A stretch of 63,481 bases of DNA, filler included, from Folioceros fuciformis (Eukaryota), in NCBI GenBank assembly GCA_049999805.1. It is 4 parts of 3 records of this genome, joined end to end, with 100 filler letters (N's around TTAATTAATTAA, not from the genome) between each part and the next. Parts side by side here need not be neighbours in the genome. Positions count along the whole stretch, not along the records: positions 28,337 to 48,697 come from JBNGIO010006283.1; 3 more parts are not named here. The stretch is one strand, 5' to 3'. Position 1 is the stretch's first letter. Each line of letters opens with the position of its first letter. Below the pieces are notes generated by a model. That model was not told the DNA's origin. It did no database searches and was given only the letters and a program-made list of their open reading frames with translations. A program made the translations under genes and the position numbers. Shown in pieces: positions 1 through 63,481 of this stretch.

Positions 1-2399
1 GCTGACTGGTGTACGGGCTGAGGCGAATCCAGGCAACGGCTTGGCCAGCTCTCAGGCAGCAGCGGGCATTGGCAGCTGGGGTCGGGTCCTGAAGCTAGTC
101 AAGTAGCCGAGATCTTGTGAAGTGATCAGTCGGGTTGGTTGTAGCAGCTCGGAGTCGGAACTAGGCCGAGTGGGCATCGGATTTAGCCAAGAGCGAGCCA
201 GGGAAGTTGGTGGCTGGTGAAACGGCTAGCCACGGCTGGAGCCAGGCAGCGTTCTGGCTGATCGGCTAGCTGGGGCCACTACAAGGGGTGCGGCCGAGCT
301 GCAGGCGATCCGGGTTTGGTAGATGGGCTAGCCGGGTGGGGCTAGTGGATCGGTGTCGCCAACAGACAGGTAGCCTGGTAGGGGTGGAAATCAGAATGGG
401 TAGGCGGGCCTCGGGCTGTTACACGCCGTGCTACTGGCAGGTAAGGCTGGCAGGTGGAGCGCTAGCCAGGCAGTCGCCTGCCGACTAAAGGGGCAGATCG
501 GGACGCAGCGAGTTGGCTGCCCAATTCGGTAGCCACGCTGGCGGCCTGGCTGGTCGGCTAGCCGTGTTGGCAGTGGCTGGAGGCAGGCGGTGGCACCGGA
601 TCTAGGCCAGGCAAGCGGCGTTGGATCCGCAGGTGTAGCAGGCCAAGGTAGGATCCAAGCTCGGGTCCTAGTTGGGCCTAGCAGGCCGGCTGGGTGTAGG
701 GCAAAGGCTGGCAGGCGGATCCCGCCAGGCAGCAAGCAGGTAGGCAGCTTGGCCCATCAGCATGGCAAGTGGGCGCCTAATTGGATTGGCAAGAGGAGTA
801 GCAGGGGGGCCGGCTTAGCAGCGACCAGCTGCTGAGCAGCAGCTAGGTCAGGGGCCGATCGGGGTGCGGATCCACTGGCTGGGGCGACCTGGCAGCTAGG
901 GGCCTCTGGCCAGCTGGTTGGGCAAGCGGGACAAGTGGATTTGAGGGGGGTTGGGCTAGTGGCATGGCTAGCTGTCTTAGCCAGGTGAATGGCCGGCCAC
1001 GAGCAACCGAGATGAGCCGTGATGGCTGGCCGAACAAGGGGGTTGCTGGCTGGAGATGGTGGTGAGGAGTCTGGTTAACAACCCAGCCCGCTCCAATTGC
1101 AAGCGGGCAGTAGGCGGCCTACGGGCTGGCCGCCTAGCCAGATCCAGGCAAAGGCAGGCTAGCCAGTCGAGTCTGGTCGGCTGGCCAGCTAGCTGAATCA
1201 GGAAAATAGCAGGTGACTCGGTAACCAGGCGAGCTGACTAGATCTAGTCCTGATCAGCCAGAGACCGAGCAATTGGGATAGTCGCAGTTTGGCTGGAAGC
1301 AGAGCTAGGAGAGTCACGGCGTGCTAGCCGAATCCAATCAGTGGCTGAGGACAAGCGGTTGAATCCGAGAGCACCCAGGCACGGACGGACTTGCACTTAG
1401 TGCACTGCAAACCAAGGAGAGCAGTTTGTTCCAAATCCCGGTCAAACCAGGTGCAATGCAAATCAACTGACCCCATCGGCGGTTCTGTATGGTCGTTCCT
1501 TCGGGCTGGACAAAATGGTCTCAACCGGATCTAGTAGCCGAAGACTGGCCAGATGGCTGGTTGGGCAGCCAGTAGGCCTAACAGCCGAGTAGGCGTCTTC
1601 CCCCTGTAACAGCCGAGTAGGCGGCTGCCCAGGGGGAAGACAGAGGAGTGTCCCGAGGGACACGCTAAGGATGACAGCCTGACACTAAAACACTGGTGGT
1701 AGGCTACTGCCAGGCTATCTTAGGGCGTGGGGATGGCGTTGGGGGGGGCGTGGACTGCCCCACTCAAGCATCGAAGGCAAGGGTAGTTCATCCCCTGTAC
1801 CATGGCAGCCAGTGACCGTAATTAGCATACGGCTTGCCATCCGCGGTTAGTGGGTTGGAACTGACTCGCTACAACAGGCGGATGGCCGGATGCTAATTGC
1901 GGCGATGGGTGATGATGGATGGTGTGTGCCATGCTAGGACGCAACGCCCTGGGGTTATCTGCTCAAGGGCATCAGTCCAGCAGACCAGTCAAGTAGCTTG
2001 GAGGGTGGTCCGCTAAGGACATAAGTGACACTTGGCTTTCCATCCATGAGTAGCAACCCTAGTTGCTTGTAGGCCGAAGGCCTAGCCTAGGTGTGCTACT
2101 CGTGGTGGGAAGCGCAGCGGTGGTTATGTTGATAGGATGGCGGATTCCTTATTCAGGAGCGCTTGGTGGGCAGGTTGCAGGGCCAGGAGTCTTGGCCAAC
2201 CGTGGCCAGCAGGATGGAGGGAAGGACCTAAAGATGGGAGACTTTGGGGAAGAAGGCAGGATAATCAGAGGGAGATGATTTGACCCGGGACGGAAGAGGG
2301 ATGTTGAGAGGCACCCCTGATCTTTGCTAGATGTGACGGGCTGATAATTGTGGGCAGCTAACGGTGTCAAGGGGCAATGGGCAATTAGAAGCAGGTGTA

Positions 2400-2695
2400 G
2401 ATTAGAGTTAGAATTCTAGGTTAGGTTAGGTCTAGGTTAGGTTTAGGTCAGACCTAGGTCAGGATAGGTTAGGTTTAGGTTAGGTTTAGGTTAGGTTTAG
2501 GTTAGGTCTAGGTTAGATTAGGTTAGGCTTAGGTCAGACCTAGGTCAGGATAGGTTAGGTTTAGGTTAGACCTAGGTTAGGTTAGGTCTGGGTTAGACTT
2601 AGGCTAGGTCTAGGTTAGATTTGGGTTAGGTTTAGGTCAGATCCAGGTTAGGTCATACCTAGGTCAGGTTTAGGTCAGAACTTGGTTAGGTCAGA
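2400..2695. repeat. Degenerate (TTAGG/TTTAGG)n-like simple-sequence tract
   Basis: About 300 bp of GGTTAGGTTTAGGTTAGG-type 5/6-mers with GTCAGACCTAGG variants. Confidence 0.85.
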
Positions 2696-3519
2696 GAGAG
2701 GAGGTAGGGTAATTGATTCAGGTTAACCCTAGTAGACAGAGATAGAGGGTAGGCAGATAAGAGGGGAGACCTGCCATTGAGGGGGGGCGGTCTATGGTGA
2801 GAGGTCCCCGGATTTTGTGGGTAGAACTCCTGGCTTAGGGCGTTAAGCCGGTTGAGGTCGACCCAAAGTCCTGATTCCCCTTGCCACTAGGGGAACGTGG
2901 GGATCCCGGGGCTGTCAAGATCCGTGTGGCCGGATCCGCAAGGGCTACATGATTCGCAGGTTGGCTGAAGTGAAGGAACAGGACCGTGAGCTGAAGGGCT
3001 ATCGAGTCCTAGATCCACACTATGCTTGAAGGCTGCAAGAACTGAAGCCATTGTGCCCTAATTTCCAGGGGGGAGAGCTGAAGAAAAAGGAGGAAGTGGA
3101 ATGCATAGAAGTGAAGAGTGAGCTCCTGAAGAGTAGGAGTGTGTGTTGAAGTGGAGGGTGAAGGACTGAAATGAAGAGGAAGGGACTGAAGTAGGAATCT
3201 TGGAGGACTGAAGTGAAGAGGAAGGGACTGAAGTGGGAACCTTGAAGAGCTGAGGTCAAGGAGAAAGTGGCTGAAGTGGGAATCAAGAAGAGGATTGAAG
3301 AACAGGAGTGTGAGTTGGATGAGCTGACTTAGGGGGTAGGCTAGGCTTCTAGCCCTTTTGCTGGGAGTATATGGACAGACCTATAGACCGGCTAATAGGT
3401 AGAAGTGTGATAGGTAGTGTTCCTTGGCACTAGTTCACTCCCTTGGGAGCGAACCATAGGACTGCAACGACAATAGGGGAATGTGTGGCCCCTTGGGTGG
3501 TTCTTGGGTGCAAGAAATC

Positions 3520-4672
3520 ATTCCATATATTTTAACAAGGTGCTTCAATGTTTCAATATGGAGAAGGGGAAGGTATTGAGTACTTCGTTGCCTCCATATG
3601 TGAAACTTGCAAGCAAGGATTGCCCAAGCTCGGTGGAGGACAAAGCTGAAATGGAGAAGGTTCCATACTCATCAGCTGTAAGGAGTTTGATGTATGCAAT
3701 GATTGCTACACATCTTAACATTGCCTTTGCAGTGGGAGTGGTTAGCAGGTTTATGTCAAACCCTGGCAAGAAGCATTGGGAGGTAGTGAAAGGAGGTATG
3801 AGGTACTTGAATGGTACGAAAGCTTTGTGCTTATGTTTTGGTAGTGAAGATGCATATGTAGTGGGATATACGGATGCTGATTATGCAGGGGATATGGACA
3901 AAAGGAGGTCCACATCAGGTTATGTCTTCATGTGCATTGGAGGAGCAGTCTCATGGCGATCTCGTTTGCAATCGTGCATAATGCTATTTACCACAGAGGC
4001 CGAGTATGTTGCAGCGATTGAGGCTTGCAAGGAAGCATTGTGGCTTGCTCGTTTAGTGGGAGATTAGGGGATCAAGGTTGAGCTGCTAGTGGTCATTGTG
4101 ATAGCCAGAGTGCTATCAAGTTGGCGAAGAATCTAGTGTTTCATGCGAAGACCAAACATGTGGAACTGAAGTATCACTTCATTCGTGAGGTGTTGGAAGA
4201 CAAGAGGGTACAACTTGTCAAAGTTCACACCAGTCAGAACCTTGCAGATGTTCTTACCAAGGGGCTCTCTTCGGAGCAATTCGCACAAGCTCGGACACTC
4301 ATGGGCATGAGTTAGACCGCTCTCCTATGAAGGTAAATTGGCCTTTAAGGGGGAGGTTGTAGGGTTATTAAAGCCCAATGAGCTTAGACTAATATGTTTA
4401 GTCTACGATTAGTTCTAGTTAAGTACCATTAGTTTAGATTAGCTTAAGCTAATCTGTAGGAAGCTTCTTACGCAGCTTCCTGTGCGCTTCTTGTGAAGCT
4501 TCCTAGGGAGCTCTTCTAGAGGGTATAAATAACCCCTTGAGCTCCCTTGCTATGAGAGACTTTATTGTGAGAGTGTGACCTCTCTTTCTCCTCCTCCTTG
4601 CCTCTCCTCGTTCACCATGCTCCTCTAGCGATCCTTCATCCAGCTCCTGTGCGCGTAGAAACACCTTCTACA
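3520..4672 (+). mobile_element. Ty1/Copia LTR retrotransposon 3' remnant (RT C-terminus, RNase H, PPT, 3' LTR)
   Basis: ORFs 3483-4067 and 4121-4315 carry VPYSSAVRSLMYAM, GYTDADYAGD..RRSTSGY, TTEAEY, HCDSQSAI and TKHVELKYHFIRE. There is a stop at 4065-4067 and a frameshift. A polypurine tract AAGGGGGAGG lies at 4347-4356. Confidence 0.93.
4358..4672 (+). repeat. 3' LTR of the Copia remnant (315 bp)
   Basis: Starts TGTAG just after the PPT and ends CTACA (5-bp terminal inverted repeat); internal TATAAATA at about 4524. Confidence 0.8.
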
Positions 4673-4699
4673 TTTCCTGATTTGCTTCATGCGCCTCTC

Positions 4700-6400
4700 T
4701 GACTTGGGTCGAGAGCAGATTTCTGCTAATTCTTCATGGCTTGCACCTCTTCCCGTGCCTTGCGCAATTCTTCCTGCACTTGAGCTCTTACTTCGCCAAG
4801 GGCCTATTGGGCTTCTTCTAGCTATTTCCGTCTCGCTTCCTCTTCAGCCAACTTGGCTTGAGCCACCTCATTTTGGTGTCCCTGCATACTCAACCAAGAG
4901 AGCGCCAACGCAGCCTGATCCAGCATGTCCGCCTGTGCCCAGACCATGGCCGCTGTCAACCATGGTAGGTCCACTCGAGGAGGGGTTCTGCCGGTAGCCA
5001 TTCCTCTGTCCAGTATTCCCTTCCCAGCAAAGTGCACACTCCAGCTAGCTCCTCCGCGTCCAAGTTCACCACCAGGGGAGTGCCCTTAAGGACTTCTTCC
5101 CATCCAGGGATGGGGTGCCCTCTTACTTGGTTCCCGTCTTCCTAGCCATCTCCTACAGCGCGAGATTCACTTTGGACCTCGTGATACGCACATTTGCTTT
5201 CCTCCTCTTTGCAGGAGTCTTCTTCCACCTCTGGGGTCAGCCCTAATTTCTCCAAAACTAGTGCAGCCACATCAGCAGGCTTCTCTCCCGCTGGCGGTGC
5301 CTTTTTAGCTGATTCTAGGGATGGGGTGCCCTGTTGCTTGATTCCCGTCTCCTGCAGCGCAAGATTCGCTTTGGACCTCGTGACGCACGCATCCACTTTC
5401 CTCCTCTTCGCAGGAGTCTTCTTTTTCCCCCCACCTTCTGTTTCCTGTTGACGGTGGCCTCCTCTTCTGAGCTGCTGGTTGCTCTAGATTCCTAGCTGCT
5501 CAACTCCAACTTTGCATCTTCCTTGGGCTCATTTGGCTTCCATTTAATCTCCCTAACTGGCCGCCACATGTGCAAGGAAGCTACAATGTCCAGCTCAGGC
5601 AAATAGTTAACATGTGAGTAAAGATGGACAAGGAAGGGAGAAATCAAAGATGGCCAAGGAGTGGGGGCGGTCAGACTTTGCCTCTCCTTACTCAACCCGT
5701 GGAAGATAATTTTTCCCTAGTCGATCCTCCTCTCCTTGACCACCTCATGCAGAAACAGCAGCATATGGTCAGATAGATAATCCTACTTCTTGTGTTGTAG
5801 GAAGCAGAGGAGCCATTTGGCTAAGCCCATGAACTGTGCAGATGCCATCTCGCGTGTCAACCAACCATTAGGCTCTTGTCCTATGCCCGCCTTGAACAGC
5901 GCCGTTGCTGCTGCCATTGTGCTCCGCCTCCGAAGGGATTCGATTACGATCCCTCCAACTTCCTCCTCGCCGCCCATACACCAGACCCAGGTCCCAATCC
6001 TCCAACCTATCCCTAATTCCTCCCATCGGCGCCTTAGCCCGCAGCTGCTATGCACACTCCTGCACCAGGCCTGGGTTCGCGTAGTTCTAGCATTTTGCCA
6101 TCAACTTGAGACCTAGCTTCTCCACCAAATCACCTGCCCGGACCCTCCAATGGTCCATGTTTGGCCAGAGGGCAATCTTGACCTGCGCCAAGGGCCGGGA
6201 TGTGACATTCCTGCAAGAATCAACTGCCGTTAGCTCAACCGCCACTTCTGCCATCTGTCGCCGCTCCAAGGTTGCTTGAGCGCCGCCTCCACCGCCTAAG
6301 CCCGCTCCTCGTAGCCTCGCATTTCCTCAAGCCTGGTTGGAGATGGCCACTGTTGCGGTACCTGTTGCCTCCTCCCTGGTCACCCCGTTCAAAAGAAAGC
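4700..6400 (-). pseudogene. Decayed protein-like ORF, probably a transposon accessory gene
   Basis: Broken minus-strand frames read protein-like (WLLCFLQHKK*DYLSDHMLLFLHEVVKERRID*; PSLISPFLVHLYSHVNYL). A ~65-bp direct repeat sits at about 5157 and 5355. Family not recognised. Confidence 0.3.
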
Positions 6401-8363
6401 ATGTGCTTTCATTTGCCTGCGCTTTCAAAATGACTATACTGTCTTTGGGGTTTCCCCGTTATATAAGCTTTTGCGAATTGTTCAAAGGCTAAAGGCCAAG
6501 GAACAATGAGCCCCCCTCGTCCGAGGACCAGTTATTGGTCAGACCAACCTCAAAACTAAAAACTCATAGGCCAAGGAACTTTTAAGTATAAATACCTCGG
6601 CCTACTAACAACTTGACTTTGTTCCACACCAAACTTAGCCAAAAAAAAAAAAAAATCACTCCAACGCACACCTTAGCAAGTAGTTCCTCGTTATCAGATC
6701 ATTCACAGCAATGCTGTAAACTCAATGGGACAACATGCCAAATGGGATCTTATGTTGACAATGACAACTCCAAAACTACATGTAGAGAAAGAAAAAGCTA
6801 AGGGGTGGGCCAAACCTATGCAAAATCTAATCGCTAAGACAAACATTGTTAGTGCAATTTAAAATGTGTGGATGTCAAGTCAGGCCAACAGCCCTCTCCT
6901 TTACCTGAAGAAGAACGAATATGAGCCCGAGAAGACATAGGGATGGATGAGTTCGAAAGAAGAGCTCTTAGAAGGGTTGAAAGTTGGAAGTCCATAACAA
7001 TTGTTTCTTAGATGCGGTGAAGCACATCCTCCACACAAATACTGCAAAACAGTATGGCATTGGGTGCAATAACCAAAAGGAGTACAAATTGCACTATAGT
7101 TTACTAACACATAATGCAAAAGTTAGTCTTACTACATTGTGTACTCATAGTTTTTGTACTTTGACCATAAGTCAACATGCACATTTGTAAGTAATCTGGT
7201 CTTTAGCCATGTTGGGTAGTCTTACCAAAGGTGCAATGTGCAGCTTTCGTTTTTTTCTTATTTACTCTTTAAGAAAGAGTAACCTAGTTTAACCTAGTTT
7301 CTTTGTGGAATCCAAAGCTTTGGCTTTGCAACCCCAATGGTAGGTAGACCTTTGTCCTCCCAAACCATGATGCTTTAGCTGCTATTGGTAGTCATTAGAT
7401 TTCAGGGGGTTAGCCCCTTGTGGTCCTATCATGGTTTATCTCCCTCTTTAGAGATAGATGGGTTTTCCCATCTTTTTTTGTTCTCGAATAAATAAATGAT
7501 TGCTCCTAATGGGTGCCTTTATGTCCAACCCAAAACTTTGTAGATAATTAGCAATATTTTTTTATAAGAAGATTGTATAGGTGAAATAGTACTTATTAAA
7601 CATTCCATTTATTGGTTGTGCTCAAATTCATAAATTCAAGCTATATCACCTAGAAGATAATAAGATACTCAAGTCTTGGCATTTAAAATCAATTCCTAGA
7701 AGATATTTACTAAAAAAATATCATACAAATTATTCTAGTAAAGATCTAAGTATATTGAAGTTAGTTGTCTATCGCTCCATGTCCATCCTTGGAATTCTCT
7801 ACTGCAATGTAACTCTAATTTAAAAACATTTATTACTCTTTAATTTTTAACACAATCCAATTTATTACCTTGATTATAATGCTCAACTCATGACAAAGAG
7901 TTAAGAAACTCAGACCATAAGCATGTTTGCATATTTGCAATGAGTTTATCAAGATACACCATTCGAATTAGACACCTTTTGCACCAGAATTGTCCATTTT
8001 CTTAATTTCCCTGAGAAGTACAAAGTGATTCAAACCCTAGTGTGCCCGACACTTGTCCGCGCTCTGAATCCTACCTCTTACTGGGACACTTGGTAATATG
8101 CGTTCTCCAACAACCTGATAAACATGTAACGATGCTGCTCGTTCTCGTCACCCAGGTTCTTTGAACCAAAGTGCAGTCATCGGCCCTCTGGCTTGACCGG
8201 GAGATTAGGAGCAACATTTGTTCAAGGTAGGAGCCAGATATCTTCACAAATATTTTCTTTGACATCAATTTCACGTTCAACACACTGAAACACCTCAAGG
8301 TGTCCAGGTAAAGCATCTTTGCTCAATCAGCAGACGTTATCCACAACTGTCTGCGCGAGCTGA

Positions 8364-10812
8364 TCACCGGCAGTAGATAGCTCGGTCGATCTGTGGGGGG
8401 ATAGGCTTGATCTCAGTGCCAAGCTCTTGCTCAATGCGATACCTGCACACAATGATTAATGAGCAACGGCATGTGCTAAGAATTGTATGGGTTACATAAT
8501 GGAAGCAATAGCCAAGGCGCCGCTGTCCTCCACTTACAGATTGAAGCGATCTTCGTATGTGATCAAATTTACTGCAAGCCCAAGATGACCAAACCTACCT
8601 GAGCGCCCAACCTGCCAGATGAATGAAACGTTTTGTCACATGCGGCTGCAATTAAAACAATACACAGAGCGCAGACTTAACCAACACGGACAGTCTGTGT
8701 AATTGCTTACTCTGTGAAGATACGTTTCAGAATTCTTCGGGAAATCAAAATTGATGACAACATTTACAGCTTGGATATCAATCCCCCTGGTGAATAGATC
8801 TGTCCCACGCAACAAACGAAATTACGTCGCCTTCACTGCAGAATAATAATGACATTGAGAACCTCATCGGCAAAAACACCGGACGTCCAAGGCACAGAAA
8901 AGACACTTGCCTGAGGACACAAGGTTGCGACAGGCACCATTTCTGAAATCATGAAACACTCGGTTCCGATGTGACTGCAACATCTTGGCATGGATGTAGA
9001 AACACGAATAACCCAGCTCTGTAATTTTTTTGGCCAAGAGCTCCACGCGATTAACGGAATTGCAGAATATGATTGACTGATTGATTTGGAGCTGCACCGA
9101 ATCAACTAGTCTGAATCAATACACAAGGCAACATGAAATAAGGAAAACAACTCCTTGAACAAAATGTTTCAATTTGAGAAGACTGGGAGACCAGGAAAGC
9201 AGGTCTTACCTTTGAGAAGAGAGTGTTGAGGCAGTGTACCTTTTGCCTTTCCTCGACAAATGCATAGTACTGAGTTATACCCTTGAGAGTCAGCTCATCC
9301 ATGAGGTTTATCACATATGGCTTACGCAAAAATCTATCCTTGAAAGATTTAACTGTTACAGGAAACGTGGCTGAATAGAGCAATATTTGGCGGCTCTCTG
9401 GTAAGAAGGAAATAAGCTGCTCAACTAATGGCTGGAATTCGGGAGAGAGAAGCTTGTCCGCCTGGCGCATGAAACCACAGCAATCAGTAAAGAACCCAGA
9501 GACTTTCCCTCATGACACAAATTCCACGAGCCATCTAGCACGTCACTACAGGCTGCATAATTCAAGGCCTCAAATTCAACAATATCCTACGTCAGAATTT
9601 CAGCATATGCCACTGCGAACCACACCCCTGCCTCAAACCAGCAGCTGCTAAAGGAGAGACCCGAAGTGAAAGAGCAATCCAGCCAGTTGAACTGGTTACC
9701 TCATCCATCACAAGCATTGAACAGTCTCTTAAGTTACAGACACCTTTGTTTGCCAAATCCAACACTCGACCAGGCGTTCCCACAAGAAGGTGTACAGGCT
9801 GATATAGCCGCATGATATCATCTTTCAAACTCGTACCACCAGTGGTAACCATGATCTGAATGTTCAGATGCTTTGCCAGTTCTTTACACACTTGAGATGT
9901 CTGCAGGGCCAGCTCCCTCGTTGGCACAAGAAGCAAAACTGCACAGCGAACACAGCTCAAAACTTTGAGCTAAGAGAGAGCCTATCGCAGCCATGGTAAA
10001 GCAGCTACTGTGAAACATTACCTTGGATAGCATTTTTGACGGGGTCGATTTTCTCAATGGCTGGTATACAGAAGGCCGCAGTTTTACCAGTCCCATTCTT
10101 TGCTCTGGCCAAGATATCACTGCCTGTTAGAGCAATTGGAATGCTCTCCTCCTGAATGGGTGAAGGTCTCTCGAACCCCTTCTCGTAGATTCCCATGAGC
10201 AATTCCCGCTTGAGAAAATAATCCTCGAATTCATTTCCCTTCGTCGCTGTAACATCCTGCTCAGAAGAACGAGTCAGCCTTCTAGGGCATGGTACAAGCC
10301 CTGCTTCCAAAACAGTACCCGAACAACACCGTGCCTCCCGACCACTACAATTGGTGCCAGAACCTTTGAGGGTCCACAGAGCGACCAGGGAGAGAAGTCA
10401 ACACATACCTCAGTTTTGAATCGAGAATCTACGGGAGGAAGCTTCAACTGCGCTTTCCAGTCTTGCAAACTGTGGCCGCGCGATTGTCAGCGACCAAGAA
10501 GGAATCAAAAACGACGATTCGCCCTAACAAGCTGCAGAACGCGTGAGCTGCTTCAGTAAGGAAGCGTGCAGAAACGCACCTAGAGCCGCTTTGAGGAAGA
10601 GCAGAAGCCTGGCTGTGATCCGATGGTGCAGATAGAGGAGACGGCAGCGAAGATTGGAGCTGGTGGTCTACCGTTAGATGACCTTGCTGCTGCTGCGACT
10701 GAGGACCCTGATGCACCGAAGGTTGGTAAACGTGGCCGCGAGCGCCTCTGCCATGAGGACCGCCGGATGGTCGCTGCTGGTATTGATACTGGCCTCCCCG
10801 AGATTGTAACAT
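8364..10812 (-). CDS. DDX6: DEAD-box RNA helicase of the DDX6/Dhh1 (plant RH6/RH8/RH12) clade, 480 aa, 9 coding exons
   Basis: Exons 10812-10580, 10469-10409, 10256-10022, 9938-9700, 9461-9210, 9091-8911, 8799-8711, 8611-8538, 8442-8364 total 1443 nt in frame. Motifs: [27 protein letters not shown] (split by an intron), SAT, HRVGRSGR, C-terminal IDRAIYCR; Q-rich N-terminus. Confidence 0.96.
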
Positions 10813-11932
10813 GTTGAATGGCGAGGCCAGAGTGTGACAGTTGCAGTCTACCAGACGGGGAAAGTGACGAAAACTACTATTAGTAGTGCAACGCAAGCGC
10901 GCTTGCACAGGATGGGCATATCTAGGCGTAGATCTCTCAAAAGCACAAATTAGCAAGCTAGAGGCAGTTTCATTCCACAAAGAAGCCAGCCGCCGCGGAG
11001 AAAGTCATGCGCATAAACCTAACTATCTGCAGCAGGTCGGCGCGCACATCGCAGAATCGTGGAATGCAGGTGTGATCGGCGAGCTCACAGTCCAGCTTCC
11101 CTGCCGACACTGCTCGGCCCGTCTTCTCCGCGCCTGCACTCGTCGCCTGCTAAGGGTAGGGGTACGGGAACACACAGGAATAACACAAGCCCGTCATTTC
11201 CCTCGCTAATTCAGGCTATCTTATGTATCTACCTACATTGGTACTTCTTTTAAGTCTCTTCAGCTCGAATTCGTCTGCCCTCCGACCTTTTAGTGACATT
11301 TTTAACTTTGCCTCTAGCGAGTTAGAAGAGGTGGCCTCTCTCTGTACTCTATGGTGGAGGTCTATAGAGAACTAGTGTCATCGTCCTCCATTCGGTGCCC
11401 GGCTAACGTAAGTATGTAGAAGGACAACAAGTGAAGGCAAGCGACAAGTTGCAGGAAGCCATATAGAACAACAATAAGTGAGGGCAAGTGATAAGTTCGA
11501 GTAAGCCGTATAGAACAACAATAAGTGAGGGCAAGCGACAAGTTCTCGTATCTAAGCCATATGTTATCAGACATGTTCAGGTATCTTCTTTTGTATATTG
11601 AGGGCAATAAACAAGTTCCAATAAGCCACATGTTCTGGTATGTAAGCCACATGTTCTAGTATCTTCTAGTGGTAAGTAGCTTCTTTCGTATACTAGTCAT
11701 AAGCTATCCTTGTTTTGGACTATCCATGATGCTGTAGGAACTATAAAATGCAGTGAGGAGCTATATGAGTAGGCATTACAAGGTTAATCCCATTCCCCGT
11801 CTATGTTTTTGTCCCTCCCCTATGAAGACTCCATTACCACATAAAACTAAACTCATGAACACATGCTTATAAGAACTTAGGAATTATGCATCTTGCATTT
11901 TTTCTCTCTCTACATGCAATTTTGAGGTGGCC

Positions 11933-12256
11933 ATTGTCGATGCAAGGTCTCATTTGCAACTTTGTCTCTACATGCAATTTAGAGGTGGCTATTGTCGACA
12001 CAAGGTCTCATTTGCAGCTTTGTCCCATCATGGAACACCGTACTGCCACCATTTGCAACTTTGTCCCATCGTGGAGCACGGTATTGCCATCATTTGCAAC
12101 TTTGTCCCATCTGGAGCACCGTATTGCCACCATTTGCAACTTTGTCCCATCGTGGAGCACCGTATTGCCACCATTTGCAACTTTGTCCTAAAGTAGAGCA
12201 CCACATTGCCACCATTTGCGACTTTGTCTCGTAGTAGAGCACCACATTGTCACCAT
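11933..12256. repeat. Minisatellite, ~41-bp unit, about 6 copies plus 2 longer variants
   Basis: Unit CATTTGCAACTTTGTCCCATCGTGGAGCACCGTATTGCCAC recurs at 12050, 12091, 12131, 12172 and 12213. Confidence 0.9.
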
Positions 12257-12454
12257 GATGCAGTTCAACATGTCATGATTTCAATGACTAGGGAATGTGG
12301 GTTTCTTTTGTATAAGAAGTGTTTATGTACTTTACGCAGCGACCGACCTTTTGTGCACTAGAGAGGAACAAGTTTGTGTCACAGATGTATTGTTACGGAT
12401 TTCACTAGGAAATCGATTTGTGAGTATGTAATCATCAAGCCCCCTATATCGGCA

Positions 12455-12839
12455 ACAAGGGTTGTGCAAGCATCAATGTTATTTACCCTAATTGTATTGA
12501 CAAATAGGACATTGCTTAAAAGTGCACACTCTGTAGATGTCGTGTTGTGTTGCTAAACATCGTACTTATACATAGTTCATTAGTTAATAACTATTCACGC
12601 CACACCAAATTACACACACATAAATCACTGCATGACGGTGTGGTTGCTTTATTACAAGGGTTGTGTAAGCATCAATGTTATTTACCCTAATTATATTGAC
12701 AAACAAGACATTGCTCAAAAGTGCACACTCCATAGATGTCGTGTTGTGTTGCTAAACATAGTACTTATACATAGTTCATTAGTTAATAATTATTCACACC
12801 ACACCATATTACACACATAAATCAGTGCATGATGGTGTG
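12455..12839. repeat. Tandem duplication, 199-bp period
   Basis: ACAAGGGTTGTG(C/T)AAGCATCAATGTTATTTACCC... begins at 12455 and again at 12654. Confidence 0.9.
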
Positions 12840-14158
12840 ACAACTTTATTAATAGTAATGTGTTTGCTGCCTTCAAACACCATAAAATCTCCACCGCCTA
12901 TATCCACGCTTTTGAGAGTTATAGCTTGGCTTCTCAAATCCATATTTAGGTCTCGTGGTCTTGCAACTTGCGCGCATGCACACCTCAATTAGATTTCCAA
13001 CAAGAGAATGAACTTCCAAGAGATGCATATAAGAGAATGCTCCTTTAAGAGAGAGCCTATTCAATAGAATACAAGCTTATAGATGTAACAAACATCTATA
13101 AGCTAGGCTAGGCTTTATGTCTGCCACTTGAGGTATAAGCTTGTAATAGACGACACTAAGCTAGGCTTTATGCCTGCCACTCAAGGCTTGTTGCAATCAC
13201 ATCTGCACATTGGATCCTCCATTTTGGCCACAAATCTATGCTAATAATGTCTCTCTTAGAGTAGATGAAGGGGGAACAGAGGGGCTGCCTTACCAATAGC
13301 TGACCTTGTGTGTGTACAATAGGTTAGGGTATGCTTGGGACACTCCTGCAAGTTATTTTAATGTGATGTTGATTTCATGCCGTACATGTATTGTTGATAA
13401 TAGGACGGTGTATTGGAAAATTGATACTATGTAACAAGCTCTTTAGTCTAGAAATTTTGATGCTCTCTACACTTGACATTTTAATGTTCGGTAAGTGCTT
13501 ATGGCTATACCAATCCTATGCTTGTAGCTTCATAAGTGCTTGATGGTCACAATTCACACATTAACACTCTATGTGATCAAAGGTTTCTCTCTCACACATT
13601 AACACTCTATGTGATCAAAGGTTTCTCTCTCACCAAGTAAATGAACCAAGGCTAATGAGCATGTGAGTCCTTACAAGAGGCGATTGGCAAGCACTATGGC
13701 TTGCATGTATGCACATAAATACCAAGTATATATGTATATGTGTGTGTATATATATATAAGATTGTATAAATAGGATGACATGTGGAATGTTTGTAAAAGT
13801 GATTTTTTATAGACACATTAATTTTATTTATTAATTATGTATGGGATTAAGTGTCCTATTACGAGTTAATCTTTGAAGCCTAATGACTACCAATAGCACT
13901 TAAAACATCATGACATGGACACCATAATATTAAGAGAAAAGAATCCTCACGAAAGAAAACCACAGGTGAAAATAGTTTTATGTTATGAAGAAATGCTAAG
14001 TTATGATTTTTTTTCTTCCCAAAAGAAAGACAAAAGCTTACAAGGGGAAAGGAAGAATGAAAAGGAGGGTGTTGTTTTTTGTATGTGGCTTTCTTATTCA
14101 AAAAGATTAGAGAGCTAAACATCAATGTTCCTCTCCTTAACCATTGTATCTAAAATAG

Positions 14159-14258
14159 NNNNNNNNNNNNNNNNNNNNNNNNNNNNNNNNNNNNNNNNNN
14201 NNNNNNNNNNNNNNNNNNNNNNNNNNNNNNNNNNNNNNNNNNNNNNNNNNNNNNNNNN
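14159..14258. other. Assembly gap (100 N) with duplicated flanks
   Basis: TCCTTAACCATTGTATCTAAAATAG occurs on both sides of the gap, suggesting overlapping contig ends. Confidence 0.9.
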
Positions 14259-15052
14259 TCCTTAACCATTGTATCTAAAATAGGATGTAAGTGTTATAAA
14301 GTTAAATGGCATTGAACTCGCTCTAGGAAAATAAGTAATTCAGGTCACTTTTACAAACATTGTTATTTCCTTTAATTTCCTCTTTTGTATGGAAGTAAAA
14401 TGATGTGTATATTTGGGAGAGACTTAGTAGGCACTGAAAATTGTTATCAATTGTACAACCCATTTGTTCCATCATCGTGAAGATGATGTCTAATTCATCC
14501 CCACTTACTCTTGGCAATGAAATTGTAATCCATGAGAAACCTCTTAGCTAACAAACTTTCTCTCTTGTAGCTCTCTAATAAGTAATATATATATATATAT
14601 AATTCATTTCTTAGTAAACATAGAAGACCATCTTGTGAAAGCCAAGACTTGCACTTTGAACTTGCCAAAGACTTGCACTTTGAACTTGCCAAAGACTTGC
14701 ACTTTGAACTTGCAGGAAAAAAATACTTAGAAGATTGGATCCCATGGATTAGATTGAGAGAGATGCTCGTACGCATTTAGATCATGTGAGATAAGTTTAC
14801 TGACTTGAAACGAAAGAAGAACATTCAGTGGGGAAGGGGAAGGAGAGGGGGAGGTCCTGGTTCTCCCAGTCGAGAAGGAATCGTGATGGCACTTGTGTGG
14901 CTCAATTGTGAGCTTCAGCCAAAAAAAAAAAAGTAAGTTCCTTAGGCGAGGCGATGGAGTGGAGTGGCATAACACTCCACTTCCAAGTCTGGAGTGGAGT
15001 GGCATAACACTCCACTTCCAAGTCTTCCACTTGGATGCATGTACTTCCGTGA

Positions 15053-15940
15053 TCAATGAGAAGACAGAGGTGGTGGAGACATAATCACCTCTACATCTCG
15101 AGATAGGTCAGAGCCTCGAGAGATGAAGCTTTGAGAGGAGGGTTTTCCACTCGGTTGGTGGCCACATACTCTGGCGATAACGCCATACACTAGAGCAACG
15201 AGAACGAAGGTGAAGCAGACAAGCATGGCGAGCTGCACGTTTGCCAGAGTCTGGCCCCTTTCCTCCAGTTCTGGAGAATCACAGTCTATGCCTCCAGCCC
15301 AGGTTCGGCATCCGCCTGGAACCATAGACCCATACAAGCTGAAAGCAGTCTGGTAGAACCAAGCTCCTTGCATTGCCAGCACCATACTTGATGCGAGATC
15401 GATGACGAAGCTCTTGGGAAACACAGCCCCCAGAAGCGCGCCCAGCACGCACATACCAATCAAGATCACCAGGATGGCGTGGTACCTGCCTTCCAGCCCA
15501 GCATGGCTGGTGGAGTGGAAGTAGAACAAGAGAAGCTCGGCGGTGAAAGCCATAGATGCCACCACGTTCAGCCCGCCCTCTGGAAGGGGCAGCATCCCGG
15601 TGGCCTCCGACACCAGGGTGGTGACCCCGAAAATGAAGAACATCAGGAGCATGGCGGAGTGCTCGAAATCGTTCAAGTGGCTGGTATTAAGGCCCCCGTC
15701 CACAACGAACTTGACGTGCGTGGAGTAGAAGAACTCGATGCACATGTCCAGGAGAGAGCCCACGATCACCACATATATCTCCAGGTATCGGAAGCCTCGG
15801 GGTCCGCCCACAGCATGCCATACTCGGCCCTGGAAAGCTTTTGGCTCGGCGATGTACTTGGATATGCTCCCCACGAGGTGCCACAAGCCCACCATCAGAA
15901 ACAGAGATCCGGGCAGTACGTGACCCCAAAACGACCCCAT
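15053..15940 (-). CDS. TMEM45/DUF716-family multi-pass membrane protein, intronless, 295 aa
   Basis: N-terminal MGSFWGHVLPGSLFLMVGLWHL, HLNDFEHSAM, FYFHST.HAGLEGRYH, QGAWFYQTAF; several hydrophobic helices. Confidence 0.9.
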   Translation of the reverse strand: MGSFWGHVLPGSLFLMVGLWHLVGSISKYIAEPKAFQGRVWHAVGGPRGFRYLEIYVVIVGSLLDMCIEFFYSTHVKFVVDGGLNTSHLNDFEHSAMLLMFFIFGVTTLVSEATGMLPLPEGGLNVVASMAFTAELLLFYFHSTSHAGLEGRYHAILVILIGMCVLGALLGAVFPKSFVIDLASSMVLAMQGAWFYQTAFSLYGSMVPGGCRTWAGGIDCDSPELEERGQTLANVQLAMLVCFTFVLVALVYGVIARVCGHQPSGKPSSQSFISRGSDLSRDVEVIMSPPPLSSH

Positions 15941-16367
15941 CCTTGCTCGAAATTCCCCTCCTGCCCTCCCGCCTTGTGCTGGATCTTGGTCTCGCTGCCG
16001 TGTAATGTCCGCTGGCTCGTCTCAAGACGAGTGCATCTCATCACGAAATGTAAGTGCGTCCGAGAGGAACGGCCGTCTGTGAGACCGAAAGAGTGATAAA
16101 TTGACCGATGCCAGTTCATTTCGAGCCCTCACAAAACATTCACTAAGGAAACCTGAGGGCTGCAGTAGGCATGATGTCGATGCTGCGGTCCAAGGAAGGA
16201 GAGAAGTGTGATGAAGAAGGAACAAATAACAAGGAAGGACAAGGACTACGTTGGACGTACATACGTGTCCAGGAAGCGCGGTCTATCCGGGTTGGGACGG
16301 AGTGTCCAGGCCCACTTGCACCCTTGGTCGGTCCAGATCTCAAGCTCAGTGGAACCTTGAGCTTCTG

Positions 16368-19300
16368 ATGGGCACCCATCTAGCCGTGCTGGATTTTCAA
16401 CAAGGGATGAAGGGGCTTTCTGCTTCCGCTGCATCAACTGCTGGGAGTGCAGCGAGGACCGGAATTATGTCTGAGAATGCACAGGTTGCCCAGATGTTTT
16501 GCAAAGAGGGACGGCTGGACAAGGCGCTGGTCTGCTTGCACCAGGAGGAGCTCGTACCTTCGGTCCACATATACAAGACCCTGTTGCAGGCATGCATGAA
16601 GAGGAAGGCACTTGAAGAGGCCAGGCAGGTGCATGCTCATCTAGCTAAGCATGGGTTGGAGTCCAACAGGATTTTGGGGGATCTCCTTGTCTCCACTCTC
16701 GTTAGCTGTGGGAGCCTTGTTGATGGGCTGAAGTTGTTTCGTAGACTGTCGAATCCAAGTGCTGTCTCCTGGACAGCCATCATTGCAGGCTACTGTGACA
16801 GTGGACAGTATCTGCGAGCGCTCTCATGCTACGAGCAGATGGTGAAACAAGAAGGTGCAAAGCCTGACACTCATACTTTTGTCACCTTGCTGAAAGTCTG
16901 CAGCCGGTTGGAAGACCTGGAGGTGGGAAGACGCATTCATGCGGATGTTGTGGGGCACGGGTTCGAGTCCAATGTATTTATCGCTAGTGCTCTGGTTAGC
17001 ATGTACGCAAAGTGTGGGAGCATAGAGGATGCGGAGCTTGTGTTTCATGCCTCATCCCAACGGAATGCTGTGTGCTGGAATGCCATAATTGCCGCTTATG
17101 CTCAACACGGCCAAGGGGAGATGGCCTTGCGGACTTTCTGGCAAATGCAAGAGGAGGAAAATGTTAAGCCAGATACGCGTACGTTTGTCAGTGCTCTCCA
17201 AGCATGTGGGAGCCTGGCCGAAAAATTGGAGGGTGGGCTTGAGGAAGGGGATACTCTGAGAGAGGAGACCTTGCAAGTCGGAAGGAGATTACATGCTGAA
17301 GCTACAGCAGGAGGTTTTGAATCAGATGAGTTCGTCCGAAGCGCTTTGGTTAGCATGTATTCCAAGTGTGGAAGCATCCTGGATGCACGGCAGGTGTTTG
17401 ATGGATTGACCCGGCGCACTTTAGTGTCTTGGAATGCAATACTTACAGCATATGCCAAGAAGGAGCAAGGAGACAAGGCTTTGGAAGTTTACCGGCAAAT
17501 GCAAAAGGAAAGGGTGAAGCCAGATGGACGGACTGTATGCAGTGCTCTCCAAGCCTGCAGCAGCATTGCAGACGGGTCAGTTGAGGACTGGCAGGGTGTG
17601 AAGGTGGTGTCCCTGCGAATTGGGAAGGCAATTCATGCGGATGCTGTAAGGCATGGACTGGAACTCGACACGTTTGTCGGGTGTGCCTTAGTCAGTATGT
17701 ACTCAAAGTGTAGGAGCATAGCGGATGCACAGCATGTGTTTGACAGATTTCCCCACCAGAATGTGGTGTCTTGGACTGCCATGATTGCTGCATATGCTCA
17801 GCAGGGGCAAGGAGCAAGGGCCTTGCAGATGTTTTCTCACATGCAAGAGGCAGGCGTGAGGCCAAATGCGCGGACATTTGTTGCTGCTCTACAGGCATGC
17901 ACCTCCCTTGCAGAAGTGGAGGGGATTTTCCTCGTAGATGGCCAGGGGGTGAAGTTAGAGTCCCTGCAGACAGGGAGGGAAATACATGCTAGAGCTCGGG
18001 GCCTGGAAATGGACATATTCGTCGGCACAGCTTTGATCAGTCTGTATGCCAAGTGTGGAAGCATTAAGGATGCAGAACTGGCTTTTGATGCACTGTCCCA
18101 TCGTAACGTCGTCACCTGGAGTGCTATGATCGCAGCGTATGCAGGGCTTGCACAGGGCGAGAGGGCCCTGCAAGTCTACAGGCAGATGCGAAGGGCCGGG
18201 GTACGTCCAAACTCTTGGACATTGGTTGGTGCCCTCCAGTCATGCGCCCTTCTTGCAGAAAGGGAGGAAAGCACATTTGTGGACGGCCGTAGTGTCAAGC
18301 TGCAGTCCCTGCTAATTGGGCGTGAGCTTCATGCTGAAGCTTGTGTGAGGGGCTTACAAACAGACTTGTTCGTGGCCAGTAGCTTGGTGAGTACGTATGC
18401 CAAGTGCGGGAGCATCAAGGATGCAGAACAGGTGTTTGGCCTTCTGTCCCAGCACGATGCAGGATCATGGACTGCCATGATTTCGGCATACGCTCAGCAG
18501 GGTCAAGGAGATAAAGCTTTGCAGCTCTATGCTAAGATGCAAAGTGCAGGTGTGAAGGCGGATGTGGCCACCATTGTGAGTGTGTTGGAAGCGTGCAGCA
18601 GCCTGGGAGCTCTGGCTGCGTGCAGGCGAATGCACCAAACGATTCTTGACAGCGGATTAGAGTGCAGTTCTTTCGCAGCAACCAGTCTCATTCATGCGTA
18701 CGGCAAGTGTGGGAGCATGGGGGATGCCCAACTCGTGTTCAACTCTCTCCCTCACCCCGATATGGTCTCGTGGAATGCCCTTATTGGCGGGTATGCTCGA
18801 GCCGGATGCTCAGACATGAGCGTGGCATCTTTCGAGCTCATGTGCCGGCAGGGTGTGAGGCCGGACAAAGTTACGTTCCTCGCACTTCTGTCCGCGTGCA
18901 GTCATGGGGGAATGGTGGACAAGGGACTGGAGTACTTCGAAAGCATGACCAGAGATCATGACCTCCGTGCAGACCTGGAACATTACGCGTGCGTGATCGA
19001 TCTCGTTGCTCGGGCCGGGCTCCTTTGCAAGGCAGAAGAGTTGCTTTCTCAAATGCCCATGGTCCCTGATGGTGCAGTGTGGCTTTCTGTGCTAGGTGCC
19101 TGTCAGAAGCACGGAAATATGTCGCTCGCTACTCGAGCCTTCAAAGAGGCTGTGGCTCTACAACCTAGTCAAAGTGCCGCATATGCTCTCATGTCGAACA
19201 TCTGTGCCGATGCTGGCCGGCATGACGCAGCCAACGAGATCGATGAGCTGAGACGGGACGCCGATGCGTGGAAGAAGCCCGGCCAGAGCTGGATCGAGTG

Positions 19301-19409
19301 CGGACAAGAGGTCCACACATTTTTGGTGCGAGATGGCAGCCACCAACACAAGCTGCCTGTGTACGAATTCCTAGACCGTCTGAACGACGAGATCAACGAC
19401 TGTAACTGA
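16368..19409 (+). CDS. PLS-class PPR protein, E1-E2-E+ type (PG box, no catalytic DYW core); organellar RNA-editing specificity factor
   Basis: Intronless ORF, first ATG at 16368. Repeated P-L-S triplets (SWTAMIAAYAQ / TFVSALQAC / LVSMYAKCGS), then P2-L2-S2, E1-E2 and WKKPGQSWIE..HTFLVRDGSH; stop before any HxE/CxxC. Confidence 0.93.
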   Translation: MGTHLAVLDFQQGMKGLSASAASTAGSAARTGIMSENAQVAQMFCKEGRLDKALVCLHQEELVPSVHIYKTLLQACMKRKALEEARQVHAHLAKHGLESNRILGDLLVSTLVSCGSLVDGLKLFRRLSNPSAVSWTAIIAGYCDSGQYLRALSCYEQMVKQEGAKPDTHTFVTLLKVCSRLEDLEVGRRIHADVVGHGFESNVFIASALVSMYAKCGSIEDAELVFHASSQRNAVCWNAIIAAYAQHGQGEMALRTFWQMQEEENVKPDTRTFVSALQACGSLAEKLEGGLEEGDTLREETLQVGRRLHAEATAGGFESDEFVRSALVSMYSKCGSILDARQVFDGLTRRTLVSWNAILTAYAKKEQGDKALEVYRQMQKERVKPDGRTVCSALQACSSIADGSVEDWQGVKVVSLRIGKAIHADAVRHGLELDTFVGCALVSMYSKCRSIADAQHVFDRFPHQNVVSWTAMIAAYAQQGQGARALQMFSHMQEAGVRPNARTFVAALQACTSLAEVEGIFLVDGQGVKLESLQTGREIHARARGLEMDIFVGTALISLYAKCGSIKDAELAFDALSHRNVVTWSAMIAAYAGLAQGERALQVYRQMRRAGVRPNSWTLVGALQSCALLAEREESTFVDGRSVKLQSLLIGRELHAEACVRGLQTDLFVASSLVSTYAKCGSIKDAEQVFGLLSQHDAGSWTAMISAYAQQGQGDKALQLYAKMQSAGVKADVATIVSVLEACSSLGALAACRRMHQTILDSGLECSSFAATSLIHAYGKCGSMGDAQLVFNSLPHPDMVSWNALIGGYARAGCSDMSVASFELMCRQGVRPDKVTFLALLSACSHGGMVDKGLEYFESMTRDHDLRADLEHYACVIDLVARAGLLCKAEELLSQMPMVPDGAVWLSVLGACQKHGNMSLATRAFKEAVALQPSQSAAYALMSNICADAGRHDAANEIDELRRDADAWKKPGQSWIECGQEVHTFLVRDGSHQHKLPVYEFLDRLNDEINDCN

Positions 19410-19682
19410 ACCTCGGGTTTCATATTTGGGTCTTCATTTGTGAGCCTCGCCGATGGTTTGGCCTTCCAAAATATCTCAAGGGCATGTGGAGCCCAAAAAC
19501 GGTTCCCCATGAGGAGAGGAGTTACCTATATGCCCAAAAAATATTCAACCAGCAATTGATGCGTCTCGGAATGACCCTATTTGGTGCGGTCCATTCCTCG
19601 AGCGCAGCACAAATGCAGTGGTGCCTCAGAATAGGCTAAAGCATAGCCATAGCGACAAGCTTTTTTTCGGGCTCCGTATGGG

Positions 19683-22600
19683 TTAATTGAAATGCCGTCG
19701 AAGTTCGTTCAGAAGAGAGTACAAGGGGGCTTCATTTTGATGCCGAGGGTTTCCTACAAGGAACACGTGCATGCGGTGTTCATGCTCAATCCACGTCTGG
19801 CCAGGCTTTTTCCATGCACCTGCGTTTCGTCTCAGGGCATGAATCTCCCTGGCTTGCCTCCACAGGCCAGCAGAAGCATAAATGTTGGACATTAGAACAT
19901 ACGGTGCAGCTTGCCTTGAATCTAAATCTACAGCGCCATCAAAGGCTCGCTTCCCCAGTTCAAGATTACCATGCTTTTGGCATGCACCCAACAGGCACAG
20001 CCACAGCGAGAAATCAGGCTGCATCGGCATCGATCGCAGCAGCTCTTGTGTTTTGCTTATTAGCCCTGCACGGCCAAGCAGATCCATCACGCACAAATAA
20101 TGCTCTAACTCGGGACTGACACCATGAAGTCTTGTCATCCTTACAAAATACTCCAATCCTTCATCCACCATTCCAGCATGACTGCACGCGGAGAGGATTG
20201 CCACAAATGTGACACCGTCTGGTTCAACACCAGCACCACACATTTGCTCGTAGCATTTGGTAGTCGTCTCATAGTATCCTGTTCGTGCATAGCCACCGAT
20301 AAGAGTATTCCATGAGACCACATCTGGGTGTGGGAGAGCGTCAAACACGGATTGGGCATCCACCATGCTCCCACATCTGCCGTATGCATGTATAAGACTG
20401 TTTGCGACAGAAGAACTGCACTCCAGTCCCATCTCTCCAATACTCTGATGGATGTCCACACACATGTCCAGGGCTCCACTATCACTGCAGATGTCGAGCA
20501 CAGAGAGAATTGCTGCCTCGTCGAGCTCCACATCCTCTGCTTGCATTTGTGAAAATAGGTGCAGCCCCATCTTGGCTTGATCATGCGCAGCATAGGCTGT
20601 GATCATGGCCGTCCATGCCACCACATCGCGCTCGGGCATCTGCTCAAACACTTGCTCTGCATCCTTCAGACTCCCACACTTTGAGTACATGCTAATCAGC
20701 GTGTTGCTGACAGCCACATCTGCAGCGAGACCATTCTCAGCTGCATCAGCGTGTATTTGTTTCCCTATCCGGAGGGACTTCACTTTGACGTTTCGCCCAT
20801 CCACCAAGAAGCTTACCTCTTCTTCTGAAGCGGAGCCGCATGCGTGAAAGGCGCTAACAAAGGTCTGAGCAGTTGGCCGGACATTTTCCTCTTCCATTTG
20901 TTGATATATCCTCAAACCTTGTTCTCCTTGGTCCTGCTGGGCGTATGCTGCAAGCATGGCGGTCCATGCCACTACATCCCGCTGGAGCAAACTGTCAAAT
21001 GCTTGCCGCGCATCCAGAATGCACCCACATCTAGCATACATACAAACCAAAGTGCTACCGACAAACATGTCCAATTCGCCACCCATGAGCACAGCTTCAG
21101 AATGTATTTCCTTTCCTTCCCGTAATGCCTTCACTTTCACCCTCATGCCGTTCACACGAGCACTTTCCTCGGCTTCTGCAACGGCAATACATGCCTGCAG
21201 GGCACTGACAAAGGTCCGAGAACATGGTCTGATTCCCATGTCTTGCATAACTCGATATAACTGTAAACCAGTATCACCCTGGTCCCAATGGACACAAGCC
21301 GAGAGCATCACAGTCCATGTCACGACATTGCACTCTGACAATCCATGGAATAGCTTCCGTGCATCTTCGATGCTGCCACATCTCGTGTACAGACTGAGCA
21401 AGGTATTGCATAGAAACATGTTAGACTGGAGCCCCATCCTAGCGGCTTCGGCATGTATTTCCTTACCCTTTCGAAGCAAACCCACCTTGACTGGCTTCCT
21501 GCCTAAGATTTTGATTTCTTCCCTTTCTTCAATGCTGAAACAAGCCTGAAGAGCGCTGACAAATGTCTGAGCATCTGGCCTGACACCTGCCCTTTGCATT
21601 TCCTCGTAGATCTCCAGACCTCGTTCTCCTTGATTCTGTTCGACGTAACCCGCAATCATTGCATTCCATGCCATCACATCGAGGTGGCTGAGTTGTTCGA
21701 AAACAAGTCTTGCATCCTTGACATTACCACACTTTGAGTACGTACAAACTAGATTGATGGCAACAAACATGTCTGAGTCGAACCCCAATCCAACAGCCTC
21801 GGCATGCAGTCTCTTTCCCTTCAGTAGTGACTCCAGTTTGACGAATTGTCCACCAACGGTTACAACTGCCTCCTGTTCTGAGAGAATGCTACATCCTTGG
21901 AGGGCACTGACAAAGGTCCGAGCATTCAGGGTAACCTTCTCTTTCTGCATTTCCATATAAATCTTCATCACCTTATCTCCTTGAGCATGCAGAACGTATG
22001 CAGCAAGCAGTGAGTTCCATAAAACTACATCACGCTCGGCCAAACCATCAAACACCTGCTGTGCATCCATGATGCTGCCACACTTGGAGTACATGTGAAC
22101 TAGAGCACTTGCCAGGAACATGTGCGATGCAAAGCCTCTCTCATAAGCTTCAGCATGTATCTGCTTCCCCTTATGCAACAACTCCACCTTAATACTCTGC
22201 CTGTCCACAGTTAACATCTCCTCCTTACCTGCAAGACAGCTGCATGCTTGGAAAACGCTGACAAAAGTCCTAGAATCAGGTACAAAGCCTTTGTCGACCA
22301 ACACTGCATAGGTCTGTAGGGCTTTTTCTCCTTCATCGTGCTGAACACATGCAGCAAGCATCGCATTACACACTACCATGTTGTGTTCAGGCAAGCTATC
22401 GAATACATGTTGGGCATGTTGAAATGTGCCACATTTGGCATACATGCTAATCAAAGTGCTTCCAACGAAAACATCTGACACAAAACCCATGCTTGAAGCG
22501 TGGGCATGTATTTGTTTCCCCCGTTGGAGAGACACCACCTTCAAATGCTGCCCTTCCAGAACGACACTCTTCTCCTTCTCGGCAAGGGTGCCACAGGCAA

Positions 22601-23423
22601 GGAGAGTGCTTACGAATGTCCAAGTATCTGGTATAACCCCTTCGTGTCGCATTGTCTCATAAATCTGCAGAGCAAGATCGGCTTGCTGCACCTGACTGTA
22701 CGCTGCCAGCATCACATTCCAGGACACCAAATCTCGATGGGTCAACCCATCAAAGACACTTCGAGCATTGTTTATGCTCCCACACTTTGTGTACATCCTG
22801 ATAAGAGAGTTAGCAACAAACGGGTTCGAGTCAAACCCATGCATCAGGCTGGCAGAGTGGATCCTCTTCCCCTCTTCCAAGTCCTCCAACCTACTACATG
22901 CTTTGAGCAAGCTGACGAGTGTGTACGAACTGGGCAGCACACCGTCCTGTTGCATCTGCTCATAACACGAAAGAGCCTGCCGAAATTGTCCAGCATTGCA
23001 GTAACCAGAAATGATGGCTGTCCAAGAGCACACAGTCCGGTCTGACAATCTCCGAAACACCTCAAGCCCATCAGCAAGGCACCCACATCTCATGAATGTG
23101 GTGACAACAAGGTCGCCCAGAAACCCGTTGGACTCAAATCCATGGTGTTTCAAGTGCGCATGTACCAACTTGGCCTCTGCAAAGCTCCTGGTCCTCGAGC
23201 ACGCCTGTAATAGGATTTTGTACATGCGCGGCGACGGCAAAGTATTTGATTGTTCCATGTAGAGCACAGCGAGGTCCAGCCGTCCCTCCTTGCAGAGAGC
23301 CTCTACTTGATCGTCTCCACAGGCGAGTTCTGCTCTTGAAGTCCATCGCGGCTGAAAATGTCGCAACCTGTGCAGACACTCCCAGCGCGGTGGGTTGGGA
23401 GCTGAGACACATAAATTGGCCAT
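19683..23423 (-). CDS. PLS-class PPR protein, E1-E2-E+ type, ~1246 aa
   Basis: Intronless ORF with about ten PLS triplets, ending WKKPGQTWIEHEHRMHVFLVGNPRH...; Arg-rich N-terminus compatible with an organellar transit peptide. Confidence 0.93.
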   Translation of the reverse strand: MANLCVSAPNPPRWECLHRLRHFQPRWTSRAELACGDDQVEALCKEGRLDLAVLYMEQSNTLPSPRMYKILLQACSRTRSFAEAKLVHAHLKHHGFESNGFLGDLVVTTFMRCGCLADGLEVFRRLSDRTVCSWTAIISGYCNAGQFRQALSCYEQMQQDGVLPSSYTLVSLLKACSRLEDLEEGKRIHSASLMHGFDSNPFVANSLIRMYTKCGSINNARSVFDGLTHRDLVSWNVMLAAYSQVQQADLALQIYETMRHEGVIPDTWTFVSTLLACGTLAEKEKSVVLEGQHLKVVSLQRGKQIHAHASSMGFVSDVFVGSTLISMYAKCGTFQHAQHVFDSLPEHNMVVCNAMLAACVQHDEGEKALQTYAVLVDKGFVPDSRTFVSVFQACSCLAGKEEMLTVDRQSIKVELLHKGKQIHAEAYERGFASHMFLASALVHMYSKCGSIMDAQQVFDGLAERDVVLWNSLLAAYVLHAQGDKVMKIYMEMQKEKVTLNARTFVSALQGCSILSEQEAVVTVGGQFVKLESLLKGKRLHAEAVGLGFDSDMFVAINLVCTYSKCGNVKDARLVFEQLSHLDVMAWNAMIAGYVEQNQGERGLEIYEEMQRAGVRPDAQTFVSALQACFSIEEREEIKILGRKPVKVGLLRKGKEIHAEAARMGLQSNMFLCNTLLSLYTRCGSIEDARKLFHGLSECNVVTWTVMLSACVHWDQGDTGLQLYRVMQDMGIRPCSRTFVSALQACIAVAEAEESARVNGMRVKVKALREGKEIHSEAVLMGGELDMFVGSTLVCMYARCGCILDARQAFDSLLQRDVVAWTAMLAAYAQQDQGEQGLRIYQQMEEENVRPTAQTFVSAFHACGSASEEEVSFLVDGRNVKVKSLRIGKQIHADAAENGLAADVAVSNTLISMYSKCGSLKDAEQVFEQMPERDVVAWTAMITAYAAHDQAKMGLHLFSQMQAEDVELDEAAILSVLDICSDSGALDMCVDIHQSIGEMGLECSSSVANSLIHAYGRCGSMVDAQSVFDALPHPDVVSWNTLIGGYARTGYYETTTKCYEQMCGAGVEPDGVTFVAILSACSHAGMVDEGLEYFVRMTRLHGVSPELEHYLCVMDLLGRAGLISKTQELLRSMPMQPDFSLWLCLLGACQKHGNLELGKRAFDGAVDLDSRQAAPYVLMSNIYASAGLWRQAREIHALRRNAGAWKKPGQTWIEHEHRMHVFLVGNPRHQNEAPLYSLLNELRRHFN

Positions 23424-23554
23424 CACCGTGTAACCATAGCGAACGAAAGCTGTTTAGGTGCTGTTCCCACTACACCTTATCTTCCACATTCTCTCTCTTT
23501 TCAGGCATTTGGAAAGGCTTGAACGTATCATGGCAAGCAGTTTCCAGAGCCTCC

Positions 23555-26500
23555 ATGGAGCTGCAAGCACAGATGAAGGGGCGTCAGGTTTACACAAGTT
23601 TCTGGACATCTGGAAAGGAAAGGTAAGTTGATGCAAGAAATTTGCTGTCTCCACACTTGGTCATCTCACGAGATGGTTGAATGCAGGACAAGCTTTGTCT
23701 TGAGTGAAGCTGAAGCGCAGAGAATATGCAAAGAAGGGATGGTCCAGGATGTGCTAGGAGTCATGGACCAACAGGGAGAGGTGCCATCGGTACAAATGTA
23801 CAAGAATCTGTTGCAGGCATGTTCTAAACAGAAGGCCCTGGCTGACGCCAAGTTGTTACATGTCCATCTGGTCAACAATGGATTAGAATCCAGCAGATTT
23901 TTAGGCGACCTTGTAGTCACCACACTAGTGAATTGTGGGAGCCTTGATGACGGAATCCAGGCGTTCAGAAAATTGTCTCGCCGAACTGTTTTCTCTTGGA
24001 CAGCTGTCATTTCAGCGTATAGCAACGCTGGGAAAAGCCGGCAGGCTCTAATGTGCTATCAGCAGATGCAGCAGGATGGAGTGCTTCCAGACGCCTATAC
24101 ATTCGTGAGCTTAATCAAAGCTTGAAGTAGGCTGGGAGATCTGGAAAAGGGCCAGCAGGTACATGCTGCTGCTTTGAAGCATGGGTTGGGTTCGGATATC
24201 TTTGTCGGCAACAGCTTGATGAGTATGTACGCAAATGCGGGAGCCTCAAGAGTGCTCGGGGTGTGTTTGATGGATTCTGCCACCGTGATTTAGTGTCCTG
24301 GAATGCAATGTTGGCTGCATATTCTCAGCAGCGGCGTGCTTAGGGCTTTATTGGCAAATGAAAGAGGAAGAAGTTCGGCCAGATCCTCGGACGTTTGTCA
24401 GTGTTCTCCAAGCTTGTTCCGCTCTTGCAGAGCAGGAGAAAAGCGCACTTATGGGAGGGCAAGACCTCAAAGTCATAGCGTTGAGCAGGGGACAGGAAAT
24501 CCATGCTGAGGCTGCTAGGCGGGGTTGCGACTTCGACCCATTTGTGGGGAATTCTTTAGTCAGCATGTATGCCAAGTGTGGGGATCTTGTGTATGCACAA
24601 CATTTATTTGACAGATTGCCCCAGCATGATGTGGTTTCATCGAAGGCTATGATAGCTGCCTATGCTCAACAGGAACACGGAGAAACTGCCTTGAAGATTT
24701 TCAAGAAAATGCAACATGAGGGCATCGTGCCTGATTCATGCACCTTTGTCCGTGCTCTTCAAGCATGTGGCGCCGTTGCAGCACAGGAAGAAGCTACACC
24801 TGACAAGCTGGAAAGCATCAAGTTGGAGTCACTGCAGAGGGCGAAGAAGATGCACGCTGCAGCTGTAAGTATGAATTTCGAATCAGTTGCCTCTGTCCGC
24901 AGCAGCTTAGTTAGTCTGTATGCAAAGTGTGGGAGCATCGGGGATGCTGAACTGGTATTCGGCAGATTTGGCCAGCATGATGTGGAGTCATGGAATGCCA
25001 TGATTGCAGCATATGTTCAGCAACGACAGGGAGGGAAAGCTCTGCAGATTTATTTGCAGATGCATGATATGGGGGTTATACGAAATGCCAGGACTTTCGT
25101 TAGTGCCCTTCACGCATGCAGTACCATAGCCGAACAGGAAGACGGAGAACTTTTGGATGGCCGGCTTGTGAAACCTGAGTCACTCCAAAATGGGAAAAGA
25201 ATGCATGCTGAAGCTGCTAGATTGGGATGTGTAACAGACATATTTGTTGGTAACTCTGTAGTCAGTATGTATGCAAAGTGTGGGAGCACTGAGAAATGCT
25301 GAAGAAGTGTTTTACAGATTGTCTTACCGGGATGCTGTATCCTGGACTGCAATCCTCACAGCTTATACTCAGCGAAATGATGGAAAGACAGCCATGGAGA
25401 TATTCCAGCAAATGCTCGCGAAGGACATAGAACCAGATGCCAGAACCTTTGTCGGTGCTCTTCAAGCCTGCAGCATCCTGGCAGAAAAGGAGAACGGCAC
25501 GCTTGTGGGTGGGTTTGCGGTGAGGGCTGAGTCTCTGCTGAAGGGGAAGAAAATACATGCTGAAGCAGCAGGAGGGGATTTGGTTTAGACATTTATGTCT
25601 CTAATGCGCTGGTCAATATGTATTCAAAGTGTGGGAGCATCCAGGATCCAGAACAGGTGTTTAACAAATTATCCGAGCGCAATGTCGTGACGTGGACTAC
25701 CATGATTTCAGCATACATACAAGAGAAACAGCCGGAAAGAAGTTTGCAGCTCTTCTGGCAAATGCAAGCAGAGGGCATTAGGCCAACGGCTCACCCTTGT
25801 GGCATTGCTCTGCAGGCATGTGGTGCCATTGCAGACAAGGAGAGAAGTACACTTGTGGAAGGTCACAGTGTGAAAGTCGAGTCCCTCCAGAAGACGAAAG
25901 AAGTGCATACATCAGCTGTTGCTCGAGGTTCTGAATCTGACATTTCTGCGGGTAGCACTTTGGTTAGAGTGTACGCTGTATGCGGGAGCATTCATGATGC
26001 TGAACAGTTGTTTGACAGATTTCCCCAACATGATGTCGTGTCCTGGAGTGCCATGATTGCAGCATACGCACAGCAGCATCAAGGAGAAAAGTCCTTGCAA
26101 ACTTATGGAAGCCTGCGAGAAGCCGGAGTGATACCCAACGCTCAGACGTTTGCCAGCGCCCTCCAAGCATGCGGTGGCATTGCTGAAATGGAAAAAAAAC
26201 ATTTCTGTGGAAGGGCAAGGAGTTAAATTGGACTCGCTGCACAAGGGGAAAACGTTGCATGCTGATGTTGCCGACATGGGTCTTGAGTCTGATGTCTTTG
26301 TCGGTAGCGCGTTGATTCGGATGTATGCGAAGTGTGGAAGCATCGTGGATGCCGAACATGTGTTTGACAGCCTCTCCCAGCGCAACATTGTATGCTGGAA
26401 TGCAATGATTGAGGGGTATGCCCAGCACGGTGACGGGAAGAAGGCTCTACAAATATTTGCCGACATGCAAGGAGAAGGCTGGGAGTCAGATGAAGCTACG

Positions 26501-27331
26501 TATCTGTCTGTTCTGGAAGCGTGCTGCGTTACAGGATCCTTAGATATCTGCAAGTGCATGCACCGGAGAATCGTTGAGAGTGGACTCGACTGCAACCTTT
26601 CTGTAGCAAACAGTCTGATACATACGTATGGCAAATGTGGAAGCGTGGTGGAGGCTCAGAACGTGTTCGACTCACTTGCTGAGCCCGATGTGATTTCATG
26701 GAATACACTAACTGGTGGATATGCCCAACAAGGAAGCTACGAGACAAGCAGACATTGTTATGAGGCCATGTGTTGTGCAGATGTGAGACCAGATAAAGTT
26801 ACTCTGACGATGCTGCTGTGCGCATGCAGTCATGCTGGCAAGGTGGATGAAGGGTTGGAGTACTTTGAGGGCATGACTAGGGATCACGGCATTGCTGCAG
26901 AGCTGGAGCATTACGTGTGCCTGCTTGATCAGGTTGGCAGAGCAGGGCTGTTAAACAAGGCGGAGGAATCGCTCTCCACTATGTCAATGCAGCCTACGTT
27001 TACCATGTGGCTGTGCTTATTGGCTTCATGTCAGAAATATGGTAATGTGGTGCTGGGAAAGTATGCGTTTGATGGTGCCTTGAGCGTAGACACAGGACAA
27101 GCAGCACCTCATGTGTTGATGTCAAACATGTACAGTGACGTGGGCATGTGGGAACATCCAAAGGCAATGGATGATTTGCGACGAAAAACAGGCGCATGGA
27201 AGAAGCCTGGCCAGGCATGGTTTGAGCATGAGCAACAAGTGCACATGTTTCTAGCGGGGGATAGAAGGCATGAACAAGAGGGTGAGACGTATGAGTTACT
27301 GAGGGAGCTGGACTCGTGTAGTGGTACGTGA
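23555..27331 (+). pseudogene. Disrupted paralog of the neighbouring PLS-E+ PPR genes
   Basis: Continuous PPR homology over ORF pieces 23628-24125, 24358-25302, 25271-25588, 25618-26226 and 26150-27331. In-frame TGA at 24123-24125 replaces a conserved Cys; about five frameshifts/deletions; ends WKKPGQAWFEHEQ. The 5' start is uncertain. Confidence 0.85.
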
Positions 27332-28144
27332 CAGCTGATCACGAGGCTTCCTTCTGCATGAGGTTAACCCATGGTGACAAAAACGTTTCTGGGCTGTGGG
27401 CTTTGAGGAAAGAGCGTGAGCAGGCGAAGTTATCCTGCTTCTCTAGTTACTTGTGCAGTGAAAGTCATTCAGCTGACAGGCAGTCTGCAGCAGAGGTGAG
27501 GTGCCACAGGTAAATCTAAAACGGGACTGTGACGTTACCAGCAAAGGCACAGGCACAGCACAGCACAGGACAGAAGCATGCATGAGATTGGCGTTTAGTG
27601 ACTAGTCCACGGCTTGCTGTGCATGGCATGTGCAATGGGTGAATTGGTCCATGCCATGCCATACCTTGCTGTGAACGACAACAGGACTGAAGGGAGAGAG
27701 CTTTGGCTCAGTGGCTTTGGCTTGGGCTTGACATCCATTGGTGACAGTCGCAGATCCAACAACCGGGTGATACGTACCTGGCTGTGCGGGCTGCTGGTGT
27801 CGGGCATGCGCCACAAGGATGGAAGCCCACGTGGAGTTGCTGGGAACTCGCTACTCGGGAACAATAGTGCCGTCTTCCAATCTGAGAGGGGTAGAAGCCT
27901 AAATATGTACAGTACTGTACATCCCAATGGGGGTACAACTGGACAGACTGAGGTTGCTTTAGGCCGTACCCACATTGGTTGCCAAAGCAAGCACGCGCAT
28001 ACGGAGATCCTGCTCTGGCATGCACTTCCAAGAGTAAGAGAAAGGTGCGTGTCTCGAGAGCGTGTCATGTTCGAAGTGTCCTATTTTGGTGTCCTGTTGC
28101 CACGGGTAGCCAATGGAAAGGCGTCTACACTATGCTATGCTTCA

Positions 28145-28456
28145 GTGTGTGGGTGTGGTGCGGGGCAGTGCGGTGCGGTGCGGTGTGGCGGGGTTGGGTG
28201 TGGTGCGGTGCTGTGCGGTGTGGCGGGGTTGGGTGTNNNNNNNNNNNNNNNNNNNNNNNNNNNNNNNNNNNNNNNNNNNNTTAATTAATTAANNNNNNNN
28301 NNNNNNNNNNNNNNNNNNNNNNNNNNNNNNNNNNNNTGGTGTGGTGTGGTGTGGTGTGGTGTGGTGTGGTGTGGTGTGGTGTGGTGTGGTGTGGTGTGGT
28401 GCGGTGGGGTGTGGTGCGGTGGGGTGTGGTGCGGTGGGGTGTGGTGTGGTGTGGTG
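28145..28456. repeat. (TGGTG)n-type microsatellite flanking a linker-containing gap (28237-28336)
   Basis: Pentamer repeats on both sides of 44N-TTAATTAATTAA-44N. Confidence 0.9.
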
Positions 28457-31400
28457 ATACGGTGCATGCAGGCAGATATGTACCTGGGGCTGGGGCTTTT
28501 CCTGGGCCTGGGCAGCCCGCCCTGCCATAGTCCGGTGTTTGCCTCATGTACCGACAGTGGTTCCTGAACAGATGGCCACAGCATGGGACAACAATACGGT
28601 TGTGGACCCACCCAACAACAACAACTTGACGTACATACAGGGATTCTACGACGAGCTTCCGATTCCGCTCTGAGTACTGTATGTATCGTAGAATACTTGT
28701 GAGGTGCTGCTGCTGCTGCCGCTGCCAGTGTCGTGGAAAGGTTCGCAGCTTTGTGGAAAGAGGAGTGCCAGATCACTTATTGGCGGGCAACTGCCCGGTG
28801 AATGTGTGCGCAAAATGTGATAAATCCGACGATGTACAGCACGCCGTCACGGTGCCCGTGCCCGTGTCGGGGCGAGCGGGCTACCTATCCAAATGGGGCG
28901 GGCACTGGCAGTGTGGACACAACTCAAAGCTATGGTTGTGCACTGGCTTGACATCTGACAGGATGTATGGAATGGCTGCAAGATGAGCCTGTGTGGGGGG
29001 GCCCGCTCCGCTGCTGGGAGGGCAAGACGCTGTTTTTGTTTTCAAAGTGTCGTGAAGCAGAAGCGTCTCTGAGAAGAGTGTGAGTGCATCCGTATACTGC
29101 TCATGGCCAATCGTGAACCGGAAGACTCTCCGAGTCTGAGTGCATCCGTGAAGTGCTCATGGCCAATACCGTAGCGTAGCTACACACATGAGGTGGGCCG
29201 ATGTGGAGTAGGCAGCCTCCTAGGAGCTAACAAAAGACGTTGCCTGCAGCAGCGAGCGAGCTTCTTGAGGTAGGGAAGAAGCAGGTGCGGTACGTACGTT
29301 TGCAAATATAATATTGCAGAGAGCACAGCACGAATGCACCTGAGTCTGAAACTGTGTGGGAAGACGCCGTATGCATGTAGCCCCGCCCAGCCAAACCAAA
29401 ATTGGTGTTGGTGTTGCAGCCTCTTCCCAAACCATATATATATACATCGGGAAAGGAAGCTAGCTTTAGACTAGGGCTTCATCCCTTGATTCCACACTCC
29501 CACTTCTGGAATGGTTGGTATACCATGGTAATGGTATGGTGACATGATGTGTGGATCCATTCAAGTTTCATTTGAAACTGTCAGGCTCCACACTATTTCT
29601 TCACTTTGACTCAGTATGGGCTTCCTTTCCATACATGGCATCACATCATCACGTCACGAGTGACATACATCCGTGGACTGGACTAGATTGGATGGCTAAC
29701 AATAATCCCCACCACAAGGCCAACGTTTGATTCTCCAACCCCCTTCCAATATATACATATATATTCAAAAAATAACTTTTTTATTTAATCCATTTAAAAG
29801 ACAGTAATAAATTTTTTACTTTCTTTTCCCCAAACTTCGAGATCATACTCCCCCACGTACCAATGAAGGTGCGCCTTGTGATAGCTTGGGATAGGGTACG
29901 ATAACTCATTATCCTTCCTTCCGTCTGTCTTATTATTCTTAAACTACCAAATAATCATATCATGCACCAATAAATTGGATGCTTTCAAGCATATTTACAC
30001 AGATCACTGGATAAAATAACAAACCACTGGATACAGTGACAGATGGTTGGACGGAATAACAGACCCTTGGATAGAATAATGGACGGTTGGATAGAAAAAG
30101 AAAAAAAAGTTGGAAAGCGGCAACAAAAAGCCTAAGAGGTAGAGCGCTAGCGCGAGCCCGTCCCACAAATCATGCGACCTTTGCTTGTCACCCCAATTCT
30201 TTGCATGAGCGCATATCATATCATGACGGTAGCCAAAGACTGCATCACACATGTGAAACATCGGTGAATGAGTTCCACTACGACTCTTGATCATGAGTTT
30301 TGGCTGGAGCAATGGCGACTAGCTGCAAATCAAAATTTGGATTCATAGGGTTCACCTAATACTATCATCTTACAAACTCAATGGCATCTTCAATTGTGAA
30401 CCATCCGTGTGCATACAGACACAAAAACGTGTTCGTCATAACCTCCATTTAGACTCAGGACAAGACAAGAAAGCTCAGCGTGCCCCCTCAAGGAGCACGG
30501 AGTGGTCATTGTATCGCGAGCACCAGCAGCGGAAAGAAAAAAGAAAAAAAAAAAGAGAAAAGAAAAGAAGACAGCACGAAGAAGCCTTTCAAACTTCCGC
30601 TTCCCTACTAGTAGAGTCAATTTGTGTCCTCGGAACGAGTCACACAATGTGCCTCCGACGGGCCATGAAAGGGACCGGACAGAGGAAAGAAGAAAGACAC
30701 TCACCTCCGCTTCGGGATCGGGAAAGAAGCACAACCGGAGCTCCTCCCCTGGTAGTTTGGGTCCCTCTCCTATTCCGCCAGAAGAATGACGGACCTGAGT
30801 CACAGCAACTTGCAACTTCACTCCTGGCTAGGACAGGTATGCTCAAGACTTTGTGCCCCTGAAGATGGCCGGACCCAACAAGCTAAACCAGGGTTGTCCA
30901 TGTCAGGGAGGAGAAAACATGAGACAAGGCTACCCGACACTCAAGCGCCAACAAGGATTTTGAAGCAGAACCAGGGTACAGAACATAAGCAGCAAAGCTC
31001 ACTTTATATAATGTCAAACAGATCTGTATGACCTACAATGTCACATAGTTTGCCGATCCTTAGCTTGCAAAAAGCAAGCAGTCCAGCTAGAGGGGAAGAG
31101 GAGGCAACGACACCCAAGTATAACCGGTTCAGGCTCCCTCCTCCATTCACATTGGGCTGATCTGCTTTAAAGCAAGGCACCCTGATGACCAAAAAGCATG
31201 ATGATGATCAAAGCAAAGCACCATAAAACCAAAAATCGTCGTGAACAGGTCCATGCTTTGGTTGCCTTCACACTTGCTTCAACCAACACCAACACCAACT
31301 AAGCTGATCAACAAGATGCAAATCTTAATCCAACAAGAGTCTGCAGAGGAGCTAAATTTACTGTTGCAATCGGGCACCCTGCACCGATGAATTCAGTGCA

Positions 31401-32146
31401 CAACCTAGACTACATGGATAAAAACAACTAGACAGCAAAAAAAAGGAACAAAAGCTCAAACAGCAGGTACCTGCTTCCTCTTTGCCATACGTCCTCCACA
31501 GCCGCAATATCATGGTCTCAAGAACTTGAACCAGCCCACTAAGGTTGTTGACAGCCTAGCTGGAAGTAATACACGTACTTTCCCCATCGCCCACTCAAGA
31601 GGTCGGAATGTGGAGCGAAGAGGAGCGTTGAGCCAGTCACGGGTGTGAGGTCAGCGTGGTGTACCTGCAAAAGGAGTTTAAGGGTAACTACTAATTGACC
31701 TGAAGTCTCCTGTACTAGTAGCTACAGTAGAGATGGACGTGAGGGAAGGATGGAGGCTCTAGCACCCACTCGCATTCCCACCAGAGTGATAACGCGACCA
31801 GCAAGCAGTAGCACCCTGGAACTGATGGGGAGAACGGCAAATAGGTGTGAAGAACATGTATCCTCCAGCCAGGCCAACAAGCAGCCGTCAACCAACCAGC
31901 CTACCATGTATCCTTCAACCGAGCACATACATACATCCATCCATCCATCAATCTACGCATCCATTCATCTCCGTCAGTCCTCCATCCCTTCCTCCTATTC
32001 CTCCTTCCTCCTCCATTATGCTGCTGCTGAGGGGACAAGAGTACATACTTACAAATTGCCAGGACCCCGCCCTTTTGCCTTGTTGCTTGTAGGCAGAGAG
32101 GCAAAGAGGAGAAAGGCAAAAAGAAGAAACGGAAGATGAGACGAGG

Positions 32147-33838
32147 TCAATCGAATCCAAGACGGAGCGAGAGATCTAATTTAGGGGGGGCCGGGAAAGG
32201 GTCTTCGCGAGGCCTGTCCGCCCCAAATCCTTGAGCATTTCCAAGATCAGGGCGAGCTTTACAAGCAAGATCAGTATTGTTGGCGACGAAGCGTTGGTGG
32301 GGCTGGGCTGCAGCGGCAACAGAGGTCGCCACTGCCCCTCTCAACGTTCCTTCAGGGCGGGGGCCAACTAAAGCGGCCTGCCAGCTTGCGCGGGTATCGT
32401 CCTCGTGGAAGGAGGGCACAATCGATCTGCCCAAGTGCTCGGCAGCCTCGAAACGCGCCCCTCCTCCTCCACCACCACTACCACCTGCACCTCCACCTCC
32501 ACCTCCTTCACGGCCTCCACCTCCGACTCCTGCAGCCACTACAACTCCTCGACTTGGCGTCCTGCCGTGGCCGTTAGTGTTGCTGCTGCTGCTGTTGGGA
32601 GCCGCGGCAGCACCATACTTGCCTGGGCCCGGGTTAAAGCTCATGTACGACTGCCTGGGCCAGCCCGGGAGCAGGGCATTAGCTGGTCGAGGCAGAGGAA
32701 CACAATCGGCCATGAGGGGCTGGTTGCTGCCGTAGCCATGGTGCTGAAGCGTGGCCGAATGAGCCTGCACGCCCAGGGTTCTGTGGCTCACACCGCTAGC
32801 CCCAGCTCCCAAACCATCCAAATTTGGGTGCGGCGGCCGGGCCTGATGGTGCGGAGAGTGCTGCAGGTGGAGCGGCATTAGCCGAGGAGCCACCACCGAT
32901 CCAAAGCGCTGAGCCCGCCTCGCAGCCGTCCTCTCCCGCTTATGGGCATTCTGGTGTCCACCCAAAGCCTGCGAGCTGAAGAACTTCCTCTGGCAGAAGT
33001 TGCAGGAGAAGACGCGCTGCTCAGCTGCTGCTCCTCCTGCTGCTACTGTACCTCCTCCTGCCGATAACTCTGCGCCTGCAGTCCCCGTAGCTGCAGCTCC
33101 TCCACCACCACCACCACCTCCTCCTCCTCCTCCCGCCGCGGCGTCGCTGCTGCTCCCAAAAGGGCTGTCATCCACATTCAAAGAGGCAGAGTTCTCCCCC
33201 TCGTGAGAACGCCGGCTGCCCTCGTCCGACCGAGTTGGGCTGCTGGAGGAAAGGGATCTCCAGCTGCTGTGGCACTCCACATCCGACGTGGCCACCTCTT
33301 CCCGAGATCCCGTCCCTGCCGCCTCCTCCTGCTGGTGGTGCTGCTTCCAAGTCGCCAATGGTGATACCGCCGCCTCCGCCGGCGCAAAGCATGCGTTCTC
33401 CTTCACACAAGATGCGGCTTCCCCTTGCCCTTGCCCATGCCCTTGCTCTAAGCGGCTGCTGCTGCTGACGGGCTCACGCTCCTCGGCGGCGGTGCTCCTG
33501 CCGAAGGCGTCCGAGTGCAACCTCTTGGATTTGTGCTGGCTCTGCTGCTGCTGCAGCTGCTGAGCATCACCAATCCGCAGACTCAAATCCAGGAACGATT
33601 TCACATGTACATCCTTGACGATCACCACATCCCTGCCAGCCTCCAGATCCAGGAAGAGATGATGGCCCTGGAGCACCGCCGCCGATGCTCCAGCCTGCCC
33701 AGATGTTGCTGCTCCTGGTCCCCCTCCGGCCCCGGCGGCGACTGTGGCTGCAACCCTAAGGCAGGAGGAGGATGCCCAGGGGAGCGCGGAGTCGGCCAAC
33801 ACGCTGTTGGGCTGCCCTCCTTCGGGAAGGCTTCTCAT
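32147..33838 (-). CDS. Single C2H2 zinc-finger protein (QALGGH, ZFP/GIS/SUPERMAN-like group) with EAR repression motifs, ~563 aa
   Basis: [39 protein letters not shown]-terminal LDLSLRL and internal LDLSLRI. First in-frame ATG is at 33838, with an in-frame TGA upstream at 33916-33914. Confidence 0.92.
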
Positions 33839-35772
33839 GTTCAAAACGGCGCGACCATCATTTTCCGATGCACCAGCTGCAGCGGCAGCGGCGTCCCTGC
33901 CTCTGCCTGCCGCTCATGGGTGATCCATGCTGCTGCTGCTGCAGCAGCACCGTGCACATGCGTCCCTCGTTGTTGTGGTTCTCCTTGCTCTTCGCCAGGT
34001 GCAGTGTCGGCGTCACGAGAACAAGCTGCACTTCAGCAAGCTGCTGTTGCTGTGATGGTGGTGGTAGTGGTGGTGGNNNNNNNNNNNNNNNNNNNNNNNN
34101 NNNNNNNNNNNNNNNNNNNNNNNNNNNNNNNNNNNNNNNNNNNNNNNNNNNNNNNNNNNNNNNNNNNNNNNNNNNNCTTCAAGCCTTTCTGGCTGCAACC
34201 TCGCCCACACCATCCTGCGCTCGCCACCACGCTCCTCCCTCCTGTCGTCCACACTCCCAACTCTTCACCTTCCTTTTCATTTTCTCGCAGCCCCCACTAC
34301 AACTACGACCAACAACAAGAACAACAACAACAGCGACAAGGGCGACACCAGCAACGACAACAACAACAATAGCAACTCCTCCTTTCCTAAACAAGTCCCA
34401 CCACTGTCACAAACTCCCCTTTCAACCATACGGTATCCATACACCCCACATATAATAAGTCGTCTTTCTGCTCTCTCTCTCTTACCTGGACCCTCCGACT
34501 GCTGTTACGCTAGTACCTGGCTAGCTTGGCATATACTAGCTAAAAGGGAAGTACTGTAGTTCAGTGGGTGTCTCTGCAGTGGACTTTATTACAACTGTAT
34601 CTCACCACACGACACCGCTTTTCCAGTGATCATAAAAAGCGACCCGGCACCCTTGGCTGGTCATTGGTAGGTACCAGTGGCGGTGTGAGATCGGGCCCTC
34701 TCTTGTGCAAAATATGAGTATGGAGAGAAGTCAGTCCATCTCTCCGGTCGGAGCCGTATGCAGGTAGATAGATAACAGGACTTTCAGGACTGCACGAATG
34801 CTTCCTGGGAGAGAGCTGCCCATATCCAAAGAGATTCTGCCACACGACAGGACACCAGCACAGCGCAGAGTTGGAAGGGGGGGGGGGGGGGTGGTGCAGC
34901 GGAAGGCGACGGGAGTGAAGAGAAGGCAAGGCAAGGGCAGGGAAGGAGGGACGCCCGCAAACGAAGACACACACATGTACATGGGGCAGGGAACCTGCTC
35001 GATTCAACCCGCCGCTTCCTTTGCGAAGCAGCAGGAGCTGCTGCTGCTGCTGCTGCTGTTGCTTCTCCGAGAACCCGCAGCCATGCATCTCCACTCCACC
35101 AAACGTAGGTGGTGGGTAGGTAGTAGGTGTTACATATTTGTACATCCTCCTAACTCCACTTCAGTCAGTCCGGCCCGGCTTGCTAGCTAGCACCACTGCC
35201 TGCTGCACAAACATGTCTGTCCCATGTGGTCCACTTCCCCATCTCATGTCATCCCTCCTACCAGCCGGGCGAGAAAAAAGGTCCAGGACCTGTAGATGCT
35301 GCTGACAAGAGAATCCGCTTTCCGACCGCACCGGGGCCATGCCCCCATGTTCTCTCGCAACCTCAGTTTCACAAAACAGCGTACCCCCGCTCTCAGCATA
35401 CTTAGCATGGATGATACATTCACAACAGAACGAATATGGTTAGCAATGTTCAGGCGGATCAGACACCCAACCTCCCGTGTGGCAACTGCTACCAGACCCC
35501 ATGAGAAGAAAAAAAAGCGCTGAAACGACACTCCAGAAAACTTCGTCAACTTTTGTCCTCTCCTTCCAGCCGGCCTGTCAGACATTTCGACTCCCAAAAT
35601 AAAGCGAAACCCCTATCCGCACAATCCCGGCGACAGTGTGTACCCTGGGGGCATGCAATCATCCCCCTCTCATCAAGACGTGGGTGATGGACCACCTTCC
35701 TCGCTAACGTGGCACAAAGTGTTGGTGACCGGCAAAACTTGTGAAACCCACTTACAACCCGGCCGGGGCATG

Positions 35773-38256
35773 TCAAGGTCTATCCCCACATGTACACGAA
35801 CCATCCCGGAAGCAGTGCACCCTATGTGCATCCCTGACAATTATCTCCCTCTTCTCAAGCCGTGACAGGACCTTAGTGCTACTGTGGCAGTCATCGCACA
35901 TTCTAAGATTCTTGGTGACCAGCAAACCTGTGCCTTCTGGAGTGTGGACTAGACCATACGCCAAAGCCAGCTTCTCTGCATGTCCACAAAGCGCATTCTC
36001 CTTCTCCTCCTCAGACATTATCTTAAGCACCAAATCCGTTCGTGGCATATGCCCTCCTTCCTCCTTCAACTTCATACTCACACTTCTGAGCTTGGATGAG
36101 ATATCGCACCGCTCTTCCCCAACTGTAAACTCGTGCAGCTCGTTCTTGACTTCGATGCACACCTTTGCGGGAATCTTACAGGCACCGGCAGACCTTCTCA
36201 GGCACTCCAACGCCTTCACATCTTCCCATCTACCTACATTTGCGTAAATGGTACCCAGAACAACATATGCATAAGCATTTCCAGGGTCCAATACTACAAG
36301 ATGATCAAAACATCGTCGTCCTCGTTCTACATCACGGTGGCTTTTGCAGGCATTCAACAAGGATTTCCAGCCCACGACATTGTCAAACGGCATACTTCGC
36401 ACCATACTCTCTGCCTCGTCGAGGTGGCCTGACCGTGCGAGAAGATCGATCATGCAATTGAAATGATTATCAGTGGGCGCGATGCCATAGTCTTCCACCA
36501 TCATCCTGAAAAACTCCTGGCCCTCGTGCACCAGGCCAGCATGACTGCATGCCACAAAAAGACATATGAATGTTCTGTCATCTGGCTCCACACCTCGCTG
36601 ACGCATATCGGCGAAACATTGCATCGCCATTTCACAATCACTATGTTCAGCATAACCATTGAGCAGAGCAGACCACGTGACCGCATCTTTGGTCGGCAAG
36701 GCGTCGAACACCTTGCGTGCATCTGCCATGTTCCCGCACTTGGCATACATGTTCACCAGGCAATTGCCGACTAAAAGGTCCGCCTCCAATCCCACATCCT
36801 TGATCTTTGCATGCAGCTCTTTCCCATGCTGGAGAGCTCCTAAGCTGGCGCACGCTTGAAGTAGGCAGACAAAAGTAGCCTGATCGGGCGGAGTAACACC
36901 CTCCTCCTGCATGTGCCCATACAGACTGAGGGCTCCTTGGGCGAGGCCCTGGTGCGTGTACCCTGCGATCATGGCGTTCCATGTCACCACAGTCTTGCTT
37001 TCTGTGGGCAATGTGTCGAACACTCGGCGAGCATCCCCCACACTTCTGCATTTGGCATACATGTTCACCAAGCTAGTGCCAACAAAAGTGCCAAGGTGAA
37101 CTCCACTCCCCAAAACATCAGCATGCACCTCCTTGCCTGAGACTAAATCCGTCGCAGCTGCACAAGCCCCCAGCACCGCAGCAAACGTATGGTCATCCGG
37201 CTTCACAGAAGTCTCGGATTCTCGCATTTGCCGATACAGATGTATGGCCTGTGCGGGCTGCCCATGCCGGGCGTACGCCGAGATAATAGAGGACCACAAG
37301 TAGGTGTTGGGGCCAGCCACCTCGCGGAACACCTGGGCTGCTTCCTCCAACCTGCCGCATTTAGCATACATGTTCACCAGGCTGCCGCTTACGAACATGT
37401 CGGGGCTGACATCCGCGAGCAGAATGTGAGCATGAACCTCCTTGCCGGAATCCAGATCCTTGGCCATGGCACAAGCCTTGAGGACTGCCACGAACAAGTG
37501 GTTGTCCGGCTTCACACTGGACGCACCCCGCATCCGCCGATACAGCTGGATAGCCTGTGCTGGCTGGCCATGCCGAGCATGCGCCGAGATGATGGTGGCC
37601 CACATATGAGCGTCCGGAGCAGTGACGTTGGAGAACACCTGCACAGCATCCTCCAATTTGCCATGAGACGCATACATGGCAATGATGTGGTTGGCCAAGA
37701 ATGCGTCTGATGCGTGCCCGCTTCTGATAGCCAGAGCATGGATTTGCTTCCCCAAACACAGATCCTTGCACTCGATGCATCTCTTGAGCAGGCGGTAAAA
37801 GAGAGAAGCGGGAAGAATCGAGGTGGTGCGCAGCACCGAGACATGCAATGCTTGGACAGCCTCCCTGAGCTCCGCTCTGGATCCCCCCGCTGCCCCTCCG
37901 CCTGGCTCCTCCGGCAGCTGCCATTCCCTGCAGCCTGGCGTGCATAGCCACAATGCCTGCTTGGAGGTCTTGTGCCTGAAGTCAGGATGATTCACACTCA
38001 GCTTGACGGCTCTTTGGTCCAACCACTGCAACGGATCCGAGAGGAAGTCTTGCCACAAGAGCTCCTGCTGCCGCTCCTTGCCACCGATGCTGCTGCTGCT
38101 GGCCAGGCACCTTGTTCGTTTCTTTCCTGCTCCCGCGGCTGCCGGTGCCGGGATCCTAGAACGCACACGGCCTAGCCGCTGCATCCACCACGTTCGCTCC
38201 TGTAGAGCTCCCGCATTGCCAGCACCTGGCCGCGGGAGCACACCCTCCATCTCCAT
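35773..38256 (-). CDS. PLS-class PPR protein with N-terminal PDF (OSB-type) motif and C-terminal DYW:KP-variant domain; candidate U-to-C RNA editing factor, 827 aa
   Basis: Intronless; about 14 PPR motifs plus E1/E2; KIPAKVCIEV in place of the PG box, HAEKLA, NLRMCDDCH and a C-terminal CTCGDRP. Residues 65-112 are ELLWQDFLSDPLQWLDQRAVKLSVNHPDFRHKTSKQALWLCTPGCREW. Confidence 0.92.
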   Translation of the reverse strand: MEMEGVLPRPGAGNAGALQERTWWMQRLGRVRSRIPAPAAAGAGKKRTRCLASSSSIGGKERQQELLWQDFLSDPLQWLDQRAVKLSVNHPDFRHKTSKQALWLCTPGCREWQLPEEPGGGAAGGSRAELREAVQALHVSVLRTTSILPASLFYRLLKRCIECKDLCLGKQIHALAIRSGHASDAFLANHIIAMYASHGKLEDAVQVFSNVTAPDAHMWATIISAHARHGQPAQAIQLYRRMRGASSVKPDNHLFVAVLKACAMAKDLDSGKEVHAHILLADVSPDMFVSGSLVNMYAKCGRLEEAAQVFREVAGPNTYLWSSIISAYARHGQPAQAIHLYRQMRESETSVKPDDHTFAAVLGACAAATDLVSGKEVHADVLGSGVHLGTFVGTSLVNMYAKCRSVGDARRVFDTLPTESKTVVTWNAMIAGYTHQGLAQGALSLYGHMQEEGVTPPDQATFVCLLQACASLGALQHGKELHAKIKDVGLEADLLVGNCLVNMYAKCGNMADARKVFDALPTKDAVTWSALLNGYAEHSDCEMAMQCFADMRQRGVEPDDRTFICLFVACSHAGLVHEGQEFFRMMVEDYGIAPTDNHFNCMIDLLARSGHLDEAESMVRSMPFDNVVGWKSLLNACKSHRDVERGRRCFDHLVVLDPGNAYAYVVLGTIYANVGRWEDVKALECLRRSAGACKIPAKVCIEVKNELHEFTVGEERCDISSKLRSVSMKLKEEGGHMPRTDLVLKIMSEEEKENALCGHAEKLALAYGLVHTPEGTGLLVTKNLRMCDDCHSSTKVLSRLEKREIIVRDAHRVHCFRDGSCTCGDRP

Positions 38257-38729
38257 TTCTCCTCCAGTTACCCTTCTCCTCCATTACCCTGGACAAGATG
38301 CGGGATTCAACAACCCTATCTGTGCTAGACCTCCGTCCGAGTATCCTTTGCTTGGAGCCTTTGATTCAAGCATAGCTGATTTTAGAGGCCGACGAACGAG
38401 AGCAGCACAAGACTATACATGCTCTGAGACCTGGGAGGGTCTTGTTACGTCAACTAACCCTAACAACTCCCACAGCTCGCCCTTCCGAGACAGAAGGGCC
38501 TAAAGTGGTGCGTGAAGAATTCCACCAGCACCTATGGCAATCTGTTCCACATGCTCTTGAGGCTTGCTAGACGGGGCATTTGGCAGTTGTGATGACAAAG
38601 CCACACCAGACAATTGCTGACAGACGAGCAACGTCCACTCCACCTCCCAAAACACTTCAAGAGAATGGTGAGCCACAATCAGAACAAGCCCTCCCTTGTG
38701 TTCCATTTCTTGATCCAAAAAAGGCGGGG

Positions 38730-39150
38730 CCTTGACAAAGCTAGCTCATGATTCACATAGCCAGTTATCAGGCCCTTGTGTATGGTGTCACAACGTGCTC
38801 GGGCATCTGAAAGGCAAGCAAAAGCAGCACGACTTCCCGCTACGTGGCCCTCCTACTCCATCAGTCTATACACAGCCAGGGCCTCTTGGCCGAGCCCATG
38901 ACTCGCATACCCAGCCATCAGGGGACATTCCGTATCACCACAACGACATCTTTTGTTGGCATGCTGTCCAAAAAGCATGCGTGCAGCTTCCAGTCCCCCG
39001 CATGTTGCACATATTGTCCACTTAGCGGTTGCGAACTGCCAAGGTCGGTCCACTACCCCTGTGCCATGCACAGAGCTTGAAGGGCTGCAACAAAGAGTGA
39101 GCATCCGCGTTCACACGAGTACTGCATTGATTCAGTTGTAAGGCCACATG
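38730..39150 (-). pseudogene. Short, highly decayed PPR relic
   Basis: Frameshifted S/P motif remnants: CATCGGLEAARMLF ... LMAGYASHGLGQEALAVYRLME*, and LITGYVNHE. Confidence 0.6.
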
Positions 39151-39703
39151 CCGTTACCCGTGGTCTCAGATTATGGCCCCTCCCGCATTCCCTTCGCGTT
39201 TCCGCTCGCGCTGCATGGCGAACCACAAGTGGGGAAACCCATCTACCCACCCCGAAAGAGGGAAGACAAACCACTCAAGTTGACCGCGCCACCGGGGAAT
39301 GCATCGCGAAACGGGCCCGGGCCACTGTTTCCCATTCCGTGACACTGCCACAGAGTGCCCCATGCAGGATTCATCATAACTGCGGATACTGTGCAGAGAG
39401 CGATTGCGGGCTGGACCCTACATGTGACAGATGTTCGCAGAGAGTGCGCTGGATAACACCTGCTGGCGGAAAGGGTCCGCCGGAGCAGAGCCCGAGGCTC
39501 TTTATCAAGCACTGATCAGTTTCAACGTCCCAATCTCCGATGGATGTGGCAAACCGCAGGCGCTAATGGTCACTGTGCTCTTAATGAGCACGGAAACCAA
39601 AGCGTCATCTCACCATGGTGAGAATGTCACATCACAGCGGTCATGCCATCGCTCTCATCCACTCTCCTGTTCGGGGCGACGGCATTTCGCGCGCCCATCG
39701 CCG

Positions 39704-39972
39704 CTTCACTATCCCTAATGTAACCGTATAATATAGCTATATCGCATGTACTCTATGTTGTACCCACATGTCCACCTATTCCTAAACCCGTCTTCACTAA
39801 CCTTAGTGTAATCGTATAATATAGCTATATCATATATGTACTCTATATTGTACCCACATGTCCATGTATTCCTGAACCCGTCTTTACTAACCTTAATGTA
39901 ATTATATAATATAGTTATATCATATGTACTTTATATTGTATCCACATGTTAGCGTATTCCTAAACCCGTCTT
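39704..39972. repeat. Tandem repeat, ~88-90-bp unit x3
   Basis: CTTCACTA..CT.A.TGTAA..GTATAATATAGCTATATC.CATGTACTCTAT.TTGTACCCACATGT starts at 39704, 39792 and 39882. Confidence 0.9.
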
Positions 39973-40239
39973 TAGTTTGAAGAAGTACAAGAAGAAGTAC
40001 AAACTCTGAAAGTGTTGTATCCCTGTGCGGTTGCAAGGCCAAGTTTCAGAGCTGGCCGTGATAAAGCAAATAGAAAAGACAATCCCAAAGATTTTGTGGA
40101 TGAATAAATACCAAGGCCTGTGGGTGCCCCCATCCTACCTCAACCTTGCCCTTTTGAAATGCAGAATCTGGGTCCCCATCCTTTCTATAAGAAGATATTG
40201 AATTAGCAGGATGGTGAGCATCTTGTCCGGCAAATGGTG

Positions 40240-42000
40240 AATCATGCGAAACGTTGCTACGTCCCCTGATGAGGTACCCAGATTTCACTGCTGGCAAAGA
40301 GAAGTCGGCATTCTTCCCCACCATATTGATAAGGGCCAATGTTTGGACCAAATCTGGTGTGAGGCAAAGAAGAATTTCATCAACCACTCTTCGGCATTAC
40401 ATCAAGTTTGTCTGTGCTTATGGCTACCGAAAGCAAACTCCTTTGGATTCTATAGTTTGTGCTAACATCACTAACAAGCAAAAGTTAGGCAAAGAGAGCA
40501 GGCACTCCAACATTGCCTGTGGAGAAAGAAAGAAACATGGGTGCTAGTTTTTGTTGTTTGTAAAATAGCTGGAGATGTTTCCTAATGTTGCTGAACTACG
40601 ACTACATCAAAGGGAGCACATTGATTCAATGGGAGAGTATTGTCATGGTTTGATAACCAGTGATTCAACTTCAAATTGTACCCTTGCTCCTTACCTGTCC
40701 ACAGCTAAGGAGGAGTGGGTGAAGTATAAGTTGCTTCATAAGACGACTGCTTTTCCAATCCTAATTGACCATGAGTGTGAGGTGTTTTTAAAGAAGCATC
40801 ATGATGTGCAAGCAGTCCTTGAGTGGGATGATTTTCTACTGCGTAGAGACATAAGGAATTTACATTAACCATGAGAGTGAGGTGTTTTTAAGGAGGCATC
40901 ATGATGTGCAAGCAGTCCTTGGGTGGGATGATTTTTTGCTACCTAGAGACATAAGGAATTTTTAGGTAGACTTGGACTCAAGGGTGTGGCAATTGCAGGT
41001 AGACTTGGACTCAAGGGTGTGGCAATTGCAGGTAGACTTGGACTGAAGGGTGTGGCGATTGCAGGTAGACTTAGACTCAAGGGTGTGGCGATTGCAAGTA
41101 GATTTAGACTCAAGGGTGTGGCGATTCCATGTATATGATGAGATGAGTGTCAAGCTGTGTATGGATGTCCATAGGGAGGAGTTGTTTTTTCCTTTGCCAA
41201 GAGAAGAATAACATGCCAACAACTTCATGTTCGGCATCCAAACAAATTTTCATTTACAGTCCATGTTACATTGGGGTCACAAGTTAGTGATATATATGGA
41301 TGCCACATTTGGCACCAATAAGTGGAAGTTCTAGCTATTCACTCTATCGGTTTTTTACGATCATTTTAATGGTACCTGTGTCACTTGGGGATTACCAGCA
41401 AGGCTACGGCAGCCAATATTTCACAGTAGTTGGAATTCTTACGAGCAAGGATGTTGCTACATAGGGCAGATTGGCAACCGACCATTTTTTTGGTTCACGA
41501 TTGTATGGTAGAAATAAATGGTATCAAGTCTGTGTTTGGAATTAACATCTCGGTTTTCTTGTGTCTATGGCATGTTCGAAGGGTTTGGCTACGGCAATTG
41601 CTAAAAAAGGTGAAGGCACCTGCCACCATGCATGCAATTATGAAATCCTTAGGTGAAATCATGCAAATGGACATTGATGTCAGGGTAAAGGCAAACCAAG
41701 CATGCGTCCAAAGACTTTGAATTGTTTTATGCTACCTTCCAGGAGTCTACTAGCAGCTTTGTGAAGTATTTTAAAGACCAGTGGGGTTCTAACATGCTAC
41801 AATGGATTAAAGCAGTTTAGACAATTTCACATGCTAAACAAGATTCCAACTCGTCCATAGAAGCATATCACAAACATTTGAAGTATAGATGTTTGCTCTC
41901 CAAGAAAACCCTTCGTAATCAGCGATTGGATTGGTTGCTGCGTATTTTGTTCGAAGAGGTTAACATCCACTTTTGGTATGTAGCCCAGTGTAATGCAATT
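40240..42000 (+). mobile_element. Decayed Mutator-like (MULE) transposase
   Basis: FGIQT..MLHWGH..YMDATFGTNKWKF*LFTL, FLCLWHVRRVW, YFKDQW and NSSIEAYHKHLK..RLDWLL match the MULE DDE core layout, with stops and frameshifts. Internal ~100-bp duplication (40768/40868) and 33-bp x5 array (40964-41128). The 5' boundary is approximate. Confidence 0.75.
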
Positions 42001-42721
42001 GGAGAGGCACACAGCCTCCCCTCATGCTGCGCCCATCCTCCTGCTCCAAGCCAGCAATTCTGAATCACAACCGACGGCAAGGACCCCTCATCGAGGACGT
42101 TGCCCAGGGCGCCTCAATAATCGATTGAATTCACAGCGGAATTGGATCATCCCTCCTGCCTATCGCAACATCTTCGGGCTGCAATCTACTCCAAGGTGGG
42201 TGCAATTCACAGCACAAGACCTAGGAGAGGAGTTCCTGCATTTGCTCCTCAGAGGGAGGGCTAGACAACTACCTCCATGTGTTTCCCATGCCTGCACTTG
42301 GCCATCTCCGCAGATTTCTCGAGAAGATTGCTTTTAGCACGCATTCTCTGAGGATGACCTGTCCCTGGGAGCTTCACGAAGCCCTCTGCCTCTTCCTATC
42401 GATGGAGCGCCTCAGGATCATCACAATTGCGGGAGAATTGGCCAAGGATTTGGGCCCAATCTTGAGCACCTTGCTTCTTGCAATTCGCCAGATCCGACCC
42501 CAAATTCCATGATTTCAGGCTCCAATTCTGAGGACAGAAGCGCCCCAAGGCATCCAACCCTCAGGGCGCTAGCATTCGGAGGCATCAGGGAGGACCAGCT
42601 CCTCCGGGTGCTCGCGGTCGAGCGGGAGCTCGCCGTGTAGGCTACCCACCTTGCCGCGGCCGCGTGCGTGCTCAAGGAGGTGCGGCCACCCGCGAAAAGG
42701 CGGGCGCCGCGAAAAGGCATC

Positions 42722-45700
42722 TTTTTTTTTCACGAAGAAAGAATTCTGATTATGAGTGGAAAAATGCCTCCCACTTACGATACAAAGGGGGCCCCCTGCT
42801 AACGTATGTACATATGTCGAGCACCAAAAGAGAGGGGTGGGAGACAGGCCTTGAGTCCAAAACTCAAGACATGGGGCTCAGAGAGCGCTCCCCTACACTA
42901 TGGTACCTGCAGACTGCCAAAGCCACTAATACTCACCCCTCAAAGTCTCCCAAGGACCCAAAGGGCTCACCTTCCCCATGGGCACGAATGGTTCCAACGC
43001 GTATCTGTCTCAGGCATTAGGAAGCCCACCGACCTCCACTCTTTCCTCTTAAACTGTTTCCGACGGGATTGCTCCAAAGCTTCTGCTGCAATCAATAAAT
43101 GCTCCCATATGCGCCACAACAAAGCTCTCGATGAAGCTGGCTCCTGTCCTCAATAGACCACTGCGGACCAATTGACCCAGAGATGAAAAAGGCTCGAAGA
43201 CCACAGTAAGCCCCACCATTGTGTTCTAAGGTAAGGTTTGCCCGAGGCTGCGTCTAGCCCAAATAAGGCTAATTGCATTGTGATCTTGAGGTAAGCACTA
43301 GGAGAAATCAATCGAAGCCACCTGCCCACCTCCCTCCAGATCTCTTGAGCAAAGTTGCAGTGAAAGAGCATATGTTAACTCTTGTTTGGGGCCCCAGCGG
43401 TGCACAGTCGACACACTTCCTCTACCGTTGCAACTAAAAGCCCATCCCAACAATCCGCATTAGGCAAACATGCTTGAAAGAAGCACCAAACCGTATACCT
43501 GACCTTGGGGGGGGACTCCTGCAGGCTTCCATAGAAGCTTGGCAGCTTCCCTTTGTCGCTGTCCAGATAACTGTAGTCGGGGAGCCATTGGTTGTCTTTT
43601 CTTGATTTTCTGCGCTCGCACCGGCCAGAGGAACAAGTCCGCCGTTGGGAAGTTGAAGAAAGATCGAGAGATACCCTTCTTGCACCCTGGACGTTTGGGC
43701 CACTTGTAGAGATCTGGTCTGAAGGTCAGAGCCCAATTTTCACCCAGTCGGAACTAGCACAGAACCTTTGCTTTATCAGAGGTTTGCGGCCCAATAGGGC
43801 GTTCGCCCAGAATGCACCATCGCCCAGCCCGAGCTGACTTACAGAGGACAGTGATAGCCCGCAACTCCCCTCCTCGGGCTTCCCCGTCCTCCCTGCCCTG
43901 AACTTCCAAAATACTGGCAGGCGACATGACCTTGAACGACTTCAACGTCTCTTTGCCATCAGCTCTCGCAAGCCAGACCGCCCTATCTAAATCTAATGCT
44001 TCCTCTTGTTCATCCTCCTCCTCCGAGTCGACTCCCCTACTATCCATGGAGTACGCAAACCACCCTTCCTCGCCTATGGTAAGTGGTTGCCTTAAAATCT
44101 GTTGCACCTGTTCCTCTAGCCCCTCGTGCAACCAAGAAAAAATGAGTCTGACACGTCGGGCACCAACGCCAAATTCCCCTTTGACCTCCTCTACCTCCTT
44201 CCAACGGGACTCGGATCTATTCCATAAATGACCAAGCTGGAAAACGCCCCTCCGACACGCCAGCCCAAAAATTTGGGACTGATATACCCTTGGCCTGAAC
44301 TCTTGAACCCATAGGTTCGAGAATCCCTGCAAAGGAATACCAAGAACATCATCCGCATGAGAGAAGTTACCCAGGATAATATATTGTTTAACCTCGTGAT
44401 AACTGTTCCAGATGGACTTGAAGAGCGGGGAGCAAGCTGCAGTATCGAGAAGCCAGAATGTTGTCTATAGATCTCCTTTCCCTGGGGATAGCTTGGGTGC
44501 AGTCTGTCAATAGGGTCGACTCCAGTCTACGTGCAAGTGTAGGAGAGGAGAGAAGAGAGGGTGGTATTGGTGATCACAACCAAAAAACAATACACATCAC
44601 CATTGTCTTACTATGGAGGTCCGAGGTCTCCATTTAAGTAGTACATTTAGGGCTACACAACTTCCAGGTTCAATATGGGATAATCTACACTATCCTAAGT
44701 TCACTAATAACTAGAACTAGTCTAGTATGAACCCAACTGGGATAACTAACACCACATGAGTTTAGCTCATATAGAGCTCGATAACTCAACACAGTCCAGG
44801 TACTTTGTTAGAAGACTCTTCCAAGGATAGTACGTCGGATCAGCTGCCCTGACAACCCATTGAGCATGCAAGGCTTTCATTTTGGCAACTGGGTCTACCA
44901 CCTCGAGACCCCCCAATCCCTGCGCCTGAATAATATGCTGCCAAGCCACTTTAGAGCACCCAGCCATACTATCCCCCGAATTCTTCCACAAGAAAGAGGT
45001 CAACACCTGTTGTAAGCGCTTCATCTCTGTCTTAGAAGGGGCCCACAAAAACAGATAATACCATAAGGAGGCAATAAGGATATGATTAATCACCACTAGC
45101 CTACCTGCCAGGTTGAGCTCCAACAACTGTAGACTAGCCGCTTTGCGAATGAACCTAAGGAGTATGTACTTCCCAATCTCCCCATTCTCATCCTCCTCTT
45201 GGAAAGGAAGCCCCAAATACTTGGGGGTAGAACCCAAAGTCACTCGCCTAATGTGATTAATAGACTGGGGAGGCTCCCCCTCCATATGAAGACACATCAT
45301 ACGCGTCTTACCCCAGTTCACCTTGCATCACGATAGCTCACCAAAGACCTTGACCTGTTGGGGCAATGCTTTCAATGAAGCCTCCTCTGCCAAGGAAAAG
45401 AGGAGACTATCATCTACAAATGCAGAGACCCTTAACTGCATTCCGTCTGGGTTCCGAATGCCCACCACTGCCGGGTCTTACTTGACTGTTCTAAGAAAGA
45501 AGTCAGTGACGATAATAAATAAGAATGGAGCAAGGGGGCAACCCTGACGTACCGACCGAGAAATGCCAAAGCGCTCCGTAAAGGATCCATTAAAAGCCAC
45601 CTTGGCTCCTACATCTTCACACAAGATGGCTATCCATCTGCAGAAATTATTCCCGAACCTGAAACTACGAAGGCATCGCCATAGGAAATGCCACTCAACA

Positions 45701-47450
45701 AAATCATAAGCCTTGTAAAAGTCAAGGGAAATGAAAATGGCAGCCTTCTTCTGTACCTGAGTGTTGTACTTAGCTTCCCTCAGGAGTAGGAGGTTGTCCA
45801 GGATGCACCTATTTTGGATGAACCCTCGCTGCTCTTTCTCAATCCAATCATCAAGAAATGGAGTAATTCGGTTAGCCAGTACCTTAGCAATCACCTTCTA
45901 TGTGGTAGTGAGCAAGGTAATCGAGCGCCCATTGGAGATTGATAAACTAGCATCTTGCTTAGGGAGCAGGGAGATAACCCCTATATTGAACTAGCTCCCC
46001 ATTCTACCTTCCTCCCAAAACATACTAATAGCCTCCATAAATAACGGCTGCATAAATTCCCAACCCCACAGTAGGAACTTGGGAGGGATACCATCATGCC
46101 CCGGGGATTTATCCCTCGATATCCCCTTCAGGGCCTAGAACACCTCATCAGCAGTTATCGGCTTATCCAGAGCCCTATGCTGGTCCTCGGACACTTTAGC
46201 CGAAAGCGCACCGTAAGAAGAAGACCAAAGCTATTCCCACCCTGCCACCTTCCCAACACTAGAGAAGATGCCAACAAAGAAGAGGGTAATAAGGGTCTTT
46301 AAACCTTCGAGCAATTCTTGCACCACGCCACGCGCGTCTGGAAGGGCAGGAATTCGCGCCTTATGTCGGTTAGCGGCCACCTTATCAAAGAAGAATTTAG
46401 AGGGGCCATCCTCCTCCCTCACCCACTTAACTTTGGCCCTCTTAAACCATCCCCTGGCCCTGTCTTCTTCCAACTTGGCCGAGGCGCACTGCACCTCCGT
46501 TTTCCGAGTCTCTTCCGCACTTGTGAAGTCCTGGCCCTCACCGCTCCTTTGTAGCCAACACAATTCCTCCCTCAAAAAACATTCTTGCAGGTGTTGTTCT
46601 CTTGTTTGTGGAACCCCTCGCCTCCTCAAATACCTAGTCGCCTTAGTGTTAGCACTCATCAATTTGATCGCTGCATTACCTTCCCCCTGTTCAACTCCCT
46701 GCCAAATGCTTTTAATGTCTTCGAAGACACCTTTTTCCTTCAGTAAGGAGGTGTTCATCCGAAAGTTCTGCATATGCCTCCTTGGGCGCTCCGACTGAGG
46801 AGCAAGCCTCAAATGTAAACTAATTGGGTGGTGGTCGGAGAGGCTCGTACCAGCGAGAATACTGTACAACTGTACGAAGGCCAACCACCCTGAAGGTAAA
46901 TAAAACCTGTCCAACCTGCGCGCACTCAAGTTCTGTTGTTGTTGGTTTGACCACCTGAACATCAGGGACTGTGGTTGGCGATGTGCCGGGAGGGCCACCC
47001 ACGGATCCTGCACCGCCAAGACCGTGTCTCTCAGCTCCTGCCAAGACAAAAGCACCGCCCGAATATCAAGTGGGCTAACCCCCCAAATATCCTCACAGCG
47101 TTCAACAAAGTTGAAGTCGCGAGCCAAAATCCACGGAATCTGCTCATTCAGATTATGACAAATTGCGCTGTAAGTAAGAGTACAAGGTGCTACACTAGGG
47201 GCGGATGGCCTCTATAGATGTACCGCAAATAGGTAATGCTTAAATGAGTACCTGAAGTAGTAACCATGGAGTAGCGGCGCCTCAGTGAGAAGCCCAATCG
47301 CCATAGACCACAGCTGTCCAGTTTAGCCATAGACCAGAGAGGCAAGAGCTCCACAATAGACCCCACCATTGAAACCAGAGTAGCAGTCCCTCCTTCCTTG
47401 GTGCGAGTGGAACATAAAACATCCTTGCACTTCAAGTTAAACCCTCTATA
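42722..47450 (-). mobile_element. Decayed LINE (L1/Tx1-like) ORF2: endonuclease, RT, zf-RVT
   Basis: APE motifs (RDFN, RRLDRFYL, SDHHPI); RT motifs (LDFYKAYD, RQGCPLAPFLF, SAFVDD, KYLGLP, VAWQHI..GGL); CRLC...HMLFHC zinc motif; T9 at 42722-42730 as a possible poly(A) tail. The 5' part may extend toward the gap at 48698. Confidence 0.9.
44459..44751. mobile_element. Probable solo LTR inserted into the LINE
   Basis: 293-bp non-coding block interrupting LINE ORF2, bounded by TGTTG...TAACA; flanks CCAGA(A)/CCACA are only an imperfect target-site duplication. Confidence 0.5.
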
Positions 47451-49141
47451 AGGTTCTACTGAAATGTTGGAGAAGCTTGCTCGCCACTGTCCAGAGCCTC
47501 CTCTGCCTTAGCACCACGCGCTCCTTCAGGCTCTAGTTCTTCTTCTTGAATTGCCCTCTCCTCATCACTTTTCGAACTAGTCTCCAACATCTATTGAAGT
47601 GACCATTTTATAACTGTAATAGAGGTACTCACAAGCTCCTCATTAGCGCTACCCCCTTCTTCTGAGGATGAGCTGTACTCCACCAGTAAATTCCTCCTTC
47701 TAGGCATTGATTCCACCTTGCCTCCAAACACCAGAACATCTGGCACCCTTGTTTCCTCTCTCGTTGCAGCAACACTTGCTTCCCTGGCCTTCAACACCTC
47801 ATGTTCGGAGGGCACGCCTATGTTTGCCCCTTCTCTTGCCACTATCTACCATCCAACGTGCATACCAATCCTCTGTCCTATCACGACTCCCATGCTCCGA
47901 GGACAGACTTATCACTCCGAGAAATATTGCCCTTACACGTCATTCATATTTTAGCACATGGCTCACTTCAATGAGCAATTCTTTTGATAGTGACAAGTTT
48001 CAAGACATCAATATGACTACTTCTAATATCACATCATTTCACTTTTCCCACCTATAATAAGACATGAAGATGCAAATTCGCAATACAAAAGCTTTGATTC
48101 AATTGTTCAGTGTGCTATAAGCTTCATAATTAGGCAGCACTGTCAAGATACCATGATTGCCTTCTGACACTAAGCTTTTTAAGCGAACTATCAAAAGAAT
48201 GCTCTTCCACTTGTTCTAGACCCCTATATTCTTATCACATTCTTTGATTCACTACCTGGGCACTCAAAGGATGGGGAACCTCCGCAGATACTGAGGTAGA
48301 GTTCCCCGATAAGACAGAGGCCCTCTCAATGCCCCCTAGAGAGCTGAGATATTTAGGAAAAAACAGTCTTGTCTCAATCTTCCCTCCAAGCACCATGGGG
48401 TTACTCTCAGACTTCTTCCCATTGTGATCGGACAGGAGTTGGCCACTGTGGTGGCAAGACCCTAGGCACAATTTGCCAACGGGTATTGATGAACTAGCCC
48501 TACAACCTGCTGACCCTACCACCACAAGTATCCACCACCTATTAAACTATTCTAAGACCTTGAAGGATGCCTGATCTTCAAAGATCTTACGGACGCCGCC
48601 TTTTTCTTGTTGGATGGTTGCCCACAAAGGCTTCCCCTGCAACTATTTCCCCTAGTGGTTGAGCTTGCCTCCATGGGAGCAGTATGAGCAGTAGGAGNNN
48701 NNNNNNNNNNNNNNNNNNNNNNNNNNNNNNNNNNNNNNNNNTTAATTAATTAANNNNNNNNNNNNNNNNNNNNNNNNNNNNNNNNNNNNNNNNNNNNTCG
48801 AATTTGGGGGGGAGGCGCGTCTTGATGGTTTGCTTTGCCTTTGGCTTGGCTCTGGGTGCGTATTGCCTGCTGCGGGTGCTCTGGGACTGTGAATTGCGCA
48901 ATGCGGGAGTAGCAATTTTGTGGGTTTCCTTCCTTGCTGGGCTTGCGCAAGCATTTGCAGGTTGGTGGGTGCTGTGGTGTGGTGTGGGAGTAAGGCGGAT
49001 TGTGTGGTGGTCGGTTTTTGCGGGTTTGGCTTTGCTTATGTGCTATTGCGTAGGAAAGGGGGAGCGCCTTGCGTTTGCGTGGCCTAGAGTGTGTGTGTAA
49101 GTGAGTGCTCTGGCACTGAAAGGGCTACTAGCGTGGTGGCG

Positions 49142-50699
49142 ATGCAGATTGTGGAGGAGGTGAAGCAACTGGGCCACATCGTCGTCCCCGTCGCGGCAGT
49201 GAATTGCGTGGTGTACCTGCGGGCAATGATCTCGGTGCTGTGCCTGGGGCGGCTGGGCGNNNNNNNNNNNNNNNNNNNNNNNNNNNNNNNNNNNNNNNNN
49301 NNNNNNNNNNNNNNNNNNNNNNNNNNNNNNNNNNNNNNNNNNNNNNNNNNNNNNNNNNNCGTTCGGGTCTAAGAACTGGGCGCTCATGGGCGTGACGCTG
49401 CAGCGCACCATCCTCATCCTGCTGTCGGCGTGCCTGCCCATCGGGCTGCTCTGGCTCAACCTGGAGCGAATCCTACTAGCTCTGGGGCAGGACGCCAGCA
49501 TCACGGCCGTGGCGGGCACCTATTGCTTCTACTCGCTCCCTGATCTGCTGGCCAACAGCTTGCTGCAGCCGCTGCGGGTGTATCTGCGGTCGCAGGGCAT
49601 CACCACACCCATGATGTGGTGCAGCGCGCTGGCAGTGCTCATCCACATTCCTCTCAACGTGGTGCTGGTGTTCGTGCTTAAGCTGGGCGTCCCGGGGGTG
49701 GCCATGGCCGCTGTGTGCACCAACTTCAACATGGTCTTCTTCCTGGTGGCCTACGTCCGCTGCTCGCGCGCGTGCCGGCGCACCTGGCACGGCTGGTCGC
49801 GCGCCGCGCTCAAGGAATGGTGGCCGCTGCTCTCCTTGGCCCTGCCCTCCTGCTTCGCCATCTGCCTCGAATGGTGGTGGTACGAGATCATGACCCTCCT
49901 GGCCGGCTACCTCCCTGAGCCCCAGGTGGCCGTGGCCACCACTGCCATCCTCATCCAGACCACCTCACTCATGTACACCTTCCCCCTGGCCCTCAGCTCC
50001 TCCGTCTCCACCCGGGTGGGGAACGAGCTGGGCGCCGCCCGCCCCGCCCGCGCCCGCACCGCCTCCCTCGTGGCCCTGGCCTGCGCCCTCGCCATCGCCC
50101 TCGTCAGCGTTGCCTGGACCACCCTGCTGCGCAACCGCTGGGCGCATGTCTTCACCACCGACCAGAGCGTGCTGGCTCTGGCTGCCGCCGTCATGCCCAT
50201 CATGGGCCTCTGCGAGCTGGGCAACTGCCCCCAGACCACGGGCTGCGGTGTGCTCCGGGGCAGCGCCCGCCCCGCCATCGGCGCCCGCATCAACCTCGGC
50301 TCCTTCTACTTCCTGGGCACGCCGGTGGCTGTGGCTCTCGCCTTCTGGTTCAAGATAGGGTTCGGCGGCCTCTGGTACGGCCTCTTGGCCGCACAGGTCG
50401 CCTGCGCCTCCTCCATCCTCTACGTCGTGCTCCGCACCGACTGGGCCTTCGAGGCGGCCAGGGCCAAGCTTCTCACCTCAGCGGCGGCGGCGGCAGCGGC
50501 AGCGGCGGCACCACCTCCTCCCTCCTTCGAGTTCCCCGACGTCACGGACCCGGATCTGGACGAAGAAACAGGCCTGCTGCGCCTGGACCAACTCTCGTAC
50601 CGCGACCACGAGGAGCAACAAGCAAACGGTTTCCGAGGCTGTCCCATGCAGTTGTTTGCAGTCAGCTCCGAAATCGAGACGGAGGAGGAGGAAGCTTGA
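49142..50699 (+). CDS. MATE/DTX transporter of the intron-poor DTX48-56-like clade; interrupted by an assembly gap at 49260-49359
   Basis: [22 protein letters not shown] before the gap; [36 protein letters not shown] and [21 protein letters not shown] after it. The true start codon is uncertain. Confidence 0.92.
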
Positions 50700-52140
50700 G
50701 TTCATTCGGCCTTTCTTCCTTTTCCTTTCTTTCGGATTTTTTTTTTTTTGGCGTTTTCATTTACCTTATATACTTCTCCTCTCCTTTCTTGTCTTGTCTT
50801 GTCCTGTCTTGTCTTGCTGTAGATCTAGATTAGCCTGTTGCTGCGATGGCATGAGACAGGACAATTTTGTAAATCCTTCTTCACTCACAACCCACTGGCC
50901 CCCTCGGCCTAGCTAGGTCCACCCTCTTTCCAGATTATTACCTTTGCTCTGCTCTGGGCCTTTTCCTGCCTGCCTGCTGCTGGCTCATTGTTGCTCCTTC
51001 ACAAGAACAGGAAACGAAAGGAAAGGATAGGCCTGTCGTGTCAAACACCTGTGTATAGCAACAAGCATATCTATCTGTCTATCTATCTATCTATGTTGCT
51101 GGCCTATCTATGTTGCTGGCCAACAGGAGTTACAATGTATGTACGGGACCCATAAATTTTTGGGGGCCTGATGTTTAAACAAATGCTTTCATGCCCGATC
51201 CCGATACCGGTAGGCAGCTCTCTCCGATATCACCATATCCGATATTTATAGGAAGGGTAGGGTGAGTTGGCCATGGCATCGTCCGTTATCTCCTCATTTG
51301 TCCTGTTGTGTTCCACACCGAATTCTGGTGGTTGGGCCAGGCCACCGCAACCGCTAATCGGTGAGGCGCGATATTCATCCCTTTTTCCCGCTCTGCGCGC
51401 CGCGCAGCCCCGTTGCGGGTTCACAGTCCCCGTCATCCGTGTGTGGCGCCTTTCGAAGTCACCAAATCCCTCCCAAGGTCGCTCACAGGCATGCCGGTGC
51501 CGGAGTGTGAAAGAATTGCGGCCCCGAGTGCTTCGTGCGACGAGGACACAGGAGATAGGATAATCTTGACAAGTGTAGAGAGCAGCGGCCCAAGCCGGGA
51601 CAGCTGCTCCAGGTACAGTACTTGCAGCGTGTGTGATGAGCTCACCAGGGCTGACTGTCAGGAGACAAGCAAACGACAAGGGGGGGCCCGGGCCTGAGCA
51701 AATACGTACGTACTCCCAGCGAATTACTGGCCAGACGCACACAGGACTCCAGGAGGTGCGCCAGTCTGCACGAAGCAGAGCTCATCAGCTCTGTTCTGCT
51801 CCGCTGCGGCAGGCAAGTACAAGCCAGCGTCCATGCTGAGCTAAGATAGACCTAATGAGCTGGATATTGCATGCGACCGCAAATTTCGAAATCAATCCTT
51901 CTTTTACCGCCTCCTCCACCTGCTGCACTCACTTCCTGCGTAGCAAATCCGTGAACACCCCCAGAGCGGTCCGCGCCCGGCTTGGTCACAACGAGCAAGC
52001 AGCAAAATTACCCAGTGTGACAATTAAAATTAAAAAGAATCGAACGATTTGTACACCTGGTGGACAGCATCCTGACAAGACTGCTCCCCCGAGACAGATC
52101 AGCGGTGTGAACCAGACGGAGAGAGTACAAGCTGTAGCAA

Positions 52141-55100
52141 TTACACGACGGCAGGCTTCATCGGAGGACCAGGAGGCTCAGAGGAGGCCGTGAAAGGAGC
52201 GTCGGAGAAGGCAGCGAATAGGGCTGCGGGTTGGAATGCCGCGAAGGGGTCTGGAGGGGCAATGGGGAAGAACGGTGCCCCGGCTTCGGGCGCGGCTAGG
52301 GCAGGAATAGAAAGGGGAGGACTCGCTTCCACCAAGGGACCTAGGGTTCCGGGAGGGGTTGGAGCCGGCGTAATGGAAACAGAGGCTGCGGGGCCCAGGC
52401 CAGCAGCTGCCGTGGGAAGCGCACTACCGTAGCCGGGTACCAGGGGTGGGCCTTCGATCGCCAGCAGTTGTCCTGGCTGGGAGTTGGCTGCTGCGGGGTT
52501 GATGGCTGATTTCTGCTGAAGTGTGGGGCCAGTGAGGGAGGCTATAGAGGCTGCCGGTTTCACATTCCCCGGTGGAACAATTTCCACAAGGGGCTTCCTG
52601 GGAGGCTGGACGGGGCCGAAGGAAAGGGGGGTCTTCCGGGAAGGAGTGAGAGAAGCCATCTCTTCTGGCTCGGGTGCACCTTTCTGCTGCGCCGTGTCCA
52701 GAGACCCACTCCACACCTCGAGCAGCGTCGTGAGAGTGGCTCTCCCATGGGCCTGCGCAAAGGGGTGGCGCGTTGAGGACATCTCTCAACGTGATCCTCG
52801 TTCTCACAACATAGTCTTTCCTAACAACTGCAAAAAATTGGGCTTACATGGGCATGAAGAGCAGCCTCGGCATACATCCCGGTCTCCAAAAGCGCTCTCT
52901 CCACAAGGTTCGGGTCCCCTAAGAAAGCAGCTGCCAGAGCTGCCTCCCGGCCTTGCCCCGCAGCGATCAAGGTGTTCGCGAGCACCTGTCATGCTTGCAA
53001 AAAGTCAGGAACCACGCACCACCAGCTCACCCACGACGACCACTAGACAGGTGAAATCCTTCAGAGGAAAACGTACCCCAAGTCGTGAGAGCTCCCCATG
53101 TGTAGCCAGTCTCAAAGCTAACCCCCGGATCTCATGTGCACGAAAGGCATCCGTCATCACTCCAGCACTAGCCAGTCGTTTCAGAGCTTGGCTGTTGATG
53201 TCACTCTGCCCAGTTGCATCAGCCGCGTCAATCAATTGGAAATACTCTTCGGCAAATTTGGCAATTCCGGACAGAGCATCCACGTCCATGTCTGCCAGAA
53301 CAGGCTTAGGTCCGCTGGTGGCCGCAAGATTGGCAGTCTCCACCTTCACGTCCAATTTCTTGGCTAAAGCTTGAAATCCGGAATCAACTTCTTGTTCAAG
53401 TCTAAGATTTTTGCTGTGGCTCAGCATAATCAGGCACTGGAGTGCTCTCTTTAAGTCCCCGCTTTGTATTGCTAGATCATACTCCAGTCTGTCAAGGCAC
53501 AGGTACATACAAACATCAGCTCTGACCAGCCGCAAACATCATTTAGCCCACCCCACCCGTGAAAGCCTGTCCAACAAATCGCTCACCTTTTGGACAACCC
53601 GGGAAGATGCAAGGCTTCTTGGGCGTACCCCATACCAAGCATAAACTGTGCTAGATCATCATGGTGCTCTCTACCTAGTCTGGATGCCCTGGTACTTAGC
53701 ACACACTTTGTTAATTCCAGTCATGTCTGCCTGAGAAGAAGAAGACGCCTGCTGATACAGAAAGGTTTCTCACCATTTCACCGCACTGACGGCATCACCA
53801 TAAGCAGCAAGACATCGGCACCTTATTCCAGGATGGGTGAGACCGATGGCGTGAGCTGTCATGTGCCTGCAATAAGCGAGATGTCCATGCAACACACAGG
53901 CAGGTGGAAGCCGGGAACAATCATAAACAATTTGACATTCGTCTCCAATGCACAGCACCTGAACAACTCGTGGTACCCAGATTCAAGGCCGGTAAGTGGC
54001 AAAACAACATCAGAGTACTATGGGAACGAGAACAGACCTGTCCACCAACCACAGCACCCCGTCCCGCACCCCAACAACCACAAGAGGTCCCACAGGACGC
54101 TTCTGTTCAGGCGGCAATCGAGAATTGGCAACAGAAATACCCCCTCCCGCCACTGCCACTTCAGATACTTTCCTCTCCTCTAACTCTTTGGTCACAGGTC
54201 CGACATCAGCATCTGGTTTGGGCTGCTGCTTTGGCATGCTCAGAAATGGGGGTACAGATGGGGCAGTCTGAAACGATGCCAACCGAACCACCTGAAACAT
54301 AAACCGGAGGAGTATTAGTCTTCGAGGAAATAACTGGTTGATTACGTACAGAAATGCCCGCTGCGGGTTGATATAGTGGGCGCCAAGTCAAATCCACTTA
54401 CTACTCTCCCAACAAGGTCCAACACAGTGATACACTGTAAACAGTAAAAATGTCCAGAAACATGAGTTCAAACCTGAAGCATTGGAGGTCGAAGAGCCGT
54501 TATCTCCACAGGAGCTACAGCAGCCTGGGGGGCCTCCACTGTGATTAGTGCTAGTTCCCCATGCTGCGCTACAGCCTTAGCCTGAGCCTCCAGAGCCTTT
54601 AATTCTTCCTTTTTCTTCTTAAATTCAATATCTGCTACACTCACGCCTGCGTCTACAAACACACATCTACAATTCAACGAGGTCAGAGAACATTCAAGGA
54701 ATTCTGTTAGACAACGAAACAACTGAATAACCCACCCAGGACCCGGAAACTCACTCAATTGTTGTAGGAGTTGCAACAAAAAGTTGGCGCCGATGCCAGA
54801 CACCACCTGTGGCAGATTGTATGGCAACATTCCCAAGGTATCTGAATGCAGGCCGGAGAGCACATATTACAACATACTGCTCATAAGCTAGTGCACAATA
54901 TTCCACCGTCTGATCCCAGGCTGACCACAGGGGCTGAGGAAGCAGGCCACCAACTGGTTGATAAGTCTCCCAGCTGTGGAGATGTCACCAGGCTATGATT
55001 AGAAGGCATCTAAGTATTCAATTCATCGGCTCGCGTCAAAGGCAGCAGCCCCTTTAACTGAAACTTACCTGTAGAGCTGAAAGTTTGGAGGATCTTCACT

Positions 55101-58100
55101 TGATGACAACCGAACTCCCCCGAAGCCATCATCCAAGCTGGTATTCTGAGCAGCAGATGCTGCTGCTGCTACAGCAGCACTATGCAGGTTCGACCGCCTA
55201 GGCATCTTGTATGCAACTCCAAGTAAAGCACCGCCTTGTAACCCAATCACCTGGAAAACCACATTTCATAAGTGCACGGAAACATAACTCACCGCTTTTC
55301 ACGACCAGGGACAAAGCTTCACCAACAATACCGGTTCAGGTCTTCCCTCAATTGACTTGGCCAGTAAATTAGAGCTTCCATCATCTAGCAAGATCCGAAC
55401 TTCGACAGACGCCGATGCAGCAGCACTGGCAGCGGCTGCTGCTGCAATAGCTGCAGCCTGTGCAGCTGCTTCTCTTGCTTTCTTTGAGGAGCCTTTCGAT
55501 ACAGGAGGCAGCTTTGGTCCTGGAAGCATCTCCAGAAGAGCGTACCGTTCCTTGCAGGAATCCCATGCAAAGTACTTCCCCTGTCCTGAATCCACAACAT
55601 TCCAGTCCTTTGTTCCGTAAACACAATAAGCGGGAACATCAGGCCACACCACCGAGACGTACCTGAAGATGTCAACACGAAACTATGTTATAAGTGAGTA
55701 AAGGACCAAAGGCTGGCAGACGAGTTCTACCCTGAATAGCATGTCATAATTATCGAGGTACGAACAGATCCACCTCACAGTCCACGCGCACTTACTTCCC
55801 ACTTTTACTTGTTGCTGTCCATGCATACAAATCGTGAGGAATGGATCCCACCGTTTTCCGGCTCTGCTTCACGTGAAACTGTGATGCTTCAACTGCGGAA
55901 TCAGTTCTTGCACGCCCTGCTTCTATTGCAGAGCTACCAGTCCCAATTGGACTTTGTGACAACTGAAATGACAACAACCGGAGGTCCCTGTTTACTGCAC
56001 ATATCACTTGATGCTCTTTGCTTCCTGCAGGAGTTGGAAGTGCAGCTGCCGCAGGGACTGCTGATGCATCGAATTCACTCAGAAAGACGCCCGAGCTAGT
56101 CCCCACAGCTACATATTGAGGCTGCAATGGATGTACTGCCATGCAATATCCCTGGTTCATACATCATCAGTAGAGGGTCCAGGCCCGTGCAAAGTCGCTC
56201 ACTGAGAGCCTTACCAAAATAGGCAAGCCTGACAGATTCAACACATCACACAATTGCAAAAAAACACACGCACAACAGATGGTTAAATTACAAGGGTCCA
56301 CAAACAAGCACACCTTTAATTTCTTGTTGGGTGCCTGCAGACTAGCCGGAAGCTGAGATGACAACTCACAGAGAGCCCTGGTCTGCGCACCAAAGGATTC
56401 AACTGACTCAATCGCCCTGTGGACAAGCACAGCACAATTGTCAACTTCACAGTTCAAATGGCAGTTACTTCACGGTTGAGCCAATACTATACTATACTAT
56501 ATACCAGATATGCGAGTCCTTGACGCAGGTCAAAATATTGATGCCAGGAACCCGAGGATGAGACCAGGAGGCCACACTGTGACAAGGAACCCTTGAAACA
56601 GGTTTCATTCGTTTGTGTTCCTGTCAACATGCTCTTAGTTGGAGAGAATCATGAAGCCTTCCACAAACGGGGACCCCACGCAATGAGAGCACCACTCACT
56701 GAAAGCAATAAGCAGACTGCTCATGCATACCTTAAAACTGGTTGTCTGCCACACCGCGAGAGTCTTATCTGTACCTATCGTCACCAGCAAGGGCGAACTC
56801 CCCTGTACCCTGATAATGTCAATACTAGTGACTGCACCATCATGTGCCTGCAACAAGATAAGTTACACACTTAAGTAGCAATTCGTAACTGAGCAACCAA
56901 CTGGAAGCATACAATGCTGAAAGCAAAGTGACACACAAAACTCAGAATGTATGAAACATGAACCTTCAGAGAATGCTTAGGCATAACTTCGCGTGTTGCT
57001 TGCACATTGTCTGCAGGCCAGAAGATGAGGAGCCCATCATTCGCACCTGAGATGAGCAAAGTCTGAGGATATGAAAGAGCCAGCAACGTTCAACCGGTCA
57101 GAAGGTGTGCTGGACTTATAGAGCCAGCACCTTTCAAACAGGTGCTCAACATTTATGTCAAGACTGTAAGCACCCAAGGATTTGTGTGCTCACTTCACCA
57201 GATGGGGATGTAAACGTGGTTAAGCAAGAAACTGCCGATTTGTGACCTCCAGAGTATTTTCGAACCAGCTGCAAACAGAGCAGATACCGTTTATTGATTT
57301 TGTGCACAGTCGAAAATGAAACCTGACAAAGCTGAGGAAACGAGGACGATTAAGAGTACCTGCCAATTCGACATTGATAGCACCCGGATTACCCCATCTG
57401 ATCCGCCAAATGCAGCAAGAGGGCCATCCCCTTGCATAGAACGAGGAAGAAACTCCACACTGCACATTTCACTTTTCAGCTACCAGATGGAATTCAAACA
57501 ATGTCAAGGGACCCACGCACACTCACAGCAGGTGCAAATAGCACATCATAGTGGATACAACAACATGTCAAGAAACATACCACAGTGGCGACTTGTTTTC
57601 CAGCAAAGACTTTGGCACATCTCTTGCTCGCATGCTCACTAAATCTTGAAAAATAACCTTCTTTATACAGCATATTACAAGAAAATGCCGGCCCCTTAAG
57701 ATCATTGGACCTGGTCCAATAGGTGGGAACTGACTACTGGCTGCAACAGGTGACTCCATAGCTGCAGCACGGTTGAGCCACGCTTGCCAAAAGCGTACAT
57801 CATCATCATAGAACTTGATCTGCTTCACACTGCGGCCCAGAAAAGCAAACTTGTCAGCACCTTGAGAAAGCATAATACTGAAAACAAACTACCCTACACA
57901 GAGCCAGGGTCAAAACAGAAGGAGAAAAATGTTTAAGCTTCACCTTCCTCCTTTGATTGCTTCAGCTGCTTTGACCTGGATCTCTGTTTTCGAGTAATGT
58001 CACAAATCAGTCTTAGACCCATCAGCAAAAGAGAAAGTTAGATGCTAGCTACACTGCCAGAGTACAGGGTGACGCAATTTTCGAGTGCACCAGCTCCAAT

Positions 58101-58464
58101 ATCGTGCAAGCGTTCACCTGGTTCCCCTTCTGCTATCTTCTGGAGCTGAGCACCCACAAGGCGTCGCTCATCAACGCCACCCGCTTTGATTTCATATATA
58201 ATCTGAGGCACAGTACAAAACCGCACATCCCTTACTAGCGTACCACTGATCGCAAAGGAATCACAAATTGCATGCTGCTTTTATCTTAGATGACTTGTCC
58301 GCACCGATTTGGGCTCAAACCATAGAGCATACCTGTCGATGCTCCCAATCCCACACCACTACATTGTCGTTGGTGTCAGCATACGCAACCCAGGGGAGCG
58401 TGGGGTGCATCTGGAGTTTCACCACCTTTTCATTGGTGGGCTTCAATCCCCGTAAGCGCATCAT
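52141..58464 (-). CDS. TWD40-2: TPLATE/TSET complex WD40 subunit TWD40-2, about 21 coding exons
   Basis: N-terminus MMRLRGLKPTNEKVVKLQMHPTLPW...WDWEHRQ|IIYEIKAGGVDERRLVGA matches the Arabidopsis At5g24710-type start as I recall it. GT-AG exons traced through FYDDDVRFWQ, GREHHDDLAQFM, RGLALRLATHGEL and AHAHGR to a Pro-rich tail. Start context is GCCACCATG. Confidence 0.9.
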
Positions 58465-59092
58465 GGTGGCAGATCCAGGGCTCCGTGTCAAACGCCGATC
58501 TTCAATGCTCACTGCTTGCCACTGTCACAAGCTGCTTCACTCCACCGGAATCTCACTAAAGTTTCGCAGTGTCAGCTGCTTTCGCCTTCCTGACCTCCAT
58601 GGGAACCGGACGTGAAACACTGGACGACTGAAGGAAGACAATTTATTAAACCCTTTCCACACAATATCGAAAAGTAGCCTGTCTGTTACGGCAAGCTACA
58701 ACAACATAGACAAAGACCCAGCGCTAAACCTCACCGAAGTTTATTACCTGGTTCTCGAGGAGCGTATGGAATATCGATACGGACATACGGTCTTATGTCC
58801 GTATCGGTCGTTGTTTTCAACGGATGTTTTACGCGAATATTCCTCGGAATTTTTCATGAACATATGGATTTTAGGGCTCCACTTCACATCCTAGTTTGCC
58901 TTCTATCATTGCTACTTAAGTGGACCGATGTTTCTTGCTACTCAAGAAACTAAAAGAATCTTCCTTTGGCACCTTCTTTCTTTCTTGGCTATTGACAATG
59001 TTTCTGCATGTAAAAGCTTCGTCTATATTTTTTATGCCCTTTCGAATCAACCGCCACTGATCTGACCACCATTCTTTCACGCTCAGTGCACG

Positions 59093-60181
59093 AACTAATC
59101 GCCAATCTTCCATGTTCAACTAATCGCCAATCTTCCATGTTCAACTAATCGCCAATCTTCCATGTTCAACGTACGCGTACGTTTACGGATTTGTTGGAGT
59201 AGCGCACTCTCGTCACTCCATGTATTAGGACTCGTCACTCGTTGTTCTATTTTTTCATTAATTAGGCCTATAGGTGAAAGGTCATGTCTCCTTACATACA
59301 CCTCTTGACAGGCACCTTGTGCATCCCGTGTCTCTTTAGTTTCGTGATTGCTCAAACGATTCTCTCTCTTGTAACACACATTCAGAGTGATTCTATCAAA
59401 AGTGAAAAGTGATTTTGTCAAAATAAAGTGATTCTGTCAAAATTATCGAGATGGTATGAGAGCAGTAGGTCTTCCTAAAGATTCTCATGATATGGACAAC
59501 CTAGAATTTCAATTCTTTGAACTAAGACCTTGATGTAGCCCTCAAGGCAAATTATTCTCTGCCAAATGTTGTTCACACATCTTATTCCTAGCATCATTGG
59601 GCACTTGTTCCATGATGACTAGAAACAAGAAAAGGTGCATTGGTTATACCTGGTGTTCCTGTAGAAGTCACACTCAATAGTTAAAACAACTCAAATCATT
59701 GTAGGGTGATTCCCTACACAACACATCTCTCCAAGAATCCATCAACGTTTCACTGATCTAAAGAATAGTGAGCGTGAACTGAACTTTCAGGGTCTTACCA
59801 TTCTAGACTATTATCATTAGAATCTAGGATGATGGCTTTGATGTTGGTACTTTCAGGGTCTTACCCTTCTAGACTATTATCATTAGAATCTAGGATGATG
59901 GCTTTAATGTTGGTACTGGATCATAGTTTTCCAACTATACTTGCACAAACTGAGCAAAGGCGTAGACGCAACCGCCCAGGCCATTCAGGCTGACTGACGT
60001 TAGTAACAACTTGAAGAGCCTTATCAAGTCCATTCATTCCAGTATATCAAAATGGCAACTATAGTTCACAATTATAACGTGGACATCAAAGATCGTGACA
60101 GATTCAATGGCTCCGATTTTGACACATGGGTGGCTAGGATGGTCTCTATTCTAGATGAGGCAGACCTGATGGGAATCGTTG
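59093..60181 (+). mobile_element. 5' part of a Copia element (LTR end, PBS, leader, gag start), cut by a gap
   Basis: PBS-like TGGTATGAGAGC at 59452-59463 (one mismatch to the tRNA-iMet PBS); gag-like MATIV...DRFNGSDFDTWVARMVSILDEADLMGIV from 60052; 25-bp x3 repeat at 59093 and 66-bp x2 repeat at 59783. The left boundary is not defined. Confidence 0.7.
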
Positions 60182-60358
60182 NNNNNNNNNNNNNNNNNNN
60201 NNNNNNNNNNNNNNNNNNNNNNNNNTTAATTAATTAANNNNNNNNNNNNNNNNNNNNNNNNNNNNNNNNNNNNNNNNNNNNTTGTCTTTTCAAGCTTCCT
60301 CTAGGATCAACACCCAAGGCCGTGCTCCGAATCCTCGAAGTGGTGAATCCCCAAAAAT

Positions 60359-63300
60359 TGTTAAATAATACGATATATATTATGTAACATTAGGTTATAC
60401 CAAGTAGATTACTTAATAGGTTTAATTTCAGTTATAACCGTTTCACAGCGGTTGGACATATATGTAGGCATTACTTGCTTAATAAAAACTATGCTTTGTG
60501 TGTGCATCGCGAGCTCTGCATTACTTTACATGGTATCAGAGCAGGGTGATCTGTTACCCTGTTAGATGCTCTTGTCTTAAGATGGAATTATCTACAAGGC
60601 AGAGCGGTTTTTAATTGAAGTTCGGATAGCGGCTAATGAAGCAGGTAGCAAGATGCCTCGCAAAGGATTTTGCAGGCATTCCTTTGTGGACAATTTGAAT
60701 TGCAAGAGGGATAAGGTGAAGACTCAAGTTACACTTGAAGATTGGGATTTTCAGGAAGCCTTTGAATGCCTCTTCTTCAAGCAGAATATTCCACGATCAC
60801 AGAAGATAGAGAGGGTTCGTTTTTTGCAGGAGTTTGTTGATTCCTATCCGCCAAAGTTTTGTCAGCCTGTGTCCCCTGCAATTTCAATTAGTCCCAACAG
60901 GTTAGAGAGATTCTCATCAGTCCTAGTACAAGAGGAGCGGTGTGATTCATCCCCTACCTGTTGCGCTCAGGCTAATTTGTTCACTTCTGCCTTTAATAGC
61001 CATAATTCCAGACTCGCAGATCTGTCCAGCAAGATAGACAATATTATTGTTAGGCTAGACAGGTTAGAGAAAACATCAGAATCAGACAAGTTTGCCTCTG
61101 TTTCACAAGAGCTAGAGGTCAAAAGACATGCTAAAGAAATCCGAGAGATTCGTCAGCAGCTCGGGTCGGATGTCCCTATGAAACCATACTCATCTTGAGT
61201 CCCAATGGTGATGGCGGGGACAGCGTCAGATGGCTCTGACCGTCTCCAGGAGAAGGATCGTTTGACTCCTTCAAATTATGATTCCTGGAGCTTTCGTATC
61301 CGATGTATTCTGGAAGAGAAGCAACTCATGGATGTTGTGGATGGCACTAACCCTAAGCGGGTGGCAGGTCAGCCGTCCGGACCATCCTCACCAGGAGGAA
61401 CAGTTCCTACCTGGACAATAAAGCAGGCAGAGGAGTGGCTTACGAAGGACAGAAAGGCACGAGCACTTCTTGTGTCTTCGGTGTCCCAAGATACGATTCC
61501 TCACATCAAATTGACCAGCACCTCAAACGAAGTCTGGTCACTGTTGAGTGAGACTTATGAATCCAAGGATATGATGACGGAAGTTGCAGCAACTCTACAT
61601 TTTCAGACACTTAGAATGAAAGAGTCTGATTCTGTGGAGGATCACAGTACAAAGTTCCGTGCAGCCAGAGCTAAGCTGGCATCTTGTGGAGTTATTGTCT
61701 CTGAGGACAGAGCAGCAATTCAACTCCTTGCGTCCCTGCCACCAAGCTATGAACAGTTTAGCGCAAGCCAACAAGCAATTGCGGTTAAAATCCCTGCAAC
61801 TGCTACAACACCGGCTACATCCAACCTAACAGTACAGAAGTTGGTTGGTGCATTGCTTCAGGCTGAGGCCAACAGGAAGCATATGTTGAAGCCCGGTTCG
61901 TCTCAGAAACATGGCGATACAGCTCTCTTCAGTGGGAGAGGTCGTGGTAGATTTCGTGGCAGGGGAGTTCGTGGCAGAGGTGGTTCAGTAAGGGGCAGAG
62001 GACAAGCGTCCTCATCTGATCCTAACACTGCAAAGAAACCAGGTGTATGTAATTACTGCGGTAAGCCTAATCATTGGATTAAGGACTGCAGAAAGAAAAA
62101 GGCTGACGATGCTGCAAAGGGCAAGCAATCTGAGACACATGTGACCAGAGCATCTACTCCCGGCCTGCTGGTTATGTGTCTGGCATCATCTTCTCGCGAT
62201 ACTTATCACTGGTTTCTAGACAGTGGAGCTTCAAATCACATGTGTTCCATGAGGAAAGCTTTTGTTTCTTATACTCCAACCTCACCTGGCCATACGCATG
62301 CGGTGGTGTTAGGAGACAATTCAGCTTTACCCATCAAAGGATCAGGAACAGTTCAAGTTACCTTGCAGAATGGTAGTCCTTTTGAACTGCATGATACTCT
62401 CCATGTTCCTTTGTTGACCAAGAACTTGGTTAGTACTATGGCATTAGGGAAGACTGGCTTATACAAAATTACCTTTGAAGGGTTAGAATGTGCTGTTTCC
62501 CTTATGAAGCCTCCACACACAGTTCTAGCTCGAGGTAGACCTTTGTATGATCTGTATCTCCTCGATTTCTTCATAGATGTTCCTGCACCTTCAGTAAATG
62601 TGGCAGATGCCAAGGTTTCAGTTAGTCAGTCATACCTGTGGCACTGTCGACTTGGCCACCCGAATCTTCAAGCCATGCGCAGATTACTGAAGGAGAAGAT
62701 GGTGACTAGATTGTCCGAGAGTGAACTGTCCGATTTGGAGCAATGTGTTGCCTGTATTCATGGCAAACAGTTTAAATCTCATTTCGGCAGTGGTCAACCT
62801 CGTAAGGTTACTGAAACTTTGGACTTGATTCATTCTGATATATGTGGACCAATGTCCACACACTCATGGGGAGGCGCACGTTATTTTGTCGTCTTTGAGG
62901 ATGACAAGACGCATTTTACAGTGACCACACTTCTCCGACGCAAGAGTGAACTGTTCAACTGTTTTAGGACGTACCTTGCATATGCAGAGCGACAAACAGG
63001 CTTGAAGATTAAGTGTTTACGTTCTGACAACGCCAAGGAGTATTTATCTACAACATTTCAAGAGTTTTGTGAGGAGAGAGGGATAACCAGGTAGTTAACG
63101 ATACCCTATCATTCAGAAATGAATGGCAGGGCTGAGAGGAGGCATCGTACCATACAGGACGCAGCTCGTTCTCTGTTGTTCTAGGGGAGACTTCCTGTTC
63201 GTTTTTGGGCAGAAGCTGTCCAGGTTGCCACATACTTACAGAACAGGACTGCAGTCTCCTCCTTACATGGTAAGACTCCGTATGAGGCTTGGACGGGGGT

Positions 63301-63481
63301 TAGGCCAGACTTGTCTCATCTTCGTGTATTTGGAAGTACTGCTTATGCCCATATTCCCGACAAGCTGCGCAAGAAGTTTTCCTTCAAGTCCAAGCGCCAT
63401 ATCTTCATTGGTTATACTGTTGGCATTCATGGGTATAAACTCTTTGACCCTGTGTCCCACAAAGTGATTCATGCCCGCACG
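60359..63481 (+). mobile_element. Ty1/Copia retrotransposon: 5' LTR, PBS, extra ORF, gag-pol running off the window
   Basis: Putative 172-bp LTR TGTTAAA...TTTACA (60359-60530) and perfect PBS TGGTATCAGAGC (60531-60542). Gag-pol from 61205 has CNYCGKPNHWIKDC, WFLDSGASNHM, WHCRLGH/CVAC, HSDICGP and RSDN, with in-frame TAG stops at 63092 and 63182. Confidence 0.95.
60653..61198 (+). CDS. Unknown 181-aa ORF between PBS and gag, with a C-terminal coiled-coil-like segment
   Basis: ATG-initiated uninterrupted ORF ending 6 nt before the gag ATG in the same frame; heptad-like LADLSSKIDNIIVRLDRLEK. Confidence 0.5.
   Translation: MPRKGFCRHSFVDNLNCKRDKVKTQVTLEDWDFQEAFECLFFKQNIPRSQKIERVRFLQEFVDSYPPKFCQPVSPAISISPNRLERFSSVLVQEERCDSSPTCCAQANLFTSAFNSHNSRLADLSSKIDNIIVRLDRLEKTSESDKFASVSQELEVKRHAKEIREIRQQLGSDVPMKPYSS

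Follow-up and report, generated by a model that had tools for sequence, protein, structure and literature searches.

Folioceros fuciformis carries, on the minus strand of the window (the whole analysed stretch of 63,481 nucleotides, filler included), a plant nuclear gene that is intact and codes for the RNA-binding PPR protein P0001, whose C-terminal domain is a firm member of the DYW:KP class. We consider it likely that P0001 is a nuclear-encoded, organelle-targeted, site-specific PPR-DYW:KP editing factor of the hornwort DRH-like subgroup, with U to C as the most likely direction of editing. The gene and its main parts are located as follows.

35773..38256, minus strand: PPR-DYW:KP coding frame of P0001 (ORF list, translation, Pfam, contiguous motif tiling).
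38104..38256, minus strand: presumed organelle-targeting presequence of 51 residues at the N-terminus, with many R, S and A residues (sequence only).
37915..38103, minus strand: PDF-like motif, residues 52-114, reading LWQDF..DP..W.D.R..K....PDFRHK....ALWL (profile search).
36379..37809, minus strand: PLS tract of 14 PPR motifs, residues 150-626 (hand-set borders, alignment to 9kfx, Pfam PPR, PPR_1 and PPR_2).
36178..36378, minus strand: E1 (residues 627-660, pair K/N) and E2 (residues 661-693, pair V/C) (Pfam E_motif, hand-set borders).
35776..36174, minus strand: DYW:KP domain of 133 residues (695-827), DRH-like with a terminal Pro (KP/PG and DRH/GRP HMMs, tree, predicted fold).

The frame is complete in a single exon of 827 codons plus stop (minus strand of 35776-38256, with the stop codon at 35773-35775), and neither a stop nor a frameshift interrupts it; M1, M3 or M25 may serve as the start. 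P0001 has the layout of a PLS-class PPR protein, in which 14 contiguous PPR motifs are followed by E1, E2 and the DYW-type domain, and the motifs tile residues 150-693 without a gap. Pfam recognised PPR, PPR_1 and PPR_2 as well as E_motif (residues 640-697, E = 3.4e-11) and DYW_deaminase (residues 735-825, E = 6.1e-34), and the synthetic PPR-DYW protein 9kfx aligned to P0001 with E = 4.6e-195. A contig of 4196 bases, X1, spans the gene and its flanks (34890-39085) with no differences; its source was guessed to be RNA, and the contig takes in the flanks as well. The joints and loose ends seen in 36500-37600 were ascribed to contigs of paralogous PPR repeats and disregarded. Contigs from a second organism match 36044-37989 at approximately 91-93% identity with 151 differences, and the 40 of these differences that were listed hit 38 codons, 23 synonymously and 15 non-synonymously; these contigs could represent a close paralog rather than the same gene. 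Given the open frame and the conserved residues, a pseudogene reading was rejected.

The protein collections, in which P0001 itself is not represented, yielded no full-length ortholog of P0001 and no named hornwort protein among its full-length matches, which were driven by the repeats and reached at best 54% identity (P0012). Over residues 640-827 the best match was 70% identical, and over residues 1-700 identity did not exceed 54%. The nearest homologs carry DRH or GRP tails and E+ type neighbours are present as well, both of which point to a hornwort origin; the ESM Atlas returned generic DYW/E-motif clusters assigned to Streptophyta and to no finer taxon.

The first-pass annotation had described a KP-variant DYW domain at 35773-36177, an interval that runs from the codon of K694 through the stop and corresponds to the DYW-type domain. 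The strings on which it relied were all recovered by translation of the minus strand: KIPAKVCIEV at residues 694-703, HAE at residues 759-761, an intact CxxC within CDDC(H) at residues 787-791 and, at the C-terminus, CTCGDRP; residues 708-723 read HEFTVGEERCDISSKL. Searched with these 133 residues, the solved DYW domains gave E values of 3.7e-37 (9kfx), 1.3e-32 (7w86) and 2.3e-30 (7o4e), which, together with the Pfam match, exclude a chance resemblance. The predicted fold of the domain (mean pLDDT, 85.6) found DYW domains as its best matches, with TM scores by target length of 0.79 against 9kfx and 0.85 against 7o4e_B. The residues of the active site and of the C-terminus are placed as follows.

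35974..35982, minus strand: H759-A760-E761 (domain H65, A66, E67), in this order a ligand of Zn1, the Ala typical of KP domains and the catalytic Glu (aligned to OTP86 H892/S893/E894).
35911..35913, minus strand: K782 (domain Lys88), the active-site lysine (motif position).
35884..35898, minus strand: C787-D-D-C790-H791, in which the CxxC cysteines are ligands of Zn1 and H791 is the first of the His ligands at Zn2 (OTP86 C920, C923, H924).
35776..35784, minus strand: C-terminal D825-R826-P827 in the place of D-Y-W, with C821 and C823 upstream as Zn2 ligands (OTP86 C954, C956).

The zinc and catalytic set is present in full: H65, E67, C93, C96, H97, H120, C127, C129 and K88 of P0001 align to H892, E894, C920, C923, H924, H947, C954, C956 and K915 of OTP86, respectively. 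The H65-A66-E67 column is invariant in all 38 KP rows of alignment A2, and the Lys88 column is K in each of the 54 other HAE/HCE rows. Passages of PMC9478123, PMC11845758 and PMC11332814 name as KP features a Lys-Pro pair, a deletion of 3-4 residues that removes xHP, HAE or HCE, and a tail other than DYW; a remark in PMC9478123 adds Met92 as typical of KP domains, where PG domains have Val95. P0001 has this Met (M786, domain Met92) directly before C787. Between domain positions 20 and 26 it counts 7 residues, the length also seen in 30 of the 54 other HAE/HCE rows, compared with 11 residues in 187 of the 199 HSE rows; P0001 thus does not have the four-residue xHP stretch, and the earlier statement that the SHP segment is missing is correct. 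The further statement that KIPAKVCIEV replaces the PG box needs a refinement. There is indeed no PG, and the place is occupied by I695-P696-A697, so that the Pro is kept, the Gly is absent and the Lys of the pair has become Ile, with a Lys (K694) directly before it. The exact KP pair occurs in 33 of the 54 other HAE/HCE rows, K in 42 and P in 40; the pair is a consensus and not an invariant feature. The C-terminal triplets of the 54 HAE/HCE rows are likewise diverse, and one other row ends in DRP. Like P0001, the DYW:PG domains of OTP86 (7o4e/7o4f), DYW1 (7w86) and synthetic 9kfx have the deaminase fold, the gating domain, the Zn1 and Zn2 ligands, the Glu and the DYW-specific Lys, whereas P0001 retains none of the PG box, xHP, HSE, Val95 and the DYW tail.

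Scoring against class profiles, a check suggested in the first-pass annotation, gave the domain 219.5 bits with a KP HMM (37 KP-like HAE/HCE domains, P0001 left out) and 155.9 bits with a PG HMM (82 PG-like HSE domains). The resulting KP-minus-PG score of +63.6 lies within the span of the KP members (33.5 to 77.3) and outside that of the PG rows (-87.4 to +24.5). In a tree of 95 rows, taken from all 54 HAE/HCE rows except P0126, 40 HSE rows drawn at random from the 199, and P0033, P0001 was nested in a 58-row clade (SH-aLRT, 96) that contained all 54 HAE/HCE rows, and it did not group with the DYW:PG domains. The lead of the KP HMM, the placement in the KP clade and the presence of the zinc ligands, the Glu and Lys88 make the class membership firm, and the HMM scores, the tree and the motif counts all agree with the DYW:KP designation first given to the domain.

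Two subgroups of hornwort KP proteins, DRH and GRP, are described in a passage of PMC9478123 that cites Gerke et al. 2020, and according to the same paper GRP proteins replace both Asp131 and Lys101. P0001 keeps this pair (D825 and K795). With the DRH subgroup it also shares the architecture, the 133-residue domain, HAE, TKNLRMC.DCH, and starts of the KPAKACIEV and HEFTVGEER types, but DRH proteins have His as the last residue, where P0001 has Pro, and Lys in the KP pair, where P0001 has Ile. The terminal Pro and the overall KP features are shared with the GRP subgroup and the designer domains KP2 and KP3; GRP proteins have, however, Gly at position 131 and Glu, Thr or Gln at position 101. In the tree, P0001 fell among DRH-ending rows, its nearest rows, which share this ending, being up to 76% identical to it over 136 columns, and on a terminal branch of 0.2, longer than those of most DRH rows. 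A DRH HMM scored it at 245.2 bits and a GRP HMM at 231.7 bits. Assignment to the GRP subgroup was rejected given the Asp at position 131, the position of P0001 outside the four-row GRP clade (SH-aLRT, 98) and the GRP score lower by 13.5 bits. P0001 was filed as DRH-like rather than strict DRH because its tail is D-R-P.

The motifs of the PLS tract, whose contiguous borders were set by hand and checked against the 9kfx alignment, follow the order L1-S1-P1-L1-S1-P1-L1-S1-P1-L1-S1-P2-L2-S2, and their position-5/last pairs are, in the same order, YD, ND, AD, VD, GN, SD, AG, TT, ND, VD, ND, SD, IT and NN. N/D thus occurs in three motifs, S/D in two and N/N in one, giving canonical code pairs in 6 of the 14 motifs, or about 11 bits by our own arithmetic; A/D, G/N and T/T are not usual at specificity positions. 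The N/D and S/D pairs that the first-pass annotation had hoped to use for target prediction are therefore real, but by the code they should suffice to rank sites in a known editome and would be too few to find a site alone. With S2 at -4, L2 at -5 and E1 at -3 as the reading register, the tract would bind single-stranded RNA immediately upstream of its target nucleotide, or of a small number of them, and from the canonical pairs the predicted target has U at -16, -9 and -7, G at -12 and -6 and a pyrimidine at -4. At position 0 the base would then be modified by the zinc domain at the C-terminus, with conversion of U to C as the most likely outcome, and in the last step E761 and a zinc-bound water may give cytidine.

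No native KP protein with measured activity has been reported, and designer domains alone have been assayed. Three of seven designers (KP2, KP3 and KP6) edited U to C in E. coli or HEK293T cells, and this activity requires the Glu of HAE, CxxC and Lys88 (for Lys88, PMC11845758). KP2 and KP3, for which hornwort GRP proteins were the source, gave U-to-C and not C-to-U editing and are the sole hornwort-derived domains with demonstrated U-to-C activity; KP1, based mainly on DRH proteins, is outside the active set. KP6, a fern consensus and not a natural protein like P0001, has HAE, Lys88, CxxC and 133 residues in common with it. At the positions that shift the direction of KP6, P0001 has C6, T17, A116 and V119 on the U-to-C side and G64 and V113 on the C-to-U side; C6, A116 and V119 are shared with KP6u, and G64 and V113 with KP6c.

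These designer results bear on whether P0001 might be a KP-class factor that in vivo carries out C-to-U deamination or bidirectional editing, and is not a dedicated U-to-C editor. KP6 also carried out C-to-U deamination, both in HEK293T cells and in vitro, and was pushed in this direction by E64G, L113V and F133H, the first two of which introduce the very residues found in P0001; the features of canonical deamination are all kept in KP domains, and the DRH-based KP1 had no U-to-C activity. Against this, the natural KP consensus has G64 and V113, and KP6 was mutated towards it, P0001 carries the four residues that favour U to C and retains Lys88, the GRP-built designers edited in the U-to-C direction exclusively, and KP genes are restricted to lineages with U-to-C editing. 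We judge a C-to-U or bidirectional role unlikely. The proposal of a native reverse editor made in the first-pass annotation stands as regards the KP class; as regards activity it is tempered by the behaviour of KP1 and KP6, and the U-to-C activity of P0001 is predicted from its sequence.

Less probable still is that P0001 represents one of numerous recent PPR duplicates in a genome whose PPR genes number well over a thousand, a paralog that is redundant or decaying and either plays no part in editing or just binds RNA. Hornwort genomes contain 1,583 to 2,308 PPR genes, many of them dispersed duplicates, and the unusual specificity residues, the loss of the KP Lys and the long terminal branch would fit such a fate; on the other side stand the uninterrupted frame, the retention of 9/9 catalytic and zinc residues and the copy in another organism, in which synonymous changes outnumber non-synonymous ones among the 40 differences listed. 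It is extremely improbable that P0001 is a standard cytidine deaminase factor of the DYW:PG type in which a few residues changed by chance. The fold and the zinc ligands are common to PG domains, and the PG HMM still matched with 155.9 bits, but the PG pair, xHP and the DYW tail are absent, HAE stands for HSE and Met92 is present, and this reading was rejected as contradicted by the HMM scores, the tree and the motif counts. The reading of P0001 as a DRH-like KP editing factor, probably U-to-C, is accordingly the one retained.

Ahead of the PPR tract, P0001 carries a PDF-like motif, putatively of the OSB type. We take residues 52-114 to be this motif, presumably the one of OSB proteins, with which P0001 shares the pattern W..D.R..K....PDF.HK....LW; in OSB proteins the motif follows an OB fold, whereas in P0001 a single copy lies at the N-terminus of a PPR protein. 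No Pfam model caught the motif, and the N-terminal 149 residues gave a chance-level match to DUF3606 only (E = 0.075). A profile made from nine PPR-borne stretches (A1) found 266 proteins at E <= 0.001 and scored P0001 at 94.4 bits. Among the proteins retrieved, the motif is present in P0001 and 126 others, for the most part PLS PPR proteins of lycophytes, mosses, ferns and hornworts, of KP and PG type alike. P0402 has an SSB domain followed by two copies (65.8 and 87.1 bits), to which the P0001 motif is homologous, and the putative link of the P0001 motif to OSB proteins is drawn from this architecture and from the general form of the PDF motif. PMC6963530 describes the PDF motif as 50 residues long and as binding single-stranded DNA. 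It is conceivable, though rather doubtful, that the PDF-type motif is a functional component of the editing factors of seedless plants, lineages without MORF proteins, where it may act as an accessory module for single-strand binding or docking, and that P0001 is a natural KP enzyme intermediate between DRH and GRP. Such an intermediate, if true, would combine a DRH-like body with a GRP-like terminal Pro, and the PDF-motif fusion, if undescribed, would add a little to the picture of how editing factors are composed in plants without MORF proteins.

P0001 belongs to a large known family as an ordinary member, and nothing special sets it apart from the many other KP genes of hornworts. It nevertheless makes a clean candidate, since it is intronless, has all the catalytic residues and has a close copy in a second organism, and it belongs to the DRH-like subgroup, whose designer, KP1, failed. 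U-to-C editing is the sole pyrimidine transition for which a native enzyme has never been assayed; consensus designers alone work, and their reaction halts at a protein-RNA crosslink. An intact native KP gene whose target can be predicted is for this reason of use in showing how plants finish the U-to-C reaction.

The gene at window positions 35773-38256, on the minus strand, is a single open frame of 827 codons whose stop lies at 35773-35775. Pfam places PPR repeats throughout the body of the protein, an E motif spanning residues 640-697 (E = 3.4e-11) and a DYW_deaminase match at residues 735-825 (E = 6.1e-34). Repeat borders were set by hand, and the register was verified on the alignment with 9kfx, a synthetic PPR-DYW protein that is the nearest solved structure by sequence (residues 218-825, E = 4.6e-195). 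Residues 150-693 were tiled without gaps as L1-S1-P1-L1-S1-P1-L1-S1-P1-L1-S1-P2-L2-S2-E1-E2, followed by K694 and a C-terminal domain of 133 residues (695-827). Given the continuous frame and the contiguous motif tiling, the gene is intronless and of the PLS class, with a complete C-terminal extension.

The first-pass annotation had assigned this domain to the DYW:KP class, and every string that it quoted was found in the translation where it had been placed. The PG box is replaced, the domain starting I-P-A-K-V-C-I-E-V; the segment HEFTVGEERCDISSKL lacks the xHP residues; H759-A760-E761 and an intact CxxC (C787-D-D-C790-H791) are present; and the last residues are D-R-P rather than DYW. In one respect the domain differs from that wording, since Ile replaces Lys in the eponymous KP pair. 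The query was aligned with 253 other fetched DYW domains (199 HSE-type and 54 HAE/HCE rows). Exact KP occurs in 33 of the 54 HAE/HCE rows, so the pair is not invariant in nature. The xHP region is 7 residues long in the query and in 30 of these 54 rows, and 11 residues long in 187 of the 199 HSE-type rows. The DRP ending was shared with one other fetched protein, P0126.

Class membership was then assessed with profile HMMs trained on domains sorted solely by the middle residue of HxE, the query being excluded. The query scored 219.5 bits with the HMM of 37 HAE/HCE domains and 155.9 bits with that of 82 HSE domains, a difference of +63.6, for which KP training rows range from 33.5 to 77.3 and PG rows from -87.4 to +24.5; the highest of the PG values is that of P0033, from a fern, which resembles KP proteins in all but its HSE. 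A maximum-likelihood tree was built from 95 rows (the query, all HAE/HCE rows except P0126, a random 40 HSE rows and P0033), and many of its forks are unresolved because only 140 columns were used. All 54 HAE/HCE rows and four HSE rows with KP-like starts form a clade with an SH-aLRT of 96, and the query lies within it. The HMM difference and this position contradict membership of DYW:PG, and the query belongs with near certainty to the DYW:KP class, as had been proposed.

Hornworts carry two KP variants, DRH and GRP, that form two subgroups (according to PMC9478123). The query falls in a 21-row subclade (SH-aLRT 89) whose members end in DRH, GRP or close variants; it adjoins the DRH rows and lies outside a 4-row GRP clade (SH-aLRT 98). 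Over residues 640-827, the top 20 homologs are Logan proteins with tails DRH, GRP or variants, and the best named matches are ferns at 48-49% identity. Subgroup HMMs gave 245.2 bits for DRH and 231.7 for GRP, a difference comparable with that of DRH-like rows left out of training (+10.9 to +27.7). The query shares the terminal Pro of GRP proteins but retains Asp131 and Lys101, a pair described as replaced in GRP proteins (PMC9478123). The subgroup HMMs and the retained pair therefore indicate a domain that is DRH-like in its body and ends in Pro as GRP proteins do.

Catalytic residues were mapped by sequence alignment to the OTP86 DYW structure, with the residue roles given in PMC7611903. On this mapping, the domain carries the Zn1 ligands H65, C93 and C96, the catalytic Glu E67, the DYW-specific active-site Lys88, and the Zn2 ligands H97, H120, C127 and C129. 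In alignment A2, with its 38 KP rows, the catalytic and zinc columns are invariant apart from the C127 column, which is nearly so. E2 and the domain were modelled together in AlphaFold2 from alignment A2; the model had a mean pLDDT of 85.6, and its best fold matches were DYW domains (9kfx_A, E = 1.5e-16, TM 0.79 by query length; 7o4e_B, TM 0.85 by target length). The lowest-confidence stretch lies directly before HAE and corresponds to the gating-domain finger.

A close copy was found in contigs of a second organism (runs X4 and X16), with 83-84 differences over 36044-36988 and 64-71 over 36962-37989, where one run also has a 6-base deletion. This copy is far closer than any protein paralog found, the best of which is 70% identical over the last 188 residues. 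Among 40 of the 151 differences, 38 codons were touched, 23 synonymously and 15 with a residue change, which suggests, if the copy is an ortholog, that the gene is under purifying selection. One of the 15 is G291S (window 37386), at position 5 of motif S1-b, converting an unusual G/N pair to S/N; it would mean that the two species differ at a specificity position.

Ahead of the PPR tract, residues 52-114 (window 37915-38103, minus strand) carry a PDF-like motif, LW..F..DP..W.D.R..K....PDF.HK....ALW. Nine such stretches were combined into a profile (A1), which matched 266 proteins at E <= 0.001, and 127 of 486 fetched proteins carry the motif. A crude PPR test was passed by 110 of these carriers (4 with HAE, 35 with HSE, 71 that lack a DYW end) and failed by 17, some of which are short fragments or consist of 2-11 tandem copies. 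The motif stands N-terminally, in one to three copies, in many PLS PPR proteins of Diphasiastrum, Sphagnum, Calypogeia, Adiantum and relatives. In P0402, a precomputed SSB-family domain precedes two copies, a layout matching that described for OSB proteins, in which a 50-residue PDF motif binds ssDNA (PMC6963530). Searches of a limited literature collection for the motif with OSB, pentatricopeptide or PPR yielded no description of it in PPR proteins.

The window holds further PPR ORFs and other features.

Neighbouring features in the window
15053-15940, minus strand: DUF716 ORF
16251-19409, plus strand: PLS PPR ORF of E+ type, ending some 45 residues into a DYW domain of PG type
19683-23426, minus strand: PLS PPR ORF of E+ type, ending likewise
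24358-25302, plus strand: PPR fragment of 314 residues, just upstream of the next ORF
26150-27331, plus strand: PLS PPR ORF of E+ type, ending at a similar point (some 45 residues) in a DYW domain of PG type
32147-33844, minus strand: long low-complexity ORF from the ORF list, with Gly/Ala/Ser/Gln runs and a stretch that we take to resemble the QALGGH signature of C2H2 zinc fingers in plants
about 34115-34217: assembly gap (N run, translated as X) separating the PPR gene from the zinc-finger-like ORF
49386-50699, plus strand: MatE transporter ORF, probably a single exon from a longer gene
61205-63094, plus strand: copia-type gag / pre-integrase / integrase ORF

The PLS-class PPR ORFs at 16251-19409, 19683-23426, 24358-25302 and 26150-27331 are clustered, and the last two may be one broken or spliced gene. 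The PG-type segment of the three E+ ORFs reads AWKKPGQ.WIE...H.FL..., and the deaminase core is absent. According to PMC13386178, E+ genes are enriched exclusively in hornworts, whose genomes hold 1,583-2,308 PPR genes each. Together with the DRH and GRP tails of the nearest homologs, these neighbours point to a nuclear genome of a hornwort as the likely source.

The position-5/last pairs of the repeats read, in order, YD, ND, AD, VD, GN, SD, AG, TT, ND, VD, ND, SD, IT and NN, followed by KN in E1 and VC in E2. In the PPR code, ND specifies U, SD specifies G and NN specifies C or U. With L2, S2 and E1 set opposite positions -5, -4 and -3 (PMC9478123), the target predicted from the canonical pairs has U(-16), G(-12), U(-9), U(-7), G(-6) and Y(-4). 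By our own arithmetic this pattern holds about 11 bits, so that it would occur by chance about once in 2,000 positions. The pairs had been said to allow target prediction; the N/D and S/D pairs are real, and the pattern would be enough to pick out one site in a hyper-editing hornwort organelle, which has about a thousand editing events (PMC12548569), but not in a whole transcriptome.

As to activity, KP domains are described as confined to the lineages that edit U to C, namely hornworts, lycophytes and ferns (PMC11845758, PMC9478123 and PMC13386178). Designer domains KP2, KP3 (the hornwort GRP consensus) and KP6 (a fern consensus) edit U to C in E. coli and in HEK293T cells, and this activity requires the HAE Glu, CxxC and Lys88 (PMC11845758, PMC9478123). 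In the proposed chemistry, lysine attacks uridine C4 to give a Schiff base, which is hydrolysed to cytidine; the designers halt at the crosslink stage, and PMC11332814 leaves completion in plants open. Three of seven designers were active, and KP1, based mainly on DRH proteins, is not among them (PMC9478123); the activity of natural KP proteins is still unknown according to PMC11845758. KP6 additionally deaminates C to U (PMC9478123, PMC11332814), and single residues shift its direction either way (PMC11845758). The query has C6, T17, A116 and V119, which favour U-to-C in the KP6 tests, and G64 and V113, which favour C-to-U; together these are simply the natural consensus. On this evidence, U-to-C editing is put as the likely activity of the protein in vivo, beside a class assignment that is nearly certain. 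The gene can reasonably be proposed as a native U-to-C editor, but it is one of many, from a subgroup without demonstrated activity; it is a well-preserved PPR-DYW:KP gene of the hornwort type.

What the first reader, a model, noticed from the sequence alone, without database searches (positions are those of the whole stretch)
37921..38064. OSB-type PDF ssDNA-binding motif fused to a PPR-DYW:KP editing factor
Seen: residues 65-112 of the intact 827-aa ORF (ELLWQDFLSDPLQWLDQRAVKLSVNHPDFRHKTSKQALWL...W) lie between a putative transit peptide and the PPR array. Known: LW..FF..P..WWD.R..K.....PDFKHK.T..ALW is the PDF motif of plant organellar ssDNA-binding (OSB) proteins, which mediates ssDNA binding. 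Editing PPRs normally have no N-terminal accessory domain. Inference: the motif could tether a U-to-C editor to nucleoids, R-loops or nascent transcripts, add single-strand nucleic-acid affinity, or direct the catalytic domain to ssDNA. I know of no description of this architecture but cannot search the literature or databases.
Basis: partly seen in the sequence, partly recalled or inferred. Interest (0 to 1): 0.88.

Follow-up and report, generated by a model that had tools for sequence, protein, structure and literature searches.

The report
PDF ssDNA-binding motif on PPR editor

Summary
The 827-aa ORF (35773..38256, minus strand) is intact. A profile built only from PDF motifs of OSB-type proteins matches aa 60-106 at 54 bits (iE 6e-14 at Z=1e5). 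A search of 1.84 billion proteins with aa 58-118 gave 290 hits. The gene is a PLS-class PPR-E-DYW editing-type protein. Its deaminase is of the KP kind in two of three marks (H-A-E; C-terminus D-R-P, not D-Y-W), but the name-giving pair reads I-P.

The fusion is not unique and not KP-specific. PDF copies N-terminal of a PPR array occur in Sphagnum, Ceratodon, Diphasiastrum, Adiantum and Pteridium proteins, three of them with canonical PG-type DYW. A collinear 828-aa homologue (51% identity) has the same architecture. In 4 of 4 homologue pairs the PDF is better conserved than the presequence and the linker. However, its C-terminal third is eroded here, and two related proteins have lost the motif.

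The function is inferred, not shown: an auxiliary single-strand nucleic-acid binding or nucleoid-tethering module at the 5' side of the bound RNA. Seven full-text searches found no description of PDF+PPR; Zaegel 2006 and Gutmann 2020 could not be read. Verdict: real, conserved, apparently undescribed variant architecture. Interest 0.6.

The parts
35773..38256 (-). Whole CDS, 827 codons plus stop, no interruption: presequence - PDF - linker - PLS-type PPR array - E - DYW
   Evidence: A 4196-base contig of run X1 (kind not on record) matches 34890-39085 with 0 other letters and 0 gaps.
38080..38256 (-). aa 1-59, presequence-like N-terminus (R/A/S/G-rich; Met at 1, 3 and 25; next in-frame Met only at aa 195)
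   Evidence: Direct reading. No targeting predictor was available, so the cleavage site is not tested.
37939..38079 (-). PDF motif, aa 60-106 (profile match).
   Evidence: AF2 model of aa 55-121: mean pLDDT 82.6, 91-96 over model residues 11-50, one helix plus a small sheet.
37819..37938 (-). aa 107-146: eroded C-terminal end of the motif and a G/A-rich linker (boundaries approximate)
   Evidence: Linker 25% identical to P0213 against 48% for the PDF. A relative's contig has an in-frame 6-base deletion at 37876.
36340..37818 (-). PLS-type PPR array, about aa 147-639 (start approximate)
   Evidence: PPR_2 1.2e-63, PPR 1.7e-60; collinear with P0213
36166..36339 (-). E motif, aa 640-697. At aa 694-698 stands K-I-P-A-K, where PG-type proteins have P-G and KP-type have K-P.
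   Evidence: E_motif 3.4e-11; direct reading
35782..36054 (-). DYW deaminase domain, aa 735-825: H759-A760-E761, K782, C787-x-x-C790-H791; protein ends D-R-P
   Evidence: DYW_deaminase 6.1e-34; direct reading

Best explanation
Shown: the gene encodes one polypeptide made of an organelle-type presequence, one OSB-type PDF domain (aa 60-106), a flexible linker, a PLS-class PPR array, an E motif and a DYW deaminase with intact zinc and catalytic residues. The DYW is of the KP-like kind. The PDF+PPR arrangement is an old, recurrent architecture of non-seed land plants. The PDF is under purifying selection in that context.

Inferred: the PDF is kept in the mature protein as an accessory single-strand nucleic-acid binding module. 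PPR arrays read RNA N-to-C along 5'-to-3', and the DYW acts just 3' of the last repeat. The PDF therefore sits at the 5' (upstream) end of the bound transcript. There it could add sequence-independent affinity for single-stranded nucleic acid. Alternatively, as in OSB proteins where the motif binds ssDNA, it could hold the editing factor on single-stranded DNA of transcribing or recombining nucleoids, so that editing happens close to the template. The PPR-E-DYW body alone should suffice for catalysis; the PDF would modulate efficiency or location.
For: Identity of the motif:
- phmmer gave 290 hits, the OSB-type ones at E down to 3e-20.
- An OSB-only HMM scores 54.0 bits, iE 6e-14.
- The proteins used for that HMM are named OSB2/OSB3 in 6 of the 10 looked up.

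One polypeptide:
- A single ORF.
- Pteridium transcriptome-derived proteins P0138, P0093 and P0113 carry PDF and PPR on one contig.

Recurrence:
- 9 of 150 representatives have Pfam PPR. 11 of 150 do by similarity to the PPR array, always with 1-3 PDF copies N-terminal of it.
- 7 of 121 PPR proteins retrieved by PPR similarity carry a PDF.
- Named sources are Sphagnum, Ceratodon, Diphasiastrum, Adiantum and Pteridium.

Constraint:
- PDF identity is 48/75/76/59%, against pre-PDF 15/0/52/18% and linker 25/47/44/29%, in 4 of 4 pairs.
- The 5 listed differences of relatives' contigs inside the motif all fall on codon position 3, and 4 of the 5 are synonymous.

Folded unit: AF2 pLDDT 91-96 over model residues 11-50.

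ssDNA binding of the motif in OSB1, and the preference of OSB1/2 for ssDNA: passages of PMC6963530 and PMC4166229.

Geometry of PPR on RNA: passage of PMC10482289.
Against: - No binding, localisation or editing data exist for any PDF-PPR protein.
- The C-terminal third of the motif is eroded here: 4 of 17 conserved OSB columns are not kept, and pLDDT is 57-60 after model residue 50.
- Two related proteins, P0183 and P0216, keep the PPR body (P0216 also a KP-type DYW) but no longer match the PDF profile. The domain can therefore be lost.
- Moss factors PPR56 and PPR65 edit in E. coli from constructs that lack nearly everything upstream of the first PPR (passages of PMC10482289 and PMC6397227). 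An N-terminal domain is thus not needed for the reaction itself. I could not check whether those two proteins carry a PDF.
- OSB1/2 prefer ssDNA to RNA, which does not favour an RNA-affinity role.
- The PDF tree (65 columns) is unresolved, so a single origin of the fusion is not shown.
- No solved fold resembles the model, so the structure gives no functional hint.
Confidence: 0.6

Rival explanations
1. Vestige. The PDF was acquired by an ancestral PLS-PPR gene and is now decaying in this clade. In this protein it is a folded but functionless remnant, or just a spacer.
For: The C-terminal part of the motif is lost in P0001 and altered in P0213. The motif is unrecognisable in the related P0183 and P0216, which keep the PPR body. 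Editing by moss PPR-DYW proteins needs no N-terminal part in E. coli.
Against: 13 of 17 conserved columns are kept. PDF is 48% identical between P0001 and P0213, against 15% for the presequence and 25% for the linker. 4 of 5 listed differences in relatives are synonymous. The core has high model confidence.
Confidence: 0.2
2. The PDF acts here as a protein-protein or oligomerisation module, for example recruiting OSB or other nucleoid proteins or pairing editing factors, rather than binding nucleic acid itself.
For: The motif occurs in very different contexts and copy numbers: 1-13 copies, and once in a kinesin-domain protein, P0038. OSB2 is reported to be a tetramer (passage of PMC6963530).
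Against: The only function reported for the motif is ssDNA binding. The conserved aromatic and basic residues (W, W, R, K, F, K, W) are what one expects of a single-strand binder. That last point is my inference.
Confidence: 0.13
3. The PDF directs the PPR-DYW enzyme to single-stranded DNA as a substrate, giving base conversion on organellar DNA.
For: The PDF binds ssDNA in OSB1. Designer PPR arrays can bind ssDNA (title and abstract of PMC5992170, seen in the listing).
Against: No call gives any evidence of DNA editing by DYW proteins. The same fusion stands on ordinary PG-type moss proteins of the C-to-U RNA editing kind.
Confidence: 0.04
4. Chance similarity, or a gene-model artefact in which the motif belongs to a 5' leader or to another gene.
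For: No run on record as RNA was available to show the transcript. PPR genes and PDF-coding sequences are both abundant in such genomes.
Against: E-values. There is no stop between the motif and the PPRs, and no in-frame Met between aa 25 and aa 195. The same order is found in at least five named genera, and on transcript-derived proteins of Pteridium.
Confidence: 0.03

Closest known systems
[quoted passage not shown]
   Same: Shares the roughly 50-residue PDF motif with its P-D-F core and flanking W/R/K residues. Like OSBs, it has an organelle-type presequence.
   Different: P0001 has no SSB-like OB-fold. It has one motif placed N-terminally instead of 1-3 or more C-terminal copies. The rest of the protein is a PPR-E-DYW enzyme. 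The C-terminal third of the motif is eroded.
PLS-class PPR-E-DYW RNA editing factors (e.g. moss PPR56 and PPR65)
   Same: PPR array, E motif, and a DYW deaminase with H-x-E and C-x-x-C-H (direct reading). Expected to read RNA upstream of the edited base.
   Different: Carries a folded accessory domain between the presequence and the first PPR. The published descriptions I read treat the N-terminus only as a targeting signal (passages).
DYW:KP subclass (proposed U-to-C editors of hornworts, lycophytes and ferns)
   Same: Ala after the catalytic His (H-A-E). C-terminus is not D-Y-W (D-R-P). The conserved active-site Lys is present (K782). A close homologue, P0216, has the K-P pair.
   Different: The pair itself is I-P here, and K-A in P0213. 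No activity data exist for any natural KP protein (stated in PMC11845758).
P-class PPR proteins with accessory domains (maize PPR4 with an N-terminal RRM; PPR-SMR; PRORP-NYN; OTP51-LAGLIDADG)
   Same: A PPR array combined with a second nucleic-acid-related domain. PPR4 is a precedent for an N-terminal single-strand binder (passage of PMC9459714).
   Different: Those are P-class proteins with other domains. Here a PLS-class editing-type protein carries a PDF.

Membership tests
PDF motif (as defined in OSB proteins) | About 50 residues with a conserved Pro-Asp-Phe signature | tested here: met
   P91-D92-F93 sits within a 47-residue profile match. Definition taken from passages of PMC6963530.
PDF motif (as defined in OSB proteins) | Significant sequence similarity to PDF motifs of proteins that carry the SSB-like domain | tested here: met
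   OSB-only HMM: 54.0 bits, iE 6.3e-14 at Z=1e5. 13 of 17 conserved columns kept. 6 of the 10 source proteins looked up are named OSB2/OSB3.
PDF motif (as defined in OSB proteins) | Binds single-stranded DNA | not testable with these tools
   Reported for AtOSB1 only. Needs EMSA with aa 55-121.
OSB protein family | Central SSB-like OB-fold domain | tested here: not met
   No SSB hit among the best 25 of the 33 Pfam families matched at E<=1; aa 140-827 are covered by PPR, E and DYW. The 8 unlisted families were weaker than E 0.02.
OSB protein family | PDF motif(s) C-terminal of the OB-fold | tested here: not met
   A single motif at aa 60-106, N-terminal of everything else.
PLS-class PPR-E-DYW editing factor | PPR array followed by an E motif and a DYW deaminase domain | tested here: met
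   PPR_2 1.2e-63; E_motif 3.4e-11 (640-697); DYW_deaminase 6.1e-34 (735-825).
PLS-class PPR-E-DYW editing factor | Zinc and catalytic signature H-x-E ... C-x-x-C-H | tested here: met
   H759-A-E761 and C787-D-D-C790-H791, read.
PLS-class PPR-E-DYW editing factor | Edits a defined organellar RNA site | not testable with these tools
   No organelle genome or transcriptome of the source was available (no genome held).
DYW:KP subclass | Lys-Pro pair in place of the Pro-Gly pair at the start of the DYW region | tested here: inconclusive
   P0001 reads K-I-P-A-K, so Pro is kept and the Lys of the pair is Ile. It is clearly not P-G. Homologues read K-P (P0216) and K-A (P0213). PG-type PDF-PPRs read E-P-G-R. 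Criterion from PMC11845758.
DYW:KP subclass | The Ser after the catalytic His is replaced by Ala or Cys | tested here: met
   H-A-E in P0001, P0213 and P0216, against H-S-E in P0143, P0177 and P0231.
DYW:KP subclass | C-terminal triplet variable, not D-Y-W | tested here: met
   Ends D-R-P (P0213 D-R-H; P0216 D-A-H). The PG-type proteins end D-Y-W.
DYW:KP subclass | U-to-C editing activity | not testable with these tools
   The activity of natural KP proteins is itself unknown, according to PMC11845758.

The most novel reading that the evidence does not exclude
In non-seed land plants, a subset of PLS-class editing factors is physically coupled to organellar DNA. The N-terminal PDF domain clamps the factor onto single-stranded DNA, such as the displaced strand of transcription bubbles or R-loops, or recombination intermediates, so that C-to-U and U-to-C editing is co-transcriptional. 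By my recollection, not from a call, these lineages lack the MORF/RIP helper proteins of seed plants. The PDF would then be an ancestral built-in helper that was later lost.
Probability: 0.15. Interest if true: 0.8.

Novelty: new variant of a known kind. Interest (0 to 1): 0.6.

Why it matters
PPR editing factors are usually drawn as targeting signal, PPR array, E and DYW. Heterologous editing tools are built without the N-terminus. A conserved, folded, OSB-type domain in front of the array in mosses, lycophytes, ferns and this KP-like protein has three consequences:

1. It adds a domain architecture that annotation misses. Pfam has no model for it, and the database entries I saw are 'hypothetical' or 'unnamed'.
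2. It links the RNA-editing machinery to a motif whose only known activity is ssDNA binding. That makes the question of where editing happens relative to the nucleoid directly testable.
3. It bears on the design of natural KP-type U-to-C editors, whose activity has not yet been reconstituted.

It also widens the known range of the PDF motif beyond the OSB family.

Tried and rejected
- Word-index protein searches with the motif region gave almost nothing: 0 hits for P0001 aa 55-125, and only 2 Ceratodon proteins for P0177 aa 60-120. This is a limit of that index, not evidence of rarity.
- No whole genome is held for the window, so paralogues in the same genome could not be counted.
- The ESM Atlas gave no usable hit.
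- PDB by sequence profile: best E 0.078, an anti-CRISPR, not significant.
- Foldseek against the PDB: no match at E<=0.001; best E 2.2, a WWE domain.
- VIA-align wide: best Z 2.6. This is no evidence that the fold is new.
- Expression: no RNA holder is listed. Run X1 holds the whole stretch, but its kind is not on record, so its 4196-base gap-free contig shows contiguity only, not transcription.
- The small-share runs X2, X13 and X14 carry contigs with about 5-10 differences per 100 bases over parts of the gene.
- Tree of 63 PDF segments (21 PPR-linked, 42 SSB-linked). Only the 18 SSB and 17 PPR proteins were used, the other roughly 120 representatives were left out, and segments spanning under 35 profile columns were dropped. 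Only 2 of 60 inner branches were starred. The PPR label needs 6 changes against 17.8 in shuffles (0 of 500 as low), but kin share labels. One origin is neither shown nor excluded.
- Papers not held: Zaegel et al. 2006 and Gutmann et al. 2020. Either may mention PDF motifs outside OSBs or N-terminal domains of PPRs.
- Supplementary tables and figures of PMC13393729 (the PDF domain catalogue) were not seen.
- I did not use the second structure job or the complex predictor, because no binding claim rests on them.
Full report
THE OBSERVATION

The window holds an uninterrupted 827-codon ORF on the minus strand, 35773..38256 (protein P0001). Residues 65-112 correspond exactly to 37921-38064. Pfam finds PPR repeats (PPR_2 1.2e-63), an E motif (aa 640-697) and a DYW deaminase domain (aa 735-825, 6.1e-34). 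It finds nothing on the first 130 residues, because Pfam has no model of the PDF motif.

IS THE MOTIF REAL?

I searched aa 58-118 alone with phmmer against 1.84 billion representative proteins. This gave 290 proteins at E<=1e-3, 71 at E<=1e-10 and 5 at E<=1e-30, many with several copies (up to 13) of the matched stretch.

I scanned the 150 listed proteins against Pfam at E<=1e-5:
- 18 have an SSB domain with the matched stretches C-terminal of it, which is the OSB architecture.
- 9 have PPR repeats.
- 1 has a kinesin motor.
- Most have no Pfam domain at all.

Of 10 SSB-bearing hits looked up, 6 are named OSB2 or OSB3 by NCBI or UniRef, 1 'single-stranded DNA-binding protein', 1 hypothetical, and 2 are unnamed.

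I then scored P0001 and the six-frame translation of the window. P0001 aa 60-106 scores 54.0 bits (iE 6.3e-14 with Z set to 100,000). This is the only match in the window, at 37939-38079 on the minus strand.

Of 17 profile columns that are at least 80% one residue in the OSB segments, P0001 keeps 13: W68, P75, W78, D80, R82, K85, P91, D92, F93, K96, L102, W103 and P107. N is replaced by D at aa 74. The last three (W, V, L of the C-terminal stretch) are not matched. The motif's C-terminal third is eroded.

THE REST OF THE PROTEIN

Upstream of the motif are 59 residues rich in Arg, Ala, Ser and Gly, with Met at positions 1, 3 and 25. The next in-frame Met is at aa 195, inside the PPR array. A start downstream of the motif would therefore truncate the array. 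No targeting predictor was available, so the cleavage site is untested.

The DYW domain has H759-A-E761, the conserved active-site K782 and C787-x-x-C790-H791, and the protein ends D-R-P. PMC11845758 (passages) sets KP-type apart from PG-type DYW by three marks:
- a K-P instead of a P-G pair at the start of the domain;
- Ala or Cys instead of Ser after the catalytic His;
- a variable C-terminal triplet.

P0001 meets the second and third marks. At the first it reads K-I-P-A-K: Pro is kept, and the Lys of the pair is Ile. Its homologues read K-P (P0216) and K-A (P0213). I therefore call it KP-like rather than a clean member. It is certainly not PG-type.

THE FUSION ELSEWHERE

The PPR-bearing hits all have the PDF N-terminal of the array. 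By similarity to the PPR array of P0001, 11 of the 150 representatives are PDF(1-3 copies)+PPR. Several further short fragments run from a PDF straight into a first PPR-like stretch (alignment A1).

Source names:
- Sphagnum compactum, S. jensenii and S. troendelagicum;
- Diphasiastrum complanatum (several loci, some with two PDF copies; P0152);
- Adiantum capillus-veneris;
- Pteridium aquilinum.

The Pteridium entries derive from transcriptome contigs, so there the motif and the PPRs lie on one assembled transcript.

A second route gave the same picture. I searched with aa 1-330 of P0001 and listed 120 PPR proteins. Together with one more, 7 of these 121 carry a PDF match: Ceratodon purpureus P0177, P0231 and P0290; Diphasiastrum P0179; and the unnamed P0213, P0241 and P0280. 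None of the Ginkgo, conifer or angiosperm proteins in that list does. That list was chosen by PPR similarity, however, so this is only a hint that seed plants lack the fusion.

Five PDF-PPR proteins have complete DYW domains. Three are canonical PG type with H-S-E and a D-Y-W end (Sphagnum P0143, Ceratodon P0177 and P0231). Two are KP-like (P0001, P0213). P0241 is PG-type as well, but it looks like an unspliced model of a P0231 relative. The fusion is therefore not tied to KP.

ORTHOLOGUE-LEVEL CONSERVATION

P0213 (828 aa, from an unnamed contig) aligns with P0001 over 811 columns at 51% identity. It has the same order of parts and a KP-like DYW. Region by region:

| Pair | pre-PDF | PDF | linker |
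|---|---|---|---|
| P0001 / P0213 | 15% | 48% | 25% |
| P0177 / P0290 | 0% | 75% | 47% |
| P0136 / P0179 | 52% | 76% | 44% |
| P0177 / P0231 | 18% | 59% | 29% |

The PPR-to-C-terminus region of P0001/P0213 is 54% identical. In all four pairs examined the PDF is better conserved than both of its flanks.

Contigs of runs from related organisms, differing at about 5-10 bases per 100, cover the motif. The five differences listed inside 37921-38064 all fall on third codon positions, and four are synonymous. A 6-base in-frame deletion sits in the linker at 37876. Only the best-supported differences were shown by the tool, so this is a sample.

Against constraint: two related proteins, P0183 and P0216, keep the PPR body (P0216 also a K-P type DYW). 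They retain only fragments of the motif and no longer match the profile.

CONTIGUITY AND EXPRESSION

One run (X1, kind not on record) holds a 4196-base contig identical to 34890-39085, without gaps. This shows that the motif, the PPRs and the DYW are contiguous in an independent assembly. It does not show transcription.

STRUCTURE

AlphaFold2 was run on aa 55-121 with a 21-row alignment. It gave mean pLDDT 82.6, with 91-96 over model residues 11-50. The model shows a helix (aa 58-73) followed by short strands around aa 78-80 and 93-95, and low confidence after aa 105. No solved structure matches by sequence, by Foldseek (best E 2.2) or by VIA-align (best Z 2.6). The core is thus a small autonomous fold without a known structural relative. 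This says nothing about function.

HOW IT MOST LIKELY WORKS

Shown:
- one polypeptide;
- a genuine PDF;
- an intact PPR-E-DYW enzyme;
- a recurrent and conserved architecture.

From the literature (passages read):
- The PDF motif of AtOSB1 suffices for ssDNA binding, and OSB1/2 prefer ssDNA to dsDNA or RNA (PMC6963530; PMC4166229).
- PPR arrays are numbered so that the last repeat faces position -4 of the edited base. The N-terminus therefore faces the 5' end of the site (PMC10482289).
- Moss PPR56 and PPR65 edit in E. coli without their N-termini.

Inferred: the PDF is an accessory single-strand binder placed at the upstream end of the bound RNA. It is not needed for catalysis. It most plausibly raises local concentration or residence, either on the transcript or, in keeping with its known preference, on single-stranded DNA of active nucleoids.

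I give about 0.6 to 'functional accessory nucleic-acid-binding or tethering domain', 0.2 to 'decaying vestige in this clade', and the remainder to a protein-interaction role, DNA as a substrate, or an artefact.

COMPARISON WITH WHAT IS KNOWN

It is not an OSB: there is no OB-fold, and the motif is at the other end of the protein. It is a PLS-class PPR-E-DYW protein of the KP-like kind. Accessory domains on PPR proteins are known for P-class members (RRM in maize PPR4, SMR, NYN, LAGLIDADG; passage of PMC9459714).

I found no mention of a PDF on a PPR. Full-text searches covered 'PDF motif' with OSB, PPR, DYW and pentatricopeptide; 'PDF domain'; motif strings; and OSB with DYW. They returned OSB papers that do not mention PPRs, and PPR papers that do not mention the motif. 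The 2026 OSB family survey selected only proteins with both an OB-fold and a PDF (PMC13393729, passages), so it would have excluded these genes by design.

The founding OSB paper (Zaegel 2006) and the KP-defining paper (Gutmann 2020) are not held, and supplements were closed. A passing mention there cannot be excluded.

VERDICT

A real, conserved and apparently undescribed variant architecture of editing-type PPR proteins in non-seed plants. This window holds one somewhat eroded, KP-like member. Its sense of uniqueness, and of a special link to U-to-C editing, is not. Interest 0.6.

Noticed in passing
window 16368-19409 (+), 19683-23423 (-), 24358-25302 (+), 26276-27331 (+): A cluster of further PLS-class PPR genes ending in an E motif without a DYW domain (1013 and 1246 aa), plus two shorter PPR ORFs that may be pieces of one interrupted gene. 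None has a PDF motif. Their repeats carry extra acidic stretches of about 15-20 residues before the conserved G-K/R-x-x-H.
   Followed up: partly
P0241 (unnamed metagenome protein), aa about 30-125: The PDF motif is split by about 80 unrelated residues right after the N-R-x-x-K stretch. The rest of the protein closely follows Ceratodon P0231. This looks like an intron read through by the gene caller, so the PDF-coding part of moss PDF-PPR genes may contain an intron.
   Followed up: no
P0002 (1160 aa), P0003 (908 aa), P0100 (1065 aa), P0038 (1526 aa): Proteins with 11-13 tandem PDF copies and no credible Pfam domain, and one with 3 PDF copies N-terminal of a kinesin motor. The motif is a far more mobile module than the OSB literature suggests.
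   Followed up: no
window 32147-33838 (-) and 33900-34100: A 563-aa low-complexity ORF with a single C2H2-like finger (Q-A-L-G-G-H) and a terminal L-D-L-S-L-R-L stretch, with no Pfam hit at 1e-6. A run of N lies just upstream in the assembly.
   Followed up: partly
window 15053-15940 (-), 49386-50699 (+), 61205-63094 (+): A DUF716 membrane protein, a MatE transporter exon and a copia-type gag/integrase ORF. This is ordinary plant nuclear context.
   Followed up: yes
P0183 and P0216 (unnamed contigs): Relatives of P0001 in which the N-terminal motif has decayed: the W-W-D part is still readable and the P-D-F-K-H-K core is gone. P0216 keeps a clean K-P type DYW. They are natural 'PDF-less' comparators.
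   Followed up: partly
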